64,000 nucleotides of DNA from Candidatus Latescibacterota bacterium (lineage in GTDB: Bacteria; Latescibacterota; UBA2968; UBA8231): contig OZ244561.1 in assembly GCA_965217585.1 (NCBI GenBank), positions 7,136,001 to 7,200,000 of the forward strand, read 5' to 3'. Numbering within the stretch: position 1 is the first letter of the stretch; every line of letters begins with the position of its first letter. Made by a program: the position numbers and the translations under genes. The notes below the pieces were generated by a model. The model was given only the letters and a program-made list of their open reading frames with translations, was not told the DNA's origin and ran no database searches. Positions 1-64,000 of the stretch are shown in pieces.

Positions 1-1
1 G

Positions 2-1282
2 CGTTGGTTAGCCGGAGAGGACGCCGCAGACGACAGTGCCGATGTAGAAGGAATCGGTGCAGAGGATGGCATTAGCGGGAACAGTTCGTCCAAGGTGGAA
101 CGTCAGATAATCCGATGGCGAGGGGTGGCCGAAACGGAATCCGAACACATCACAGCGGACCCTAGGACGATTCGTCCCGGCGATGTTATTGTGATCCCAG
201 CTAACCATCCGGGGCTAGCGCGTCAACTCGGAGACCTGCCGCCGGACGCCGACTTGGATGTGGGAGATCGCGCCTATCGGCTCGCCCGCGCTAAGCCCAT
301 CCTTCGCTTGCACCCGAAGTTAGTGGACGATTGGCCGGATTCCGTTACGGCTAAAGGTCCCGCAGACGAACTGCTAAAGGATCTGGAGCAGAAGTACGAC
401 GACGATCCGCATGAGGTCGGCAATGCCTTGAGGGAGCTTCTACAGGAACTGGCCGCCTCTGAATCGCTCCCAGAACACTGGTCTTGGTTGCCGAAAGCGG
501 CAAAAGAATTGAGCAAGGAATACTCCGGCTCCAAGCTGGCCCGTGCCTATCGCGCTGTCGGCGGCAAAAGTATCGTCCTCGTCGGGCGGCAGCGCATACC
601 GGAACTCACCCTCGAAGCCGACCACTTCAGCGATGAGGACGACGCTAGCGCGTCTGGGATCGGGCGTCCCGTCAAATTGTTAAGTCACCTGCCCGGCGTC
701 GAAGCGTTTGCCCGCCGTCATGCCTCGGGCTGCGGCTTGCCAGCGGACTTGGTCGAAGTTCTCGCCTGCGCTGGCCTGTTGCATGACTTGGGCAAGGCCG
801 ATCCTCGATTTCAGTCGTTATTGCGTGGTGGCACTCGCTGGTTGGGCGGGGAACTTCTCGCCAAGTCTGCCGAAATGCCGAGAAGTCCGGCAGCCTATGA
901 GAAGGCTCGGACCGCTTCCGGCTATCCGAAAGGTGGGCGGCACGAACTGCTTTCGGTGCGCTTGGCAGAAAGCGCGTCGATTCTTTTGCCGGAAAGGGAC
1001 GATCTGCGAGACTTGGTTCTGCATTTGATTGCCAGCCATCACGGCCACGGTCGGCCGTTCGCGCCGGTGGTGTGTGACGAGCAGGGCGAGGATGTAGATT
1101 TCGAGTTGCGCGGCCAACGGACGCACTGGTCTGGTCCCACCGGCCTTGAGCGTCTCGACTCCGGCGTCGCGGATCGCTATTGGCGGCTGGTGCGGCGCTA
1201 TGGCTGGTGGGGTTTGGCTTGGCTGGAATCTCTGCTGCGACTTGCTGATTGGCGGCAGAGCGAACAGGAGGAGACACAATGA
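2..1282 (+). CDS. cas3: Type I-G Cas3 helicase-nuclease, 3' part (gene starts upstream of window) with C-terminal HD domain
   Basis: Frame open from base 2. Contains HD-domain motifs SHLPGV, LLHDLGKADPRFQ, RHE, HHGHGRP, LRLADW at the C-terminus, the arrangement typical of I-G (I-U) Cas3; cas context. Confidence 0.9.
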   Translation, partial: RWLAGEDAADDSADVEGIGAEDGISGNSSSKVERQIIRWRGVAETESEHITADPRTIRPGDVIVIPANHPGLARQLGDLPPDADLDVGDRAYRLARAKPILRLHPKLVDDWPDSVTAKGPADELLKDLEQKYDDDPHEVGNALRELLQELAASESLPEHWSWLPKAAKELSKEYSGSKLARAYRAVGGKSIVLVGRQRIPELTLEADHFSDEDDASASGIGRPVKLLSHLPGVEAFARRHASGCGLPADLVEVLACAGLLHDLGKADPRFQSLLRGGTRWLGGELLAKSAEMPRSPAAYEKARTASGYPKGGRHELLSVRLAESASILLPERDDLRDLVLHLIASHHGHGRPFAPVVCDEQGEDVDFELRGQRTHWSGPTGLERLDSGVADRYWRLVRRYGWWGLAWLESLLRLADWRQSEQEETQ

Positions 1283-2208
1283 CCGCAAATGAATCAACTC
1301 CGGGGCTTTTGCTGAACGGACTTGACGGCAGCAATCCGCTCGGATTTCTCGCGGCCATTGGCACTGCGGTTGTCCTGCAAGATGTATTCCCAGAAATACG
1401 CCTTGGCTGGGAACAAATAGAGGGCGGTTGGAGGCCATCCTTGGCAGGTTGTGGCGACGATGAGCAGGAATTTGCGGAAAAACTCTCAGAAGCTCTAAAA
1501 GACGCACCCATGACTGTCTTTGATGTTGACAACAAGATGCCTTTTGACACCGAGAAATTTTCTCGCAAACTGCGAGATGTTCAGTGCTGTTCGTCTATTG
1601 CCGATCGTCGAGATGCCGATTTTCTGTCCAGCTTTGGAACCGAACTATATCCCGATGAGAAAAACGGACAGTTCCAAGATTCAAGGTTCAGGATGGTACG
1701 TAGCGGAGATAGTGCGGGACAAGGATTGCCGTTCTATGCCAAGGAAATGCGAAAAAAGGTCAGCATAGATCACATTCAACGCACTTTGTTTCACGCTTGG
1801 GATTACCAAGACACAGGGTATAGCCTGCGTTGGGACCCTATTGAAGATCAGCGGTATGCTCTGCGTTGGCGCGATCCGAGCAAGTCAAGCCAAGACACCA
1901 TGTTGGCGGCCAATAGCTTGGCGGTTGAGGCATTACAGTGGTTTCCGGTGGTAATGCCCGTTGGGAACCAAGCGCAAACTACGGGATTTCAGCGACTCAG
2001 GCGGCGCGAGACCTATTTCGTCTGGCCGATTTGGACCCCGATGGTGGGCATAGAAACTGTGCGTTCTCTGCTGGCCTTGGACGATCTTTGCAAAGAACCC
2101 GTACCCCGTTCATCCCTTGTCAAGAGAGGTATTGAGGAAGTTTATCGCAGTCAGCGCATCCAGCAAAGCCAGTACTACAGCAACTTCCTTGTTGCTGTCC
2201 CAGCGTGA
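1279..2208 (+). CDS. Type I-G associated Cas8g-like / Cas3-extension family protein
   Basis: ATGA overlap with the cas3 stop and AGGAGG RBS. GLDGSNPLGFLAAIG N-terminus and LRWDPIEDQRYALRW motif resemble the protein found after cas3 in I-G loci. Confidence 0.7.
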   Translation: MTANESTPGLLLNGLDGSNPLGFLAAIGTAVVLQDVFPEIRLGWEQIEGGWRPSLAGCGDDEQEFAEKLSEALKDAPMTVFDVDNKMPFDTEKFSRKLRDVQCCSSIADRRDADFLSSFGTELYPDEKNGQFQDSRFRMVRSGDSAGQGLPFYAKEMRKKVSIDHIQRTLFHAWDYQDTGYSLRWDPIEDQRYALRWRDPSKSSQDTMLAANSLAVEALQWFPVVMPVGNQAQTTGFQRLRRRETYFVWPIWTPMVGIETVRSLLALDDLCKEPVPRSSLVKRGIEEVYRSQRIQQSQYYSNFLVAVPA

Positions 2209-2387
2209 AACGCTTCGTGAACCAAGCCTCGGTTAGGAGCCGATGCTGATCTTCAGAGCAAGGCAATTAACTTGGGTATAGAAGTTCTCTGACAGATGAA
2301 ATTTGAAATTATTCCATAGCGTAGTAGGTTTACGGCGCATGTTGAACTCTTGTCATCGCCGTGCATTCCGATTGGATACCGCAATCT

Positions 2388-3857
2388 ATGAGCAAAGCAG
2401 TCTATTTGGCTGGTGATTTTTCTGGAATCCAGCGTTATGTGCTGGGTGTGAAGAGCGCGGGCAAAGCACAGGCGAAGCGCTTGCGAGCCCGGTCTTTCCT
2501 GCTCGAACTCTTTGAACATGCCGCACTTTGGACGGTAAAGGAACGTTTGCGTATTGCTGACGATGATGTCCTAGTCCGGGGTGGGGGTGGTTTCCTGATA
2601 AGGATTCCACCTGATACCGATCCCGTTCGCCTTGAGGAGATTCGTTCCGGCTTGCAACGCAAGCTGTGGGATGAATCCGGCGGAGAAGTCCAGTTCTCGT
2701 TGGGCTGGGCTGAGACGCCACTCGCCGCCCGCGCTCATCTGGAACTTCAGAAGCGCCGTATAGGAGCTTTCATGCTGCAAAGCAGCGGCGGTTGGAACCC
2801 GGCGGGTTGGAGCCAACCTTCACTTGACAAGCCGTGTGAAGTCTGCCGCCAATCTCCAGGACAGCAGAGCGTGCAGGATGAAGGTGAGGAAGTCCTACAT
2901 TGTAGAAGCTGTCTGGAGGCCCGCAAACTCGGTGAAAAGCTGACTCGGTGGAAATGGATGCGCCCAGGTGGCGGCTCAGTGCAAGCGCTGGGCGTTGGCT
3001 TCGAGCACGTGAACGATCAGGAGTCTGAGGCTTTTCGCGTGGGCCGCTGGATACCGCGTCATTCCGATTCCCGCGAACCGCTGACATTCCAAGAAATCGC
3101 AGAGCAAGCCCGTAGCGACCGTCGTTTGGCTGTGTTGAAAGCCGATGTGGACGACATGGGCGTCCGGGTCGGACAAATTGCCGGAGAAGACCAGTCGTAT
3201 AACCGGCTGCGGTCTTTCAGTTACAGTCTGCACGAGTTCTTCGGGCAGACAATTCAGGAATTGTTGGCAAAGTCATGGCCTTTGATCTATACGCTGTATG
3301 CCGGCGGGGACGATCTGCTGCTAGTTGGCCCTTGGGACGTTGTGCTCGACTTTGCGGGGTCTCTGGTAAGAAAGTTTGAGACGGGTCCGGCCCAAGAGTA
3401 TTCACCGCTAACCTTAAGTGCTGGAATCGCTCTAACCCCTTACCGCGTACCGATCCGTCACGCAGTCGAGCGTGCGGAGGAACTCTTGGAGTCGGCTAAG
3501 CAACGTCCGGGCAAGAATCGGTGCGCCGCCCTCGGGGCGGATTGGAGTTGGAAGCAACACGAATCTGTAGTAGGCGATGGCAAGCGGCTGGCGGACTGGG
3601 TTGGGGATGGAGTGGCTCCTCGCTCCCTACTACATCGTTTGCTGCGTCTCGCGGAGAGCAGCAAGCCTGTGCGAGTGGCTCGCTGGGCTTATCAAATCGA
3701 GCGCAACGTGCATCGACGCCACACCGACTTTCGTCGCTGGGCAAACCGTGTGATCGAATATCTAGGGCGCGACGAACAGCGCACAAACGAATTGGCGGCA
3801 AGTCTCCGCTATGCCTTGTTGGCAACACGACCGCGAAAGGAAGGACGCGATGAGTAG
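2388..3857 (+). CDS. cas10: Cas10/Csm1, compact and HD-less, with intact Palm2 cyclase motif
   Basis: Starts directly at Palm1 motif LAGDFSGIQRYV; Zn finger CEVC..CRSC; KADVDDMG and YAGGDDLLLVG (GGDD). ATG at 2388, alternative GTG at 2361. Confidence 0.92.
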   Translation: MSKAVYLAGDFSGIQRYVLGVKSAGKAQAKRLRARSFLLELFEHAALWTVKERLRIADDDVLVRGGGGFLIRIPPDTDPVRLEEIRSGLQRKLWDESGGEVQFSLGWAETPLAARAHLELQKRRIGAFMLQSSGGWNPAGWSQPSLDKPCEVCRQSPGQQSVQDEGEEVLHCRSCLEARKLGEKLTRWKWMRPGGGSVQALGVGFEHVNDQESEAFRVGRWIPRHSDSREPLTFQEIAEQARSDRRLAVLKADVDDMGVRVGQIAGEDQSYNRLRSFSYSLHEFFGQTIQELLAKSWPLIYTLYAGGDDLLLVGPWDVVLDFAGSLVRKFETGPAQEYSPLTLSAGIALTPYRVPIRHAVERAEELLESAKQRPGKNRCAALGADWSWKQHESVVGDGKRLADWVGDGVAPRSLLHRLLRLAESSKPVRVARWAYQIERNVHRRHTDFRRWANRVIEYLGRDEQRTNELAASLRYALLATRPRKEGRDE

Positions 3858-4380
3858 CATGGAGGATGCTATGAAAAAGGCGGGATTCAAACCGGAACGA
3901 CAACAGCGGCGAGATCTCGGCGGCGATAATCGTAACAGACCGCAAAGGGAAGCACTTCCGGAATTCCCAAGTTCGTACTTTGAAGTCGATCCACAAAGCC
4001 GAAAATACCTTCAACCTATATTCGTCGCCAAACAATCTGTCGATCGTTTGGCGAGGATATTGGGGAAGGAATCCAGACCGAAACTCACTACCGGCCAGAT
4101 GCGCCGCTTCTTCAATCACTGCCGCGAGATTGAACGTCAATTGAAAGTTGACGGCAGAAGCTGGCATCAAGTATCTGCCCGCTTCGAGGGACTCTGTTAC
4201 CAAGCTCAGTACGCAAAATCGGCGGGTAAGATACCCAAGGAATTTCAAGATTTCATCGATGACAACGTGAAACGGGTAGGCTCCGCGAAAGAGCCGGAAA
4301 GGGCCTTTCTGGACGGCTTTCTACCCCATTTCGAGGCATTGGTTGGCTTTGGGGCCGCTTATATGAGGGAGGTTTCCTGA
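3850..4380 (+). CDS. csm2: Csm2 (Cas11) small subunit
   Basis: LTTGQMRRFFN motif and C-terminal FEALVGF; lies between cas10 and csm3. Confidence 0.88.
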   Translation: MSSMEDAMKKAGFKPERQQRRDLGGDNRNRPQREALPEFPSSYFEVDPQSRKYLQPIFVAKQSVDRLARILGKESRPKLTTGQMRRFFNHCREIERQLKVDGRSWHQVSARFEGLCYQAQYAKSAGKIPKEFQDFIDDNVKRVGSAKEPERAFLDGFLPHFEALVGFGAAYMREVS

Positions 4381-4381
4381 C

Positions 4382-5053
4382 ATGCAAAGAACCGCTATTC
4401 ACACCATTACCTTTACCGCTCGCTGCGAAAGCGGTCTTCATATTGGAGGTTCGCAAGACGAGTTGGCAATTGGTGGGTCCGACAATCCGGTGATCAAGAA
4501 TCCAGAAACTCGTCAGCCCTATATCCCCGGTTCCTCGCTGAAGGGAAAGATGCGAGGCGAATTGGAGAAGCAATTGGGCCGATTCAGCGGTCGGGATAAT
4601 GATCGTCCGTGCAGTTGTGCAAAGGATGAATGCCCCGTTTGTCGGATATTTGGAGCGCACATGAACACCAGAAGCAATCTCGGCCCTTCCCGTATCATCG
4701 TCCGCGACGGTAGGCCCCTCACGGGTGTTCGCATCGAGAACAAAACGGAAAATGTCATAAATCGCCAAACTGGCGCGGCTCAACATCCGCGCTCAAACGA
4801 GCGGGTCGTTGAGGGAACAGAGTTTGGGATGCAGATCGTTCTACAAGTCTTCGATCTTGATAGAGATTTCTCGTACACGGACACCAACGGTGGCTCGCAT
4901 CGAGGCGACGAAGCCCTCCAAGCGGTCGTCGCTGATGGCTTGAATCTGGTGCAGATGACGGGTCTGGGCGGTGGGACAAGCCGGGGTTCAGGCGCGGTGA
5001 GTTTCGACGATTTCAAATTGGACGGCAATACATGGACCCATTGGTCCGTCTGA
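4382..5053 (+). CDS. csm3: Csm3 (Cas7) RAMP backbone RNase
   Basis: GLHIGG, GGSDNPV (catalytic Asp position), PYIPGSSLKGKMR, Zn-binding cysteines and G-rich loop GLGGGTSRGSG. Confidence 0.93.
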   Translation: MQRTAIHTITFTARCESGLHIGGSQDELAIGGSDNPVIKNPETRQPYIPGSSLKGKMRGELEKQLGRFSGRDNDRPCSCAKDECPVCRIFGAHMNTRSNLGPSRIIVRDGRPLTGVRIENKTENVINRQTGAAQHPRSNERVVEGTEFGMQIVLQVFDLDRDFSYTDTNGGSHRGDEALQAVVADGLNLVQMTGLGGGTSRGSGAVSFDDFKLDGNTWTHWSV

Positions 5054-5982
5054 GGCTGAAGCCTCTCGGGGTTTGGACCACGCCTTGGCAGGCGGATTCG
5101 CTGCTTGGCGCGATGGCGTGTGCATGGGCGCGTTCTCGGGGGCAGGATGCGCTCCAGCGGGACTTTTTGGAGCCGTGGCTCGCCCACGAGCCGCTGTTTG
5201 TCATCTCCGATGCTTTTCCTGGCGATTCTTTGCCAGCACCGGCGGGCCTGCCGTTATGGTGGGACTGGCCTTCGGAAGAACGCAAAACCGTCAAGAAATG
5301 TCGCTGGATGACTACGACCGACTTTCGTCGAGTCCAAGAGGGGAAAAAACCCAATCTAGAAGATCCCGGTATCTCTATCCGCGATCGCGTGCGGCTGCGC
5401 AATACCATCTCCCGCGTTTCCAATACCACGGGTGCTGGTGGTGAACTCTTTGAAGTGCCGTTTTCAAATCTCAGCAAGTCCGACGGCAGCCTGACCATTT
5501 TTGCTCGCGCTGCCGACGGTGGCTTGCAGATTTTGCTGGAGGCCTTGGAAATGCTGGGGCGGACCGGGTATGGTGCCGATGCCTCGGTGGGCCACGGCGG
5601 TTTTGAGCTAGACGGCGATCCAACTTCCTGTCCCGAACTGGATAATGTTCTTGGGGCTGACGGGTTCACATCCCTCTCAACGTTCCAGCCAGCGGCTACT
5701 GACCCAGTGGAAGGTTTCTGGCGACTCTTCGTCAAGTACGGAAAACTGGCCCCAGAGTTCCACTCTAGCGCCGTGTTCAAACGTCCACAGGTCATGCTGG
5801 CGGCCGGTGCCTGCTTCCGCACGAAACACCCTCCAAAACCTTTCTACGGTGCTCCGATTGGGCCGGAGCGCTTGCTTAGCAAAAGTGCCCGTGAATCGCT
5901 TGCCGCACGGGGCATTCACCCGGTTCAAGCGGCTTTCGCGCTCGCTGTTCCCATGATCTGGCTAAAGGGAACAGACGGGTGA
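5032..5982 (+). CDS. csm4: Csm4 (Cas5) RAMP
   Basis: ADSLLGA, ISDAFP, RNTISR and G-rich loop GYGADASVGHG; follows csm3. Confidence 0.88.
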   Translation: MDPLVRLRLKPLGVWTTPWQADSLLGAMACAWARSRGQDALQRDFLEPWLAHEPLFVISDAFPGDSLPAPAGLPLWWDWPSEERKTVKKCRWMTTTDFRRVQEGKKPNLEDPGISIRDRVRLRNTISRVSNTTGAGGELFEVPFSNLSKSDGSLTIFARAADGGLQILLEALEMLGRTGYGADASVGHGGFELDGDPTSCPELDNVLGADGFTSLSTFQPAATDPVEGFWRLFVKYGKLAPEFHSSAVFKRPQVMLAAGACFRTKHPPKPFYGAPIGPERLLSKSARESLAARGIHPVQAAFALAVPMIWLKGTDG

Positions 5983-6009
5983 GCTTACAGTTAAAGGATT
6001 GACGCTTAT

Positions 6010-7083
6010 ATGGCACACCTACTCATCACCACTGTTGGCACGTCTCTGCTAACCAACCGCGATGACCGTCCATGGGCAGGATGGAATGGGCGGGCTGGCG
6101 ACCCGTTGCCAGACGTAGTGGACGTAGATCAGTGGCTGGATCAGGCAGAGGTGGTCACAGCTAGCGCCGAAACTAATACCTTGTACGCCATTGGCGTCCA
6201 TGACTCAGATCATATCCTCTTCCTCCACTCCGACACACCAGAAGGGCGCTTTTGTTCAGAGCGGCTGCAACATTTCTACGCCAAGCGTTGCCGTCAAGTT
6301 TACGGTCGTTCGCTAACTGCCTTGGGGTACTCCCACGCTAGCTTCTCGCAAAAAGGGTTGAAAGTCTTGGTCGAAGAAGCCATCAAAGCCGTGCGTGAAG
6401 CGCGTAAAAAATCTCTTCAACCCGTATTTTGTGCCACAGGTGGGTTCAAGGCCGAAATCGCTTTTCTCAACTTATTGGGTGCCTTGTTAGAGGTCGAAGT
6501 GTACTACATCCACGAGCAATTTAGAGAGATTGTTCGCCTGCCTCGCTTGCCATTGAATTGGGATATGCAATGGGTTATAGAACGCCAGGATTTTTTTCAG
6601 TGGATTGATGACGAGCCACGTCCAAGCGCAGAGGTGGAGAACCGATTAAAGGCGCGCCCAGAACTTCGGCCGCTCATCGAAGATGATGCGGATGGAAACT
6701 CGTACCTCAATGCGGCGGGCGACTTGCTGTTTCGCGTTGCCAAGGAACGGTTGAGCCTTGAACCTCGTGCGACTTGGCCCGATGTGGTGGCGAGACCGCC
6801 GCAAGAAAAAGATCACCTTTCTGATGTGGAGCATCACCGTCCGAAAGGTTGGAAGAATTTCGTCTCTCGCCTTTGTGCGATTGATTGCGTAAGCCGAGTC
6901 TCTTATGATACGGCCGCCTTTGGCGGCGAAGTGGTCAAGGTGCTCGACGGTGCCAACGGCGTCATTGCGGTGCGATATGGTAAGGGCGACAAGGAGTTAC
7001 CCTTACGCATTGAGACATCTGCTCGTGGGACAGAGCAAACGGAGTTGGTTGAAGAATACATTGCACGGTGTCTTCGGAACTGA
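6010..7083 (+). CDS. CRISPR-associated CARF protein (APE2256-like) with additional C-terminal domain
   Basis: N-terminal TTVGTS, SAETNTL, HSDTPEG, ATGGFK and YYIHEQF..LP motifs of the APE2256 CARF family; directly downstream of the csm genes. Confidence 0.82.
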   Translation: MAHLLITTVGTSLLTNRDDRPWAGWNGRAGDPLPDVVDVDQWLDQAEVVTASAETNTLYAIGVHDSDHILFLHSDTPEGRFCSERLQHFYAKRCRQVYGRSLTALGYSHASFSQKGLKVLVEEAIKAVREARKKSLQPVFCATGGFKAEIAFLNLLGALLEVEVYYIHEQFREIVRLPRLPLNWDMQWVIERQDFFQWIDDEPRPSAEVENRLKARPELRPLIEDDADGNSYLNAAGDLLFRVAKERLSLEPRATWPDVVARPPQEKDHLSDVEHHRPKGWKNFVSRLCAIDCVSRVSYDTAAFGGEVVKVLDGANGVIAVRYGKGDKELPLRIETSARGTEQTELVEEYIARCLRN

Positions 7084-7179
7084 CCGCTTTGCGTAATTTA
7101 CATCAGGTTTTAAATACCTAAAGGCTTGAAGGCATGATTACTCCGCTGGTTGCTTTAACCATATAGGGAACGCCACCCC

Positions 7180-8892
7180 ATGCCTCACGACTCCCAACTC
7201 ACCCTACCTCTACCCCCGCCGCCAGTCGATGAGAATACGCCGCTGGTCCCGGCCCGCATGGTCAACGAATGGGTTTATTGCCCGCGGCTGGCCTATTTGG
7301 AATGGGTGGAAGGCGAGTGGGCTGAGAGCGGAGACACGGCTGAGGGGCGGCGCGCTCATGGGCGAGTTGATGAAGGTGGGGGTCGCTTGCCTGCGCCCGA
7401 CGAACTCGGCGAGGAGATGACCCGCGCCCGGGCCGTTACCCTTGCCTCGGAGCGGCTCGGCGTTATCGCCAAGATGGATGTCGTGGAGGCCGACGAGGGT
7501 ATCGCAATGCCGGTGGACTTCAAGAAAGGGAAGCGGCCCCACGTCGCCGCCGGAGCCTACGAGCCTGAGCGCGTCCAAATCTGCACCCAAGCCATGATCC
7601 TCGAAGACAATGGCTATAAGGTCGAGCAGGGGGTGCTTTGGTACGCTGGCTCACGCGAGCGGGTGCAGGTCGTTATCGACGACGAACTCCGCGCCCAGAC
7701 TTTGGAGGCGATTGCCGGCCTGCGATGGGCAGCGGCCAGTGGTCGTCGGCCACCGCCGCTTGAAAATAGCCCCAAGTGCCCGCGCTGTTCGCTGGCTGGC
7801 ATCTGCCTGCCGGATGAGACCAATCTGTTCCGCAAGGGGTATCCGCCGCGCCCGCTGAACCCGTCCGACGATCCGGCGCTGCCGCTCTACGTGCAAACGC
7901 CGGGGGCGCGGCTGCGCAAAAGCGGCGAGCGCTTGGTGGTGGAGACCAAAGAAGAGACCGTGGAAGTGCCCCTGATTGACGTTTCCCAAGTCGATCTGTT
8001 CGGCCCGGTCTCGGTGACTACGCCGGCTCTACACGCGCTGATGAACGCCGAGATTCCAGTGTCGTGGTTTTCTACGGGCGGCTGGTTCCTCGGCCACACC
8101 GTGGGGACTGGCAATGGCAATGTGGCCGTGCGCCAAGCCCAGTACCAAGCTGCTTTTGACGAGCCTCGCCGCCTCGCCTTTGCGCGCGACTTGGTGGCGG
8201 CTAAGGTGCGTAATGCGCGGACGATGCTGCGGCGCAACTGGCGTGTCAGTGGAGACGCGGAGGCGAAAAGCGACGTCTTGGTGCGATTACAGCGCATTGT
8301 CCAGCGGGTGCCCCGCGCTAAAGACGACCGTCAATTGCTCGGCATTGAGGGCGAGGCCGCGGCGATCTATTTCGCCTGTTTTGAGAACATGCTCACCGAG
8401 GGTGGGAAAGAGGATGTGCCCGCGTTCGCTTTTGCAAAGCGCAATCGGCGTCCGCCCACCGATCCGGTGAATGCCATGCTCTCGCTGGCTTATGCCTTGT
8501 TGACGCGGGTTTTCACGACCGCGATCTCGGCGACCGGCTTGGACCCTTACATGGGCCTCTACCATCGCCCGCGTCATGGTCGCCCGGCGCTGGCCCTCGA
8601 TTTGATGGAGCCATTTCGGCCTATTGTCGCGGACTCCTGCGTACTTCAGGCTATCAATAACGGCGAGGTCAAACCGGGGGATTTCGTATTCAACGGCCCG
8701 GCGTGTTCGCTAAAGACTAATGGGCGCAAGGCGTTTATCGCCGCGTTTGAGCGTCGTCTGGAGCAGGAAACCACGCATCCGCTTTTTGGCTATCGCGTCT
8801 CTATGCGGCGGCTGATTGAGGTGCAGGCTCGGTTGTTTGCCCGGCATTTGCAGGGCGAAATTGTCCCCTATCCGCATTATCTGCCCCGGTAG
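7180..8892 (+). CDS. cas1: Cas4-Cas1 fusion (type I-G adaptation)
   Basis: Cas4 motifs YCPRL, VDFKKG and CPRCSLAGIC, followed by Cas1 motifs LLGIEGEAAAIYF, NAMLSLAY and LALDLMEPFRP. Confidence 0.95.
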   Translation: MPHDSQLTLPLPPPPVDENTPLVPARMVNEWVYCPRLAYLEWVEGEWAESGDTAEGRRAHGRVDEGGGRLPAPDELGEEMTRARAVTLASERLGVIAKMDVVEADEGIAMPVDFKKGKRPHVAAGAYEPERVQICTQAMILEDNGYKVEQGVLWYAGSRERVQVVIDDELRAQTLEAIAGLRWAAASGRRPPPLENSPKCPRCSLAGICLPDETNLFRKGYPPRPLNPSDDPALPLYVQTPGARLRKSGERLVVETKEETVEVPLIDVSQVDLFGPVSVTTPALHALMNAEIPVSWFSTGGWFLGHTVGTGNGNVAVRQAQYQAAFDEPRRLAFARDLVAAKVRNARTMLRRNWRVSGDAEAKSDVLVRLQRIVQRVPRAKDDRQLLGIEGEAAAIYFACFENMLTEGGKEDVPAFAFAKRNRRPPTDPVNAMLSLAYALLTRVFTTAISATGLDPYMGLYHRPRHGRPALALDLMEPFRPIVADSCVLQAINNGEVKPGDFVFNGPACSLKTNGRKAFIAAFERRLEQETTHPLFGYRVSMRRLIEVQARLFARHLQGEIVPYPHYLPR

Positions 8893-8897
8893 CGAAT

Positions 8898-9191
8898 ATG
8901 GCCAACGAGCGTCTCTACATCGTTGCTTATGACATTGCCGAGCCGAAGCGTTGGCGGCGCGTGTTCAAGGTGATGAAAGGCTATGGACACTGGTTGCAGT
9001 TATCGATTTTCCAGTGTCGGCTGACGGCCCGGCGACGGGCTGAGATGACGGCGCGGTTGGAAGGTTTGATCAAATTGGCAGAGGATCACATTCTGATTTT
9101 GGATTTGGGGCCTGCTGACCAAGTTGATCCTCTGGTAGAAAGTCTGGGCAAGACGTATGAAGCGCCGAGTCGGCAGGCGACAATTGTTTAG
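8898..9191 (+). CDS. cas2: Cas2
   Basis: YIVAYDI and LQLSIFQC motifs; 97 aa, after cas1. Confidence 0.95.
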   Translation: MANERLYIVAYDIAEPKRWRRVFKVMKGYGHWLQLSIFQCRLTARRRAEMTARLEGLIKLAEDHILILDLGPADQVDPLVESLGKTYEAPSRQATIV

Positions 9192-9400
9192 CGGGGAATC
9201 TGCCGTGTCCCCTGCGAGTGCTCGGATGCAAAGAAAAAGGCCGGTAGCTCTCGCAATGCGCTTTCTATTTGTATTACAAGGAGATAGGTCGTATTATGAT
9301 ATGCGTTTGGCGAACAATTTGCATGTTCGAGAAGACAAAGCGGCCACCGCTCGCAAAAGGGGTGGAAAACCCAAGCCGCACAGGGAGTTCCGAAGGGACT
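9192..9400 (+). promoter_or_regulatory. CRISPR leader
   Basis: Non-coding 209 bp between cas2 and the first repeat, with AT-rich core and inverted GCGAG/CTCGC motifs; the degenerate repeat is at the opposite end of the array. Confidence 0.8.
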
Positions 9401-12400
9401 AATTTCCGGGGTGGAAACGCCCCGGCCTCATTGAAGCTACCACTTGAGTATTTGTGACAAGTTCCTCTTTATTAGCAATTTCCGGGGTGGAAACGCCCCG
9501 GCCTCATTGAAGCTCGTTCCACGGCATCATGTTCACCTTCTCGATCAACAATTTCCGGGGTGGAAACGCCCCGGCCTCATTGAAGCACGAATACGCCGAG
9601 ATGGAGTTCTTTTCTGAGGGCCAATTTCCGGGGTGGAAACGCCCCGGCCTCATTGAAGCTCGAGTTGAGGAAAAATATTTTTCTTAAATTTTTGTTAATT
9701 TCCGGGGTGGAAACGCCCCGGCCTCATTGAAGCTTGATGCTTTTGACGAGCGCCAACCCGCCCCGCGATAGCGGGAAATTTCCGGGGTGGAAACGCCCCG
9801 GCCTCATTGAAGCATCGCGTAAGCTGTCGAGAGGGGAACCTGCCCGCCGAAATTTCCGGGGTGGAAACGCCCCGGCCTCATTGAAGCGCGCAAGGTCGCG
9901 TCTTTGCTCCGCGGCGCTGGCGTAATTTCCGGGGTGGAAACGCCCCGGCCTCATTGAAGCGACATGCGCACGGATGCGGCCTCGGGTCATCGAAAGCAAT
10001 TTCCGGGGTGGAAACGCCCCGGCCTCATTGAAGCAGAAAAGGCCGATAAGTCTCGGAGCATAGCTGTCGAAAGAAATTTCCGGGGTGGAAACGCCCCGGC
10101 CTCATTGAAGCGAGGTCGTATGGTTTGACCTGCCTACACCTACGGGCCAATTTCCGGGGTGGAAACGCCCCGGCCTCATTGAAGCCCGGATGGCCCACCA
10201 TTGAAGGCGGCGAATCGTGAAAATTTCCGGGGTGGAAACGCCCCGGCCTCATTGAAGCATTTCTAAGCTCCTTTAAATAAAAATCTAATATAATAATTTC
10301 CGGGGTGGAAACGCCCCGGCCTCATTGAAGCCCTCTGCAGAAGAATTCGCTGCAAAAAACTGAATACAATTTCCGGGGTGGAAACGCCCCGGCCTCATTG
10401 AAGCTCTTGCTGGTTTTGTTGCAGGTTCCTTACGGTCGCCGAATTTCCGGGGTGGAAACGCCCCGGCCTCATTGAAGCCGATATGCTTCTATATACATTT
10501 TTTGCCTTAGACAAAATTTCCGGGGTGGAAACGCCCCGGCCTCATTGAAGCAGGCAAAGCACCCCTATACTCACCCTCACGACAGGAAATTTCCGGGGTG
10601 GAAACGCCCCGGCCTCATTGAAGCCACCTATACCAGACTCTCTATGTATGCGCCCCGGCTGCAATTTCCGGGGTGGAAACGCCCCGGCCTCATTGAAGCC
10701 TTTCATGATTTATCCTTTCACATTTAGCTACTGAAATTTCCGGGGTGGAAACGCCCCGGCCTCATTGAAGCTCTTGGATGTTGGGGTAAGTTTCCTTACC
10801 GACGCTATAATTTCCGGGGTGGAAACGCCCCGGCCTCATTGAAGCGCTCCTTCTTGAATGAGTTGGATAGTTGATGCAGGCGCAATTTCCGGGGTGGAAA
10901 CGCCCCGGCCTCATTGAAGCGAGTGAGGATCGAGACATCCCCACAGGTCTCGGCACAATTTCCGGGGTGGAAACGCCCCGGCCTCATTGAAGCTCTCGCT
11001 CACAACGCGCAAAAGCTCACCGCAGCCGACAATTTCCGGGGTGGAAACGCCCCGGCCTCATTGAAGCTCCGATAGCAAGCTGTTTCTGTTGGGCAATCCG
11101 CAAGAATTTCCGGGGTGGAAACGCCCCGGCCTCATTGAAGCTAGCTATTGCAGGCTCCGCAAAATCCGTTCTCGGTAATTTCCGGGGTGGAAACGCCCCG
11201 GCCTCATTGAAGCACCGCTTGGGGCAATACCTATGGTCGTATGGGCCGCAATTTCCGGGGTGGAAACGCCCCCGCCTCATTGAAGCTTCGGCAACGCGAA
11301 CATCAGCGCCAAAGCCTCCGCAAATTTCCGGGGTGGAAACGCCCCGGCCTCATTGAAGCGATCGACTGCTTGCGCGACTCAAAATCGTTGATGACAATTT
11401 CCGGGGTGGAAACGCCCCGGCCTCATTGAAGCTCTTCAGCAGACCTTCAAAAAACCTTCAAATGAGAATAATTTCCGGGGTGGAAACGCCCCGGCCTCAT
11501 TGAAGCTTGGCCTCATGGGAAACAAGATACAGAAAGTTGCTCAATTTCCGGGGTGGAAACGCCCCGGCCTCATTGAAGCTTCTAGGCGGGCGGTGGAAAG
11601 GGGGATCTTCTGCATCAATTTCCGGGGTGGAAACGCCCCGGCCTCATTGAAGCTTCTTGTGAGAGGCCCTGCAGCCGGAACGAGTCGGCAATTTCCGGGG
11701 TGGAAACGCCCCGGCCTCATTGAAGCTTCTTATCGGCTAAATCCTCTTAGTCTAGGTTTGGCCCAATTTCCGGGGTGGAAACGCCCCGGCCTCATTGAAG
11801 CTACCAATTAGCGATTTAGAATTGATGCAGGAGAAAGACAATTTCCGGGGTGGAAACGCCCCGGCCTCATTGAAGCGTGCGGAGGGCGTTGACGTGCCAC
11901 GGCGATAGAAATAATTTCCGGGGTGGAAACGCCCCGGCCTCATTGAAGCACCGCTTATGGAGAGTAAAAGTTGCAGGGGGGTACGAATTTCCGGGGTGGA
12001 AACGCCCCGGCCTCATTGAAGCTGAGCCTCCCCGGTCGATTGTATCAGCATCTTCCCCAAATTTCCGGGGTGGAAACGCCCCGGCCTCATTGAAGCAATC
12101 ACACTGGGACGCTGCAAAGCCAATTTGACACGGCCAATTTCCGGGGTGGAAACGCCCCGGCCTCATTGAAGCATGGCAGCCACCGCGCTTTCGAGGATCT
12201 CCAAGGGGTAATTTCCGGGGTGGAAACGCCCCGGCCTCATTGAAGCTTGTATTCGACGAAGTGCTCGGAGTTGGCACCCGAAGGGGGCGCGAATTTCCGG
12301 GGTGGAAACGCCCCGGCCTCATTGAAGCTTGTGGTTGATGACGAACCCCTGGTTCTCTATCTCGCAATTTCCGGGGTGGAAACGCCCCGGCCTCATTGAA

Positions 12401-15400
12401 GCAGCTCCAACAGCGACTTGAGCATCGGCTTTTCGCCGGTAAATTTCCGGGGTGGAAACGCCCCGGCCTCATTGAAGCAGCCAACGAGATAAACGAATGG
12501 TTTCAGGCGACGGGAATTTCCGGGGTGGAAACGCCCCGGCCTCATTGAAGCGGCTATGGGCGTTGAAGTATGCTCCAGGTGCGACGAGAATTTCCGGGGT
12601 GGAAACGCCCCGGCCTCATTGAAGCTTGATGTGTGTGAACGTCCGATAAATATCGTCGCGTGAATTTCCGGGGTGGAAACGCCCCGGCCTCATTGAAGCT
12701 GGAAAAAAGGTCGCGCAGATCCACATCCAAATCCCAATTTCCGGGGTGGAAACGCCCCGGCCTCATTGAAGCTTTGAAACGAGTGTGTCATTTGGTGTCG
12801 GTTGGTCCAATTTCCGGGGTGGAAACGCCCCGGCCTCATTGAAGCCAAATAACGAATCGAACACCGAAGCATCATAGCCAAATTTCCGGGGTGGAAACGC
12901 CCCGGCCTCATTGAAGCTGCCATTCGGCATGTTTTTCCAGCTGGTAGGCCAAGAATTTCCGGGGTGGAAACGCCCCGGCCTCATTGAAGCGAGAAAATGA
13001 TGGCGTTCAAGGCATTCCATACGGCCTAATTTCCGGGGTGGAAACGCCCCGGCCTCATTGAAGCTATCGCCTCGCTCTCCCCCGCTCAAATCGACCAGTT
13101 CACACAAATTTCCGGGGTGGAAACGCCCCGGCCTCATTGAAGCGTGGCCTCAATCAGAGTATCGTCCAGCTCAACAATACGGATTTCCGGGGTGGAAACG
13201 CCCCGGCCTCATTGAAGCCCGTATGACGACCGGCATCTCCGTATCCTCTCAGGCCTATTTCCGGGGTGGAAACGCCCCGGCCTCATTGAAGCGATTGGAG
13301 TTCAGCAAATGAAAGTCCTCATCGCCTGCATTTCCGGGGTGGAAACGCCCCGGCCTCATTGAAGCTTATCAGCGACGAGCTGCCCAACGGCACGGCCTCC
13401 CGATTTCCGGGGTGGAAACGCCCCGGCCTCATTGAAGCTCAGTATCAGTGCGAGCGGATACCCGATGTTCTGACAAATTTCCGGGGTGGAAACGCCCCGG
13501 CCTCATTGAAGCTGTACATGCTGGATACCCTTACCCTTGCAGGTGGTACAATTTCCGGGGTGGAAACGCCCCGGCCTCATTGAAGCTTGGGCTTACGCTG
13601 CCGGTAACAGTCGGCTGTCCTGCATTTCCGGGGTGGAAACGCCCCGGCCTCATTGAAGCCAGCAAAACAGGGGTAGCGACGCATCTGCATTGCACAATTT
13701 CCGGGGTGGAAACGCCCCGGCCTCATTGAAGCGGCCTGACGGGCAAGACGATCAAGGAAATCTACGTCATTTCCGGGGTGGAAACGCCCCGGCCTCATTG
13801 AAGCCTGTCGTTGATCGCGTAGAGCTGGCCGTTGTGGTTGGTCATTTCCGGGGTGGAAACGCCCCGGCCTCATTGAAGCTGTGATACCCGGTGTTGTCTA
13901 AGGCTACGTTCAGCCCGATTTCCGGGGTGGAAACGCCCCGGCCTCATTGAAGCGCGGTGAGATTGAGCACGGGCGTCGTTTTGAAAAAGATTTCCGGGGT
14001 GGAAACGCCCCGGCCTCATTGAAGCAAATAGCATTTTTTTTGTACGTGATAACTTCCTTAGATTTCCGGGGTGGAAACGCCCCGGCCTCATTGAAGCTCC
14101 CCCGAAGGCATCGAAGGGAACGTCTGGAATGTCCGATTTCCGGGGTGGAAACGCCCCGGCCTCATTGAAGCACACCAAAGGCAGCAACCTATCAGCCGAT
14201 GAGGTCATTTCCGGGGTGGAAACGCCCCGGCCTCATTGAAGCCGTATCTCATGGTCAAATCTTCCATCAACTTCTGCCCATTTCCGGGGTGGAAACGCCC
14301 CGGCCTCATTGAAGCCGTATCTCATGGTCAAATCTTCCATCAACTTCTGCCCATTTCCGGGGTGGAAACGCCCCGGCCTCATTGAAGCATGTCGTTGACG
14401 TAGAACATTTCATTGCGGATCGGGGCATTTCCGGGGTGGAAACGCCCCGGCCTCATTGAAGCTGGCCACCGTAGGTTGTCCGTATATCTTTCCAAGGTGT
14501 CATTTCCGGGGTGGAAACGCCCCGGCCTCATTGAAGCGCTGGGGTATTGCGGTCAAAGAATCGCTGTAGTAGCCCATTTCCGGGGTGGAAACGCCCCGGC
14601 CTCATTGAAGCTTGTACAGCTTGGCAAAGGAGCGGAACTGATCGGCTGGATTTCCGGGGTGGAAACGCCCCGGCCTCATTGAAGCCCGCAGGAGACATAT
14701 GTCCATATAGTGCAAAACTAAAATTTCCGGGGTGGAAACGCCCCGGCCTCATTGAAGCAGGTGTCGGTGGATTTACCCCAACCCATAGCGAGAGATTTCC
14801 GGGGTGGAAACGCCCCGGCCTCATTGAAGCACGGCTCAAGATTTTTCGCATATAGGCTACCTCGGCGAAATTTCCGGGGTGGAAACGCCCCGGCCTCATT
14901 GAAGCTGCCATCGGCGGACATTCATATCCTCAGACTGCATCCATTTCCGGGGTGGAAACGCCCCGGCCTCATTGAAGCACAGTGATCCTAATTTGTCTGA
15001 CAACAAAGGCAGACCATTTCCGGGGTGGAAACGCCCCGGCCTCATTGAAGCGAGGCCATGTCTCCTGCTTCGGAGTCGGAATTGCCGATTTCCGGGGTGG
15101 AAACGCCCCGGCCTCATTGAAGCAGCTCATCAGTGCGGCGACGCAACTCCCCTATCAGGTCATTTCCGGGGTGGAAACGCCCCGGCCTCATTGAAGCTTG
15201 AACACGCGCTCCATGTAGTCCGCCAGATCGCCCATTTCCGGGGTGGAAACGCCCCGGCCTCATTGAAGCTGCAAGAGGGACTTGAGATACGCCCGCTTGT
15301 TCAAAATATTTCCGGGGTGGAAACGCCCCGGCCTCATTGAAGCCACGGCGGTGGAGTTAATGACGCCCTCATGACTCCGTTATTTCCGGGGTGGAAACGC

Positions 15401-16004
15401 CCCGGCCTCATTGAAGCGCCGTCTCGTCGCACCAGGTCGTATCGTGCTGCGGGCATTTCCGGGGTGGAAACGCCCCGGCCTCATTGAAGCTCGATACCGA
15501 CGATGTAAAAGCAGTCCACCTGTTGCGATTTCCGGGGTGGAAACGCCCCGGCCTCATTGAAGCGCCGTCTCGTCGCACCAGGTCGTATCGTGCTGCGGGC
15601 ATTTCCGGGGTGGAAACGCCCCGGCCTCATTGAAGCCTCTTGGGAATATAGGATAGTCAAACACATTGCCATGATTTCCGGGGTGGAAACGCCCCGGCCT
15701 CATTGAAGCAAGAAATTCCGGTATCGCGCCCTGTTGACCGTGATCGAATTTCCGGGGTGGAAACGCCCCGGCCTCATTGAAGCAAGAGCAACGACTCATC
15801 CGAGATACCGCCCTGCTGCCATTTCCGGGGTGGAAACGCCCCGGCCTCATTGAAGCCTCAATCCGGCAAGCTCATTTACCACTGCCATGCCCTATTTCCG
15901 GGGTGGAAACGCCCCGGCCTCATTGAAGCTACTACGTCTACGAAGACACCGAAGCCGGGTCTAACCGGATTTCCGGGGTGGAAACGCCCCGATCTCATTG
16001 AAGC
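9401..16004 (+). CRISPR. CRISPR array, 90 repeats / 89 spacers, repeat (A)ATTTCCGGGGTGGAAACGCCCCGGCCTCATTGAAGC
   Basis: Manual count of 90 repeats; spacers average about 37 nt. Hairpin CCGGGGTG-GAAA-CGCCCCGG and 3' ATTGAAGC handle are typical of I-G; last repeat (15969-16004) is degenerate. Confidence 0.98.
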
Positions 16005-16053
16005 GCTCCAATCGAGTTGGGTGATTGTATCGCTTCTGAGAAGAGATTATCTT

Positions 16054-16064
16054 AAGTTAAACTT
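16054..16064. promoter_or_regulatory. Possible operator of TA module 1 (AAGTT-A-AACTT)
   Basis: Short inverted repeat just upstream of the antitoxin RBS. Confidence 0.35.
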
Positions 16065-16080
16065 GAAAGGGGGCATGACT

Positions 16081-16326
16081 ATGCCAGAGGTGATCAGCGC
16101 CAAACAGCTCCGAGAGCGTCTACAGGATGTCGTTAAAAAAGTGCGACACGGGGAGCGATTTACCGTTCTATACCGCAGTCGTCCGGCTTTCGACATCGTC
16201 CCGGTTGGCAGTCCACCGCTCGAAAACGCGCCACTGGAATCGGATTCGCTGTACCAGGCCCCAGCCGTTGGGGCATCCGAATCGGGGGACGCTGCCGCAC
16301 GGCATGACGAGGTGCTGTACCGGTGA
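16081..16326 (+). CDS. Phd/YefM-family antitoxin
   Basis: ISAKQLRERLQDVVKKVRHGERFTVLYRSRP is a Phd fold pattern; overlaps the downstream PIN gene. Confidence 0.85.
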   Translation: MPEVISAKQLRERLQDVVKKVRHGERFTVLYRSRPAFDIVPVGSPPLENAPLESDSLYQAPAVGASESGDAAARHDEVLYR

Positions 16327-16730
16327 GGCAAATGTTCGTGGATACGGCCGCATGGGTTGCGGCCGCGGATAGCAGTGATACGGCGGGTTCGGCTGTACGA
16401 GAAGCTCGGGATCAATGGCTGTCGTCAGGAGGTATACTGACGACGACCGACTATGTGATCGACGAGACTCTGACCACCGTCCGGTTCCGCCTTGGTCTTA
16501 ATGCTGCTGAAGCTTGGTGGCAGCAAATCGACGGTTCGGCTCGACTGCGGATCGAGTCCATTGACGAACCGCGAAGAGAACGGGCGCGGTCACTCTTCTT
16601 CGGCTATCGGGATAAGGAATTCTCCTTTACCGACTGCTGCAGCTTTGTTCTCATGCGAGAACTGCGAATCCGTCGAGCATTGACGTTGGACCACCACTTT
16701 CGACAGATGGGCTTTGAAGTTATCCCGTAA
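16323..16730 (+). CDS. vapC: VapC PIN-domain toxin
   Basis: FVDTAAW, VIDE, SFTDCCSF and LTLDHHF PIN motifs. Confidence 0.9.
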   Translation: MRQMFVDTAAWVAAADSSDTAGSAVREARDQWLSSGGILTTTDYVIDETLTTVRFRLGLNAAEAWWQQIDGSARLRIESIDEPRRERARSLFFGYRDKEFSFTDCCSFVLMRELRIRRALTLDHHFRQMGFEVIP

Positions 16731-16769
16731 GCGCAGCAGGTTTTGACAAGCCGTGTGAAGTCTGTCGCC

Positions 16770-16961
16770 ATTTCCGGGGTGGCAACGCCCCGGCCTCATT
16801 GAAGTCCGTAGGGGCTCTTGTTCCTCGTCGATGCGTCCGCGGTAATTTCCGGGGTGGCAACGCCCCGGCCTCATTGAAGTCCGTAGGGGCGACCGGCCGG
16901 TCGCCCCTACATCGCCATTTCTCATATTTCCGGGGAGGCCCCGCCCCGCCCTCATTGAGGC
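16770..16961 (+). CRISPR. Mini-array of 3 variant repeats (16770-16805, 16845-16880, 16926-16961)
   Basis: Two identical copies ATTTCCGGGGTGGCAACGCCCCGGCCTCATTGAAGT and one more degenerate copy; spacers of 39 and 45 nt. Confidence 0.9.
16883..16910. repeat. GTAG-family REP-like perfect palindrome GTAGGGGCGACCGGCCGGTCGCCCCTAC
   Basis: 28-nt perfect palindrome; second copy at 58742-58768. Confidence 0.8.
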
Positions 16962-16983
16962 TTACCGCAACTTCATATATATT

Positions 16984-16998
16984 TGACTAACATAGTCA
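16984..16998. promoter_or_regulatory. Probable operator of TA module 2 (TGACTA-ACA-TAGTCA)
   Basis: 6-bp inverted repeat immediately before the AGGAGG RBS of the antitoxin. Confidence 0.55.
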
Positions 16999-17013
16999 TA
17001 AGGAGGAAAATCC

Positions 17014-17310
17014 GTGGGAAAGTCTCGTCGAGCCGAACAGATTGGGCCGGTATCGATTCCCGGCTGGAAGCTGGGGGAGGCCAAAGCCAAGTTCAGCGAG
17101 GTGGTCCGCCTTGCTGCTGCGGGCCAGCCACAGCGGGTAACGGTTCACGGTAAGGTCGTCGTGGTCATCGTCGCAGTAGATGAATTTGAAAATCTCCAGG
17201 CGCGGGAAAAGTCGGCCAGTTTGCACGAACTCCTGTCCCAATCCCCTCTGAACCGCATCGAGTTCGGCGACGATAGTATTCGGAGCCCGGTTCGAGAGGT
17301 CGAGTTGTGA
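17014..17310 (+). CDS. Phd/YefM-family antitoxin
   Basis: WKLGEAKAKFSEVVRLA..PQRVTVHG Phd motif. Confidence 0.88.
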   Translation: MGKSRRAEQIGPVSIPGWKLGEAKAKFSEVVRLAAAGQPQRVTVHGKVVVVIVAVDEFENLQAREKSASLHELLSQSPLNRIEFGDDSIRSPVREVEL

Positions 17311-17732
17311 ATGGATGGCTGCTCGACACCAACGTCGTGTCCGAGTTACGGAAAAAGCGGCCCGATCGTCGGGTGAAAGCATGGTCGGATGTGCAAGTAG
17401 CGGACAGCCTGTTCCTCAGCAGCGGCACGCTGGCCGAGATTCGGTACGGCATCGAAAAACAGCCGGACCCTAAGTTTCGCAAAGAACTCGCAACGTGGCT
17501 TGACCACAGGCTGAGACCCTGGTTTGCAGGACGTATCCTACCCGTGGACGAGGAAGTAATCTTGGAATGGCGCCGAATGGTTGCACGGGGCCGGGAACAG
17601 TCGATCACTTTTAGCCAGCCAGATCTTTTTATAGCCGCCACCGCGCACGTACATTCCCTGACCGTCTGTACCCGCAACGAGGGCGACTTTCTCAGGGCCG
17701 CCGTCCCGGTCTTCAACCCGTGGTCGGAATGA
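17307..17732 (+). CDS. vapC: VapC PIN-domain toxin
   Basis: LLDTNVVSE, EIRYG, DLFIAATA and TRNEGDF motifs. Confidence 0.92.
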   Translation: MNGWLLDTNVVSELRKKRPDRRVKAWSDVQVADSLFLSSGTLAEIRYGIEKQPDPKFRKELATWLDHRLRPWFAGRILPVDEEVILEWRRMVARGREQSITFSQPDLFIAATAHVHSLTVCTRNEGDFLRAAVPVFNPWSE

Positions 17733-17769
17733 ATATCGGCGAGAAAAGGTTTCTTAGGGATCCAAAGCC

Positions 17770-18561
17770 ATGAACGACCTCGAAACGCTACAATACCTGT
17801 TCGACGTGCAGGGCTACTTGGTGCTCGAAAACGTCCTCGACGCCGAGGAAGTAGCCGCTCTCAACCACTTGCTCGACGCGCACCTGCCGCCCGCAAAGGG
17901 CAACCGCTTTGGTGCTGCCCCCGACGGCTCGGGCTTTTTGGACTGGGGCCAGCCCTTTATCGATCTGCTTGACCACCCCCAGATCATGCCCGTGCTGCGC
18001 TTCCGCCTAGGCGATTGCTTCCGTCTCGACCGGATCTACGGCTTGTGTTTGCGCCACGGCATGTCCAGAGGAGCCCTGCACAGTGACTACGGCCCCACGT
18101 CGCCTACCTCCGGGGCGCAGCCGGGCCAGTACCATCCTCTGCGCGATAACCAGATCCTCAACGGCTTTGTCGTGGCGACTTGGAATTTGACCGATGCCGG
18201 ACCGGACTACGGCGGCTTTTGCTGCATTCCCGGTAGCCACAAGAGCAATTTCATACTGCCGCAACCGATTGCCGACGCGCCCGAACAAGCCCCCTGCGTG
18301 ATCATCCCCTCGGCCCGGCCCGGCTCTGTCACTTTGTTCTCCGAAGCCCTGACTCACGGGACGGCCGCTTGGCACGGGCACCACCAGCGGCGCGCCTTGC
18401 TCTACAAATACTGCGTCTCGCAAATGGCCTGGACCAACAGGCGCGTGCAACCGCCAGCCGACCTAACCCGGCGGCAACAACTTCTCTTTGGCGAGCCGGC
18501 CGATCCACATCGCTTTTTCCCCTCGCTCTTTGAGGGCGTTGAAGAAGAGGACGTCCCATGA
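17770..18561 (+). CDS. Phytanoyl-CoA dioxygenase (PhyH) family protein
   Basis: GYLVLENVL, LHSD, GGFCCIPGSHK and HG..RR Fe/2OG motifs. Confidence 0.85.
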   Translation: MNDLETLQYLFDVQGYLVLENVLDAEEVAALNHLLDAHLPPAKGNRFGAAPDGSGFLDWGQPFIDLLDHPQIMPVLRFRLGDCFRLDRIYGLCLRHGMSRGALHSDYGPTSPTSGAQPGQYHPLRDNQILNGFVVATWNLTDAGPDYGGFCCIPGSHKSNFILPQPIADAPEQAPCVIIPSARPGSVTLFSEALTHGTAAWHGHHQRRALLYKYCVSQMAWTNRRVQPPADLTRRQQLLFGEPADPHRFFPSLFEGVEEEDVP

Positions 18562-19756
18562 GGTCAATGCCCCCCAACCCCTTGCTCGAAGATCAATTAG
18601 CCGATCCTCTGTGGGAACGTTTCCTACACAGTTCCACCAGCAATTTGGCTCGGGCGAGTAGGCCGGATTTTCTAGGCGACGAACCTACACCTCTCCAATG
18701 GATGGCAGAAGACTGGGAGCGCTTAGAGGCCGAGCGCCGCGATATTTTTGACTTGGACAAGCTAGAGGCCCAATTCGACCACGACGCTTATCTGCGCGAT
18801 GGGTACGCCGTGCTGCGGGGCATCGTGCTCCCGTCCGTCATTGAGACTTGGACCAAGGTGCTGCAGTACGGCCAACGGCGCAATGACGCCCTTTTACAGG
18901 CGGACTGGAGCCAAATAGACTGGCTCACTTTGGGCCGCCGCCCGCCCGAGTGCCAACTCAGCGCCGAGGCTATTACCGGTGCTCTGGGCGGCAGCCAGAA
19001 AGCCCCGCAAAAAACCGACGAGGCTGGTGTGCCGACTCTGCGGCGGCACAGCGTTTTTACCGAGTATTTCCCCGCTGGCCATGTCCCGCTCCTCATGGAC
19101 GTGCTGACCCATCCGCAGATGCTGCACCTGCAGAGGTTGTGCTTGGGCACGGAAGCCGTGTATTTCGATCACAACCAGCTTCTGACGCGGCCACCGGGTT
19201 ATGCTGGCGGCGGCTGGCACAGTCACAAGATCGGTGCTGGCTACGACCGCGGCCCCGTCCGCGATGTGGCCGAGTACCAGGCCCAGCCCAATACTAACCT
19301 CACCCTGTGCTATCCCCAGGGCTTTAGCGCCGCCGATGATGGCGGCCTCAAGCTCATTCGCGGCAGCCACCTGTTCCGCGACCCGGACAACTGCCGAGGA
19401 GACACCGACGAGGAGATCGAAGCCGGTTGGCTCAAGGGGCGCGTCCATCCCATCACCAAGAAGCCGCTGACCATCGAACACCTCGAACTGCCCCCGGCTC
19501 GGTCGTCTGTTGCCTGTCGCACGGAGCACACGGCGTGGCTGTGAAGGGAGCGGACAAAGAGACTCGCTGGTGTAGCCTATACGCGTACAAAAAAGCCGAC
19601 GATCACACCGGCTTGGCGCAGCCGCCTCACGCCGTGCCGCCGCTATGGGCACTCAAAGCGCAGCGGGGCGAACTGCCGCCCGTTTTAACCGAACTGCTGC
19701 GCCCTAGCTTTGACCGCGCCTTGACCGGAGGCCGCACCGAGCCTTATCAAAATTGA
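18558..19756 (+). pseudogene. PhyH-family protein split by a frameshift at the C5 run 19491-19495
   Basis: Upstream ORF has WHSH and GLKLIRGSH; the continuation PGSVVCCLSHGAHGV with the distal His lies in another frame. One extra C restores LPPGSVV. Confidence 0.7.
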
Positions 19757-19790
19757 AGCACGGACCCCACACCTTTCGACGAGGTTGCCG

Positions 19791-20576
19791 ATGACTCCCG
19801 AACAAGCCGTAGAAAAACGTCAACAGCTACTGCGCGACGGATTCTGCGTGGTCGATAATATTCTCAGCGACGAATTCTTACGGGAATTGCGCGACGAGAC
19901 CGAGCGCATGATGGAAGACTGGGTGCCGCCGCCCGACTTTAAGTACCAAGGCCAACACGTCAGCGCGCGAGGAGAGGACAACCCGACCATCCAGAAGCTG
20001 CTCGACTGGCCCCCCACGCGCCGTGCCCTCGAACAAATGGGCTTGGGTGACTTTGCCAGCACGGGTGGCATCATCCTCTTGACTAAAGACCCCGACGAAC
20101 CGGCCCTGTATTGGCACCAGGACTGGATGCAGTGGAACGATCCCTTGAGCTGTTCGCCGTGGCCGCAGATCATTTTCGTGTCCTACTATTTGAGCGATAC
20201 CGCGCCGGAAAACGGTTGCCTCAAAGTCATCCCCGGCACCCACCACAAGCGCATCTCCTTGCACGATGAAATGGTGCCGGCCCACGAGCAAGGGGCGCGT
20301 TTCATCGAAGAAGACCACCCGACCATGTTCAGCGACCACCCGGACCAAGTCGATGTCTGCGTCAAGGTCGGCGACTTGGTGCTGGCCGACGCCCGCGTGC
20401 TGCACTCGGCGTATCGCAACCAGACCGACGAACGCCGCACGTTGGTGCTGGCTTGGCACCGGCGTCCGGAGACCGTTCCCGCCTATTGGACCGACGAAGT
20501 GCCGGCCATCATTGCCGAGCGCGACCCAGAAAAGGAATACCCCGGCTCGCGCATCCCCGGCGAACTCCTGCAATAG
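19791..20576 (+). CDS. PhyH-family dioxygenase
   Basis: WHQD, ENGCLKVIPGTH and LHSAYRN..RR motifs. Confidence 0.88.
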   Translation: MTPEQAVEKRQQLLRDGFCVVDNILSDEFLRELRDETERMMEDWVPPPDFKYQGQHVSARGEDNPTIQKLLDWPPTRRALEQMGLGDFASTGGIILLTKDPDEPALYWHQDWMQWNDPLSCSPWPQIIFVSYYLSDTAPENGCLKVIPGTHHKRISLHDEMVPAHEQGARFIEEDHPTMFSDHPDQVDVCVKVGDLVLADARVLHSAYRNQTDERRTLVLAWHRRPETVPAYWTDEVPAIIAERDPEKEYPGSRIPGELLQ

Positions 20577-20859
20577 GAATCTTGCATTGCCGTTTCGACG
20601 CTCTGCGCGTCCAATGACCCCATAGATACACGAACCTTTTATGCAGACGGATATAGGTTATGACAAGCTTTCAATACCTTGGGAGTTTGAGAAACGCAAC
20701 CCAGATGGAACTATGGAGAAGGATGTGCCGGCTGACCAATCAGACCTGCTAGAACTGGAGAGACGGCTCAAGCAGCCGATGGAAATTGATTATGTGGAGT
20801 TCTCGGACGATAGGTAGCGTTCAGTCAAGAAGCATAGACTCGTTGAGAGAGCCATCAAT

Positions 20860-21470
20860 GTGAGTGAATCCGTCCAATGCTTTTACGATGATCTAGCCGC
20901 TGATTACCATCATGTTTACGCAGACTGGGAATCGGCAATCAAACGGCAGTCGTCCACACTGGATCAGTTGATTCGATGTGCGTCTTCAGCGAGTTCACCG
21001 GTTATCCTAGACTGCTCGTGCGGAATAGGCACCCAAGCAATTGGCTTGGCACAGCGAGGATACAAAGTCTTCGCGTCCGATCTTAGCCCGGAGGCGATCG
21101 CGAAGGCGAAATCAGAAGCAGCCAAGCGGGGGGTGAGCATGCGATTCGCTGTTGCCGATGTTCGCGAGTTGGAATGTGCATTTGACCAGAAATTTGATGT
21201 AGTGATTAGCTGTGACAATTCCCTACCGCACCTTTAATAATGTTTCAGATCTGGGACTGGTCTAAGGAATCAGACACCTATCTATTGCGGCTTTTCATAA
21301 TGAGTCAGGCATCGAGTGGCTGGCAAGTGAAGGAGACCAAGACTCGCTACAGGGCACTAACACGCAACGAGCTTACTACGGCCTTGGAGTCAGCCGGATT
21401 TGCAAGAATCACTTGGCATGAGCCCGAGCAGTCTGGCTATTTTCAACCAATTGTGACGGCGCAGGCCTAA
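20860..21470 (+). pseudogene. Class I SAM methyltransferase, broken and apparently internally deleted
   Basis: LDCSCGIG motif I; stop after SLPHL, and a separate C-terminal piece (FQIWDW..LESAGF) follows almost immediately. Confidence 0.65.
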
Positions 21471-21516
21471 ACGAGTAGAAAATTCTCAAACTTCGACAAG
21501 GAGTCGGCTGACAACT

Positions 21517-22215
21517 ATGGTTGACAGATCAATTTTGAGAGAACAAGTAGCCTATTATCGGGCGCGAGCTGCCGAGTATGACGAGTGGCATTTACGCTCT
21601 GGGCGATACGACCGAGGCGAGGAGCATAAGCTCCAATGGCGTACAGAGTTGGATACTGTGCGATCGGCACTTGAGCGGGAGAGGCCGTTCGGCAAGTGTC
21701 TTGAGCTCGCTTGCGGCACGGGATTGTGGACAGCATGTCTGGCGCAAGGTGCCACCGACCTGACTGCCATAGATGCTTCTTCCGAGACGATTGAGATCAA
21801 TCGCACCAAGACTGGTAATGCTCCATTGCGGTATGTGGTGGCGGATCTTTTCGAGTGGTGGCCAGCCGAAAAGTATGACTTTGTCTTTTTTGGTTTCTGG
21901 CTGTCACACGTTCCGGCACAGCAATTCAATCGGTTCTGGGAGATGATTCGCGCCGCCCTAAATCCGGGGGGTAGAGCTTTTTTTGTAGACAGTCTGGCAA
22001 CTCAAGAGTCAACTGCACGCGATCACGCAGAAATCGACGATTCTGGAGTAATGGAAAGGAAGCTGAACGATGGTCGGACTTTTAACATCGTAAAAGTATT
22101 CCACGACCCGGATCAGTTGGAACGGCAATTACGCGATCTTGGCTGGAGCGGCTCAATTGGAAGAACCGAACAATTCTTTTACTACGGTTGCATGGTGCCA
22201 ACAGAAATTGGCTAA
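21517..22215 (+). CDS. Class I SAM-dependent methyltransferase
   Basis: LELACGTG, FFGFWLSHVP and LNPGG motifs. Confidence 0.88.
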   Translation: MVDRSILREQVAYYRARAAEYDEWHLRSGRYDRGEEHKLQWRTELDTVRSALERERPFGKCLELACGTGLWTACLAQGATDLTAIDASSETIEINRTKTGNAPLRYVVADLFEWWPAEKYDFVFFGFWLSHVPAQQFNRFWEMIRAALNPGGRAFFVDSLATQESTARDHAEIDDSGVMERKLNDGRTFNIVKVFHDPDQLERQLRDLGWSGSIGRTEQFFYYGCMVPTEIG

Positions 22216-22272
22216 CAAGCAGATGTCGACAAGCTGTGCCGTCAATTGCCTTCACAAAGAAGCACAAGACAG

Positions 22273-22440
22273 ATGAGTCGGTATTCTGTTGGGTACGATG
22301 AGCGCACGGCTTGTTTCTTCGAGGAACGTACAGCCGACACACACGCCCAGTTCCTGCTGGATTACCTTGTTCCTGGGATGGACCTCTTGGACGATGGATG
22401 TGGACCTGGGACAATAACCAAAGGACTCGCGGAGATCGTG
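22273..22440 (+). pseudogene. N-terminal fragment of a SAM methyltransferase
   Basis: PGMDLLDDGCGPGTIT motif I, after which similarity is lost; the end coordinate is approximate. Confidence 0.55.
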
Positions 22441-22526
22441 ACACAACATATTCTACATTCCCAGCCGATGACCATAGGGCGGACCGCTCGAATCCCTGTC
22501 CATACGATACTTGTGAGGGGTTCCGC

Positions 22527-24377
22527 CTACCGATACTGCTTCGCTTGCGTATTGAACATCTGCGCGTACCTGCCGTTTTGGGCCAAGAGTTGCTCGTGAC
22601 TCCCCTGCTCGACAAGCTCTCCCTGATGCAGAACGAGGATGTGATCAGCCATGCGCACGGTGGAGAAGCGGTGGGAGATGAAGATAGCCGTGCGGTCTGA
22701 CGTGAGCTCGGCGAAGCGCGAGAAAACATCGCGTTCAGCAAACGCATCGAGGGCGGCTGTAGGCTCGTCCAAGATGAGGACCTCAGCTTCTTTCATGAAC
22801 GCGCGACTCAGCGCGATCTTCTGCCACTCGCCACCAGACAGATCAACACCCCCGTCGAATTCCTTTCCCAAGATTGTATCGTATTCCTTCGGCAGGCCCT
22901 TGATGAGGTCCGAGGCACCGCCCTCGTATGCCGCGCGTTCGATCCGGTCCGCATCGTCCAACAGGTCCACTTGACCAAAGCCGACGTTCTCCTTGGCTGA
23001 GAGGTCGTAGCGAACAAAATCCTGGAAAATCACCCCGATTTGGTGGCGCAGGCTTGCTAGATCGTATTCCCGAAGATCTCGTCCATCCAAGTAAATAGCG
23101 CCTTCCGTGGGGTCGTAGAACCGCGTCAAGAGCTTGACGACGGTCGTCTTACCCGCTCCGTTCTCCCCGACAACGGCTACCGATTCGCGCACCCTGATCG
23201 TAAAGGAAATGTTCTTTAACACATACTTGTCGGAGCCTGGATAGCAGAAGGAGACGTTGCGGAACTCAATGCCCTGGGTTAGACGGTCGGGGACTGGTAT
23301 CGGCGACGCAGGAGGCGGTGCCAGCGCCCCTTCAACTGAGCGGGGGTCGAGGTCGAGGAACCGAAAGAGAATCCCAGCGAAGATCGTATGCTCGTAGAAC
23401 AGCCCAAGATTGCGGAACAGGCTGGAAAACCCAGATCGTGCCTGCTCGGCAGCCTGGAACGCCAGTGCCACGGTGCCCACGCTGATATAGCCACCCACGG
23501 CTCGCACAACGGCGTAAGCCCAGATGGAGGCCGTCCCCATCATCGTGATCAGTCCCAGGAGAAAACTAAATCGTTCCTCGGCGAACCGGAGGCGAAATGC
23601 CTCCTTTCCGAATAAGCCCCAAAAATTGCTGAATCGTCTCAGCAATTCCTCGTGCAGTGCGAAGATGCGGATCTCCTTGACTGCCTCGCGAGAGCCGAGT
23701 AGCCGCGACATGTATTCTGCCATGCGCCGGTTACTGGCCACTGCTCCGTACAATGAGAAGCGCTTTCCAGCGTAATGACCACCGACGATCACCTGTGGTG
23801 CCGAAGTGACGAGCAGTATTATTGGCGCTGCCCAGTGTACTGAGAGCAGCACGGCCAACATGGCTGTAAGTCCGGTCAATGAGGAGACGATTAGCAGGGG
23901 TAAGATGGCGAGGTTGTGGGCGCGGTAGATTTCACTCCTGGCCTTCTCCATTTCATCGAAGAAGGCCGAGTTCTCGAAGAAGGCGATGTCGAGCTGAGCC
24001 GCCTTCCTTAGGATCAAATACTGGCTGTGATTGCTGACAAGGTACCCGACTTTTTCCAGCAGCCCATTCGCTGCTGCGCCACATAGAGACCCCAAGATCC
24101 AAACGCTGAAAACACCAGCGACCGGTATCAGCAGCCCGATCCAGTCCACTGCGGCTCCACCCCCATCACCCACAGCACTGACTACATTGTCGATGACAAT
24201 CTTGGTGATCCAGACCTGCGCAGCCGGGACCACAGCACCGAGCATGCTCACTGCGAAGGCCAGGATGGCATCCAGCTTGGCCGCATCCCAAATCAGGCGG
24301 ACGCACCGAGGGTAATATTCGATTACTTGGGCTATGGGCCGGAGAATCGCCAGCACTGAGCCTCCCTTATCCGACAT
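22527..24377 (-). CDS. ABC exporter, fused permease/ATP-binding
   Basis: TM helices, GENGAGKT Walker A, LSGGEWQ signature and ILDEPT Walker B. Confidence 0.93.
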   Translation of the reverse strand: MSDKGGSVLAILRPIAQVIEYYPRCVRLIWDAAKLDAILAFAVSMLGAVVPAAQVWITKIVIDNVVSAVGDGGGAAVDWIGLLIPVAGVFSVWILGSLCGAAANGLLEKVGYLVSNHSQYLILRKAAQLDIAFFENSAFFDEMEKARSEIYRAHNLAILPLLIVSSLTGLTAMLAVLLSVHWAAPIILLVTSAPQVIVGGHYAGKRFSLYGAVASNRRMAEYMSRLLGSREAVKEIRIFALHEELLRRFSNFWGLFGKEAFRLRFAEERFSFLLGLITMMGTASIWAYAVVRAVGGYISVGTVALAFQAAEQARSGFSSLFRNLGLFYEHTIFAGILFRFLDLDPRSVEGALAPPPASPIPVPDRLTQGIEFRNVSFCYPGSDKYVLKNISFTIRVRESVAVVGENGAGKTTVVKLLTRFYDPTEGAIYLDGRDLREYDLASLRHQIGVIFQDFVRYDLSAKENVGFGQVDLLDDADRIERAAYEGGASDLIKGLPKEYDTILGKEFDGGVDLSGGEWQKIALSRAFMKEAEVLILDEPTAALDAFAERDVFSRFAELTSDRTAIFISHRFSTVRMADHILVLHQGELVEQGSHEQLLAQNGRYAQMFNTQAKQYR

Positions 24378-24510
24378 TGCTGTCTCTATCCACTTCTATA
24401 TACACACATCTACTACACGCTCGGTCAAGGCTGGCGTCTTCCACCAAATTAGCAAAACTTTGCCTTCTTCTTTTATTTACTTTCGTTCATAGTCCATCAA
24501 CCAACAAAAT

Positions 24511-25599
24511 ATGCCACTCTACTTCTTAGCCCTCTTCTTGGTCTCCACCGCCGCCGCCGACACCTGGAGCACCTTCCGCGGCAACCCCCAACTCACCGGC
24601 GTCGCCACCTCCGACCTCGCCCCGCCCCTAACGCTACTCTGGGCCTACTCCACCCAAGACGTCATCGAATCCACCGCCGCTATTCACGAGGGCACCGTGT
24701 ACGTCGGCTCGCTCGACGGCCAGCTCTATGCCCTCGACTTGCACACCGGTGCGCTAGTGTGGCAGTACCAAGCCGCCGACGAAATCAAGTCCTCCCCCAC
24801 CGTCGTCGACAGCACCGTGTACTTCGGCGACGAAGCCGGTACCTTCCACGCCGTCGCCACCCGGAGCGGTCAGCGCCGCTGGACTTTCGCCGCCGACGCC
24901 GGCATCATCTCATCGGCCAACCACACCGGCGACCGTCTCTACTTCGGCAGCTATGACCAGCACCTATATTGCCTCGACGCAACCGCCGGGACCCTGATTT
25001 GGAAAATCGCCACAGAGGGGTATATTCACGGTACGCCGGCGCTGTATGAAAATCGCGTCGCCGTGGCCGGTTGCGACGGATACTTGCGGCTCTTGGATCG
25101 CGCCGACGGCACGCAACACCAGCAACTCGCGCTAGGCGGCTACGTGGCCTCCAGCGCCGCCATCCACGCGGGACGCGCATACCTAGGCACCTTTGGCAAC
25201 GAAGTACTCGGTATCGATTTAGACACAGGAGAAATCCGCTGGCGCTACGCCCACGCGGTGCGAAAATTCCCGTTTTACTCGTCAGCGGCCGTCACCGACC
25301 AAGCAGTCGTCATCGGCGGCCGGGACAAGCTCGTACACGCCCTCGACCCGCAAACCGGCCAACCCTTGTGGACCTTTGCCGCGGGCGCGCGGGTAGATTC
25401 TTCGCCGGTCATCGCCGGCGATTACATTTATGTGGGTGCTCGTGCGCTCATCGCCCTCGCGCTCGCATCGGGCGCGGAAGTCTGGCGCTTTGAAACGGGC
25501 GCGGCCATCGCCGCTTCGCCGGCCGTCGCCGCCGACCGGCTCGTCATCGGTGCCACCGACGGCGTGCTGTATTGTTTCGGGCGCGAGGTCAAACCATGA
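24511..25599 (+). CDS. PQQ-like beta-propeller (BamB-like) secreted protein
   Basis: Signal peptide; repeated YALD..TG..W blades. Confidence 0.88.
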   Translation: MPLYFLALFLVSTAAADTWSTFRGNPQLTGVATSDLAPPLTLLWAYSTQDVIESTAAIHEGTVYVGSLDGQLYALDLHTGALVWQYQAADEIKSSPTVVDSTVYFGDEAGTFHAVATRSGQRRWTFAADAGIISSANHTGDRLYFGSYDQHLYCLDATAGTLIWKIATEGYIHGTPALYENRVAVAGCDGYLRLLDRADGTQHQQLALGGYVASSAAIHAGRAYLGTFGNEVLGIDLDTGEIRWRYAHAVRKFPFYSSAAVTDQAVVIGGRDKLVHALDPQTGQPLWTFAAGARVDSSPVIAGDYIYVGARALIALALASGAEVWRFETGAAIAASPAVAADRLVIGATDGVLYCFGREVKP

Positions 25600-25633
25600 T
25601 GCACCAAACATTTCGACCCAAAGGTCACAACCC

Positions 25634-26971
25634 ATGAGTCCACTCGGCAGCGACCCAGCTACCACCCGCGCCGACCGCACCGAAACCGAGGTCGGCAGCG
25701 TCTTTGTTTCCAACTATCCGGCCTATTCGTTTTGGGGTGAAGAGGACGTCCCGCAGGCACACCGCGCACTCGCTGACCCACCGCGACCCGACACCAAGCT
25801 CGGCCTCTATCTCCACATCCCCTTCTGCCGCAAGCGCTGCAAGTTCTGCTACTTCCGCGTTTACACGGACAAAAACAGCCAACAGATCCAGACCTATCTC
25901 GACGCCCTCGCCCGCGAGGTGGAACACTACGCGCAGCAACCGTCGGTCAAAGACCGGCCGCTGCACTTTATCTACTTTGGCGGCGGCACCCCCTCCTACA
26001 TCAGTTCGCGCCACCTGCGCTCCTTAGTCCAGCGCCTCAAAGACGCCCTGCCCTGGGACCGTGCCGACGAAATCGCCTTTGAATGCGAGCCTGGCACCCT
26101 AACCCAAGCCAAATTAGAAGCCATCCGCGACATCGGCGTCACCCGCCTCAGCTTGGGAATAGAAAACCTCGACGACGAGATTCTGCGCCACAACGGCCGC
26201 GCCCACGTCAGCAAGGAAATCTACCAAGTCATGCCCTGGATCCACGCGCTCGACTTCGATCAGGTCAACGTCGATCTGATCGCCGGCATGGTCGGCGAGA
26301 CCTGGCCGAACTGGCGTCAGACCGTGCAAAAGACCATCGAATTCGACCCCGACAGCGTCACCGTCTATCAGATGGAGCTGCCCTACAACACGGTTTACTC
26401 CAAGGACCTACTCGCTGGCGACGGCGAGCCGCTGGCCTTAGCTGACTGGAAGACCAAGCGCGCCTGGCACGCCTATGCCTTCGAGCAATTGGCCGCCGCT
26501 GGATACGTGCGTTCGAGCGCCTACACCATGAAGAAAACGCCCGACGCCCGCTTCGTGTACCGCGACGCCGTGTGGACCGGCCAAGACATGATCGGCACCG
26601 GCGTCGCCTCCTTTTCGCATCTGGGCGGTGTCCACTACCAGAACGCGCCGCAATGGGACGAGTACCTCGCCACCATCGACCGCGGCGACCTCCCCATCCA
26701 CCGCGCCTTCGCCACCGACCACGAAGAACAACTCACCCGCGAGGTGATTCTGCAACTCAAACTAGGCGCGATCGACACCGCGTATTTTCGCGCCAAATTC
26801 GGGATCGATATCGTCGTCCACTTCGCCGCTGCACTCCGCGGCCTGCGCGACGAAGGCATGCTCCAATTCGACGCCGACGCGATAGCGCTGACCGACGAGG
26901 GCCTCATGCGCGTCGATCAGCTCCTGCCCGACTTTTACCAAACCCAATACCGCAACGCACGCTATACCTAA
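25634..26971 (+). CDS. HemN-like radical SAM protein
   Basis: LYLHIPFCRKRCKFCYF (CxxxCxxC) and YFGGGTPS; ATG at 25634 chosen as start. Confidence 0.88.
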   Translation: MSPLGSDPATTRADRTETEVGSVFVSNYPAYSFWGEEDVPQAHRALADPPRPDTKLGLYLHIPFCRKRCKFCYFRVYTDKNSQQIQTYLDALAREVEHYAQQPSVKDRPLHFIYFGGGTPSYISSRHLRSLVQRLKDALPWDRADEIAFECEPGTLTQAKLEAIRDIGVTRLSLGIENLDDEILRHNGRAHVSKEIYQVMPWIHALDFDQVNVDLIAGMVGETWPNWRQTVQKTIEFDPDSVTVYQMELPYNTVYSKDLLAGDGEPLALADWKTKRAWHAYAFEQLAAAGYVRSSAYTMKKTPDARFVYRDAVWTGQDMIGTGVASFSHLGGVHYQNAPQWDEYLATIDRGDLPIHRAFATDHEEQLTREVILQLKLGAIDTAYFRAKFGIDIVVHFAAALRGLRDEGMLQFDADAIALTDEGLMRVDQLLPDFYQTQYRNARYT

Positions 26972-26984
26972 GTAGGAGGCAGCA

Positions 26985-28238
26985 TTGAAAACCGCGATCT
27001 CACTTCTGCTATTCTTGACCGCTGCCGCACAGGCGGCCGACTGGCCCCAGTGGCGCGGCCCCCAGCGCAACGGCATCTCCAGCGAAACGGACCTACTGCA
27101 AAGTTGGCCGGCCGACGGTCCCGCCGTTCAGTGGCGCACCCCCCTCGGCAATGGCTTTTCCGGCATCTCCATCGCCAACGGCCGGGTCTTCACCATGTTC
27201 GCCCAAGGCGGCGACGAGTTCGCCATCTGCCTCGACGCCGAGACTGGCGCGGAACGCTGGCGTCACCGCACCGGCCCTTACTACAAGGAAACCCAAGGCG
27301 GCGACGGCCCGCGCTCGACGCCCACCGTGGATGGTGAGACCGTCTATGTGCTCGGTGCCACCGGCAAGCTTTTCGCGCTCGCAGCCGCGAGTGGTACGCC
27401 GATCTGGGAAAAGGACTTGGTCGCCGAATTTAGCAGCCAAGTGCCCAGGTGGGGGTTTAGTACCTCCCCATTAGTCGAGGGCAACCTGCTCCTAGTCGAA
27501 GCAGGCGGCCACGACGGCAACTTCGTCGTCGATATGGCCATCGACCGCACAACCCCTGTCACCGCCGTAGCCCTCGACAAGAACACCGGCGCAACCGCTT
27601 GGACCGCCCTCGACGAAAAGATGAGCTATTCATCGCCCATCGCCTTCACTGCGGCCGGCACCCGCCAACTCGCCTATTTCACGGCCTATTCGCTTACCGG
27701 CCTAGCACCGGAAGACGGCCGCGTTTACTGGCGCTACCCTTGGAAAACCCGCTACGACGTCAGCGCGGCTACGCCCGTTTTCATCGCGCCCGACCGAATT
27801 TTTATCTCCACCGTCAACGGCAACGGCGGCACGGTCTTGCAAATCAAGGGCAACGGCGGCAGCCTCGCCGTCGAGCAGGTCTGGCAAAACAAAAAGATGG
27901 AAAACGAGTTCGGCACCTCGGTCCTCTACGAGAACCATCTCTACGGCTTTGGCGGCTCAATCCTCAAGTGCCTCGACGCCGCGACCGGTGAAGAAAAGTG
28001 GAAGACCCGAGGCTACAACAAGGGCACCCTGCTCGTCGCCGATGGCCAGCTCATCGTCCTCGGCGAAGAAGGCCAACTCGGCCTAGTCGAGGCCACGCCA
28101 GCAGCCTTCCGCGAAAAGAGCAAGGCCCAGATCCTCAATAGCCGCTGCTGGACAGTCCCCTCGCTGGCCGACGGCCGGCTCTACGTCCGCGACGAAAGCG
28201 AAATAGTCTGCCTCGACATGCGGGAGTCAGTCCAATGA
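26985..28238 (+). CDS. PQQ-like beta-propeller protein
   Basis: Signal peptide + ADWPQWRGP; WTVPSLADGRLYVRD C-terminus. Confidence 0.88.
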   Translation: MKTAISLLLFLTAAAQAADWPQWRGPQRNGISSETDLLQSWPADGPAVQWRTPLGNGFSGISIANGRVFTMFAQGGDEFAICLDAETGAERWRHRTGPYYKETQGGDGPRSTPTVDGETVYVLGATGKLFALAAASGTPIWEKDLVAEFSSQVPRWGFSTSPLVEGNLLLVEAGGHDGNFVVDMAIDRTTPVTAVALDKNTGATAWTALDEKMSYSSPIAFTAAGTRQLAYFTAYSLTGLAPEDGRVYWRYPWKTRYDVSAATPVFIAPDRIFISTVNGNGGTVLQIKGNGGSLAVEQVWQNKKMENEFGTSVLYENHLYGFGGSILKCLDAATGEEKWKTRGYNKGTLLVADGQLIVLGEEGQLGLVEATPAAFREKSKAQILNSRCWTVPSLADGRLYVRDESEIVCLDMRESVQ

Positions 28239-29449
28239 AGAAGATATTGGGAACGTCCCTAGCCCTCGTATTATGCTCCTGCTGGCAATCAACGGGCTGG
28301 CCGCAATGGCTCGGCCCCGACCGCAACGGCATCTCGCCAGAGACGGGTTTGTTCGGCAACGAGCTGTCTTTTAAAGAGGCTTGGCGGGTCCAAGGTGGGA
28401 AGGGCTTTTCCGGCCTGTCCATCGTCGGCAATCGCATCTATACGATGTACATCCACAGCGGGGAGGAATTCGCAGTCTGCCTCGACGCCGGCAATGGCGA
28501 AGTGCTGTGGCGCACCCGCACCGACGACAATCTCGTGGAACGGCAGGGCGGCGACGGTCCGCGCGCCACCCCAACCGTTGACGGTGAGACGGTCTATGTC
28601 TTCAGCGCCTATGGCAAACTCCACGCCCTCGACAGCCAGACCGGCACCCAGCAATGGAGCCACGACCTAGTCCGCGAATTCGGTAGCGAGAGGCCCAACT
28701 GGGGTTTTTGCGCGTCGCCGCTGGTCGAAGGGGACCTCGTCCTAATCGAAGCCGGCGGTAAGGATGGCCAGTCGCTGATAGCCTTTGACAAAACCAGTGG
28801 CAAGGTCGCCTGGGCCACTGGCAGCGACAAGACGGGCTACTCCTCTCCCATCGCCACCACCATCGGCCAAATGCGCCAAGCGGTGTTTTTCACCGGTTAC
28901 GGGCTGATCTCGGTCGCGTCGCAACACGGCCGGGTGCTGTGGAAACACCCCTGGAAGACCAGCCACGACATCAACATCGCTACCCCGGTTTTCATCCCGC
29001 CCAACCGCTTCTTTATCTCCTCCGACTACGGCACGGGCGGCTCCGTGGTGGAGGTCAACCTTACAGACGGCGGCTATGAGGTAGCGGAGGTCTGGCGCAA
29101 TAAGGAAATGAAAAATCACTTCGCTACCTCCATCTACTACCAAGGGCACCTCTACGGCTTTGACAGCTCGATCCTCAAATGCCTCGATGCCGAGACCGGG
29201 ACCGAAAAATGGAAGACTCGTGGCTACGGCAAGGGCGCTCTGATCATCGCCGACGGCCACCTCGTCATCTTGGGCGAACAAGGCAATCTCGGCATAGCCG
29301 CAGCCTCACCCGCCGGCTTCGTCGAAAAGGCCAACACCCAGGTCTTCAGCAGCAAATGCTGGACGGCCCCCGCGCTGGCCGACGGCCGGCTCTACCTCCG
29401 CGACGAAAGCGAAATCGTCTGCCTCGACATGCGGGCGTCGGTCCAATGA
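28235..29449 (+). CDS. PQQ-like beta-propeller protein (tandem paralogue A)
   Basis: WPQWLGPDRNG; near-identical to the next gene. Confidence 0.88.
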   Translation: MKKILGTSLALVLCSCWQSTGWPQWLGPDRNGISPETGLFGNELSFKEAWRVQGGKGFSGLSIVGNRIYTMYIHSGEEFAVCLDAGNGEVLWRTRTDDNLVERQGGDGPRATPTVDGETVYVFSAYGKLHALDSQTGTQQWSHDLVREFGSERPNWGFCASPLVEGDLVLIEAGGKDGQSLIAFDKTSGKVAWATGSDKTGYSSPIATTIGQMRQAVFFTGYGLISVASQHGRVLWKHPWKTSHDINIATPVFIPPNRFFISSDYGTGGSVVEVNLTDGGYEVAEVWRNKEMKNHFATSIYYQGHLYGFDSSILKCLDAETGTEKWKTRGYGKGALIIADGHLVILGEQGNLGIAAASPAGFVEKANTQVFSSKCWTAPALADGRLYLRDESEIVCLDMRASVQ

Positions 29450-30687
29450 AGAAGATATTGGGTACGTCCCTAGTCCTCGCCTTGTGTGCCTTTCCAGCCT
29501 TGGCCCAAGATTGGTCGAACTGGCAATCAACGGGCTGGCCGCAATGGCTCGGCCCCGACCGCAACGGCATCTCGCCGGAGACGGGTCTGTTCGGCGACAA
29601 GTCGTCTTTTAAAGAGATTTGGCGGGTCCAAGGCGGGAAGGGCTTTTCCGGCCTGTCCATCGTCGGCGATCGCATCTATACGATGTATATCCACAGCGGG
29701 GAGGAATTCGCAGTCTGCCTCGACGCCGGCAATGGCGAAGTGCTGTGGCGCACCCGCACCGACGACAATCTCGTGGAACGGCAGGGCGGCGACGGTCCGC
29801 GCTCCACCCCCGCCGTTGATGGCGGGATGGTCTATGTCTTCAGCGCCCATGGCAAACTCCACGCCCTCGACAGCCAGACCGGCTCCCGACAATGGAGCCA
29901 CGACCTCGTGAGCGAATTCGGTGGTAAGAAGCCCCGCTGGGGCTTTTCCGCGTCGCCGCTGGTCGAAGGGGACTTAGTCCTAATCGAAGCTGGCGGTAAG
30001 GGCGGCCAATCGCTGATAGCCTTTGATAAAACCAGCGGCGAGGTAGCCTGGAAAACCGGCAGCGACAATCCGGGCTATTCCTCTCCCATCACCACCACCA
30101 TCGGTCAAACGCACCAAGCGGTGTTTTTTACCGGCTACGGGCTGATCTCAGTCGTGCCGCAACACGGCCGAGTGCTGTGGAAACACCCTTGGAAGACCAG
30201 GCACAACGTCAACGCCGCCACTCCGGTTTTCATCCCGCCCAATCGCTTCTTTATCTCCTCCGGCTATGGCACAGGCGGCTCCGTGGTGGAGGTCTCCGCC
30301 ACAGACGGCGGCTATGCGGTAGCCGAGGTCTGGCGCAACAAGGAAATGAAAAATCACTTCGCCACCTCCATCTACTACCAAGGGCACCTCTACGGCTTTG
30401 ATAGCTCGATCCTCAAATGCCTCGACGCCGAGACGGGCACCGAAAAGTGGAAGACCCGGGGCTACGGCAAGGGCAGCCTGATCATCGCCGACGGTCACCT
30501 CGTCATCTTGGGCGAAAAAGGCAATCTCGGCCTAGCCGCAGCCACGCCCGAAGGCTTCGTCGAAAAGGCCAATACTTGGGTCTTCCGCAGCAAATGCTGG
30601 ACGGCTCCCGCGCTGGCCGACGGCCGGCTCTACCTGCGCGACGATAGCGAAATCGTCTGTATAGATGTGGTGGGGGCAGCCCAATGA
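29446..30687 (+). CDS. PQQ-like beta-propeller protein (tandem paralogue B)
   Basis: Start MKKILG at 29446 by ATGA coupling; long DNA identity with the previous gene. Confidence 0.88.
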   Translation: MKKILGTSLVLALCAFPALAQDWSNWQSTGWPQWLGPDRNGISPETGLFGDKSSFKEIWRVQGGKGFSGLSIVGDRIYTMYIHSGEEFAVCLDAGNGEVLWRTRTDDNLVERQGGDGPRSTPAVDGGMVYVFSAHGKLHALDSQTGSRQWSHDLVSEFGGKKPRWGFSASPLVEGDLVLIEAGGKGGQSLIAFDKTSGEVAWKTGSDNPGYSSPITTTIGQTHQAVFFTGYGLISVVPQHGRVLWKHPWKTRHNVNAATPVFIPPNRFFISSGYGTGGSVVEVSATDGGYAVAEVWRNKEMKNHFATSIYYQGHLYGFDSSILKCLDAETGTEKWKTRGYGKGSLIIADGHLVILGEKGNLGLAAATPEGFVEKANTWVFRSKCWTAPALADGRLYLRDDSEIVCIDVVGAAQ

Positions 30688-32819
30688 GGAATTTACGTGG
30701 TACACTGCTGGTTTTTGCTCTGTCACTGACGACAACCCTCGCCCATGCCCAGAGCGCCGACGACTCACTCCACGTCGTCGACGAGACCATTGTCACCGGC
30801 TCGCGCCTGGCCATTCCCCGCGCCAATGCCATCGCCACCAAAATGCCACTGCCCCTGCGCAAAACCCCCTTGAGCGTCGGGATCGTCCCCCAAGCCCTGA
30901 TCGAGACCCAAGACGGCGCGACCCTCAGCGACGCGCTGGCCAATGTCAGCGGCGTCGGCGTCCACACCAACTTTGGCGTCCACGATCTGTTCTATCTGCG
31001 CGGCTTCGACTCGCTCGCCAACGGCTTGGTGCTCTCCGACGGAGTCCCCGAACCCGAAGCGACCTTCTACCAACTCTACAATGTGGATCGCGTCGAAGCC
31101 CTCAAAGGCCCCGGTGCCTTCCTCTACGGCGGCAACCCGCTGTCGGGCACCATCAACCTCGTCCGCAAACGACCAGACCCGGCGAGCAACTTTGCCCGCA
31201 TCAACGCCTCCTTAGGGAGCTTCTCCACCTACCGCGCCACCCTCGACGCTAGCCGCGCCCTATCCGCCCAGGGCCACGCCCTGTGTCTCAACGCCCTATG
31301 GCAGGAAGCGGCAGGCTACCGCGACGATAAAAACAGCTCGATCCTCGCCGTAAACCCAACGCTGCGGCTGGACCTCGGCGAGCGCTCGACGCTGCACCTC
31401 GACTTCGAGTATCTGACGAGCGAACATAGCTCCGACTCGGGGCTGCCCATCGTCGGCGGCGCGCTGCCCGACGTGCCGCGCACCCGCTCCTACCAGTCGC
31501 CCTTCGACCTTTCCGCACAGACCATCCTGCGCTTTCGCGCCAATTATGAATGGCATCTAACGCCTAATTTCACGTTGCGCGACAAACTCTACTACACCAG
31601 CCTCGACTGGCCCTCGCAGGGCACCCTCTTCAACGGAGCCTTCCCCAACGCGGCCGGTTCGCTGGACCTCGCCCGCACGTTGCTCGACCTCGACGACCAG
31701 CAGCGGATCGTCGGCAACCAGCTTGAAGGCCTGCTGGAACTGCAAACCAGCGGTATCGAGCACCAGCTCCTCTTTGGCGTCGAGATCGCCAACCTCGCCG
31801 ACGACTTCACCTTGGACGTGGCGCTGCTTTCGTTCGTCGATCTGTTCACCCTCGACGCGACATTGCCGCCGAGTCTGGCCCCCTTCATGCCAGCGGAAGC
31901 CGGGACCGATTCCCTCGTGGTCCCCCTCCCCGACCAAGCGACAGCCGGCCAGACCGCCGCGCAATCCCTCGCACCCTACTTTGTCGACCGCATAATCTTC
32001 AGCCCTCACTTCGAGCTACTGCTCGGCGGCCGCTTCGACCGGATCGACTACGAGGACGACCTCACCGCCACCAAACGCTCCTACCGGCAGCTAAGCCCGA
32101 TGCTCGGCGCGATCTTCGCCCCCACCCAGACCCTTTCGCTCTATGCCAATACGGGCCGCGCCTTTGCCGCGCCTTCCTCGCTAGTCGTCGGCGACCGCGA
32201 CGCCGAGGAAAGCACCCAATACGAGATCGGGGCCAAAGCCGCGCTGCTCGACGGCAACCTCAACGCCAACTTCGCCGTCTTTAACCTCGCCAAAGAGCAC
32301 ATCGCCATCCCCGACGACAACGGGATCACCCAGCAGGTCGGCGACCAGCGCTCTCGGGGCCTAGAGCTGGAACTGGCAGCGCGTCTAGCCCAAGGCTGGT
32401 ACGCCCAAGGCACCTATGCCTTTTTGGACGCCGAGCTGACGCGCTTCAACGAATCCGTATTCGTCCCCACCGCCGAGGGCTTCGTCCCCCAAGTCTTCGA
32501 CCGCACGGGCAATGTGCCGGCCTTCGCCCCCGAACACCTTTTGACGCTGTGGGCCGCCCACGACTTGGGCGAGAACCTCACCTTAGCCGCCGGCATCCGC
32601 TATGTCGGCAGCCAGTTCGTGGCCGAGGACAATGTCTATGCGATCGACGGTGCGCTAACGCTCGACTGCGGGCTGACCTACCGGCGGGGCCCGGGGCTGC
32701 TGCGGATAAACCTCAAGAACGCGACCGGCAGCGAATACGAGACCCGAGGTTTCGGGGGCACCTCGGTCATCCCGGCTGCTCCTTTCTCCTTCAAGGCGAC
32801 CCTCGGTTATTCGCTGTGA
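30684..32819 (+). CDS. TonB-dependent receptor
   Basis: Signal peptide, ETIVTG TonB-box-like, plug motif DRVEALKGP..LYG and beta-barrel C-terminus. Confidence 0.92.
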   Translation: MRNLRGTLLVFALSLTTTLAHAQSADDSLHVVDETIVTGSRLAIPRANAIATKMPLPLRKTPLSVGIVPQALIETQDGATLSDALANVSGVGVHTNFGVHDLFYLRGFDSLANGLVLSDGVPEPEATFYQLYNVDRVEALKGPGAFLYGGNPLSGTINLVRKRPDPASNFARINASLGSFSTYRATLDASRALSAQGHALCLNALWQEAAGYRDDKNSSILAVNPTLRLDLGERSTLHLDFEYLTSEHSSDSGLPIVGGALPDVPRTRSYQSPFDLSAQTILRFRANYEWHLTPNFTLRDKLYYTSLDWPSQGTLFNGAFPNAAGSLDLARTLLDLDDQQRIVGNQLEGLLELQTSGIEHQLLFGVEIANLADDFTLDVALLSFVDLFTLDATLPPSLAPFMPAEAGTDSLVVPLPDQATAGQTAAQSLAPYFVDRIIFSPHFELLLGGRFDRIDYEDDLTATKRSYRQLSPMLGAIFAPTQTLSLYANTGRAFAAPSSLVVGDRDAEESTQYEIGAKAALLDGNLNANFAVFNLAKEHIAIPDDNGITQQVGDQRSRGLELELAARLAQGWYAQGTYAFLDAELTRFNESVFVPTAEGFVPQVFDRTGNVPAFAPEHLLTLWAAHDLGENLTLAAGIRYVGSQFVAEDNVYAIDGALTLDCGLTYRRGPGLLRINLKNATGSEYETRGFGGTSVIPAAPFSFKATLGYSL

Positions 32820-34093
32820 GTGCCTGCGAACGCCTCAGTCGCGACGCGCTGGCGGAGCATCAGCTCCAACGCCTGCACACCCTGCTCAATCCCGTGCTGG
32901 AAACCAACGCATTTTACCGCCAGAAGCTCAACGCGGCCGGCATCACGCGGGCCGAGGACATCGCCACTCTCGACGACTTGGCCCGCCTCCCCTTCACCAC
33001 CCGCGCCGAACTGTCTGCCGACCAAGTCGCGCATCCCCCCTATGGCACCAACCTCACCTCTCCGCCCGAGTGCTACACCCGCATCCACCAGACCTCCGGC
33101 ACCACCGGCCAACGCCTGCGCTGGCTCGACACCGCCGAAAGCTGGGAGTGGTGGGGCCGCTGCTGGGCCCAAGTCTATCGCGCCGCTGGCGTCGGCGACC
33201 GCGACCGCATCTTTTTCGCCTTCTCCTTTGGCCCCTTCATCGGCTTCTGGAGCGGGCACCAAGGAGCCAGCCACATCGGCGCGCTGATCGTCCCCGGCGG
33301 CGGCATGTCTTCGGCACAGCGCCTAGACGCCATCGTCGAAAACGAGATCACCGTCCTCGTCTGTACACCAACGTATGCCTTGCACCTAGGAGAAGTCGCC
33401 CGCGATCGCGGCCTCGACCTTGCCGCGAGCAGCGTACACACCACCATCCACGCTGGAGAGCCAGGCGCGAATCTCCCGGCTACCCGCGCCCAAATCGAGC
33501 GCACCTGGGGTGCCCGCTGCTTCGATCACGCCGGGGCCACCGAGGTCGGCGCTTGGGGTTTCGACTGCCGCGAACAGGCTGGCTTGCATCTCAACGAGGG
33601 CGAATTCATCTGCGAGATCGTCGATCCGCAAAGCGGCGCACCCGCCGACGAGGGCGAGCTGGTCATCACCAATCTTGGCCGCATCGGAATGCCGATCCTC
33701 CGCTACCGCACCGGCGATCGCGTCGCCCTCAATCGCACGCCCTGCGACTGTGGCCGCACCTTCCAGCGGCTCCAAGGCGGCGTCACCGGTCGCCTCGACG
33801 ACGCCTTGCTCATCCGTGGCGTAGTCGTCTATCCCAGCGCCATCGAAAACGTCGTGCGTCAGTTCCCCGCCGTCACCGAATTCGCCGTTGACGTCCACCG
33901 GCGCAAAGCACTGGACGAGTTGGAAGTTCGCTTAGAACTGGACGGCAATGCCAACGACACCGCCGATCAAGTAGAACGCGCCCTCTCCCACCGGCTGGGC
34001 CTGCGCGCCGACATCCAAATCGCCGCGCCGAATACCCTGCCGCGCTTTGAACTCAAAGCCCAGCGCTTCACCGATCACAGGAGCCACACGTGA
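32816..34093 (+). CDS. Phenylacetate-CoA ligase (PaaK)-like adenylate-forming enzyme
   Basis: QTSGTTG, AGATE, RYRTGD and GRLDD motifs; GTG start overlaps the upstream stop. Confidence 0.85.
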   Translation: MSACERLSRDALAEHQLQRLHTLLNPVLETNAFYRQKLNAAGITRAEDIATLDDLARLPFTTRAELSADQVAHPPYGTNLTSPPECYTRIHQTSGTTGQRLRWLDTAESWEWWGRCWAQVYRAAGVGDRDRIFFAFSFGPFIGFWSGHQGASHIGALIVPGGGMSSAQRLDAIVENEITVLVCTPTYALHLGEVARDRGLDLAASSVHTTIHAGEPGANLPATRAQIERTWGARCFDHAGATEVGAWGFDCREQAGLHLNEGEFICEIVDPQSGAPADEGELVITNLGRIGMPILRYRTGDRVALNRTPCDCGRTFQRLQGGVTGRLDDALLIRGVVVYPSAIENVVRQFPAVTEFAVDVHRRKALDELEVRLELDGNANDTADQVERALSHRLGLRADIQIAAPNTLPRFELKAQRFTDHRSHT

Positions 34094-35346
34094 GCGACGT
34101 CATCGTCATCGGCGGTGGCCCCGCCGGCAGCACCGTAGCCGCCCTCGTAGCCGCAACCGGTCGCCAAGTCCAGCTCTTTGAGCGGGAGCAGTTCCCCCGC
34201 TTCGCGATCGGCGAGTCCCTGATGCCGGATACCTACTGGACGTTCAAACGGCTCGGCGTACTCGGCCGACTCAAAGACAGCGCCTTCCCCCGCAAGCACA
34301 GCGTGCAGTTTTTCGGCAAGTCGGGTCGCGGCTCGGCACCCTTCTACTTTTCTGACACCAACCCCCACGAGAGTGCGGTAACTTGGCAGGTCCTGCGCGG
34401 TCCATTCGACGAGATGCTCCTCGACAACGCCCGCGCCAAAGGCACCCAAGTGCATCAGGGTGCCCGGGTGCTCGAAGTGCTGTTCGAAGGGGAGCGCGCA
34501 AGGGGCGTGCGCGCCAAGCTCGCCGACGGCCAAACCCGCGATTTTGCCGCCCAAGTCGTCGTCGATGCCACCGGCCAGAGTGCGCTGATCGGCCGCAAAC
34601 TCAAGCTGACCAAGCCCGAGCCCGAGCTGAAGAAGGCTTCGATCTACACCCACTATCGCGGCGGCCAGCGCGACGAGGGCATCGACGAGGGCGCGACCTT
34701 GATCCTCCACACCGAAAACCGAGACTCCTGGTTTTGGTACATTCCCCTGTCCGACGACAAGGTCAGCGTCGGCGTGGTCGGCGCAATCTCCTATTTGGTC
34801 CAAGGCCGCAGAGAAGACGCGCAGACCATCTTCGACCAAGAGCTGGCCAAATGCCGACCCATGCAGGAGCGCCTGCAAAATGCCGAGCAACTCTTTCCGG
34901 TCAAGACCACCAAGGACTTTTCCTACCGCGCCAGCCGCATCGCCGGCGCGGGCTGGGTGTTGGTCGGCGACGCGTTCTGTTTTCTCGACCCGATGTACTC
35001 CTCGGGCGTGTACCTAGCCCTCAAATCCGGCGAGATGGCCGCCGACGCCATCGCCGGGGCCTTTGCCAAAGGAGATTTCTCTGCCGAGCAACTCGGGGTT
35101 TTTGGCCCCGAACTAGTGCGCGGCATGGAGGCGGTGCGCAAAATGGTGTACGCCTTCTACTCCAAGGACTTCAGCTTCGCCGAATTCCTCAAACGCCATC
35201 CCGAGTGCAAACAGGGGGTCGTCGACGTTCTGAGCGGCAACCTCTTCAGCGAGCACGTCGAGCCTATTTTCGGGCCGATGAGCGAGGTCTGCCAGATGCC
35301 CGCCGCCGTCCCCTTAACCCCGCAACCTTCAGGAGCAACACCATGA
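34090..35346 (+). CDS. FAD-dependent oxidoreductase, flavin-dependent halogenase-like
   Basis: GGGPAG, IGESLMP, WFWYIP (WxWxIP) and GDAFCFLDPMYSSGV motifs. Confidence 0.8.
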   Translation: MSDVIVIGGGPAGSTVAALVAATGRQVQLFEREQFPRFAIGESLMPDTYWTFKRLGVLGRLKDSAFPRKHSVQFFGKSGRGSAPFYFSDTNPHESAVTWQVLRGPFDEMLLDNARAKGTQVHQGARVLEVLFEGERARGVRAKLADGQTRDFAAQVVVDATGQSALIGRKLKLTKPEPELKKASIYTHYRGGQRDEGIDEGATLILHTENRDSWFWYIPLSDDKVSVGVVGAISYLVQGRREDAQTIFDQELAKCRPMQERLQNAEQLFPVKTTKDFSYRASRIAGAGWVLVGDAFCFLDPMYSSGVYLALKSGEMAADAIAGAFAKGDFSAEQLGVFGPELVRGMEAVRKMVYAFYSKDFSFAEFLKRHPECKQGVVDVLSGNLFSEHVEPIFGPMSEVCQMPAAVPLTPQPSGATP

Positions 35347-35567
35347 ACGCCACCGTCCGCCGGCTCCTCTACCTGGGGCTTCTGATCCTCTACCTCCTGC
35401 ACAACGACCTCTGGCTCTGGGACGATCCGCGCATCGTCTTCGGGCTGCCCATCGGCTTGCTCTACCACATCGGCTTCTGCGTGGCCGCTACCGGGCTAAT
35501 GGTCTTGCTGGTCAACTACGCCTGGCCGTCCGAGTTAGACGCAGAGGACGAGGAGCAAGCCGCATGA
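35343..35567 (+). CDS. Small two-TM membrane protein (DUF3311-like partner of solute symporter)
   Basis: 74 aa with two hydrophobic segments, coupled directly upstream of the SSS gene. Confidence 0.7.
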   Translation: MNATVRRLLYLGLLILYLLHNDLWLWDDPRIVFGLPIGLLYHIGFCVAATGLMVLLVNYAWPSELDAEDEEQAA

Positions 35568-37018
35568 CCACGACCATCATCTTCTGCTACCTAGGCCTAG
35601 TACTCTGCATCGGCGTCCTCTCCAATCGCTTCTTTCGCGGCACTGGCGAGGACTACTTTGTCGCCAGCCGCTCCATCGGCCCCTTCCTGTTGCTGATGTC
35701 GCTGTTTGGCACCAACATGACCGCGTTCGCCATCTTAGGGGCCTCCGGCGAAGCCTACCACACCGGTATCGGCGTCTTTGCCCTGATGCCTTCGGCCTCG
35801 GCCCTGATTATCCCCACTGTCTTCTTCTTCATCGGCACCCGCGTCTGGGCGCTGGGCAAGCGTCACAACCTCCTCACGCAGGTCCAGTATTTCCGTCGCC
35901 GCTGGGACTCCGACGGCTTGGGCCTGCTGCTCTTCGTGGTCATGATCGCGCTGCTCATCCCCTACCTGCTCATCGGCGTCATGGGCGGCGGCATTACCCT
36001 CGCCCAAATCACCAAAGGGCAGATCCCCCAATGGGCCGGTGGCATGCTGGTCTGCTTGGTGGTACTGGCCTACGTCAGCTTCGGCGGCATGCGCGGCACC
36101 GCCTGGGCCAACGCCTTCCAAACGCTGGTCTTTATGATTCTCGGCGGTGTGGCCTTCTTCGTCATCGTCGATAAGCTGGGCGGGCTGGACAGCGCGTTAG
36201 CACAAGTCACGGCGGCGCACCCCGAGCTACTGATCAAGGGGGACAATATCAGCCCGATCAAACTCCTAACCTATACCTGTATCCCGCTCTCGGTCGGCAT
36301 GTTCCCCCACCTTTTCACCCACTGGCTCACCGCTAAAAGCGCCCGCACCTTTCGCTGGCCGCTGATGTTCTACCCGCTGTGCATCGCCATCGTTTGGATT
36401 CCCAGCGTGTTATTGGGCATCTTCGGCAGCATTGACTTCCCCGGCCTCAAGGGCCCGGCGGCCAACTCAGTGCTGGTCAAGATGATTGACCTACACGCCC
36501 CCGGCGCACTGGCCGGCCTGCTCGCCGCCGGAGTCTTCGCCGCCATCATGTCTTCGCTCGACTCGCAGGTGCTCTCCATCAGCAACATGTTCACCCAGGA
36601 CATCGTCCGTCACTACCGCAAGGGCGACGAGTTGAGCGAAAAGGCCCAAGTCCTGTGGGGCCGCCTCTTCGTGATTGCCATCTTCGCCGTTACCTACGTG
36701 CTCTCGCTGGTCTCGGCCCGCAGCATCTTCTCCCTCGCCATCTGGTCCTTCACCGGCTTTGCAGCGCTCTTCCCAGTGGTCGTCGCCGCCCTCTTCTGGA
36801 AGCGCAGCACCCAGTACGGCGCCTTCGCCTCCGTGCTCACCGTAGCCGTGCTGTGGTGCTATTTCTTCTTTCAGGGGTGGAAAGTGCCCGGCTATACGGT
36901 CGGCATGACCGGAGTAATGCCCGTGGTGGTGATCTTAGCCGCTTCTGCCGTGGCCATGATCGTCGGCTCGCTGTTGACCAAGCCACCGGCCAAAACCACC
37001 ATCGATAAATTCTTCTAG
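35564..37018 (+). CDS. Sodium:solute symporter
   Basis: EDYFVASRS, GGMRGTAW and AAIMSSLDSQ motifs; many TM helices. Confidence 0.92.
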   Translation: MTTTIIFCYLGLVLCIGVLSNRFFRGTGEDYFVASRSIGPFLLLMSLFGTNMTAFAILGASGEAYHTGIGVFALMPSASALIIPTVFFFIGTRVWALGKRHNLLTQVQYFRRRWDSDGLGLLLFVVMIALLIPYLLIGVMGGGITLAQITKGQIPQWAGGMLVCLVVLAYVSFGGMRGTAWANAFQTLVFMILGGVAFFVIVDKLGGLDSALAQVTAAHPELLIKGDNISPIKLLTYTCIPLSVGMFPHLFTHWLTAKSARTFRWPLMFYPLCIAIVWIPSVLLGIFGSIDFPGLKGPAANSVLVKMIDLHAPGALAGLLAAGVFAAIMSSLDSQVLSISNMFTQDIVRHYRKGDELSEKAQVLWGRLFVIAIFAVTYVLSLVSARSIFSLAIWSFTGFAALFPVVVAALFWKRSTQYGAFASVLTVAVLWCYFFFQGWKVPGYTVGMTGVMPVVVILAASAVAMIVGSLLTKPPAKTTIDKFF

Positions 37019-37020
37019 CG

Positions 37021-38304
37021 ATGCGCCTCGCCTATATCACGGCCGGTGCCGCCGGCATGTACTGCGGCAGTTGCATCCACGACAACGCGCTCGCTGCCGC
37101 CTTAACACGCCGCGATGCCGATGTCGCCCTCATCCCGACCTATACGCCGCTGCGCACGGACGAGGAAAACGTCTCGCTGGACCGCGTCTTCTACGGCGGC
37201 GTCAACATCTTTCTGCAACAGCAGTGGTCGTTTTTCCGCCGCACGCACCCCCTCGTCGACCGCGTCCTCGACTCCCCGTTCCTAATCCGCACCCTCGCGC
37301 ACTTTGGCTCCTCTACCAATGCCCGCGATCTAGGGCCGCTCACCGTCTCGATCCTCGCCGGTGAGGAGGGAAACCAACAAAAGGAACTCACCCGCCTCGT
37401 CGCCTGGCTCCAGCGCGACTTTAAACCCGACCTCATCCAGCTAACCAACGCCATGTTCGTCGGCATGGCCCGGCAATTGAAAGCACAACTAGGCGTCCCC
37501 GTCCTCTGCGCCCTCCAGGGCGAGGACCTGTTCTTAGATGGCCTAGTCCAACCTTGGAAAACCCAAGCCTTGGACATCCTGCGCCAACGCGCCCAAGACA
37601 TCGACGCCTTCATCGCCCCGTGTGAATACTACCAAGACTACATGGCCGAATACCTGCAGGTACCGCGCACAAAAATCCACGTGGTGCCGCTCGGCCTCAA
37701 CCTGACGGGACACGGGCAAGAGCCACCGCCCGCCGACGGCCCCTACAAAATCGGCTACCTCGCCCGCATCTGCCCCGAAAAGGGCTTTCACCTGCTCGTC
37801 GATGCCTTCCGCAAGTTAAAAGAGCAGCCCGAGTTTGCCTCCCTGCGCCTCGAAGCCGCCGGCTACCTCAGCGCCTACGACAAGCCCTACTTCGCCGAGC
37901 AGGTGCAAAAAATCCGCCGCTGGGGGCTAGCCGATTCGTTCACCTATCACGGCGAAGTCGATCGCCGCGAAAAAATCCGCCTGCTCTCTTCGCTCCACGT
38001 CTTCTCCGTACCTTCGGTTTACGCCGACCCCAAGGGTCTGTCGGTTCTCGAAGCCTTAGCCAACGGCATCCCGGTCATCCAGCCCGACCACGGCGCGTTC
38101 CCCGAGCTGATCGCGGCTACCGGCGGCGGTCTCCTCGTCACACCCGATTCCCCAGAGCCCCTAGCCAACGAACTTGCCGCCTTGCTGCACGATAAAAAAC
38201 GGCGACGCCAGCTCGGACAAACCGGCCAAGAAGCGGTCCACAGTCGCTTCCACGCCGACGCCATGGCCGCAGGGACGCTCGCCGTGTACGAGCAGTATCT
38301 GTAA
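37021..38304 (+). CDS. Glycosyltransferase family 4
   Basis: ARICPEKG and GLSVLEALANGIPV motifs. Confidence 0.88.
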   Translation: MRLAYITAGAAGMYCGSCIHDNALAAALTRRDADVALIPTYTPLRTDEENVSLDRVFYGGVNIFLQQQWSFFRRTHPLVDRVLDSPFLIRTLAHFGSSTNARDLGPLTVSILAGEEGNQQKELTRLVAWLQRDFKPDLIQLTNAMFVGMARQLKAQLGVPVLCALQGEDLFLDGLVQPWKTQALDILRQRAQDIDAFIAPCEYYQDYMAEYLQVPRTKIHVVPLGLNLTGHGQEPPPADGPYKIGYLARICPEKGFHLLVDAFRKLKEQPEFASLRLEAAGYLSAYDKPYFAEQVQKIRRWGLADSFTYHGEVDRREKIRLLSSLHVFSVPSVYADPKGLSVLEALANGIPVIQPDHGAFPELIAATGGGLLVTPDSPEPLANELAALLHDKKRRRQLGQTGQEAVHSRFHADAMAAGTLAVYEQYL

Positions 38305-38313
38305 AAAGGATTA

Positions 38314-38369
38314 GGCCCTCGAATCGGTGGGCATTGAAGTGGATCCGCTCAATCAGCGGCTGAAAAGAC
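38314..38369 (+). repeat. 56-bp copy of the 3' end of the aspartyl-protease gene (38843-38898)
   Basis: 54/56 identity by manual alignment. Confidence 0.85.
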
Positions 38370-38558
38370 GTTACCTACAATGCCCCTCAAAACAATGAGG
38401 TAAGCAAAAAATTTCTTAACCGCGAAATTCCCCGATACTAGTCAGTTATGTCCACAGCCCATGTCAAGAAGGTGCGGTTGACGTGTTAGGCGTCGTCTTG
38501 GAAGTTCTAACGAGTAGCGGGGAGAAGGCCCGCGAGACCTGCAAAAAAAGGAACGGAC

Positions 38559-38945
38559 ATGGGAGCCACGCACGTCACCGTAACTATTCGCAATCCGGCC
38601 GCACCAGACCGCACTTGGGAAGGGCTGTTTCTGGTCGATACGGGCGCGACGGATTGCCTCGTCCCAAGGCAGCATCTCGAAGCCATCGGTCTTGAGCCGC
38701 AAGGCCAGCGGACATACGAGTTGGCCAATGGGGCCGAACTCAAGCTCGACATCGGGGTCGGGCAAGTCGAATTCATGGGCGAATTCGTCGGCGGCACGAT
38801 TATCTTTGGCGACGCGGACGCCGAGCCGCTGCTAGGGGTAACGGCCCTCGAATCGGTGGGCATTGAAGTAGATCCGCTCAATCAGCAGCTGAAAAGACTT
38901 CCTGCGGTACGGCTTAAAAGGGCGGGCAAGGGAGCCGCTCCTTAA
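38559..38945 (+). CDS. Clan AA (retropepsin-like) aspartyl protease
   Basis: LVDTGAT and LLGVTALE motifs. Confidence 0.85.
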   Translation: MGATHVTVTIRNPAAPDRTWEGLFLVDTGATDCLVPRQHLEAIGLEPQGQRTYELANGAELKLDIGVGQVEFMGEFVGGTIIFGDADAEPLLGVTALESVGIEVDPLNQQLKRLPAVRLKRAGKGAAP

Positions 38946-38991
38946 TTTTAAACGCAATCACTACCCAAATGCGATGTCGGGGCTTTGTGCG

Positions 38992-39885
38992 TTAAATCTT
39001 CCCTGCGGCGACAAATTCGCGCAAGAGCGCCAAGAAAGCCTCCGTCGCCGGCGAACGCCGTCGCTGCCGGTGCTCGATTAGGCCTATTTGGCGTTTGGCC
39101 AATCCATTGACCTGTATAGCGCGTACTTTCCCTGCGGCGACTTCTGCTTCCACCGCCACCTCCGGCACCAGGGCAATACCCAACCCGATTTCCACGTAGC
39201 GCTTGATAATCTCGATCCCGCCGAGACTCATTTCGACCTGCAACGCCAAGCCCTCCCGCTGGAAAACTTCGTCGAGCAACTGCCGGCTGGTGCTCCCGCG
39301 TTCCAAGACCAGAAACGGATATTCGGCAAGCTGTTTAAGCCCTATCCTGCGCCTTTTGCCTAGCGCGTGGTCCGGGGGGCAAATAAGCACATCCCGCCGC
39401 TCAAAAAGCGACTTGCTGACCAAGTCGCGGTGCTTAACCGGCAATGTCGCCAACCCGAAGTCCACTTCGTCGTTGAGCACCAAGTTGCTCACCTCCGGCG
39501 ACATTCGATTGCGGATGTCCAACTCGACCGCCGGGTAGCGGGTGTGGAACTCGGCGAGTAAGCTAGGCAAAATATAGGTGCAGTTGGTATCGCTAGTCCC
39601 GATTGCCAGCCGCCCACGCAAGACCTGCTTGAGCGCCGCAATATCGTCGCGCGCCTGCTCCAGCTGGGAAAGCATCACCTTCGCATGGACAAAGAGGATC
39701 TCACCAGCTGGCGTCAGACGGAGCTGCCGCCGATTGCGCTCGAGTAGAATCTCGTCCAGTTCGTTCTCCAATGCCTTGATCTGTAGGCTGATGGCCGGCT
39801 GCGTCAGAAAGAGTTTGTCGGCCGCCCGCGTAAAGCTCTGCTCGCGGACGATTTCGCAGAAACTGCGCAATTGGTAGAGGTCCAT
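38992..39885 (-). CDS. LysR-family transcriptional regulator
   Basis: SFTRAADKLFLTQPAISLQIKALE HTH. Confidence 0.95.
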   Translation of the reverse strand: MDLYQLRSFCEIVREQSFTRAADKLFLTQPAISLQIKALENELDEILLERNRRQLRLTPAGEILFVHAKVMLSQLEQARDDIAALKQVLRGRLAIGTSDTNCTYILPSLLAEFHTRYPAVELDIRNRMSPEVSNLVLNDEVDFGLATLPVKHRDLVSKSLFERRDVLICPPDHALGKRRRIGLKQLAEYPFLVLERGSTSRQLLDEVFQREGLALQVEMSLGGIEIIKRYVEIGLGIALVPEVAVEAEVAAGKVRAIQVNGLAKRQIGLIEHRQRRRSPATEAFLALLREFVAAGKI

Positions 39886-40003
39886 TCGAAGTCTCTCATT
39901 TATTTCAGTTATTCTTAGAATAATATATATAAATTTTTATTATGATACAATTTCGCTTATCGTCAGAGGCGTCAACCAATTCACTCTTTAAATGGAGGTC
40001 GCT

Positions 40004-41023
40004 ATGAGCGCCATCATCGTCGTTGACGCCTTCTGGGGCGATTCGGGTAAAGGCAAGGTCGCCGCCTTCCTCGCGCGAAAACACCAAGCCGCCTACAGTG
40101 TCCGAGCCGGGATCGGCACCAACGCCGGGCACAGTATCCTCTTTGCCGACGGCAGCGAAATCCGCACTCGGCAGCTACCTTGCGGCTTTCTCCACCCCGA
40201 CACGCAACTGCGCGTCGGCAGCGGCGTCGCCGTCGATCCCGAGCTGTTCTGCGCCGAACTCGACCAGCTAGACCCGAGCTATGGGCTGCGCGAGCGGACT
40301 CGCGTCGATTACCGCTGCCCGCTGATCCTGCCCGAGTATCGCCAACGCGAAGCGGCTGACGTCTTTCTGCAGGAACACGGCACCACCGCCAGCGGCAGCG
40401 GCGTCGCCCGCGCCGAATTCGCCCTGCGCAAAGCGCGCCAAGCCCGCGACGAACAGATCCTCGCGGACTACACCGCCGACGTCGCCCGCGAGCTCAACGA
40501 GAGTTGCCTACGCGGTGAAACCATCGTCGTCGAGGGCAGCCAAGGCACCCACCTGTCGCTAGCCCTGAGCGATGACTATCCCGACTGTACCTCGGACAAC
40601 TGTACCACCGCCGCCTTTGCCGATGACGTCGGGCTCAACTGGCGCCATATCGCAGAAGTCTGCTTGGTGGTCAAAGCCGTGCCTAGCCGCGTCGGCACGG
40701 GCCCCCTACCACTGCAATTGACGCCAGCGGAGGAGGAACGCCGGGGCATCGTCGAATACGGAGTGGCGACCGGGCGACGGCGGCGCAAAGCCGCGGGTAT
40801 CTCCTGGCCACATTTGGAAACAGCCGTCCTCCTCAACGGTCCCACCCAATTAGCCCTGACCTTCTGCGACCACCTCGACCCCGAGGTCGCCGGCGCACGC
40901 CACCGCAGCGCATTGACCGCGCCCGTCCGACACCTCATTGACGAGTTAGAGGAGCGGTTCAACATTCCTGTATCGCTCTGCGATTGTGGCGTACATTTCG
41001 AGAACCTCATCGCTATCAATTGA
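40004..41023 (+). CDS. Short adenylosuccinate synthetase-like protein
   Basis: WGDSGKGK, NAGH, EGSQG and TGRRRR motifs; 339 aa, similar in length to archaeal PurA; GGAGG RBS. Confidence 0.8.
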   Translation: MSAIIVVDAFWGDSGKGKVAAFLARKHQAAYSVRAGIGTNAGHSILFADGSEIRTRQLPCGFLHPDTQLRVGSGVAVDPELFCAELDQLDPSYGLRERTRVDYRCPLILPEYRQREAADVFLQEHGTTASGSGVARAEFALRKARQARDEQILADYTADVARELNESCLRGETIVVEGSQGTHLSLALSDDYPDCTSDNCTTAAFADDVGLNWRHIAEVCLVVKAVPSRVGTGPLPLQLTPAEEERRGIVEYGVATGRRRRKAAGISWPHLETAVLLNGPTQLALTFCDHLDPEVAGARHRSALTAPVRHLIDELEERFNIPVSLCDCGVHFENLIAIN

Positions 41024-41074
41024 TCTCTCGACAGCGACTAGCCTGCTGGAAGCCTCTCTTCAAGCGTGGGTCTT

Positions 41075-41122
41075 GTAGAGGTGGCGTAACGTCAGTTAAA
41101 ACTGACGTTACGCCACCTCTAC
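41075..41122. repeat. GTAG-type palindrome with 22-bp arms (core GCGTAACGTCAGT)
   Basis: Perfect inverted repeat; related copies at 58893-58929 and 59966-59984. Confidence 0.85.
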
Positions 41123-41160
41123 CTTCGCAGGGGCAGGCTCTTATGCCCGTTTGGTGCCTG

Positions 41161-41271
41161 TGCGGCCCCGGTGTCATGCCTGCGAAAGCAGGCATCCAGC
41201 AATGCCCGTTTGAGGCCCGTGCGCTGGGCTGGATTCCCGCTTTCGCGGGAATGACGACGGGTGGGGCCGCA
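41161..41271. repeat. Palindromic MITE/REP-like element of GTCATTCCCGCGAAAGCGGGAATC type
   Basis: Inverted pair GTCATGCCTGCGAAAGCAGGCATCCAG / CTGGATTCCCGCTTTCGCGGGAATGAC with outer TGCGGCCCC/GGGGCCGCA arms. Confidence 0.75.
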
Positions 41272-41354
41272 AGCCGCAGACGCTGCATAAGGCTGCGTAA
41301 CATCACTTAATAATTGTTGACAGTGTAACAAAATGTGTTACTCATTGAGGTGAC

Positions 41355-41684
41355 ATGGCCGAATATTCCGTCAACCGTCCGTTGAAGCGTGCGCCTGTTC
41401 ATCCGGGTGAGATTCTGCGTGAAGATGTATTGCCGTCGCTTGAGTTATCGGTTAGTGAAGCGGCTCGACGACTCGGTGTTTCGCGTCAACAATTGCATCG
41501 CGTTCTGGCTTGTACGCATCCGATTACAACAGAAATGGCACTTAGAATAGGAAAACTCGTCGGCAACGGTCCTGGGCTGTGGTTGCGCCTGCAACAAGCT
41601 TGTGATTTGTGGCGTGTAGAGCAGTGTATGAAAGACGAACTTGCAAAAATAAGACCTGCAAATTTGACGTACTCCCAAAGCTGA
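41355..41684 (+). CDS. higA: HigA-family antitoxin (no adjacent toxin)
   Basis: PVHPGEILRED, HTH and LWLRLQ motifs; upstream TTGACA and GTAACA..TGTTAC inverted repeat. Confidence 0.88.
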   Translation: MAEYSVNRPLKRAPVHPGEILREDVLPSLELSVSEAARRLGVSRQQLHRVLACTHPITTEMALRIGKLVGNGPGLWLRLQQACDLWRVEQCMKDELAKIRPANLTYSQS

Positions 41685-41776
41685 AGCATTGCTGGCGTTG
41701 TGCCGAGCGCGTCGGCGATGATTACACCGGTTTTTTGAGCAGTTCGTCCATATCCACAAAGTAAAGGATTATCCCC

Positions 41777-42247
41777 ATGACTTGGCTCGTCTTCGCTCTA
41801 CTCACCGTCTCTTGCTGGGGCCTCTACGGCGTCTTGTTGCACACTGGCCAAATCGCCATGGCCGACCCGGTAAATGGCCGCTACAAAGCCTTCCTCTTCG
41901 TCGGCTTGGCCTACCTGCTCACCGCGGTCTTCGGCTCGCTGATCGTCCTAGCCTACAACGGCGCGAGCTGGCTCTACCCGGCCAAGGGCGTCTTCTGGTC
42001 CACCGCCGCTGGCATCGCCGGAGCCATCGGCGCGTTGGGCGTCCTGCTTGCCTTCGGTGCCAAGGGGACCCCGGCAGTGGTCATGTCCATCGTCTTTGCC
42101 GGTGCACCCATCGTCAACGCGGTCGTCGCCGCGCTCGTGCATCCGCCCGCTGGCGGCTGGGCGGCCGTGCGCTGGCCCTTCGTCCTCGGCATCGTCTTGG
42201 CCGCCCTGGGAGGCTACCTAGTAACGTTCTTCCGCCCAGGCAACTGA
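41777..42247 (+). CDS. Small multi-TM membrane protein (EamA/DMT-like)
   Basis: About five hydrophobic helices; WGLYG motif. Confidence 0.65.
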   Translation: MTWLVFALLTVSCWGLYGVLLHTGQIAMADPVNGRYKAFLFVGLAYLLTAVFGSLIVLAYNGASWLYPAKGVFWSTAAGIAGAIGALGVLLAFGAKGTPAVVMSIVFAGAPIVNAVVAALVHPPAGGWAAVRWPFVLGIVLAALGGYLVTFFRPGN

Positions 42248-42248
42248 C

Positions 42249-42665
42249 GTGCCCGTCGAATTCCGCACCCGCCGCCGCGTCGAGTGGGCCGATACCGACC
42301 AAGCCGGCATCGTCCACTTTGCGCGCTTCTTCGTCTTCATGGAGGCCGCCGAGCACGCCTTCTGGCGCAGCTTGGGCCTGAGCGTCCACAGCCAACGCGA
42401 CGGCGACACCATTAGCTGGCCCCGCCTCGTCGCCGAATGCGAGTACTTCCGCCCCGTCGCCTTTGAAGACGTCCTCGACATCCAGCTACACCTCGACAAG
42501 CAGGGCGAGAAGTCCCTCAGCTTTCGTTTCGACTTCCACTGCGGCGGCGAACAGATAGCCCAAGGCCGACTCAAGGTCGCCTGTTGCGTCTGCAACCCAG
42601 GCGAGGCCATCCGCGCCATCCCCATCCCGGACTTTATCACCCGCAAACTGGCGGCGCATCCATGA
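42249..42665 (+). CDS. Acyl-CoA thioesterase (4HBT hot-dog fold)
   Basis: VEWADTDQAGIVHFARFFVFME motif. Confidence 0.9.
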   Translation: MPVEFRTRRRVEWADTDQAGIVHFARFFVFMEAAEHAFWRSLGLSVHSQRDGDTISWPRLVAECEYFRPVAFEDVLDIQLHLDKQGEKSLSFRFDFHCGGEQIAQGRLKVACCVCNPGEAIRAIPIPDFITRKLAAHP

Positions 42666-43339
42666 ACGCAGCCCCGGCCCTCGCCGCAGCCGACGTCTGC
42701 AAACACTTCGCCCTCGGCGACCAGACCGTCGAAGTGCTGCGCGGCGTCTCGCTGTGCGCCGAGGAGGGTCAGTCCCTAGCGCTTATCGGTCCGTCCGGCT
42801 CGGGCAAGAGCACCTTGTTGCACCTGCTCGGCACCCTCGAACCTCCTACCTCGGGCCAGATCACCATCGGCGGCCAAGACCCGCTAGCTCTTCCCGAACC
42901 TCAACTCGCCCGCTTCCGCAACCAGCACATCGGCTTCGTCTTCCAAAACCACCACCTGCTGCCCCAGTACTCGGCCCTCGAAAACGCCCTAATCCCCACC
43001 CTCGCCTTTCCCCAAGCCGACCGGCGCGAGCGCGCCCGCGACCTTTTGACTGCCGTCGGTCTAGCAGAGCGCCTGCACCACCGCCCCGCTGAGCTGTCCG
43101 GCGGCGAGTGCCAGCGCGTAGCTGTAGCGCGCGCCTTGATCAACCAGCCCGGTCTCTTGCTCTGCGACGAGCCTACCGGCAGCCTTGACCGCCAGACAGC
43201 CGCCACCGTCGCCGACCTGCTCTTTGCGCTGCACCGCGCCGAACAAGCCGCCCTCGTCATCGCAACCCACGACCTCGAGCTAGCGGCGCGCTGCGACCAC
43301 CGCCTACATCTGCGCGAGGGGACGTGCGTCGAAGCCTAA
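42662..43339 (+). CDS. ABC transporter ATP-binding protein (LolD-like)
   Basis: GPSGSGKS, LSGGE and CDEPTG motifs. Confidence 0.92.
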   Translation: MNAAPALAAADVCKHFALGDQTVEVLRGVSLCAEEGQSLALIGPSGSGKSTLLHLLGTLEPPTSGQITIGGQDPLALPEPQLARFRNQHIGFVFQNHHLLPQYSALENALIPTLAFPQADRRERARDLLTAVGLAERLHHRPAELSGGECQRVAVARALINQPGLLLCDEPTGSLDRQTAATVADLLFALHRAEQAALVIATHDLELAARCDHRLHLREGTCVEA

Positions 43340-46300
43340 TCCACTACTGGCGGGTTCACTTAGGGTTGCTGCTGGGGACCGCTGTCGCCACAACCGCCCT
43401 GACCGGCGCACTCCTAGTCGGCGACTCCATGCGCGGCAGTCTGCGCGATTTGGCCTTAGAGCGCCTAGGCCGTATCGACTATGCACTGCTCGCCGCGCAC
43501 TTCTTCCGCAGCGATTTGGCCACCGCGCTGCCTGGGGGCCACGCGCCCGCCATCCTCCTCAACGGCAGCGTCCGCCACGCCGAGACCCAAGCGCTCGCTG
43601 CTGGCGTGCAAATCCAAGGCATCGACATCCGCTTCGCCGCGCTCTTCCCCGAGGGTGGCCCCGCCTTGCGCGACGCTCTCCAATCAACGCCGGACCAGCC
43701 GTTTCCCCCACTCGTCGTCAGCGCTTCGCTGCAACGCGCCCTCGATATTGAATTAGGCGACTCGGTGCTGCTTTCGTTGGAGCGCCCTAGCCCAACCTAC
43801 CGCGAATCCCTCTTTGGCCGCCGCGCTACCGGCGATATCGTCACCACCCTGCGCGTGGTGCTTACCGGCGTCTTACCCGACAGCGGGGCGGGGCGCTTTG
43901 GCCTGCGACTGCATCAGCATCTGCCGCTCAACGCATACCTCGACCTCCAGGCCCTCCAGCGCGCCCTCGGCCAACAGGATCGCGTCAACGCCCTGCTCAT
44001 CGCCGCGCCCGGCAGTCGGCACCAAGACCTGCAACACGCTCTCAGCCAACACCTGAGCCTTGCCGACCGCAAGCTAGACCTCGCGCTGCACACCAACTAC
44101 ATCGAGCTTACCAGCACCCGCTTTGTCCTCGACGACTCGACCCGCGCCGCCGCCTTGGCCAGCGGTGCCGCCCTACAGCTCCAAACCGCGACCTTCTCGA
44201 CCTATCTGGCCAACGCCATTACGGGCAATGGCCGCCAAGTTCCCTACTCAACCATTACCGCCCTCGACGATCCCACCGGCCTCTACCTCGCCGACGGACA
44301 GCCCGCGCCACCCCTCGCCGACGACGCCCTCTACCTCGACGCCTGGACGGCCCAAGACCTGGCCGCAACTCCCGGCGACTCCATCTCCCTGACCTATTAC
44401 GTCGTCGGCCCGCGCGAGGAACTTCGGACCAAGCAGACCCACTTCCGCCTCCAAGGAATTGTGCAGATGCGCGGCTTGGCCATTGACCCGACCTTGACGC
44501 CCGCCTATCCGGGATTGCAGGAAGAAGGCGACATGGCTGCCTGGGATGCGCCCTTCCCCATCGACATGGGCCAAATCCGCCCGCAGGACGAAGCCTACTG
44601 GGACCAGTACGGGGCCGCGCCTAAAGCCTTCGTCGCGGCCCATACAGGCCAGCGCCTCTGGCGCAGCCACCACGGTGCCCTAACTGCCATCCGCTTTTAT
44701 CCCCCCTCGCCCGCCCACTACCAAAGCCTGCGCCAAGATCTGCTAGCGCGCCTGTCTCCAGCGGCGACCGGCTTCTCCTTGCGCCCCGTTCGCCAAGAAG
44801 CCCTGCGGGCCGCAACCGGAGCCACGGACTTCAGCGGCCTTTTTATCGGTTTCAGTCTCTTCCTCATCGCCGCTGCCGCATTACTGGTGGTTCTGCTGTG
44901 CAAGTTCGGCCTTGAACAACGCGCGCGCGAAGCGGGCCTGCTGCTCGCCACCGGCTATCCGCTCGCCGCCGTGGCCCGGCGCTTCTTGGGCGAGGGCATC
45001 GCCTTGGCCGCACTGGGTGGGCTACTCGGCCTAGCCGGCGCTCCCCTCTACGCCTATCTAATGCTGGTCGGCTTGCACACCTTGTGGTTGGAGGCTATCG
45101 GCACGCCCTTCCTCCAGCTCCACGTTAGCTGGCTGAGCTTGGGAGTGGGCTATCTATCCACTTTGCTACTGGTCTCCCTGGCACTGTGGCGCACTGTGCA
45201 GCGCTTCCACCGGCTGCCCGTCCGCGCCCTGCTCGCCGGTACCCTCGACACTGCGCTGAGCCGACCACGCCGTCGCAGTGCCGTCTTCGCCGCGCTCGGT
45301 TTGGCCCTAGCCCTCACCTTGAGCGTCCTCGCTGGCACAGCCGACGCAGCCACGGCCGCGGCGCTTTTCTTAGGCAGCGGCACCGCAGCCCTTTTGGCGC
45401 TCTTGGCTTTGCTCGCAGTATGGTTGCGCGCTCCGACCGCGGGCCGCCTCAGTTCCAGCCTCAGCTTGGGCCTCTTCAACAGCACCCGCAAGCCCAGCCG
45501 CAGCACCCTCTGCACCTCTCTTGTCGCCTGCGCCACCTTTGTCATCGTCGCCGCCGGAGCCCACCGACGGGTCGAGTGGGCAGACGATCCTAACACGGGC
45601 GGCTTCGCGCTCATCGCCGAGGCAGAAATTCCCCTGCACCAAGACCTCAATAGCGCGGACGGGCGCTTTGAGTTAGGGCTGTCAACAGGCTTGGGCACCG
45701 CGCGATTTTTTCCCTTCCGCGTCCTGCCCGGCGACGACGTGAGCTGCCTGAACCTCTACCTGCCCCAGACCCCGCGCGTCCTCGGCGCACCGGCCGAGTT
45801 CGTCCAACGCGGCGGCTTGCCCTTCCGACAGACCCTCGCCCTGACGCCGGACGAGCACGCCAATCCCTATCGATTGCTCCAGCGCGATTTGGGGCCGGGC
45901 ATCGTCCCAGCCATCGGCGATTTTAATTCAGCGCAGTGGATTTTGCACAAGCGTCTGGGCGACGACATCCCGATTGCGGAGGGCTTAACTCTGCGGTTGG
46001 TCGGGCTGTTGGACGGCAGCCTATTCCAGAGCGAGTTGCTCATTGACGAGGATCGCTTCGCCGCGCACTTTCCCGCACGCGAAGGCTATGGCTACTTCCT
46101 AGTCGAAACGGAACAACCAGCCGCCATCGCCGCCGCGCTCGAAAAAGGGCTAGCGGCCTACGGCCTCGACGCCACCTTGAGCGCCGAGCGCCTCCGAGGC
46201 TACCGCGCCGTCGAAAACACGTATCTGGCGACCTTTCAGACGCTGGGCTTGCTCGGGCTGCTCTTGGGGACTCTCGGTTTGGGGATCCTCATTCTGCGCA

Positions 46301-46596
46301 ACGTCCTCGAGCGCAGTGGCGAGTTGGCGGCCTTGAGCGCCTGTGGCTTTCGCCGCGCCCGCCTAGGGGCGATGCTGCTCTACGAGCACGGCTTCCTCCT
46401 GCTAGCGGGCGAAGGGATAGGCAGCGTCGCCGCCCTCATCGCCGTGGCCCCCCGCCTCTTCGACCCCGCGCCCTTGCCTTGGGCCGCGCTGAGCATCTCG
46501 CTCGGCTTGGTCTTCGCCGCTGGCTTGTTGGCGTGTACTGTTGCGGCGCATTTGGCCCTGCGCCGCCCCCTGCTGGCGGCCCTCAAGGCCGAGTAG
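43324..46596 (+). CDS. ABC transporter permease (FtsX/MacB-like, duplicated)
   Basis: Two permease halves with large periplasmic loops; follows the ATPase. Confidence 0.85.
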   Translation: MRRSLIHYWRVHLGLLLGTAVATTALTGALLVGDSMRGSLRDLALERLGRIDYALLAAHFFRSDLATALPGGHAPAILLNGSVRHAETQALAAGVQIQGIDIRFAALFPEGGPALRDALQSTPDQPFPPLVVSASLQRALDIELGDSVLLSLERPSPTYRESLFGRRATGDIVTTLRVVLTGVLPDSGAGRFGLRLHQHLPLNAYLDLQALQRALGQQDRVNALLIAAPGSRHQDLQHALSQHLSLADRKLDLALHTNYIELTSTRFVLDDSTRAAALASGAALQLQTATFSTYLANAITGNGRQVPYSTITALDDPTGLYLADGQPAPPLADDALYLDAWTAQDLAATPGDSISLTYYVVGPREELRTKQTHFRLQGIVQMRGLAIDPTLTPAYPGLQEEGDMAAWDAPFPIDMGQIRPQDEAYWDQYGAAPKAFVAAHTGQRLWRSHHGALTAIRFYPPSPAHYQSLRQDLLARLSPAATGFSLRPVRQEALRAATGATDFSGLFIGFSLFLIAAAALLVVLLCKFGLEQRAREAGLLLATGYPLAAVARRFLGEGIALAALGGLLGLAGAPLYAYLMLVGLHTLWLEAIGTPFLQLHVSWLSLGVGYLSTLLLVSLALWRTVQRFHRLPVRALLAGTLDTALSRPRRRSAVFAALGLALALTLSVLAGTADAATAAALFLGSGTAALLALLALLAVWLRAPTAGRLSSSLSLGLFNSTRKPSRSTLCTSLVACATFVIVAAGAHRRVEWADDPNTGGFALIAEAEIPLHQDLNSADGRFELGLSTGLGTARFFPFRVLPGDDVSCLNLYLPQTPRVLGAPAEFVQRGGLPFRQTLALTPDEHANPYRLLQRDLGPGIVPAIGDFNSAQWILHKRLGDDIPIAEGLTLRLVGLLDGSLFQSELLIDEDRFAAHFPAREGYGYFLVETEQPAAIAAALEKGLAAYGLDATLSAERLRGYRAVENTYLATFQTLGLLGLLLGTLGLGILILRNVLERSGELAALSACGFRRARLGAMLLYEHGFLLLAGEGIGSVAALIAVAPRLFDPAPLPWAALSISLGLVFAAGLLACTVAAHLALRRPLLAALKAE

Positions 46597-46805
46597 GCAA
46601 GGACCAGTGGTTAGAAGCCATCTCCTTTAGGGGACGGTAGCTTACAGAGACCAGTTCCTACGCTTGTCTAAACAACGGGCGACCCCCTGACGACGCGCTG
46701 GCACACCCCGCCTGAGCACAACCGATTGCGTTGCGCGCTTGCCACAAACCCCGATTTATTTGAACTTTAGCAGACACACACGTATTCGTAATTGGCCGAT
46801 GTCAA

Positions 46806-49800
46806 ATGATAGGACAGCGCTTGGTGCCGTGGCCCCATGTAGCGTCCAGGCCCAAGCTTTGGACGACAATTAATCTTCATAAGTCATTAATAAACAATGT
46901 TTTACCCCCCCCCCGAATTTTAGGGTCGCGGGGTCGCGCCAGAGTTGGGCCGGTGATTCCTTCAAATAAGGCTGTCAGGCCGGCCCGGCTCCCGCGGCTT
47001 CTCGCCCTCTCCGCCGCCGCCGCGGTGCTGCTCGTGCTCTCCGCCGCCCTTCCCGCCACGGCGCTGCCCCCCAGGCCGACGGGTTTCGCCGTGTCGAACG
47101 GCAACGGGCAGGTGACGCTCACCTGGGACGCGCCGGCGGAGGACGCGGATATCTGGCACCACGAGTACCGCTTCAAGACCACGGGCGACTACAACGAGTG
47201 GACGAAGATCGACGACAGCGGGGTGGGCAAGATCCACGAGGACTGGGTCGTGGTGACGGGCCTGACCAACGACGTGGCCTACACGTTCCAGTTGCGCATA
47301 GTGAACATAGACGGCAACGGCAACGGGGCGACGGCCGGTCCGGCGACGCCGAGGTCCGGCGTCTGCGGGCGCACCGAGCAGGTGCGGGACGCGATCGTGG
47401 CTGGGACCGCCGACCTCCGCGTGTCGGACTGCGCCGACGTGACGAGGGCGGACCTGGCCGGCGTGATGTCTCTGGATTTCGCCTCTGTTGTCATCAAGTC
47501 CCTGCAGCCGGGCGACTTCTCGGGCCTGACCGCGCTGAAGGATCTCACTCTGAGCGGCAACGAGCTCACCTCGCTTCCCGCCGGCGTGTTCTCCGACCTG
47601 ACCGCGCTGAAGGATCTCACTCTGAGCGACAACGAGCTCAGTTCGCTTCCCGTCGGCGCGTTCTCCGGCCTGACCGCGCTGACGGATCTCAATCTGGACC
47701 TCAACGAGCTCACCTCGCTTCCCGCCGGCGTGTTCTCCGGCCTGACCACGCTGAAGGATCTCCGTCTGGTCAGCAACAAGCTCAGTTCGCTTCCCGCCGG
47801 CGTGTTCTCCGGCCTGACCGCGCTGACGGATCTCTCTCTCTTCCGCAACAAGCTCACCTCGCTTCCCGCCGGCGTGTTCTCCGACCTGACCGCGCTGACG
47901 TTTCTCAATCTGGAATCCAACGAGCTCACCTCGCTTCCCGCCGGCGTGTTCTCCGGCCTGACCGTGCTGAGGGCTCTCCGTCTGCGTTACAACAAGCTCA
48001 GTTCGCTTCCCGCCGGTGTGTTCTCCCGCCTGACCGCGCTGACGGATCTCCGTCTGAGTTCCAACGAGTTCACCTCGCTTCCCGCCGGCGTGTTCTCCGG
48101 CCTGACCGCGCTGACGAATCTCTCTCTGATCGGCACCAAGCTCAGTTCGCTTCCCGCCGGCGTGTTCTCCGGCCTGACCGCGCTGACGTCGCTCTATCTG
48201 CGCGAAAACACCGTAGACCCGCTGCCGCTGACCGTGACGCTGGAGAGGAACCCGGATGCCGTCGAGATCCGCGCGGTGGTGCTGACCGCGGCGCCGTTCG
48301 CGGTTCCGCTGGTCGTGAGCGTGGCGAACGGCAGCCTCGCGGGCGGGGCGGCCACGATCACGGTCCCGATCGGTGCGCGGGAGAGCGCCTGGGTCGGGGT
48401 GACCCGCACGCCCGGCACGGCCGGGGCGGTGACCGCGGACATCGACCTGACCCCCCAGCCGATCCTGCCCGACAAACACGATGGCTATGAGTTCGTCAAG
48501 TCCGCGAGCGACCTGCCGCTGACGGTGCTGGACGTGCCGGGCGCGCCGGCTGCGCCGTCGGTGTCGGCCGCGTCGTCCTCCAGCCTGACGGTCATGTGGT
48601 CGGCGCCGGACGACGGGGGCTCGGCCATCACGGACTACGACGTGCAATACCGGGCAGGCACCAGCGGCGACTGGAGCGACGGGGGCCACACCGGCACGGC
48701 CACCACGGCGACGCTCACGGGCCTTTCGGCGAGCACGTCCTATCAGGTGCAGGTGCGGGCGACCAACGCCGACGGCACCGGCTCGTGGTCGGACTCGGGC
48801 AGCGGCAGGACGGAGGACGCCAACGCGGTCCCGACGTTCATGTCGCCGCCGGCGTTCGACGCGGCGGAAAACCAGACGGTGGCCGGCACGGTGGCGGCGA
48901 CCGACAGGGACGAGGAGGACAGCATCGAGGGCTACGCGATCACCGGCGGCGCAGACCGGAGTTTCTTCTCGATCGACGCGACGTCCGGGGAGCTGACGTT
49001 CGACGCGGCACCGAACTACGAGGACGCCAAGGACCTTGTGAGTGTCGATCCGGCCAATGCCGCCGGCAACAACCAATACGTGGTGGTAGTGACGGCGACC
49101 AGCGGCGCTGGGACACGGGAGAAGACGGCGACGCAGACGATCACGGTGAGAGTGACCGACGTGGACACCGAGGCACCGGGCAAGCCGGGCGCGCCGACGG
49201 TGACGCCGGCGTCGGTGTCGAAGCTGACGGTGAACTGGTCGGCGCCGGCCAACGCGGGCCCGGCGATCACCGACTACGACGTGCGCTACCGGGCGGGCAA
49301 CAGCGGGGGCTGGACGGACGGCAACCACAGCGGCGCCGCCGTCACGGCGACGCTCATGGGCCTGTCGGAGAACACCTCCTACCAGGTGCAGGTGCGGGCG
49401 ACCAACGCCGAGGGCACCGGCGCCTGGTCGAACGCGGGCAGCGGCACGACGGACGCCAACGCGGTGCCGACGTTCACCTCTTCGGCGACGTTCGACGCGG
49501 CGGAGAACCAGACTTCGGCGGGCGAGGTGGTGGCGACGGACTCCGACACGGGCGACGACATCACCGGCTACGCGATCACCGGCGGCGCGGACCGGGATTT
49601 CTTCTCGATCGGGGCGACGTCGGGGGCGCTGACGTTCGACGCGGCGCCCAACTACGAGGACGCGAAGGACCAGGGCAGCAACAACACCTACGTGGTGGAG
49701 GTTACGGCGACCAGCGGCGCGGGCGAGCGGGAGAAGACGGCGACGCAGACGATCACGGTGAGAGTGACCGACGTGGACACCGAGGCACCGGGCAAGCCGG

Positions 49801-52800
49801 ACGCGCCGGACGTGGAGGCGTCGTCGGTGTCGAGGCTGACGGTGAGCTGGTCGGCACCGTCCAACGCGGGTCCGGCGATCACGGACTACGACGTGCAGTA
49901 CCGGGCGGGCAACAGCGGGGGCTGGAGCGACGGCAACCACGACGGTACCGCCACCACGGCGACGCTTACGGGTCTGTCGGAGGACACGTCCTACCAGGTG
50001 CAGGTGCGGGCGACCAACGACGAGGGCACCGGCGCGTGGTCGAACGCGGGCAGCGGCACGACAGACGCCAACGCGGCACCGGCGTTCAGTTCCGATGATG
50101 CGTTCGACGCGGCGGAGAACCAGACGGTGGCGGGCACGGTGCTGGCGACGGACTCCGACGCGGGCGACAGCATCACGGGCTACGCGATCACGGGCGGCGC
50201 GGATGAGGCGTTCTTCTCCATCGGGGCGACGTCCGGGGCGCTGACGTTCAACTCGGCACCGAACTACGAGGACGCCAAGGACGATGGCACCAACAACGAC
50301 TACGTGGTCGAGGTGCAGGCGACCAGCGGCATGGGGGAGCGGGAGAAGACGGCGACGCAGACGATCACGGTGACGGTCACCGACGTAGGCGGCGAGGCGC
50401 CGGGCAAGCCGGCCGCGCCGACGGTGGCACCGGCGTCGGTGTCGAGGCTGACGGTGAACTGGTCGGCACCGACCAACGCGGGCCCGGCGATCACGGACTA
50501 CGACGTGCAATACCGGGCGGGCAACAGCGGGGACTGGAGCGACGGGGGCCACAACGGCACCGCCACCACGGCGACGCTGACGGGCCTGTCGGAGAACACG
50601 TCCTATCAGGTGCAGGTGCGGGCCACCAACGACGAGGGCACCGGCGCCTGGTCGAACGCGGGCAGCGGCACGACGGACGCCAACGCGGTGCCGACGTTCA
50701 CCTCTTCGGCGACGTTCGACGCGGCGGAGAACCAGACTTCGGCGGGCGAGGTGGTGGCGACGGACTCCGATGCGGACGACGACATCACCGGCTACGCGAT
50801 CACCGGCGGGGCGGACCGGGCGTTCTTCTCGATCGTGCCGGCGACGGGGGCGCTGACGTTCGACGCGGCACCGAACTACGAGGACGCCAAGGACGATGGC
50901 ACCAACAACACCTACGTGGTGGAGGTGACGGCGACCAGCGGCATGGGGGAGCGGGTGAAGACCGCCACCCAGACGATCACGGTGACGGTGACCGACGTGA
51001 GCGGCGAGGCGCCGGGCAAGCCGGACGCGCCGACGGTGGCGCCGGCGTCGGTGTCGAGGCTGACGGTGAACTGGTCGGCGCCATCGAACGCGGGTCCGGC
51101 CATCACCGACTACGACGTGCAGTACCGGGCGGGCACGAGCGGCGACTGGAGCGACGCGGGCCACACCGACACCGCCACCACGGCGACGCTCACGGGCCTT
51201 GCGGAGAACACGTCCTACCAGGTGCAGGTGCGGGCCACCAACGACGAGGGCATCGGCGCGTGGTCGGACGCGGGCAGCGGCAAGACGGACGCCAACGCGG
51301 CGCCGACGTTCAGCTCCGATGCGGCGTTCGACGCGGCGGAAAACCAGACCTCGGTCGGCACGGTCCAGGCTTCGGACAGCGACACGGAAGACGACATCGA
51401 GGGCTACGCGATCACCGGCGGGGCGGACCGGGATTTCTTCTCCATCGGGGCGACGTCCGGGGAGCTGACGTTCGACGCGGTGCCGAACTTCGAGGACGCC
51501 AAGGACATTGTGAGTGTCGATCCGGCCAATGCCGCCGGCAACAACCAATACGTGGTGGTAGTGACGGCGACCAGCGGCGCGGGGGAGCGGGAGAAGACGA
51601 CGACGCAGACGATCACGGTGACGGTCACCGACGTGGCCGGGGAGGCGCCGGGCAAGCCGGCCGCGCCGACGGTGACGCCGGCGTCGGTGTCGAGCCTTTC
51701 GGTGAACTGGTCGGCACCGGCCAACGCGGGCCCGGCCATCACCGACTACGACGTGCAATACCGGGAAGGCACCAGCGGGGGCTGGAGCGACGGGGGCCAC
51801 GCCGGCACCGCCATCACGGCGACGCTCACGGGCCTTGCGGAGAACACGTCCTACCAGGTGCAGGTGCGGGCCACCAACGACGAGGGCACCGGCGCGTGGT
51901 CGGAAGCGGGCAGCGGCACCACGGACGCCAACGCGGCGCCGACGTTCAGCTCCGATGCGGCGTTCGACGCGGCGGAAAACCAGACTTCGGCGGGCGAGGT
52001 GGTGGCGACGGACTCCGACGCGGGCGACGACATCACCGGCTACGCGATCACCGGCGGCGCGGACATGGATTTCTTCTCGATCGAGGCGACGGACGGGGCA
52101 CTGACGTTCAACTCGGCACCGAACTACGAGGACGCGAAGGACCAGGGCAGCAACAACACCTACGTGGTGGAGGTTACGGCGACCAGCGGCATGGGGGAGC
52201 GGGTGAAGACGGCGGAGCAGACGATCACGGTGACGGTGACCGATGTGAGCGGCGAGGCGCCGGGCAAGCCGGGCGCGCCGACGGTGACGACCGCGTCGGT
52301 GTCGAGCCTGACGGTGAACTGGTCGGCACCGTCGAACGCGGGCCCGGCCATCACCGACTACGACGTGCAGTACCGGGAAGGCACCAGCGGGGACTGGAGC
52401 GACGGCAACCACGCCGGCACCGCCACCACGGCGACGCTCACGGGCCTTGCGGAGAACACGTCGTATCAGGTGCAGGTGCGGGCCAAGAACGACGAGGGCA
52501 CCGGCGCCTGGTCGGACGCGGGCAGCGGCAAGACGGACGCCAACGCGGCACCGACGTTCACCTCTTCGGCGGAGTTCGACGCGGCGGAGAACCAGACTTC
52601 GGCGGGCGAGGTGGTGGCGACGGACTCCGATGCGGACGACGACATCACCGGCTACGCGATCACCGGCGGCGCGGACATGGATTTCTTCTCGATCGGGACG
52701 ACGTCGGGGGCACTGACGTTCGACGCGGTACCGAACTACGAGGACGCGAAGGACGATGGCACCAACAACACCTACGTGGTGGAGGTGACGGCGACCAGCG

Positions 52801-55800
52801 GCATGGGGGAGCGGGTGAAGACCGCCACCCAGACGATCACGGTGACGGTGACCGACGTGAGCGGCGAGGCGCCGGGCAAGCCGGACGCGCCGACGGTGGC
52901 GCCGGCGTCGGTGTCGAGGCTGACGGTGAACTGGTCGGCGCCATCGAACGCGGGCCCGGCGATCACCGACTACGACGTGCAGTACCGGGAAGGCACCAGC
53001 GGCAACTGGAGCGACGGGGGCCACGCCGGCACCGCCACCACGGCGACGCTGACGGGCCTGTCGGAGAACACGTCCTACCAGGTGCAGGTGCGGGCGACCA
53101 ACGACGAGGGCATCGGCGCGTGGTCGGACGCGGGCAGCGGCAAGACGGACGCCAACGCGGCGCCGGCGTTCAGCTCTGATGATGCGTTCGACGCGGCGGA
53201 AAACCAGACCGCGGCGGGCGAGGTGGTGGCGGCGGACTCCGATTCGGACGACGACATCACCGGCTACGCGATCACCGGCGGCGCGGACCGGGATTTCTTC
53301 TCGATCGGGGCGATGTCGGGGGCGCTGACGTTCGACGCGGCGCCGAACTTCGAGGACGCGAAGGACATTGTGAGTGTCGATCCGGCCAATGCCGCCGGCA
53401 ACAACCAATACGTGGTGGTAGTGACGGCGACCAGCGGCACGGGCGAGCGGGAGAAGACGGTGACGCAGACGATCACGGTGACGGTCACCGACGTGAGCGG
53501 CGAGGCGCCGGGCAAGCCGGACGCGCCGACGGTGGCGCCGGCGTCGGTGTCGAGGCTGACGGTGAACTGGTCGGCGCCATCGAACGCGGGTCCGGCGATC
53601 ACCGACTACGACGTGCAGTACCGGGCGGGCACGAGCGGCGACTGGAGCGACGGGGGCCACACCGGCACCGCCACCACGGCGACGCTGACGGGCCTTGCGG
53701 AGAACACGTCCTACCAGGTGCAGGTGCGGGCCACCAACGACGAGGGCATCGGCGCGTGGTCGGACGCGGGCAGCGGCACCACGGACGCCAACGCGGCGCC
53801 GACGTTCAGCTCCGATGCGGCGTTCGACGCGGCGGAAAACCAGACCTCGGTCGGCACGGTCCAGGCTTCGGACAGCGACACGGAAGACGACATCGAGGGC
53901 TACGCGATCACCGGCGGGGCGGACCGGGATTTCTTCTCGATCGGGACGACGTCGGGGGCACTGACGTTCGACGCGGTACCGAACTTCGAGGACGCCAAGG
54001 ACATTGTGAGTGTCGATCCGGCCAATGCCGCCGGCAACAACCAATACGTGGTGGTAGTGACGGCGACCAGCGGCGCGGGGGAGCGGGAGAAGACGGCGAC
54101 CCAGACGATCACGGTGACGGTCACCGACGTGGCCGGGGAGGCGCCGGGCAAGCCGGCCGCGCCGACGGTGACGACCGCGTCGGTGTCGAGCCTTTCGGTG
54201 AACTGGTCGGCACCGGCCAACGCGGGCCCGGCCATCACCGACTACGACGTGCAGTACCGGGCAGGCACCAGCGGGGACTGGAGCGACGGCAACCACGTTG
54301 GCACCGCCCTCACGGCGACGCTCACGGGCCTTGCGGAGAACACGTCGTATCAGGTGCAGGTGCGGGCGACCAACGACGAGGGCACCGGCGCGTGGTCGGA
54401 CGCGGGCAGCGGCAAGACCGACGCCAACGCGGCGCCGGCGTTCACCTCTTCGGCGACGTTCGACGCGGCGGAGAACCAGACTTCGGCGGGCGAGGTGGTG
54501 GCGACGGACTCCGATGCGGACGACGACATCACCGGCTACGCGATCACCGGCGGCGCGGACATGGATTTCTTCTCGATCGGGGCGACGTCGGGGGCGCTGA
54601 CGTTCGACGCGGCACCGAACTACGAGGACGCCAAGGACGATGGCACCAACAACACCTACGTGGTCGAGGTGACGGCGACCAGCGGCGCGGGGGAGCGGGT
54701 GAAGACCGCCACCCAAACGATCACGGTGACGGTGACCGACGTGAGCGGCGAGGCACCGGGCAAGCCGGCCGCGCCGACGGTGGCGCCGGCGTCGGTGTCG
54801 AGGCTGACGGTGAACTGGTCGGTGCCGGCCAACGCGGGCCCGGCGATCACCGACTACGACTACCGCCACCGGACGACCTCGCCGCAGGGCACGTGGACGG
54901 AGGTGACCGGCACGACGATCACGACGCTGTCGGCGACGATCGGGAGCTTGGCGGAGGACACGTCCTACGACGTGCAGGTGCGGGCGACCAACGACGAGGG
55001 CACCGGCGCGTGGTCGGACTCGGGCAGCGGCACGACCGACGCCAACGCGGCCCCGTCGTTCAGTTCCGATGCGGCGTTCGACGCGGCGGAAAACCAGACG
55101 GCGGCGGGCACGGTGGTGGCGACGGACTCCGATTCGGACGACGACATCGAGGGCTACGCGATCACCGGCGGCGCAGACCGGGACCTGTTCGAGATCGGGG
55201 CGACGGACGGCGCCCTGACGTTCAAGTCGGCGCCGAACTTCGAGGACGCCCAGGACCAGGGCACCGACAACACCTACGTGGTCGAGGTGACGGCGACCAG
55301 CGGCGAGGGGGAGCGGGAGAAGACGGCGACGCAGACGATCACGGTGACGGTCACCGACGTGAACACGGAGGCGCCGGGCAAGCCGGGCGCGCCGACGGTG
55401 GCACCGGCGTCGGTGACGAGCCTTTCGGTGAACTGGTCGGCGCCGGCCAACGCGGGCCCGGCCATCACCGACTACGACGTGCAGTACCGGGCAGGCACCA
55501 GCGGCGACTGGAGCGACGGGGGCCACAACGGCACGGCCACCACGGCGACGCTGACGGGGCTGTCGGAGAACACGTCCTATCAGGTGCAGGTGCGGGCGAC
55601 CAACGACGAGGGCACCGGCGACTGGTCGGACGCGGGAACCGGCTCGACGGACGCCAACGCGGCCCCGTCGTTCACCTCATCGGCGACGTTCAACGCGGCG
55701 GAGAACCAGACCTCGGCCGGCACGGTGACGGCGACCGACAGCGATTTGGAAGACGGCATCGAGGACTACGCGATCACCGGCGGGGCAGACCGGAGTTTCT

Positions 55801-58745
55801 TTTCGATCGGGGCGACGTCCGGGGCACTGACGTTCGACGCGGCACCGAACTACGAGGACGCGCAGGACCAGGACACCAACAACCAGTACGTGGTGACGGT
55901 CGAGGCGACCAGCGGCACGGGGGAGCGGGTGAAGACGGCGACGCAGACGATCACGGTGACGGTGACCGACGTGGCCGGGGAGGCGCCGGGCAAGCCGGAC
56001 GCGCCGGACGTGTCGGCGGCGTCGGTGACGAGCCTGACGGTGACGTGGTCGGCGCCGGCCAACGCCGGTCCGGCCATCACCGACTACGACGTGCAGTACC
56101 GGGAAGGCACCAGCGGGAGCTGGAGCGACGGCAACCACGCCGGCACCGCCACCACGGCGACGCTCACGGGCCTGTCGGAGAACACGTCGTATCAGGTGCA
56201 GGTGCGGGCGACCAACGACGAGGGCACCGGCGCCTGGTCGGACTCGGGCAGCGGCAAGACGGACGCCAACGCGGCGCCGACGTTCTCGTCGAATACGACG
56301 TTCAACGCGGCGGAAAACCAGACCTCGGTCGGTACGGTGAGGGCGACGGACTCCGATTCGGATGATGACATCACCGGCTACGCGATCACCGGCGGCGTGG
56401 ACCAGAATCTCTTCTCGATCGTGGCGGCGTCCGGGGCGCTGACGTTCGACGCGGCACCGAACTACGAGGACGCGAAGGACGATGGCACCAACAACACCTA
56501 CGTGGTCGAGGTGACGGCGACCAGCGGCGAGGGGGAGCGGGTGAAGACGGCGACGCAGACGATCACGGTGACGGTCACCGACGTGAACACGGAGGCGCCG
56601 GGCAAGCCGGGCGCGCCGACGGTGGCACCGGCGTCGGTGACGAGCCTTTCGGTGAACTGGTCGGTGCCGTCCAACGCGGGTCCGGCCATCACCGACTACG
56701 ACGTGCAGTACCGGGCGGGCAACAGCGGCGACTGGAGCGACGGCAACCACGCCGGCACGGCCACCACGGCGACGCTGACGGGGCTGTCGGAGAACACGTC
56801 CTATCAGGTGCAGGTGCGGGCCACCAACGACGAGGGCACCGGCGACTGGTCGGACGCGGGAACCGGCTCGACGGACGCCAACGCGGCCCCGTCGTTCACC
56901 TCATCGGCGACGTTCAACGCGGCGGAGAACCAGACCTCGGCCGGCACGGTGACGGCGACCGACAGCGATTTGGAAGACGGCATCGAGGACTACGCGATCA
57001 CCGGCGGGGCAGACCGGAGTTTCTTTTCGATCGGGGCGACGTCCGGGGCACTGACGTTCGACGCGGCACCGAACTACGAGGACGCGCAGGACCAGGACAC
57101 CGACAACGACTACGTGGTGACGGTGCAGGCGACCAGCGGCACGGGGGAGCGGGTAAAGACGGTGACGCAGACGATCACGGTAACGGTGACGGATGTGGGC
57201 GGCGAAGCGCCGGGCAAGCCGGACGCGCCGGACGTGTCGGCGGCGTCGGTGTCGAGCCTGACGGTGAGCTGGTCGGTGCCGTCGAACGCGGGCCCGGCGA
57301 TCACCGACTACGACGTGCAATACCGGGAAGGCACCAGCGGGAGCTGGAGCGACGGGGGCCACGACGGCGCCGCCACCACGGCGACGCTCACGGGCCTTGC
57401 GGAGAACACGTCGTACCAGGTGCAGGTGCAGGCGACCAACGACGAGGGCACGGGCTCGTGGTCGGACTCGGGCAGCGGCACGACGGACGCCAACGCGGCG
57501 CCGACGTTCTCGTCGAATACGACGTTCAACGCGGCGGAAAACCAGACCTCGGTCGGTACGGTGAGGGCGACGGACTCCGATTCGGATGATGACATCACCG
57601 GCTACGCGATCACCGGCGGCGCGGACCAGAATCTCTTCTCGATCGGGGCGGCGTCCGGGGCGTTGACCTTCAAGACGGCGCCGAACTACGAGGACGCCAG
57701 GGACCAGGGGACCAACAACACCTACGTGGTCGAGGTGACGGCGACCAGCGGCACGGGGGAGCGGGAGAAGACGGTGACGCAGACGATCACGGTGACGGTG
57801 ACCAACGAGGTCGGCGAAGCGCCGGGCAAGCCGGCCGCGCCGACGGTGACGGCCGCGTCGGTGTCGAGCCTGACGGTGACGTGGGCGGCACCGGCCAACG
57901 CCGGTCCGGCCATCACCGACTACGACTATCGCTACCGGACGACCTCGCCGCAGGGCACGTGGACGGAGGTGACCGGCACGACGATCACGACGCTGTCGGC
58001 GACGATCGGGAGCCTTTCGGAGAGCACGTCCTACGACGTGCAGGTGCGGGCGACCAACGACGAGGGCACCGGCGCGTGGTCGGACGCGGGCAGCTCGGCA
58101 ACCATCAACCAGCCTAGCGTGATCAGGGCCTACTGGACCGATTCCAAAACTAAAGGCAGCAACGAACAGCAGGAATGCGCCAGCACCGAGCCTTTCCGCG
58201 CCTTCTGGAATCCGCCGAAAAGCAACGGCAGCTTCAAGGAAGCCGTCGAGTGGGAGGCCGAGATTACGCCCGATAACGGCGCCAGCAACGTCAGCTTCAC
58301 CATACAGGACACTGGCGGGGATCCTAAGAAACCCGAACTGACCGGAACCGTCCAGATCAACGGCTTCAGCACGGTGAGCATCCGGGTCCGCGGGCGTTTC
58401 GGCGACGACGGATGGGGCACTTGGTCGCCGACTACAGAGTTGTTTTGCATGACCTCGGCGGCCAAGAAGCCGCTGGGTCTGGCACCCAATGTGCCCAACC
58501 CTTTCAACCCCAGCACCGTCATCTCCTATCGTCTGGCCACGCCCGGCGCAGTGCGCCTGGAAATCTACAACCTCCTCGGGCAGCCCGTGCGCACGCTGGT
58601 GGACCAGGTGCAGGCCGCCGGGGCCTACTGGGTGCGCTGGGACGCCCGCGACGGCCGCGGCGCGGCGGTGGCCGCGGGGGTGTACCTGGTGCGCCTACAC
58701 TATCCGGGTGGGGTGCAGACTCAGCGCCTGCTCTACCTCAAGTAG
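46806..58745 (+). CDS. Giant secreted adhesin: FN3 + ~10 LRRs + 15 FN3-cadherin modules + FN3 + FlgD-Ig/T9SS-like C-terminus
   Basis: 24-aa LxxLPAGVFSGLxxLxxLxLxxN repeats; ~204-212-aa modules (W..Y..YQVQVRA FN3; AEN, DxD, PNYED cadherin motifs); PNPFNPST C-terminal motif. True start uncertain. Confidence 0.9.
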   Translation: MIGQRLVPWPHVASRPKLWTTINLHKSLINNVLPPPRILGSRGRARVGPVIPSNKAVRPARLPRLLALSAAAAVLLVLSAALPATALPPRPTGFAVSNGNGQVTLTWDAPAEDADIWHHEYRFKTTGDYNEWTKIDDSGVGKIHEDWVVVTGLTNDVAYTFQLRIVNIDGNGNGATAGPATPRSGVCGRTEQVRDAIVAGTADLRVSDCADVTRADLAGVMSLDFASVVIKSLQPGDFSGLTALKDLTLSGNELTSLPAGVFSDLTALKDLTLSDNELSSLPVGAFSGLTALTDLNLDLNELTSLPAGVFSGLTTLKDLRLVSNKLSSLPAGVFSGLTALTDLSLFRNKLTSLPAGVFSDLTALTFLNLESNELTSLPAGVFSGLTVLRALRLRYNKLSSLPAGVFSRLTALTDLRLSSNEFTSLPAGVFSGLTALTNLSLIGTKLSSLPAGVFSGLTALTSLYLRENTVDPLPLTVTLERNPDAVEIRAVVLTAAPFAVPLVVSVANGSLAGGAATITVPIGARESAWVGVTRTPGTAGAVTADIDLTPQPILPDKHDGYEFVKSASDLPLTVLDVPGAPAAPSVSAASSSSLTVMWSAPDDGGSAITDYDVQYRAGTSGDWSDGGHTGTATTATLTGLSASTSYQVQVRATNADGTGSWSDSGSGRTEDANAVPTFMSPPAFDAAENQTVAGTVAATDRDEEDSIEGYAITGGADRSFFSIDATSGELTFDAAPNYEDAKDLVSVDPANAAGNNQYVVVVTATSGAGTREKTATQTITVRVTDVDTEAPGKPGAPTVTPASVSKLTVNWSAPANAGPAITDYDVRYRAGNSGGWTDGNHSGAAVTATLMGLSENTSYQVQVRATNAEGTGAWSNAGSGTTDANAVPTFTSSATFDAAENQTSAGEVVATDSDTGDDITGYAITGGADRDFFSIGATSGALTFDAAPNYEDAKDQGSNNTYVVEVTATSGAGEREKTATQTITVRVTDVDTEAPGKPDAPDVEASSVSRLTVSWSAPSNAGPAITDYDVQYRAGNSGGWSDGNHDGTATTATLTGLSEDTSYQVQVRATNDEGTGAWSNAGSGTTDANAAPAFSSDDAFDAAENQTVAGTVLATDSDAGDSITGYAITGGADEAFFSIGATSGALTFNSAPNYEDAKDDGTNNDYVVEVQATSGMGEREKTATQTITVTVTDVGGEAPGKPAAPTVAPASVSRLTVNWSAPTNAGPAITDYDVQYRAGNSGDWSDGGHNGTATTATLTGLSENTSYQVQVRATNDEGTGAWSNAGSGTTDANAVPTFTSSATFDAAENQTSAGEVVATDSDADDDITGYAITGGADRAFFSIVPATGALTFDAAPNYEDAKDDGTNNTYVVEVTATSGMGERVKTATQTITVTVTDVSGEAPGKPDAPTVAPASVSRLTVNWSAPSNAGPAITDYDVQYRAGTSGDWSDAGHTDTATTATLTGLAENTSYQVQVRATNDEGIGAWSDAGSGKTDANAAPTFSSDAAFDAAENQTSVGTVQASDSDTEDDIEGYAITGGADRDFFSIGATSGELTFDAVPNFEDAKDIVSVDPANAAGNNQYVVVVTATSGAGEREKTTTQTITVTVTDVAGEAPGKPAAPTVTPASVSSLSVNWSAPANAGPAITDYDVQYREGTSGGWSDGGHAGTAITATLTGLAENTSYQVQVRATNDEGTGAWSEAGSGTTDANAAPTFSSDAAFDAAENQTSAGEVVATDSDAGDDITGYAITGGADMDFFSIEATDGALTFNSAPNYEDAKDQGSNNTYVVEVTATSGMGERVKTAEQTITVTVTDVSGEAPGKPGAPTVTTASVSSLTVNWSAPSNAGPAITDYDVQYREGTSGDWSDGNHAGTATTATLTGLAENTSYQVQVRAKNDEGTGAWSDAGSGKTDANAAPTFTSSAEFDAAENQTSAGEVVATDSDADDDITGYAITGGADMDFFSIGTTSGALTFDAVPNYEDAKDDGTNNTYVVEVTATSGMGERVKTATQTITVTVTDVSGEAPGKPDAPTVAPASVSRLTVNWSAPSNAGPAITDYDVQYREGTSGNWSDGGHAGTATTATLTGLSENTSYQVQVRATNDEGIGAWSDAGSGKTDANAAPAFSSDDAFDAAENQTAAGEVVAADSDSDDDITGYAITGGADRDFFSIGAMSGALTFDAAPNFEDAKDIVSVDPANAAGNNQYVVVVTATSGTGEREKTVTQTITVTVTDVSGEAPGKPDAPTVAPASVSRLTVNWSAPSNAGPAITDYDVQYRAGTSGDWSDGGHTGTATTATLTGLAENTSYQVQVRATNDEGIGAWSDAGSGTTDANAAPTFSSDAAFDAAENQTSVGTVQASDSDTEDDIEGYAITGGADRDFFSIGTTSGALTFDAVPNFEDAKDIVSVDPANAAGNNQYVVVVTATSGAGEREKTATQTITVTVTDVAGEAPGKPAAPTVTTASVSSLSVNWSAPANAGPAITDYDVQYRAGTSGDWSDGNHVGTALTATLTGLAENTSYQVQVRATNDEGTGAWSDAGSGKTDANAAPAFTSSATFDAAENQTSAGEVVATDSDADDDITGYAITGGADMDFFSIGATSGALTFDAAPNYEDAKDDGTNNTYVVEVTATSGAGERVKTATQTITVTVTDVSGEAPGKPAAPTVAPASVSRLTVNWSVPANAGPAITDYDYRHRTTSPQGTWTEVTGTTITTLSATIGSLAEDTSYDVQVRATNDEGTGAWSDSGSGTTDANAAPSFSSDAAFDAAENQTAAGTVVATDSDSDDDIEGYAITGGADRDLFEIGATDGALTFKSAPNFEDAQDQGTDNTYVVEVTATSGEGEREKTATQTITVTVTDVNTEAPGKPGAPTVAPASVTSLSVNWSAPANAGPAITDYDVQYRAGTSGDWSDGGHNGTATTATLTGLSENTSYQVQVRATNDEGTGDWSDAGTGSTDANAAPSFTSSATFNAAENQTSAGTVTATDSDLEDGIEDYAITGGADRSFFSIGATSGALTFDAAPNYEDAQDQDTNNQYVVTVEATSGTGERVKTATQTITVTVTDVAGEAPGKPDAPDVSAASVTSLTVTWSAPANAGPAITDYDVQYREGTSGSWSDGNHAGTATTATLTGLSENTSYQVQVRATNDEGTGAWSDSGSGKTDANAAPTFSSNTTFNAAENQTSVGTVRATDSDSDDDITGYAITGGVDQNLFSIVAASGALTFDAAPNYEDAKDDGTNNTYVVEVTATSGEGERVKTATQTITVTVTDVNTEAPGKPGAPTVAPASVTSLSVNWSVPSNAGPAITDYDVQYRAGNSGDWSDGNHAGTATTATLTGLSENTSYQVQVRATNDEGTGDWSDAGTGSTDANAAPSFTSSATFNAAENQTSAGTVTATDSDLEDGIEDYAITGGADRSFFSIGATSGALTFDAAPNYEDAQDQDTDNDYVVTVQATSGTGERVKTVTQTITVTVTDVGGEAPGKPDAPDVSAASVSSLTVSWSVPSNAGPAITDYDVQYREGTSGSWSDGGHDGAATTATLTGLAENTSYQVQVQATNDEGTGSWSDSGSGTTDANAAPTFSSNTTFNAAENQTSVGTVRATDSDSDDDITGYAITGGADQNLFSIGAASGALTFKTAPNYEDARDQGTNNTYVVEVTATSGTGEREKTVTQTITVTVTNEVGEAPGKPAAPTVTAASVSSLTVTWAAPANAGPAITDYDYRYRTTSPQGTWTEVTGTTITTLSATIGSLSESTSYDVQVRATNDEGTGAWSDAGSSATINQPSVIRAYWTDSKTKGSNEQQECASTEPFRAFWNPPKSNGSFKEAVEWEAEITPDNGASNVSFTIQDTGGDPKKPELTGTVQINGFSTVSIRVRGRFGDDGWGTWSPTTELFCMTSAAKKPLGLAPNVPNPFNPSTVISYRLATPGAVRLEIYNLLGQPVRTLVDQVQAAGAYWVRWDARDGRGAAVAAGVYLVRLHYPGGVQTQRLLYLK

Positions 58746-58768
58746 GGGCGACCGGCCGGTCGCCCCTA
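58742..58768. repeat. REP-like palindrome overlapping the adhesin stop codon
   Basis: Identical to 27 nt of the palindrome at 16883-16910. Confidence 0.8.
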
Positions 58769-58785
58769 TTCCATTCTTCGACCTC

Positions 58786-58827
58786 TGCAAAGCGCCCGAT
58801 GGCTCCTCGGCATCGGGCGCTTTTGCA
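58786..58827 (+). terminator. Probable intrinsic terminator hairpin
   Basis: AAAGCGCCCGATG..CATCGGGCGCTTTT stem after the adhesin gene. Confidence 0.6.
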
Positions 58828-58892
58828 TGGGCCGCAAGCGCAGCGGAGTCGAAGCATCTTTTGGCGGCCAGCGTATAGCCCATGGGCAGGAC

Positions 58893-58929
58893 GCTGCGTA
58901 ACGTCAGTAACTAACTGACGTTACGCAGC
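58893..58929. repeat. Palindrome GCTGCGTAACGTCAGT-AACTA-ACTGACGTTACGCAGC
   Basis: 16-bp arms; same core as 41075-41122. Confidence 0.85.
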
Positions 58930-59070
58930 TTTTGTCCCCAACTTCCCATTCCTGTATCCTTTCCGCTACACTCCAGCGCCTCATCTCCCCGTCCTCCCCC
59001 TGAACCGCCGCCGTGGCACGATTCTTGCCCGTTGCGGGTACTACCTCACCTGCAACCCAAGGCATAGCTC

Positions 59071-59958
59071 ATGGCCGAATTTGACACCATCGCCAAACAT
59101 CTCATCCACACCTACCCCGCCGACTTCGCCCGCTTCGCCCTCCACCAAGACGACGTAGAGGTGATCGACGTCATCGACACCGAGCAACCCACCGTCGAAG
59201 CCCACCGCACCGACAGCCTCATTCGCGTACAAGTCGGCGGCGAGGAGGTATTGGTCCATCACGAGTTTCAAACCACCGATAGTAGCCCACCCATGCCGCA
59301 GCGCATGGCCGGCTATATCGGGCGCGGCATTGAGCAGCACGGCCTGCCGATCTATTCCAACGTCATCTATTTGCGTCCCGACGCCGGCCGCACTGACCCG
59401 GGGCACTATCTCCAAGAGCGGCACGGCTACCGCGTCCTAGTGCAATACCAAGTGATTCGGCTGATTGACCTAGACGGCCAACGCATGCTCGACGAGGGGC
59501 ATTCAGGCTTGATCCCATTTGCGCCGTTGATGCAGCGGCCAGTGGGGGTGGATGCCGAGGCGTGGTTGCGCCAGTGTGTGAACCGGGCGCAAGAGGTGCC
59601 GATGGATGAGACCGTCAAGGCCAATTACTTGGCCGATCTTGCCATTTTGAGCGGTTTGGTGTATAGATTAGAAACGATTAGGACCATCATCTCGGAGGAG
59701 ACCATGTACGAATCGTCGGTAGTGCAGTATTTCACAGAAAAGGGCATTGAGCAAGGCATTGAGCAAGGCATTGAGCAAGGCATCCGCGAAAGCATCCAAG
59801 AAGTGTTGGAACTGCGCTTTCAGCCAGAGGCCGTGCGCCGCTTGGCCGCCCGCCTTAGGGCCATCGACGATGTGCCGCGTCTCAAGCAGTTGCACCGAGC
59901 GGCCATACAGGTACCCAGCCTTGAAGCCTTTAGGCTCCAGCTAGACGCCCACGAGTAG
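59071..59958 (+). CDS. Rpn-family PD-(D/E)xK nuclease / putative transposase
   Basis: RTDSL..HHEFQT, MPQRMAGY and C-terminal GIEQGIEQGIEQG repeats. Confidence 0.85.
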   Translation: MAEFDTIAKHLIHTYPADFARFALHQDDVEVIDVIDTEQPTVEAHRTDSLIRVQVGGEEVLVHHEFQTTDSSPPMPQRMAGYIGRGIEQHGLPIYSNVIYLRPDAGRTDPGHYLQERHGYRVLVQYQVIRLIDLDGQRMLDEGHSGLIPFAPLMQRPVGVDAEAWLRQCVNRAQEVPMDETVKANYLADLAILSGLVYRLETIRTIISEETMYESSVVQYFTEKGIEQGIEQGIEQGIRESIQEVLELRFQPEAVRRLAARLRAIDDVPRLKQLHRAAIQVPSLEAFRLQLDAHE

Positions 59959-59986
59959 GGCCGCCGCGTAACGTCAGTAACTAATG

Positions 59987-61270
59987 CTACTGGCCGATGC
60001 AGTACAGGTGCGACTCCGTCCGCAGGAAAATCCGCCCCCCGGCGATGGCCAACGACGACAGCGTATAGCCGCCGTCGAGTTCGTTGGTGGCCAGCACTTT
60101 GTACTCTGGTCCGGCCTGAATCACGGTCGTCACCGCGTTTTCGTTGACCACGTAGAGCTTGCCATCGGCCAGCACCAGCGAGGCGCTGACCGTCCCCTGG
60201 GCCGTGCGCTCCGGCCCCCACAACACCGCGCCCGTTTTGGCGTCGAGACAGGTAGCCCGCCCGCGGTCATCGACCATGTAGAAATAGCGGCCGTCGGTAA
60301 CAGCCGAGGGCACGTCTGGCGCTCCCGCCCCCGTCCACTTCCAAGCCAAGTGGCTTGCGCTAACATCGCCCGTGCCACCGGCGCGGAACGCTAGCACCGG
60401 ATTGCGGCGACTCGTCGCGTACACCATCCCAGCGACCGCGACCGGCGACCCGACCACCCGGTAGTTCCGCTCCTTGCCCGGGTTCAAGCCGCCCGCCCGC
60501 CATACCTCTTCACCGGTGGCCGGATCATGACCAGTGACGTAGTCACCGCCAGAGACGACAATTTGCGTCTGGCCGTCGTGTTCGAGCACCACGGGCGTGG
60601 TATAGGCATCCGGCGACTCGCCCGGCGCGTCGGTTGGCCGCTCCTGCCGCCACGCGACTTCGCCAGTAGCCGCATCAAAGGCAATCAGGTAGGAAGGATC
60701 GTCCGTGTTCATCCCGTGCAGCACCTCGACGAAGAGCTTGCCGTCGTGGAGCAAGGGTGACGAAGCGTAGCCCCACATCAGGCCGAGGGGTCCGTGCTCG
60801 GCCTGCAAGTCGTAGTGCCACAATTCTTCACCATCCATGTCAAAGGCCCGGATCATCCCCGTGCCCGTAACAGCCAGCACGCGCTCGCCATCCGTGACCG
60901 GCGAAGGCGAGGTGTTGTTGTGCTTGCGCCAATAGGCATTGCCCTCGGAGAGGGTGCGCTGCCACAACACACTGCCGTCCGTCGTTGACAGGCAGCCCAA
61001 AAGCAGCTTTTCGCCGCCCTGGATTTCTTCGCCCGAATTCGGCGACGTCAAAAAGACCCGCTCACCCCACACCACCGGCGTACTCCCGCTCCAAGAGGGC
61101 AGCTTCCTACTCCAAACCACATGCTCACTCGCACTCCAAGTCGTCGGCAGGTCCACAGTCTCGCTGACGCCGTTGTGGTTGGGCCCGCGCCACTGGGGCC
61201 AGTACTCCTGCTTGGCATCGGCGCGCAAAGCAGCCAAAAGCAACAGTGAGATAAGTATGAACTTTTTCAT
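59987..61270 (-). CDS. PQQ-like beta-propeller secreted protein
   Basis: MKKFILI signal peptide with GGAG RBS; WPQWRGP and YTTP motifs. Confidence 0.88.
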   Translation of the reverse strand: MKKFILISLLLLAALRADAKQEYWPQWRGPNHNGVSETVDLPTTWSASEHVVWSRKLPSWSGSTPVVWGERVFLTSPNSGEEIQGGEKLLLGCLSTTDGSVLWQRTLSEGNAYWRKHNNTSPSPVTDGERVLAVTGTGMIRAFDMDGEELWHYDLQAEHGPLGLMWGYASSPLLHDGKLFVEVLHGMNTDDPSYLIAFDAATGEVAWRQERPTDAPGESPDAYTTPVVLEHDGQTQIVVSGGDYVTGHDPATGEEVWRAGGLNPGKERNYRVVGSPVAVAGMVYATSRRNPVLAFRAGGTGDVSASHLAWKWTGAGAPDVPSAVTDGRYFYMVDDRGRATCLDAKTGAVLWGPERTAQGTVSASLVLADGKLYVVNENAVTTVIQAGPEYKVLATNELDGGYTLSSLAIAGGRIFLRTESHLYCIGQ

Positions 61271-61392
61271 GGTTTGCTCCTCTCTATTATCAGCAAAACT
61301 GCACAGCAAATCGCCAATTGACAAGTATCACTAGCGGCGATGTTGGTCTGCAAAAGTTGACGTTCCCATTTTTTTGTAGTAACATAAAATAA

Positions 61393-61650
61393 ATGGAGAT
61401 TGAATTGACCGAGAACAAGCCGTATATGGACCCCGATTTCGATGACGACCTGCCGGATCTCGCCACCCCGGAATGGCAGGCAAAGTTCGCCCGCGTCCCG
61501 GTTCAGCGAGGCCGACCGAAGGCCGCCGTGACCAAAGTCTCCACCACTATTCGGCTAGATCCCGATGTGCTAGCTGCCTTTAAAGCCGATGGCCCCGGTT
61601 GGCAGACTAGGATCAATGAAGCTCTGCGGAAGAGTGTCGGACTGGAGTAA
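61393..61650 (+). CDS. BrnA-family antitoxin (no adjacent toxin)
   Basis: RGRPK..TIRLDPDVLAAFKADGPGWQTRINEALR motif. Confidence 0.88.
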   Translation: MEIELTENKPYMDPDFDDDLPDLATPEWQAKFARVPVQRGRPKAAVTKVSTTIRLDPDVLAAFKADGPGWQTRINEALRKSVGLE

Positions 61651-61672
61651 ATCTCGCTCTACCGCGTTCAAC

Positions 61673-62650
61673 TCACCCCTCCCAGTCGAGCAACACCCCG
61701 AGCGCCTCGTCCATGTTGTTGTAGAGCAAGTCAAAAGCTTTTGCCGCCTCAAAAAAAGGAAAGCGGTGCGTGGTCATTCGCCCTGTCTGAATAATTCCTG
61801 CCTGCAATAGCTCCATCGCCCGGCGTGCGGTCCCCGAGCCTATGCCCTGTCCATAATAGCCGCCTAGGATCTTGCGGCGCTGGATCTTGCCCGACATCAG
61901 CGGCAAAGGCGCGTCCTCGTAAAGTCCGATCAGGTGCAATAGCCCGCCAACGGCCAGCATATCCAACCCCTGGTCGAATGCTTTAACCCCCGCCGGGCCG
62001 CCTACCGCATAGACGACGATATCGACACCGGCTCCCGCTGTTAGCCTACGCACCGCAGCAATAGGATCCTCTTCGGCGGCATTGATTACCGCGTCGGCCC
62101 CCAACTCCTCGGCCAGTGTGCAGCGACTCTCGAGTGCATCAACGGCGATGATCCGACCCTTGCCATTGTGCTTGGCCACCTGCAACATCAGGCTCCCAAC
62201 CAGTCCCTGGCCCAAAATCACTACCGTGTGGTTGGGTCCGATCTCCTCGATATCCACCCAGGCCACCGCACCCGAGACCAGCGGCCAGTACGGTGCCGCG
62301 TCAAATTCCACGCTAGGCAGCATCGCCACCACCTGCGGCTGGTCCTGCGGCGCAGACAACACCGCTGGGCGCACCACGTATTCAGCGTGCGGTGCCAGCG
62401 CTACTACCCGGTCACCTACAGCGTAGCAGTCGACTTCCTCCCCCAAAGCGTCAACCACCCCCGCCAGCGAATAGCCCATAATCTCGGGACTGACTGCTTG
62501 CTCACGCGTATAGCGTGCGCCGATCTCCGATCCTCGGCTGATCAGGCTGCACACCGCCTTGATTCGCACTTCCCCCGGCCCGGGCTCGGGCACCGGCACT
62601 TCCTCAATTTCGATATTGAACTGCCCTGTTGGTTTGATAACGCGTTTCAT
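61673..62650 (-). CDS. MDR-family (zinc-binding type) dehydrogenase
   Basis: PEPGPGEV, GQGLVG Rossmann motif and THRF; lacks the canonical GHE motif. Start MKRVIKP. Confidence 0.82.
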   Translation of the reverse strand: MKRVIKPTGQFNIEIEEVPVPEPGPGEVRIKAVCSLISRGSEIGARYTREQAVSPEIMGYSLAGVVDALGEEVDCYAVGDRVVALAPHAEYVVRPAVLSAPQDQPQVVAMLPSVEFDAAPYWPLVSGAVAWVDIEEIGPNHTVVILGQGLVGSLMLQVAKHNGKGRIIAVDALESRCTLAEELGADAVINAAEEDPIAAVRRLTAGAGVDIVVYAVGGPAGVKAFDQGLDMLAVGGLLHLIGLYEDAPLPLMSGKIQRRKILGGYYGQGIGSGTARRAMELLQAGIIQTGRMTTHRFPFFEAAKAFDLLYNNMDEALGVLLDWEG

Positions 62651-62741
62651 CTCTATGCCCCCAGAATTTTCTCGTCCACTTCCATCTGCTCGCCCTCGCG
62701 CGTCAGGTCGTAACACTCGTGCCAGTCAATAACGTCGATCC

Positions 62742-63524
62742 CTAGCGAACGCCCAGCGCAAATGGCTTCGATGGATCCGCGTATTCGTTGCCGGCCCGGT
62801 CTCGTCCCCGCGCCAGATACACCGCGTGCGTTGCGTGCGGCCCAGCACTCTGCACTTTCACGGTCGCCGGCATGTAGCGCATGGTGTAGCCGCAGCGCCG
62901 CTTGGCACTGGTGTTGGGATTGGAGCCGTGAATCATTTTGGCGTGGTGGATGTGGCACTGGCCCTCGCGGAGTTCCAAATCGACGACCCGCGCCTGATCG
63001 ACTTGCTCGGCCACGATCTCGCGCCCGAAGACGTGGGTGTTGCGATCGACCTCCACATAGTCCGAAAAGCCGTGCCGGTGCGAATCGGCCACAACCCGCA
63101 TACAGCCGTTTTCTCGCGTCGAGTCGTCAATGGCCAGCCACACGGTCAATACCTCGTGCTCGCTGAGCCGCTCATTCCAATACGCCGAGTCTTCGTGCCA
63201 AGGCACGCGCTTGCCATCGCCGGGCGGCTTGCTGATAAAGTGGCTCGACCACAAGACGATGTCCGGGCCGATAAACGCCTCGACAAAATCGAGCACCTCG
63301 TCGGCGAGGAGCCACTCGAAAAGCTCCGGATGGGTAAAGTGCGGCACATCCATGGCCTCTGGCCGCTTGCCCGCAGGCAAATCGGCCAACAAGCCGGCGA
63401 AGAAGGCTTGCAAGCGCTGGAACTTTTCGGCGGGAAAAAGCGAATGTTGATAGACGAAATAACCGTGGTCGCGGTAGAACTGCACGTCCTCGGCGGTCAC
63501 GTGCAGGGAGTGCGAATTACTCAT
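62742..63524 (-). CDS. PhyH-family dioxygenase
   Basis: WHEDSAYW, ENGCMRVV and HGSNPN..RR motifs. Confidence 0.9.
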   Translation of the reverse strand: MSNSHSLHVTAEDVQFYRDHGYFVYQHSLFPAEKFQRLQAFFAGLLADLPAGKRPEAMDVPHFTHPELFEWLLADEVLDFVEAFIGPDIVLWSSHFISKPPGDGKRVPWHEDSAYWNERLSEHEVLTVWLAIDDSTRENGCMRVVADSHRHGFSDYVEVDRNTHVFGREIVAEQVDQARVVDLELREGQCHIHHAKMIHGSNPNTSAKRRCGYTMRYMPATVKVQSAGPHATHAVYLARGRDRAGNEYADPSKPFALGVR

Positions 63525-63573
63525 CGGCAGACACCTTTCCTCGTAGTTGCAATCTCAATATATGGCAATCCGC

Positions 63574-63999
63574 TCACCCGTGCAGAATCGGATGCCCCGC
63601 GCCCTTGAACCAGACGCAGTCGAGTACAAACGACAGAAAAACCCCGCAGAAAAACCCCACCACCAGCCCGATAAACAGCGGCTTGAGCCGCTGGTAGAGC
63701 GCCACGCCGCCGAAGCGCAAGATCAACGCCTTGCAAGCCCATGCCAAGAACACCGAAAACACAATCCGCTTGACCATCCACGTTGAGGCTACAGCCAGCC
63801 CCACCGGGTGCAAGGGCCACCACGCGATTCGGTAGTGCAAAAACGCCAGCACCACATAGCCCAACACTCCGCTACCGGCTAAGCCGAGCTTATCCCAGTC
63901 AACGGGCGCGGGATTGCGCGTCTGCTCGGCGACCCAGTCGAAGGCCCGGCCGCCCGCGCCTCCAGCGGCATTGAAAAACCACGAGCGCAGATTGCTCGC
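63574..63999 (-). CDS. C-terminal part of a polytopic membrane protein (DUF6784/6785-like), runs off window
   Basis: Open frame to the window edge; WWPLHPVG and P.FIGLVVG motifs. Confidence 0.65.
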   Translation of the reverse strand, partial: ASNLRSWFFNAAGGAGGRAFDWVAEQTRNPAPVDWDKLGLAGSGVLGYVVLAFLHYRIAWWPLHPVGLAVASTWMVKRIVFSVFLAWACKALILRFGGVALYQRLKPLFIGLVVGFFCGVFLSFVLDCVWFKGAGHPILHG

Positions 64000-64000
64000 C

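Follow-up and report, generated by a model that had tools for sequence, protein, structure and literature searches.

A Csm module embedded in a type I-G CRISPR-Cas locus may draw on the I-G guide array

Introduction

Where does a type III effector module obtain its guide RNAs when it lies inside the operon of another CRISPR-Cas type and has no processing enzyme of its own? This question is raised by a locus of a Candidatus Latescibacterota bacterium (GCA_965217585.1), in which cas10 and csm genes stand between the interference and adaptation genes of a type I-G system. The stretch analysed here, hereafter the window, comprises 64,000 nt (OZ244561.1:7136001-7200000). An earlier note on this DNA had proposed that the crRNAs of a single I-G array could load into both Cascade-Cas3 and the Csm complex, with Csb2, a Cas5-Cas6 fusion, as the maturase for both. 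We followed up this proposal by profile searches, structure prediction and comparison with related loci.

Results

Organization of the locus

The locus runs in the order csb1, csb2, cas3g, Cas3-extension gene, HD-less cas10, csm2, csm3, csm4, CARF gene, cas4-cas1 and cas2, followed by an I-G-type array of 90 repeats (Table 1). Searches with Pfam, TIGRFAM and NCBIfam profiles recovered every gene that the earlier note had named, all on the + strand, and confirmed that the module contains no cas6. The csm module lies within the I-G operon, where neighbouring genes overlap or are separated by gaps of at most 153 nt. In a scan for promoters and terminators, the counts were no higher than in shuffled sequences.

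Table 1 Features of the I-G/Csm locus in the window.
Feature	Position	Strand	Assignment and evidence
cas3g, 3' part	2..1282	+	Helicase-nuclease with C-terminal HD; TIGR02621 207 bits on the fragment; HD matched by Cas3_HD PF18019 and TIGR01596
Cas3-extension gene	1249..2208	+	'type I-G ... Cas3-extension family'; NF049934 212.8 bits (cut-off 65)
cas10/csm1	2388..3857 (alternative GTG start 2361)	+	TIGR02578 265.8 bits (cut-off 170); PF22335 palm2; PF18211
csm2	3811..4380	+	Small subunit (Cas11 of III-A); PF03750 42.7 bits; TIGR01870 41.8 bits
csm3	4382..5053	+	Cas7 backbone subunit, target-RNA cutter; TIGR02582 163.4 bits (cut-off 90); PDB Csm3 4qts E 2.7e-27
csm4	5032..5982	+	Cas5 subunit binding the 5' tag; TIGR01903 83.2 bits (cut-off 55)
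CARF effector gene	6010..7083	+	PF09651 99.7 bits
cas4-cas1 fusion	7180..8892	+	Cas4g/Cas1g, I-G adaptation enzyme; NF049935 777.1 bits (cut-off 560)
cas2	8898..9191	+	PF09827 65.4 bits; TIGR01573
Leader	9192..9401	+	One promoter-like hexamer pair at 9273-9300, consensus match only
CRISPR array	9402..16004	+	90 repeats, 89 spacers; repeat ATTTCCGGGGTGGAAACGCCCCGGCCTCATTGAAGC
Three degenerate repeats	16770..16961 (about)	+	Old array tail; a PIN-domain gene pair lies between it and the main array

Just upstream of the window lie csb1, csb2 and the 5' end of cas3g (G000:C1 7,130,761-7,136,000). The whole cas3g gene starts at G000:C1:7134229, encodes about 1017 aa and scores 659 bits against TIGR02621 (cut-off 400). 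Csb1 (Cas7g) is matched by TIGR02570 (74 bits) and PF09617 (172 bits). Csb2 is matched by TIGR02165 (299 bits) in two stretches that flank an insertion of about 300 aa, for which only weak phosphoribosyltransferase-like matches were obtained (Pfam E 9.6e-4; PDB E 0.007).

In our searches, the gene described earlier as cas8g-like showed no signature of Csx17/Cas8g1 or Cas8g2 and matched the NF049934 'Cas3-extension' family instead. Its product shows no similarity to a Cas8g2 in BLASTP (E 0.45), and the Pfam search returned no match. For Csx17/Cas8g1, TIGR04113 has no match in the genome, which is a weak result as the same search was silent in every control genome too. The gene at this position is named cas8u1 in the portion of a myxobacterial study that we used (PMC11237760).

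Array and predicted processing by Csb2

The repeats are 36 nt long and the spacers 35-46 nt (mode 37), and the repeat core pattern matches the window 93 times, with 0 matches expected from shuffles. Since the last repeat is degenerate, the leader is placed on the cas2 side of the array. I-G repeats end in TTGAAGC according to the same portion of PMC11237760, and both I-G marks, a 36-nt repeat with this tail and a Cas4-Cas1 fusion, are present here. The repeat folds into a strong hairpin with an 8-bp stem, followed by 4 nt (CCUC) and the 8-nt AUUGAAGC.

In the I-G system of Thioalkalivibrio sulfidiphilus (Shangguan et al. 2022, PMC9638904), the available text describes the same Csb1, Csb2, Cas3 with an integral HD domain and Cas4-Cas1, together with a 36-nt hairpin repeat; the isolated C-terminal domain of Csb2 cleaves 4 nt 3' of the hairpin and generates an 8-nt handle. 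The repeat geometry of our locus agrees with this cleavage, which would leave AUUGAAGC as the 8-nt 5' tag. Our locus differs from the T. sulfidiphilus system in having csb1-csb2-cas3-'Cas3-extension' in place of the Csx17 large subunit, the insertion in Csb2 and the embedded type III module. A comparison of the whole array with a phage collection gave 0 protospacer matches, and the spacers matched the rest of their own genome only at chance lengths of 17-18 nt.

A short Cas10-Csm module with a Cami1-like CARF protein

The Cas10 protein has 489-498 aa, compared with 757-816 aa for Csm1 chains. Since its alignment to the Csm1 chain of 6kbd starts at chain residue 234, the HD part is absent, and no HD domain was found in it by Pfam and TIGRFAM/NCBIfam profile searches. 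In relatives, a stop codon is located upstream of residue 10. Csm2, Csm3 and Csm4 all score above their curated cut-offs. The module has no csm5, and TIGR01899 found no match in the genome. We know of no solved Csm complex without Csm5. The canonical III-A complexes (PDB 6ifn, 6nud, 7uzw and 6kbd) share with our module the Palm1, zinc finger and GGDD of Cas10/Csm1, as well as Csm2, the Asp motif of Csm3, and Csm4. In contrast to them, however, our module is missing the approximately 230 N-terminal residues (HD), Csm5, Cas6 and its own adaptation genes.

The first ~250 residues of the CARF protein resemble Cami1, a ribosome-dependent CARF-RelE RNase (PDB 8phb and 8phj), in both the predicted structure (AF2 model pLDDT 84.9; Foldseek top match 8phb, E 1.7e-14) and the profile comparison (8phb, residues 50-244 only, E 4.5e-17). 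Homology between the two proteins extends over the CARF domain and the helical domain that follows it. The protein has 597 homologues, and its C-terminal domain of ~100 residues contains an invariant H275-H276-R277. While Cami1 carries RelE at this end, no sequence match to Cami1 extends past residue 250, and the RelE fold was not recovered: the model of the C-terminal domain alone is poor (pLDDT 57), it gave 0 fold matches at E <= 0.001, and an atlas search returned no usable match. The gene after csm4 encodes a CARF protein in 25 of the 26 informative loci, and the partner is a CARF-HEPN gene in 19 relatives, in contrast to the Cami1-like CARF gene here.

Recurrence of the module in I-G loci

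A search for this synteny in other genomes, as suggested in the earlier note, gave 28 related loci with the csm module, 19 of which have I-G genes within 10 kb. Their record titles include Latescibacterota, Opitutales, Rhodothermales, Spirochaetia, Dehalococcoidia, Acidobacteria and others. The order cas10-csm2-csm3-csm4 is kept in all 26 loci long enough to judge. In the window's locus and in 19/28 related loci, the type III genes have neither cas6 nor an array of their own but adjoin a type I array and processing enzyme. A 36-nt I-G-type array is present in the flank of 15 of the 28, and 12 of these 15 arrays end in ATTGAAGC. Seven loci have neither an I-G gene nor an array of this type within 10 kb; one of them, L031, adjoins an array with a different 28-nt repeat.

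At the genome level, Csb2 is found above the cut-off in 27 of the 28 carriers. Stand-alone Cas6 was detected in six carriers in total (PF10040 in 4/28, TIGR01877 below its cut-off in 4/28), a count that rests on these two models, outside which some Cas6 families fall. Csm5 scores above the cut-off in a single carrier genome, ~1 Mb from the module. Among 168 genomes of the window's phylum, 25 have Csb2 and seven have the Cas10 of this module; all seven are among the 25, with none in the 143 Csb2-negative genomes. The repeated occurrence of the module in I-G loci across many phyla, combined with its lack of a processing enzyme, makes borrowing of the I-G guides the most likely arrangement.

In comparison with L006, L007 and L029, the genes from cas10 to cas2 are 86-95% identical, with 68-77% for csm2 and with the CARF gene compared in L006 only, and the repeats are identical or differ by one base. 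Their cas3, on the other hand, shows just 29-31% identity, and they have a Csx17-type I-G effector set.

A second CRISPR-Cas locus in the genome

The genome check that the earlier note had called for gave a mixed result: csb1 and csb2 were found upstream and csm5 is absent, but a cas6 is present at 1.96 Mb, 5.2 Mb from the csm module. It is the only Cas6 in the genome by profile search (PF10040, 76.7 bits) and belongs to a III-D-like locus with its own Cas1, Cas2 and 14-repeat array, whose effector genes comprise a TIGR03986 RAMP, a Cas10-like gene, Csx10, Csx7 and Csx19. Because this genome has another Cas6, a separate type III array and a further Cas1-Cas2 pair, the idea of a single array with a single adaptation module is valid at the level of the locus but fails at that of the genome. 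The earlier note regarded a separate cas6 and type III array serving the Csm complex as the observation that would speak against shared guides; both exist, but their service to the module found no support.

The Csm module could then be served in trans, with the Cas6 at 1.96 Mb cutting the III-D array, Csm loading crRNAs tagged with AUUGAAAC, and the position in the I-G operon being an accident of insertion. The presence of a real Cas6, array and Cas1-Cas2 in this genome speaks for this possibility, as do the tags, since AUUGAAAC and AUUGAAGC differ at one position, and the known sharing of crRNAs between loci (accessible part of PMC5576922). However, the III-D-like locus owns a full effector set, and its repeat is unstructured (-5 kcal/mol, z -0.58), unlike the strong hairpin of the I-G repeat. 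Moreover, 22 of the 28 carrier genomes, including those of the close relatives G003 and G004, have no stand-alone Cas6 by either model, and the module is linked to I-G in 19/28 loci. We therefore consider service in trans unlikely.

Conservation and possible transcription of the module

The lack of Csm5, the HD domain and Cas6 may instead suggest that the module is an inactive passenger, left over from a type III system in decay and forming no guided complex, and split genes do occur in four relatives (cas10 and csm3 in L028 and L033, csm3 in L025, cas10 in L031). In the window, however, all five ORFs of the module are open. GGDD, the Palm1 motif D(F/L)SGIQ and the zinc cysteines are kept in 27/27 full-length Cas10 homologues, with GGDD and Palm1 present here, and the Csm3 Asp motif GG(S/T/A)D(N/S)PVI is kept in 17 of 18 Csm3 ORFs, in loci down to 51% identity. 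Judging from these retained motifs and the CARF gene kept beside csm4, the module is under selection, and a mere remnant appears quite improbable.

Contigs from three RNA libraries, 90-95% alike to the window, cover parts of 1885-5966 and 6909-9420 and overlap relatives of cas10-csm4 and cas4-cas1; the CARF gene is uncovered in all three libraries, an absence that carries no weight. Given this level of likeness, the contigs derive from relatives of this organism, and they are only a hint at transcription of the module because DNA carry-over is possible.

Retention of the Cas6 half of Csb2

Maturation of the Csm guides by a host RNase instead of Csb2 is another explanation for a module without cas6, and one III-Bv system is said to use RNase E for crRNA maturation. 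In type I-G, the Cas6 domain of Csb2 reportedly remains on the 3' hairpin of the crRNA (accessible text of PMC9638904), so hand-over to Csm would require release or trimming. Against a host RNase stand the presence of Csb2 in nearly all carriers and two reduced loci, L019 (a chromosome record) and L025 (a second genome), which retain exactly the Cas6 half of Csb2 beside cas10 with the rest of the I-G interference set lost. Neither has a Cas3g over the cut-off, and Csb1 is absent from both genomes. In each, a 284-287-aa ORF corresponding to positions 249/257-491 of the Csb2 model is located directly upstream of cas10 and next to thiC or trpB. The ORF of L019 shares 60-69% identity with the C-terminal halves of full Csb2 proteins from related loci, and L019 retains cas4-cas1, cas2 and a 58-repeat array. 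Since its csm3 is split, L025 may be decaying or mis-assembled. A histidine in an FHRF stretch near the C-terminus of the nearest full-length Csb2s is unaligned in both stand-alone halves; as a guess, with the studied protein's sequence outside our alignment, this stretch would be the site of the published catalytic histidine of Csb2. Taken with the reduced loci, maturation by a host RNase seems to have only a slim chance.

In type I-D, Cas10d is part of a chimeric effector. That the Csm proteins similarly join the I-G backbone without forming a separate complex would fit the failure to find Csx17 or Cas8g2 in the locus (with the TIGR04113 search weak and silent in control genomes), but it is hardly credible as the module has its own Cas7 (Csm3), Cas5 (Csm4) and Cas11 (Csm2), also occurs in loci having Csx17 or Cas8g2, and persists in L019 without Csb1.

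Discussion

From its gene content and comparison with relatives, the locus is probably a two-effector system, in which Csb2 processes the transcript of a single I-G array to supply Cascade-Cas3 as well as a minimal Csm complex. The earlier proposal of shared crRNAs is thus borne out in part: the recurrence of the module, its co-occurrence with Csb2, the two reduced loci and the repeat geometry speak for it, while for the type III arm we infer the carriage of array crRNA by Csm, the synthesis of cyclic oligoadenylate and the action of the CARF protein.

In the proposed mechanism, the array would be transcribed from the leader downstream of cas2, and the Cas6-like C-terminal domain of Csb2 would cut each repeat 4 nt past the hairpin to give the AUUGAAGC tag. 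Some crRNAs would enter the I-G Cascade, in which Csb1 and Csb2 are joined by the Cas3-extension protein, and this Cascade would recruit Cas3g for destruction of PAM-flanked DNA. Others would enter the minimal Csm complex of HD-less Cas10, Csm4, several Csm3 and Csm2, without Csm5. This complex would bind complementary transcripts, Csm3 would cut the RNA, and the GGDD cyclase of Cas10 would produce cyclic oligoadenylate that activates the adjoining CARF protein through its Cami1-like sensor part. Cas4-Cas1 and Cas2 would supply spacers to both effectors, and the type III arm may act as a back-up to I-G against phages escaping by PAM or seed mutations.

[quoted passage not shown] According to the part of the work available to us, type III-B systems use type I-F crRNAs, with a chimeric III-B/Cas6f locus in Marinomonas sp. 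MWYL1 (Silas et al. 2017, PMC5576922). As here, those type III effectors lack their own Cas6 and array and have a type I array and processing enzyme as neighbours, and the proposed benefit is likewise a back-up against PAM escape. Our locus differs in having I-G as the partner, a Cas5-Cas6 fusion whose Cas6 domain serves as the processing enzyme, and a Csm-like effector (Csm2-4) rather than Cmr; in addition, the module lies between interference and adaptation genes inside the operon and recurs across many phyla. Moreover, when the Haliangium ochraceum III-B genes cmr1-6 were put to work in E. coli, pre-crRNA processing was provided by csb2 (Steens et al., bioRxiv 10.1101/2023.06.23.546230, in the text available), so that Csb2 served a type III complex as we propose here. 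That system has a six-subunit Cmr complex and SAVED-CHAT effectors, whereas in ours four genes encode an HD-less Csm, accompanied by a CARF protein. We found no description of an I-G-embedded Csm module in the literature searched, which included the accessible parts of PMC11229360 and PMC12669027.

A broader and more tentative reading, which we hold at somewhat less than even, is that the block is a distinct type III effector lineage without Cas6, Csm5, HD domain or its own adaptation genes, with I-G as its obligate partner and its guides matured by the Cas6 domain of Csb2. Such a block would move jointly with the array, cas4-cas1 and cas2, the adjacent I-G interference genes being exchanged, and could outlive I-G on the Cas6 half of Csb2. 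If so, a type III system would have captured a type I processing enzyme.

For reconstitution, this small HD-less effector would also offer a convenient minimal system in which Csb2, or just its C-terminal half, is the sole processing factor. The shared use of guides raises the questions of whether a Cas5-Cas6 fusion normally held in Cascade can pass crRNA to another effector, whether Csm can work without Csm5, and how type III modules move among type I hosts. If true, it would represent a widespread and compact case of a single guide set being shared by two CRISPR types, in which the DNA destruction of I-G is combined with RNA-triggered signalling by a four-protein Csm complex.

Gene content of the type I-G locus

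Family searches on ORFs placed the genes for a short Cas10, Csm2, Csm3, Csm4, and a CARF protein (hereafter the module) between type I-G interference and adaptation genes in the 7.32-Mb, single-contig genome of the Candidatus Latescibacterota bacterium. All matches share one strand, as the earlier note had described, and neighbouring genes either overlap or have gaps of no more than 153 nt. The upstream csb1 and csb2, which the note had proposed to look for, are present and encode 402 and 786 aa, respectively. They are accompanied by the start of cas3g, which totals ~1017 aa when its upstream and window parts are combined; thus, the I-G interference set is complete except for a recognisable Cas8g. 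Csx17 had no match in the genome in a weak search that left control genomes without a match too, and the gene after cas3 showed no similarity to a Cas8g2. The identical order csb1-csb2-cas3-'cas8u1' is described for myxobacteria (PMC11237760). The Cas3-extension gene is 43–44% identical to its counterparts in two related loci (L008 and L016), while the adjacent cas3g and cas10 are 83–90% identical; the low identity suggests a gene that is either fast-evolving or swapped.

Compared with the 492-position model, Csb2 (a Cas5-Cas6 fusion and the type I-G maturase) carries an insertion of ~300 aa between its Cas5-like and Cas6-like halves, containing a weak phosphoribosyltransferase-like stretch. 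The long form also occurs in L015 and L016, and insert residues 392–482 match sequence immediately 5' of cas3 in L007, L029, and L033. An AAA-ATPase_like and PDDEXK_9 gene flanks the CRISPR locus, likewise in L006, L008, L016, and L032, and lies on both sides in L006.

Features of the type I-G locus, the second CRISPR-Cas locus and related loci. Plain positions refer to the window; G000:C1 is the genome's contig, on which the window spans 7136001-7200000, L002 is DNA fetched upstream of the window, L004 and L005 are genome pieces around 1.96 Mb, and other L numbers are related loci.
Feature	Position	Strand	Basis or detail
AAA-ATPase_like + PDDEXK_9 gene	L002 9791-11338		
Repeat remnant	L002 ~12300-12395		
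csb2 insertion	L002 ~14806-15648		
Cas3g, C-terminal part	within 1-9200	+	family search
Gene of 'type I-G Cas3-extension family'	1249-2208	+	family search
Cas10/Csm1, short	within 1-9200	+	family search
Csm2, Csm3, Csm4	within 1-9200	+	family search
CARF protein, APE2256 kind	within 1-9200	+	family search
Cas4g-Cas1g fusion	within 1-9200	+	family search
Cas2	within 1-9200	+	family search
Span of one RNA-library contig	3640-5976		3096 nt
I-G array	9402-16004		
Duplicated spacers	14243-14283/14316-14356; in 15418-15636		
Region 3' of array	16005-17732		
Small ORF + PIN-domain gene	16127-16730		
Three degenerate repeats	~16770-16961		
Second PIN-domain gene	17307-17732		
72-nt tandem unit	47517-48188		9.3 copies, 85% matches
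Second locus, extent	G000:C1 ~1,960,104-1,976,600 (L004 10104 to L005 6575)		
Second locus: CARF-sigma54 AAA regulator			
Second locus: TIGR03986 RAMP			875 aa, cold-shock-like N-terminus
Second locus: weak Cas10-like gene			
Second locus: Csx10, Csx7, Csx19			
Second locus: Cas1			
Second locus: cas2-like ORF			read from sequence alone
Second locus: array			14 repeats of GTTTGGAATATTGACCCGATTACTAGGGGATTGAAAC, 37 nt
Mini-array	L006 9048-9131		
Mini-array	L008 1723-1808		
Mini-array	L016 8952-9184		
Module variant	L031 10001-20466		

Module proteins

Cas10 is ~489 aa long, and its start is likely ATG 2388, since relatives have a stop before residue 10. Because its alignment with solved Csm1 chains (757–816 aa) starts at chain residue 234, the HD domain is missing. 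Cas10 carries Palm1 (GDFSGIQ), four zinc cysteines, and GGDD, all conserved in 27/27 full-length homologues. Csm3 contains the GGSDNPVI stretch, which we take to be the site of the catalytic Asp and which 17 of 18 Csm3 ORFs retain. The genome-wide check for csm5 that the earlier note had suggested found none.

The CARF protein is a member of an extensive, well-conserved family with 597 matches; the 120 matches listed all show an identity of 58% or more, and almost every one is full length. Its model (pLDDT 84.9) best matches Cami1, followed by the ring nucleases Sis0811 and Sso1393, and the sequence homology with Cami1 ends at residue 244. H275-H276-R277 is invariant within the last ~100 residues, for which domain modelling and fold searches gave no assignment.

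The I-G array and a second CRISPR-Cas locus

In the array, the 36-nt repeat ATTTCCGGGGTGGAAACGCCCCGGCCTCATTGAAGC occurs 90 times, and the 89 spacers measure 35–46 nt, two of them being duplicated. Across the window, the repeat core is matched 93 times versus none expected. Since the final repeat is degenerate, the leader is placed at the cas2 end. In the folded repeat, CCUC and then AUUGAAGC come after an 8-bp stem, a geometry for which Csb2 cleavage 4 nt past the stem, leaving an 8-nt handle, is shown (PMC9638904). The PIN-domain units 3' of the array, separated by three degenerate repeats, appear to be toxin-antitoxin-like pairs that entered the array at its old end. A repeat remnant marks the locus's left edge, ~420 bp upstream of csb1. 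It consists of one degenerate copy whose loop differs and a 13-nt fragment, which lie ~37 nt apart in the opposite orientation. The 72-nt tandem units elsewhere in the window seem to sit inside a coding repeat.

A genome-wide search revealed one true Cas6 (PF10040, 76.7 bits) at 1.96 Mb, the first gene of a second CRISPR-Cas locus of the III-D kind. The earlier note had regarded a separate cas6 and type III array serving the Csm complex as evidence against a shared array; both are present in this genome, but with effector genes of their own. The III-D-kind repeat is unstructured, in contrast to the strong hairpin of the I-G repeat. Since the tags (8-nt 5' repeat ends on crRNA) of the two arrays differ at one base, crRNA cross-use between the second locus and the module is possible but not indicated.

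Conservation of the module and its linkage to type I-G

The short Cas10 as a query retrieved 28 loci in species-representative genomes, whose record titles span at least ten phylum-level groups. Gene content was compared by tblastn and clustering. The synteny that the earlier note had thought worth searching for recurs, with cas10-csm2-csm3-csm4 in the same order in 26/26 loci of sufficient length (L022 and L024, contigs of 2.7–2.9 kb, were left out). Three kinds of gene after csm4 account for 25 of the 26 informative loci. Nineteen loci carry a TIGR02710 CARF that includes a Csm6-type HEPN domain (representatives annotated), five the window's CARF kind, and one a TM1812-family CARF. The exception is L028, with a disrupted cas10; split genes occur in L025, L028, L031, and L033. 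L031 harbours a module variant in which three stretches resemble csm2, two resemble csm3, and cas10 reads in two frames; the adjoining array has 62 copies of a different, 28-nt repeat.

When genomic Csb2 positions were mapped onto the locus ranges (L008 was counted via its cas3g and Cas3-extension genes), 19 of the 28 loci had I-G genes no more than 10 kb away, the hosts being of three kinds, with Csx17, Cas8g2, or the Cas3-extension gene. A 36-nt hairpin array was found in the flank of 15/28 loci, 12 of these 15 ending in ATTGAAGC, and seven loci (L013, L020, L021, L026, L027, L028, and L031) have no nearby I-G gene or I-G array. All carrier genomes but one (27 of 28) scored above the cut-off for Csb2; the exception is the genome with the 2.9-kb contig. 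PF10040 Cas6 was found in four carrier genomes and TIGR01877, as sub-cut-off matches only, in four (six genomes in union); Csm5 was found in one. Among 168 genomes of the window's phylum, Csb2 occurs in 25 and this Cas10 in seven, all seven being Csb2-positive; since kin are not independent, these counts are a description rather than a test.

The genomes of L019 (a 2.9-Mb record titled chromosome) and L025 yielded no Cas3g over the cut-off and no Csb1. In both, housekeeping genes precede an ORF of 284–287 aa directly upstream of cas10, which matches only Csb2 model positions 249/257–491. Published work places the Csb2 domain boundary at residue 260 and shows Cas6 activity for the C-terminal domain on its own (PMC9638904). 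The L019 ORF shares 60–69% identity with the C-terminal half of full-length Csb2 proteins from related loci; a histidine stretch conserved in the nearest full-length Csb2s gave no alignment in the L019 and L025 halves. L019 retains intact cas10, csm2-4, a CARF-HEPN gene, cas4-cas1, cas2, and 58 repeats, and the split csm3 makes L025 the weaker case.

Between the window and L006, L007, and L029, the cas10-to-cas2 block is 86–95% identical (CARF gene compared with L006 only), with csm2 at 68–77%, and the repeats are identical or differ at one base, whereas cas3 is only 29–31% identical and the effector genes are of the Csx17 kind. Thus, the module, adaptation genes, and array form a stable unit, beside which the I-G interference genes are exchanged. 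In L006, L008, and L016, mini-arrays of two to three repeats separate cas10 from the I-G effector genes, where the two gene blocks meet.

A probable shared crRNA pathway

Most likely, a single array and a single maturase serve two effectors. Csb2 would cut the repeat 4 nt after the stem to leave the 8-nt handle and hand the crRNA over to a Csm complex, which would assemble without Csm5 and make cOA, with the CARF protein giving the output. Contigs from three RNA libraries, 90–95% alike, cover relatives of cas10-csm4 and cas4-cas1, and one of them diverges past csm4; at most, the contigs hint that relatives express these genes.

Type III-B systems drawing on I-F crRNAs have already been published, as has a chimeric III-B/Cas6f locus (PMC5576922); a III-B system has been run with csb2 (bioRxiv 10.1101/2023.06.23.546230), and the CRISPRCasTyper preprint notes hybrid loci sharing one adaptation cassette. 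Literature searches and passages from a type III survey and the 2025 classification yielded no description of an I-G-embedded minimal Csm, and 'I-G' is absent from the main texts of the latter two. Type III borrowing of type I crRNAs is already known, and we rate the I-G-embedded minimal Csm as a new variant.

Follow-up and report, generated by a model that had tools for sequence, protein, structure and literature searches.

Four csm genes that encode an HD-less Cas10 and Csm2 to Csm4, with no csm5 among them, raise the question whether such a set is a natural type III-A effector or what is left of one. They lie in the window, by which we mean the whole stretch of 64,000 nucleotides of a Candidatus Latescibacterota genome analysed here. 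A sequence-only reading of this DNA had proposed a compact, signalling-only III-A variant with DNA cleavage left to Cas3.

The Csm module within its type I-G locus

The module is nested in a type I-G locus, whose features are as follows (L002 coordinates for genes extending upstream of the window).

L002:12761-13969, just upstream of the window: csb1 (TIGR02570, 74.3 bits)
L002:13969-16329, just upstream of the window: csb2, 786 aa (TIGR02165, 299.4 bits)
L002:16229-19282: cas3g, whole gene, up to 1017 aa
1..1282, + strand: 3' part of cas3g, type I-G helicase-nuclease (TIGR02621, 749.9 bits, cut-off 400)
1249..2208, + strand: type I-G 'Cas3-extension family' protein NF049934, 319 aa (212.8 bits, cut-off 65)
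2388..3857, + strand: cas10/csm1, 489 aa (TIGR02578, 265.8 bits, cut-off 170; PF22335, PF18211)
3811..4380, + strand: csm2, Cas11 small subunit, up to 189 aa (PF03750, 42.7 bits, cut-off 24.8; TIGR01870, 41.8 bits, cut-off 30.6)
4382..5053, + strand: csm3, Cas7 backbone RNase, 223 aa (TIGR02582, 163.4 bits, cut-off 90)
5032..5982, + strand: csm4, Cas5 subunit, 316 aa (TIGR01903, 83.2 bits, cut-off 55)
6010..7083, + strand: CARF effector of the APE2256/TIGR02619 family, 357 aa (PF09651, 99.7 bits)
7180..8892, + strand: cas4g/cas1g fusion, 570 aa (NF049935, 777.1 bits, cut-off 560)
8898..9191, + strand: cas2, 97 aa (PF09827, TIGR01573)
9400..16005, + strand: CRISPR array, 36-nt repeat ATTTCCGGGGTGGAAACGCCCCGGCCTCATTGAAGC in about 90 copies, with a period of 72-80 nt

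All family assignments in the window lie above the curated cut-offs. The genes csb1, csb2, cas3g and that of the NF049934 protein form the type I-G effector cassette of the locus, and profile scores identified the type I-G markers Cas3g, Csb1/Cas7g, Csb2 (a Cas5-Cas6 fusion) and the Cas4-Cas1 fusion. An ORF for the large subunit Cas8g1/Csx17 was not found between L002:12761 and window position 9191, while Csx17 is present in the relative L003; the NF049934 protein, which occupies the Cas8g position of other I-G variants, had no Pfam match, and a protein atlas search returned the same name only. The same cassette order, including an unnamed protein after cas3 (here NF049934), is found in the Mycobacterium heckeshornense I-G variant csb1-csb2-cas3-hypothetical-cas1-cas2, for which the accessible part of the publication describes no type III module (PMC10333696). 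A promoter and terminator scan of positions 1-9500 gave counts equal to the shuffle level.

Cas10 consists of Palm1, a Zn finger, Palm2 with the GGDD motif and a C-terminal helical domain, and the HD domain is absent. An alternative GTG start at 2361 would give 498 aa instead of 489 aa, and the ATG is preferred because the homologues begin at the equivalent methionine. The motif GDFSGIQ spans residues 9-15, and both the cyclase motif (A-G-G-D-D, residues 305-309) and the metal-binding DxD are present. In 26 aligned homologues C150, C153, C172, C175, D253-V-D-D256 and G306-G-D-D309 are each at least 90% conserved, with 10 of these 12 Zn-finger, DVDD and GGDD positions invariant. The family profile aligned in a single stretch with residues 234-777 of the 784-aa Csm1 of T. 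onnurineus, that is, with everything past the HD domain. Together, ORF, homologue alignment and profile match bear out the earlier description of a Cas10 of about 489 aa that starts at Palm1, lacks the HD domain and retains Zn finger, DxD and GGDD. The AF2 model (pLDDT 83.4) gave TM scores of 0.72-0.77 (query) and about 0.5 (target) against III-A Csm1 structures, which also made up all top 50 Foldseek matches. As the gene upstream of cas10, ending at 2208, codes for a complete NF049934 protein, there is no split HD gene at this position.

Over the aligned part Cas10 falls short of T. onnurineus Csm1 by about 60 residues (484 vs 544), and this shortfall consists of gaps between Zn finger and Palm2 and also within Palm2. 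Judged by this alignment, what really makes Cas10 smaller is that the HD domain, about 230 aa, is missing. Two epithets of the sequence-only reading do not hold up: the C-terminal domain is not short, since the C-terminal part of the family extends to within a few residues of the T. onnurineus Csm1 end, and 'ultra-compact' is overstated for what is mostly the absence of the HD domain. This domain is found on Cas10 in 65% of III-A loci and absent in 35% (PMC11229360). HD-less Cas10 is already common, and the HD domain is usual but not obligatory.

For csm2 three ATG starts come into question (3811, 3850 or 3859), and the Csm2 domain is preceded by an N-terminal extension of about 75 aa. Csm3 has a four-Cys knuckle. 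All 24 aligned rows share its Asp34, which matches the conserved Asp in Csm3 proteins of solved structure. The catalytic position is thus kept, as had been claimed, and therefore target-RNA cleavage is expected, so that the label 'signalling-only' lacks support. The csm4 gene overlaps csm3 by 22 nt, and between its stop codon at 5980-5982 and the ATG of the CARF gene at 6010 lie 27 nt, in agreement with the spacing given before.

Sequence and fold of the CARF protein best match Cami1, a CARF-RelE ribosome-dependent RNase: phmmer against the PDB gave 8phb (3.5e-10), and Foldseek with the AF2 model (pLDDT 85.9) gave 8phj and 8phb (E 5e-14 to 6e-13). The sequence match is limited to residues 50-250, with an identity of 18-19% and TM scores of about 0.5 (0.48-0.55); a Cami1-like fold is predicted, and the C-terminal RelE-type domain is putative. 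Cami1 is among the cA4-activated type III effectors (PMC11229360). In 27 of 30 close loci the gene after csm4 likewise encodes a CARF protein (22 Csm6-like, four APE2256-type and one TM1812-type), and none of these three kinds was found there in the other three. The conserved cyclase motifs and the CARF gene after csm4 are consistent with cyclic oligoadenylate (cOA) signalling.

Csm5 and the supply of guides

The Csm5 model TIGR01899, run against the whole 7.32-Mb genome, gave only a 14.5-bit match of 15 residues inside Csm3 and nothing over the cut-off, and no Csm5-like ORF was found by HMM in any of 33 close loci. The proposed lack of csm5 from the operon was thereby confirmed, and a csm5 encoded elsewhere in the genome, looked for as a refutation, did not turn up. 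The same HMM found Csm5 in 10 distant loci, nine with a full-length Cas10 (795-888 aa) and one with a contig-truncated Cas10, and in a detection check TIGR01899 recovered Csm5 in L060 and L070. Among 24 module-bearing genomes one had a TIGR01899 match above cut-off, at a distance of over 1 Mb from the module. Both HMMs could miss a Csm5 of great divergence, although a gene for it would find no space in the operon. No Pfam HD domain was detected in the long Cas10s of L078, L048, L045 and L071, relatives without Csm5 whose Cas10 has an N-terminal extension of about 200 aa. Csm5 of S. epidermidis recruits RNase R and PNPase for 3' trimming of the crRNA, according to the accessible text of PMC9762709; in the papers searched, mentions of a missing Csm5 were confined to S. 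epidermidis csm5 deletion studies.

How guides might be made without a dedicated Cas6 is suggested by Csb2. PF01881 (Cas6) had no match in the genome, where the only Cas6-type domains are those of Csb2 and of a weak Cas6 at a distant III-D-like locus. Csb2 (TIGR02165 over cut-off) occurs in all 24 module-bearing genomes; of 151 genomes sampled from the phylum of the window 18 carry it, and of 14 controls none. With enough upstream DNA available, it was found within 21 of 28 loci, often just upstream of cas10 and directly adjoining it in 13; in the other seven it is not nearby, and processing there would therefore have to act in trans. In the genomes of L017 and L023 the sole Csb2 match is a Cas6-like C-terminal half of 284-287 aa, so the Cas5-like RAMP half is dispensable there. 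Beside the module in the window and in about 18 loci lie 36-nt repeats in which covarying stems are followed by CCYC and ATTGAAGC; in the window the array repeats are near-identical, each a hairpin followed by CCTC and ATTGAAGC. The published Csb2 cut, 4 nt 3' of the hairpin, yields an 8-nt handle, and the enzyme remains on the hairpin and is placed at the I-G backbone's 3' end, as given in the accessible sections of PMC9638904; the neighbouring repeat architecture fits this cut. Csb2 has also acted as Cas6 for a reconstituted type III-B system, as far as the preprint excerpt goes (bioRxiv 10.1101/2023.06.23.546230).

From these properties of Csb2 one could argue that another protein fills the role of the Csm5 cap in a complex of five subunits, either Csb2 on the uncut 3' hairpin, closing the Csm3 filament as in type I Cascade, or a III-D-like RAMP protein. 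The constant presence of Csb2 in module genomes, its frequent place next to cas10 and its published position (PMC9638904, in part) speak for the former; for the latter speaks that this genome has, at about 1.96 Mb, another type III locus in which several RAMP genes lie. However, L017 and L023 possess only the Cas6-like half, Csb2 is encoded far off in the seven loci mentioned, and the III-D-like locus is unrelated to the module and is not known from most relatives, which leaves such a cap unlikely, if the most credible alternative. A complex prediction with Csm3 (residues 1-213) and full-length Csb2 scored 0.01 vs a mark of 0.32, in a run without controls, and carries no weight either way for binding. 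Slightly more doubtful still is the specific version in which a stable fifth subunit, either Csb2 or, like in L017 and L023, just its Cas6 half, would sit on a 3' hairpin left untrimmed and cap the Csm3 filament like Cas6 in Cascade, with one Csb2-processed crRNA pool arming both I-G Cascade and mini-Csm.

Proposed mode of action and related systems

Starting from the observed gene content, conservation, motifs, folds, Csb2 co-occurrence and repeat architecture, we consider the module to be, probably, a working member of a reduced III-A-like (Csm) lineage with an HD-less Cas10 and Csm2-Csm4, devoid of Csm5 and of its own Cas6, and an add-on to type I-G. That it relies on type I-G for crRNA processing, array and adaptation is the best reading; assembly of the complex without Csm5, cOA synthesis and ring size, and the activity of the effector are what we infer. 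Csb2 would cut the shared pre-crRNA 4 nt past the repeat hairpin, giving the 8-nt 5' handle AUUGAAGC, which may be taken by Csm4 and Cas10 while several copies of Csm3 and Csm2 coat the spacer of about 37 nt. Binding of a complementary transcript would turn on the Palm cyclase of Cas10, and the resulting cOA, probably cA4, could activate the Cami1-like CARF protein from the gene 27 nt downstream, or in most relatives a Csm6-type CARF-HEPN RNase instead. Csm3 Asp34 would then cleave the bound RNA and thereby end the signal. DNA would be attacked separately by I-G Cascade and Cas3 with the same spacers, and array and Cas4/Cas1-Cas2 would be held in common. Of the former interpretation, the compact III-A variant stands as a conserved lineage, undescribed in the literature searched, while 'signalling-only' lacks support and so does a direct hand-over to Cas3: a type I-G cassette is present, and what links Cas3 to the Csm module is shared crRNA only.

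The module might instead be chiefly a transcript sensor that tunes type I-G (priming or regulation) rather than a self-standing interference arm, or its Cas10 might make a signal other than cOA. It is repeatedly and tightly nested between I-G effector and adaptation genes, and two different I-G cassettes are combined with one and the same set of module and Cas4/Cas1 (89-95% identical), as such a role would allow. However, the genes after csm4 in the 27 loci encode interference-type CARF effectors (Csm6-type HEPN, Cami1-like), L010 has the module together with Csm6 while I-G genes are absent within 10 kb, and neither CorA nor another SAM-AMP signalling marker was seen beside the module, which makes this quite improbable.

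Compared with canonical III-A Csm systems (S. thermophilus, S. epidermidis, L. lactis, E. italicus, T. onnurineus, M. tuberculosis), the III-A-like module proposed here has Csm1-Csm4 over the NCBIfam III-A cut-offs, Csm1 structures as the best sequence and fold matches of its Cas10, and GGDD, Csm3 Asp and a downstream CARF effector in common. It differs in its 489-aa Cas10 without HD domain, whereas solved Csm1 proteins have 756-816 aa, in having neither Csm5 nor its own Cas6, and in its position inside a type I-G locus whose array and Cas4/Cas1-Cas2 it uses. Reductive evolution and a dependence on Cas6 or crRNA from other loci are shared with III-A2, III-F, III-G, III-H as well as III-I, as described in the accessible part of PMC12669027. 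On that description III-A2 was rejected, being devoid of Cas11 and often NucC-linked, whereas the window has Csm2 and a CARF effector, not NucC; III-F, III-G, III-H as well as III-I were rejected too, with an inactive or lost cyclase and no CARF or SAVED effector, whereas in the window GGDD is conserved and CARF present. III-F usually has an HD domain and no cyclase motifs (PMC11229360). Type III effectors using crRNA from a type I enzyme are known from the III-B systems of Haliangium ochraceum with csb2 (bioRxiv 10.1101/2023.06.23.546230) and Marinomonas with I-F (PMC5576922); by the accessible accounts, these are complete six-subunit Cmr systems in separate loci, in contrast to the four-gene Csm module interleaved with I-G.

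Conservation among relatives

A search for Cas10 homologues gave 668 proteins at E<=1e-5, of which the best 120 are 54-99% identical and, apart from two fragments and two others, 473-541 aa long (116 proteins). In a 50%-identity representative library 248 Cas10 representatives were found at E<=1e-30, and the best 150 comprise 70 of 440-600 aa, five of 601-700 aa, 43 of more than 700 aa and 32 shorter fragments. Homologues close to 490-500 aa in length are numerous and evolve under purifying selection. Wherever the contig is long enough, L003-L035 all retain the order cas10-csm2-csm3-csm4, and with the CARF gene it recurs across several phyla. In a quick FastTree phylogeny, which gave long-branch warnings, the window Cas10 falls into a clade (support 99) of 34 rows, all Csm5-less; canonical relatives with Csm5 are just 21-36% identical. 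The Cas10 phylogeny and gene-neighbourhood survey that had been suggested thus revealed a conserved layout, and the feared outcome of full-length close homologues with csm5 did not arise. By these comparisons, a layout of four genes with neither HD domain nor Csm5 is natural and conserved, not the outcome of local decay.

Some relatives are damaged, with Csm3 truncated in L006 and Cas10 split in L026, L029, L032, L064 and L068, and deletion remnants were seen in L036, L038, L069 and L076; therefore the module can decay, or those assemblies hold errors. That the module in the window is itself degrading or inactive, the leftover of a canonical III-A locus minus HD domain, csm5 and cas6, to which these split genes and remnants would lend some colour, is largely refuted and very improbable, given four intact ORFs with dN/dS of 0.06-0.35 (all four genes, vs six relatives), the conserved catalytic motifs, the same architecture in the 33 close loci and several phyla, the some 90 near-identical array repeats and the distance to Csm5-bearing relatives.

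If active, the module would be a naturally minimal cOA-signalling Csm effector of four genes in 3.6 kb with Csb2 as its sole need for guides, and would thereby provide type III RNA-detection assays with a simpler chassis. It also offers a natural test of the need for a Csm5 cap and for crRNA 3' trimming, and shows an arm for DNA targeting and one for RNA sensing repeatedly and tightly coupled, at the genetic level, on a single array, a pairing that bears on the backup of type I by type III when phages escape via PAM or seed mutations. A Csm5-less, I-G-nested lineage was not found described in the literature searched, though the supplements of PMC12669027 and PMC11237760 may list such loci, the latter reporting, in its accessible part, 'seven hybridized systems' listed in a data set. 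The lineage is conserved and little studied, and its Csm5-less, I-G-nested arrangement is apparently new, while its HD-less Cas10 is not. Surveys probably missed it because it is found mostly in MAGs and because of their exclusions, as a large type III survey omitted genomes marked incomplete and loci with a Cas10 of less than 500 residues (PMC11229360).

In three RNA libraries (two studies), contigs of related strains that are 90-99% alike match parts of cas10, csm2, csm3, csm4 and cas4/cas1, which is not proof of transcription, just as the missing coverage of the CARF gene carries no meaning; one of these contigs, of 3096 nt from a related strain, spans 3640-5976 and continues into unlike sequence, and is no proof of a single transcript. 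Of 14 lineage members one carried a name in public records, and it is annotated as 'hypothetical protein'.

Organisation of the locus

The window (G000:C1:7136001-7200000) carries a single CRISPR-Cas locus on the + strand at positions 1-16005; the locus starts about 5.2 kb before the window, on the own-genome stretch L002.

Features of the locus, in window coordinates
upstream of the window, on L002: csb1/cas7g, csb2 (786 aa) and cas3g, which runs into the window
1-1282, +, end of cas3g
1249-2208, +, NF049934 'Cas3-extension family' protein
2388-3857, +, cas10 (489 aa, with the ATG at 2388 as start)
3811-4380, +, csm2
4382-5053, +, csm3
5032-5982, +, csm4
6010-7083, +, CARF gene
7180-8892, +, cas4g/cas1g
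8898-9191, +, cas2
9400-16005, +, CRISPR array of about 90 repeats

All four Csm proteins scored over the curated NCBIfam III-A cut-offs, and the spacing between csm4 and the CARF gene measured 27 nt, as the sequence-only reading had it. The NF049934 protein, which is without a Pfam family, occupies the place of Cas8g in this I-G variant, and the order csb1-csb2-cas3-hypothetical has been reported for a Mycobacterium species. The csb2 gene itself lies at L002:13969-16329 (G000:C1:7131969-7134329), and its product reaches 786 aa because an insert of ~300 aa separates the Cas5-like and Cas6-like halves. This insert, which has a VMVDDFVGQGGT-type loop and a weak phosphoribosyltransferase match (PF00156, E about 1e-3), recurs in the relatives' loci L012, L013 and L016, and several genomes of the phylum have Csb2 frames of 788-818 aa. 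Farther downstream, ~70% G+C and an AT skew of 0.15-0.30 at 48-58 kb are explained by an ORF of 3979 aa (46806-58745, +) whose product carries leucine-rich repeats, 7 cadherin domains and 16 or more fibronectin-III domains.

The compact Cas10 family

Aligned homologues of Cas10 begin at a Met equivalent to the ATG at 2388, and the GDFSGIQ of Palm1 is found at the N-terminus. The Zn finger, DxD and GGDD were indeed kept, as four Cys, DVDD and GGDD were each at least 90% conserved and mostly invariant among 26 aligned homologues. When the family profile was compared with the 784-aa Csm1 of T. onnurineus, one continuous alignment was obtained that starts at residue 234 and reaches residue 777, indicating that the HD domain alone is absent, in agreement with the initial claim. 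The 'short C-terminal domain' claimed alongside did not hold, as the C-terminal helical domain extends nearly to the end of T. onnurineus Csm1 in this alignment; the ~60 residues by which the protein is shorter reflect gaps from the Zn finger to Palm2 and within Palm2. An AF2 model (pLDDT 83.4, pTM 0.81) matched III-A Csm1 structures with a TM of 0.72-0.77 on the query and ~0.5 on the target. An HD-less Cas10 is ordinary: of 1113 type III loci, only 39% were reported to have an HD domain, the share being 65% for III-A (PMC11229360). As that survey omitted genomes marked incomplete and loci with a Cas10 of <500 residues, the present compact family would be missed there.

Decay of a once larger system can be rejected, as compact homologues are numerous, the gene order is conserved, and dN/dS was 0.06-0.35 for cas10, csm2, csm3 and csm4 against six relatives (and ~0.12 for the CARF gene, compared with the two relatives that possess an ortholog). 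A word-indexed search gave 668 Cas10 homologues; the best 120 of these were 54-99% identical, with 116 at 473-541 aa and 2 fragments. An exhaustive search against 50%-identity representatives returned 248 at E<=1e-30, and the best 150 of them comprised 70 of 440-600 aa, 5 of 601-700 aa, 43 of >700 aa and 32 fragments. Scanning one genome per species led to 77 loci from Latescibacterota, Dehalococcoidia, Binatia, Acidobacteriota, Spirochaetia, Opitutales, Rhodothermales and others. The order cas10-csm2-csm3-csm4 held throughout the close loci L003-L035 (48-90% identity, with L030, L031 and L034 more distant at 34-41%) wherever the contig permits. Some relatives carry damaged copies, which are decay or assembly errors: L036, L038, L069 and L076 are deletion remnants of the module, e.g. 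with Cas10 residues 1 to 35-188 fused to the end of csm4, and cas10 or csm3 ORFs are split or truncated in L006, L026, L029, L032, L064 and L068.

Distribution of Csm5 and Cas6

The module contains no csm5, as originally described, and neither Csm5 (TIGR01899, over cut-off) nor Cas6 (PF01881) was matched anywhere in the window's own genome of 7.32 Mb (94.6% complete). An HMM built from two Csm5 seed proteins detected Csm5-like ORFs in 10 loci (L039, L055, L057, L060, L063, L067, L070, L073, L074 and L077), whose Cas10 proteins are only 21-36% identical to that of the window and full-length (795-888 aa) in nine, the Cas10 of L074 being cut at a contig end. The NCBIfam Csm5 model matched L060 (94 bits) and L070 (58 bits) and is therefore effective on such material. 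With the two-seed HMM, no Csm5-like ORF was found in any of the 33 close loci or in a second clade of short Cas10s. Among 24 whole genomes bearing the module, TIGR01899 exceeded its cut-off only in that of one relative (G019), >1 Mb away from the module; the remaining matches were pieces of 17-25 residues, each within a Csm3-sized frame. In a quick FastTree of 66 Cas10s, the window falls into a clade (support 99) of 34 rows, none with Csm5; 32 have a short Cas10, and the other two (L037, L078) reach 769 aa. Ten further short members form a clade of their own, likewise without Csm5. The tree carried long-branch warnings, and for several 'long, no Csm5' rows the contig is too short for a verdict. 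Judged from these sequences, Csm5 is missing from the compact lineage.

In S. epidermidis, Csm5 is reported to bring in RNase R and PNPase for trimming of the crRNA 3' end, and the same study terms the value of crRNA maturation 'likely nominal' (PMC9762709). Loci L048-L054 from Lachnospiraceae and Hungatella MAGs combine cas6b, cas10 (755-777 aa), csm2, csm3, csm4 and an array; Csm5 was not detected in them, nor a CARF of the Csm6, APE2256/TIGR02619 or TM1812 type within 2.5 kb. None of the reduced variants III-A2, III-F, III-G, III-H or III-I, as outlined in the available text of PMC12669027, fits the module, and 'I-G' is absent from the main text of that article as far as available. In line with the suggestion of an undescribed III-A variant, neither a natural Csm module lacking Csm5 nor a nested I-G/III-A locus turned up in the literature searched, which for PMC12669027 covered the available main text.

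Csb2, the crRNA pool and the CARF effector

Csb2 (TIGR02165) exceeded its cut-off in all 24 module-bearing genomes and in none of 14 controls. In a sample of 151 genomes from the window's phylum, it did so in 18; three genomes of this sample carry a compact Cas10, each together with Csb2. As these genomes are mutually related, the contrast is descriptive and carries no statistical test. Of the 28 loci with 9.5 kb or more of DNA upstream, 21 have Csb2 within the locus, and in 13 of the 21 it ends at most ~50 nt from cas10 or overlaps it. In two Dehalococcoidia genomes (L017, 9143-9997; L023, 8734-9597) the sole Csb2 match is a Cas6-like C-terminal half of 284-287 aa directly upstream of cas10, which points to crRNA processing, rather than the Cas5-like half, as the function probably required from Csb2.

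In the window, as in about 18 related loci, the repeats are 36 nt long and have a stem of 6-9 bp whose arms covary between loci, followed by CCYC and by ATTGAAGC, the last with an occasional single change. According to Shangguan et al., Csb2 of T. sulfidiphilus cleaves 4 nt to the 3' side of the hairpin, leaving the canonical 8-nt 5' handle, and remains on the 3' hairpin after cutting (PMC9638904). To judge from the repeat sequence, the repeats have the exact geometry of this published cut, and the predicted 5' handle would be the 8-nt AUUGAAGC. In the reconstitution of a III-B system from H. ochraceum, the Cas6 role was also given to Csb2 (bioRxiv 10.1101/2023.06.23.546230).

Compared over L003:1718-16801 and window 1-9191, L003 has the same module and Cas4/Cas1-Cas2 as the window (89-95% identical; Cas10 89%, Csm4 94%, CARF 93% and Cas4/Cas1 95%), and its I-G cassette is of the Geobacter type, cas3g-cas8g1/csx17-csb1-csb2, with a Cas3g 29% identical to that of the window. 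The same module and Cas4/Cas1 next to a different cassette indicate that the module moves with adaptation genes and array, I-G cassettes being exchanged around them. L010 carries the module and Csm6, with no I-G genes within 10 kb.

Most likely, two effectors share one crRNA pool: I-G Cascade with Cas3 would attack DNA, and the mini-Csm complex would bind transcripts, cleave them via Csm3 and signal by cOA to the CARF effector. Asp34 of Csm3, the catalytic position already recognised from the sequence, aligns with an Asp that solved Csm3 proteins conserve, and all of 24 relatives have it; 'signalling-only' therefore overstates the case. For DNA cleavage left to Cas3, no tie between Cas3 and the Csm module was seen.

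Directly 3' of csm4, the 30 close loci with a csm4 ORF carry a Csm6-type CARF-HEPN gene (22), an APE2256/TIGR02619 CARF like that of the window (4), a TM1812-type CARF (1) or a gene of none of these three kinds (3). The CARF protein is one of a well-conserved family whose members have about 355 aa (597 matches, the best 120 of them 58-94% identical). Its best PDB sequence match, over residues 50-250, is 8phb/8phj, labelled Cami1 by Foldseek, and the same entries were the best fold matches of its AF2 model (pLDDT 85.9; E 5e-14 to 6e-13, TM 0.48-0.55), followed by the Sis0811 ring nuclease. Cami1 is among the cA4-activated effectors (PMC11229360), and a Cami1-like CARF protein may be taken as a fold-level lead.

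A second, III-D-like locus of the same genome, L088 (G000:C1:1958001-1978000; genes at L088:2104-17044), is unrelated to the module. It encodes a weak Cas6, a CARF-sigma54 activator fusion, a 547-aa Cas10, Csx10, Csx7, Csx19 and Cas1, and its TIGR03986 RAMP of 875 aa has a cold-shock-like N-terminus.
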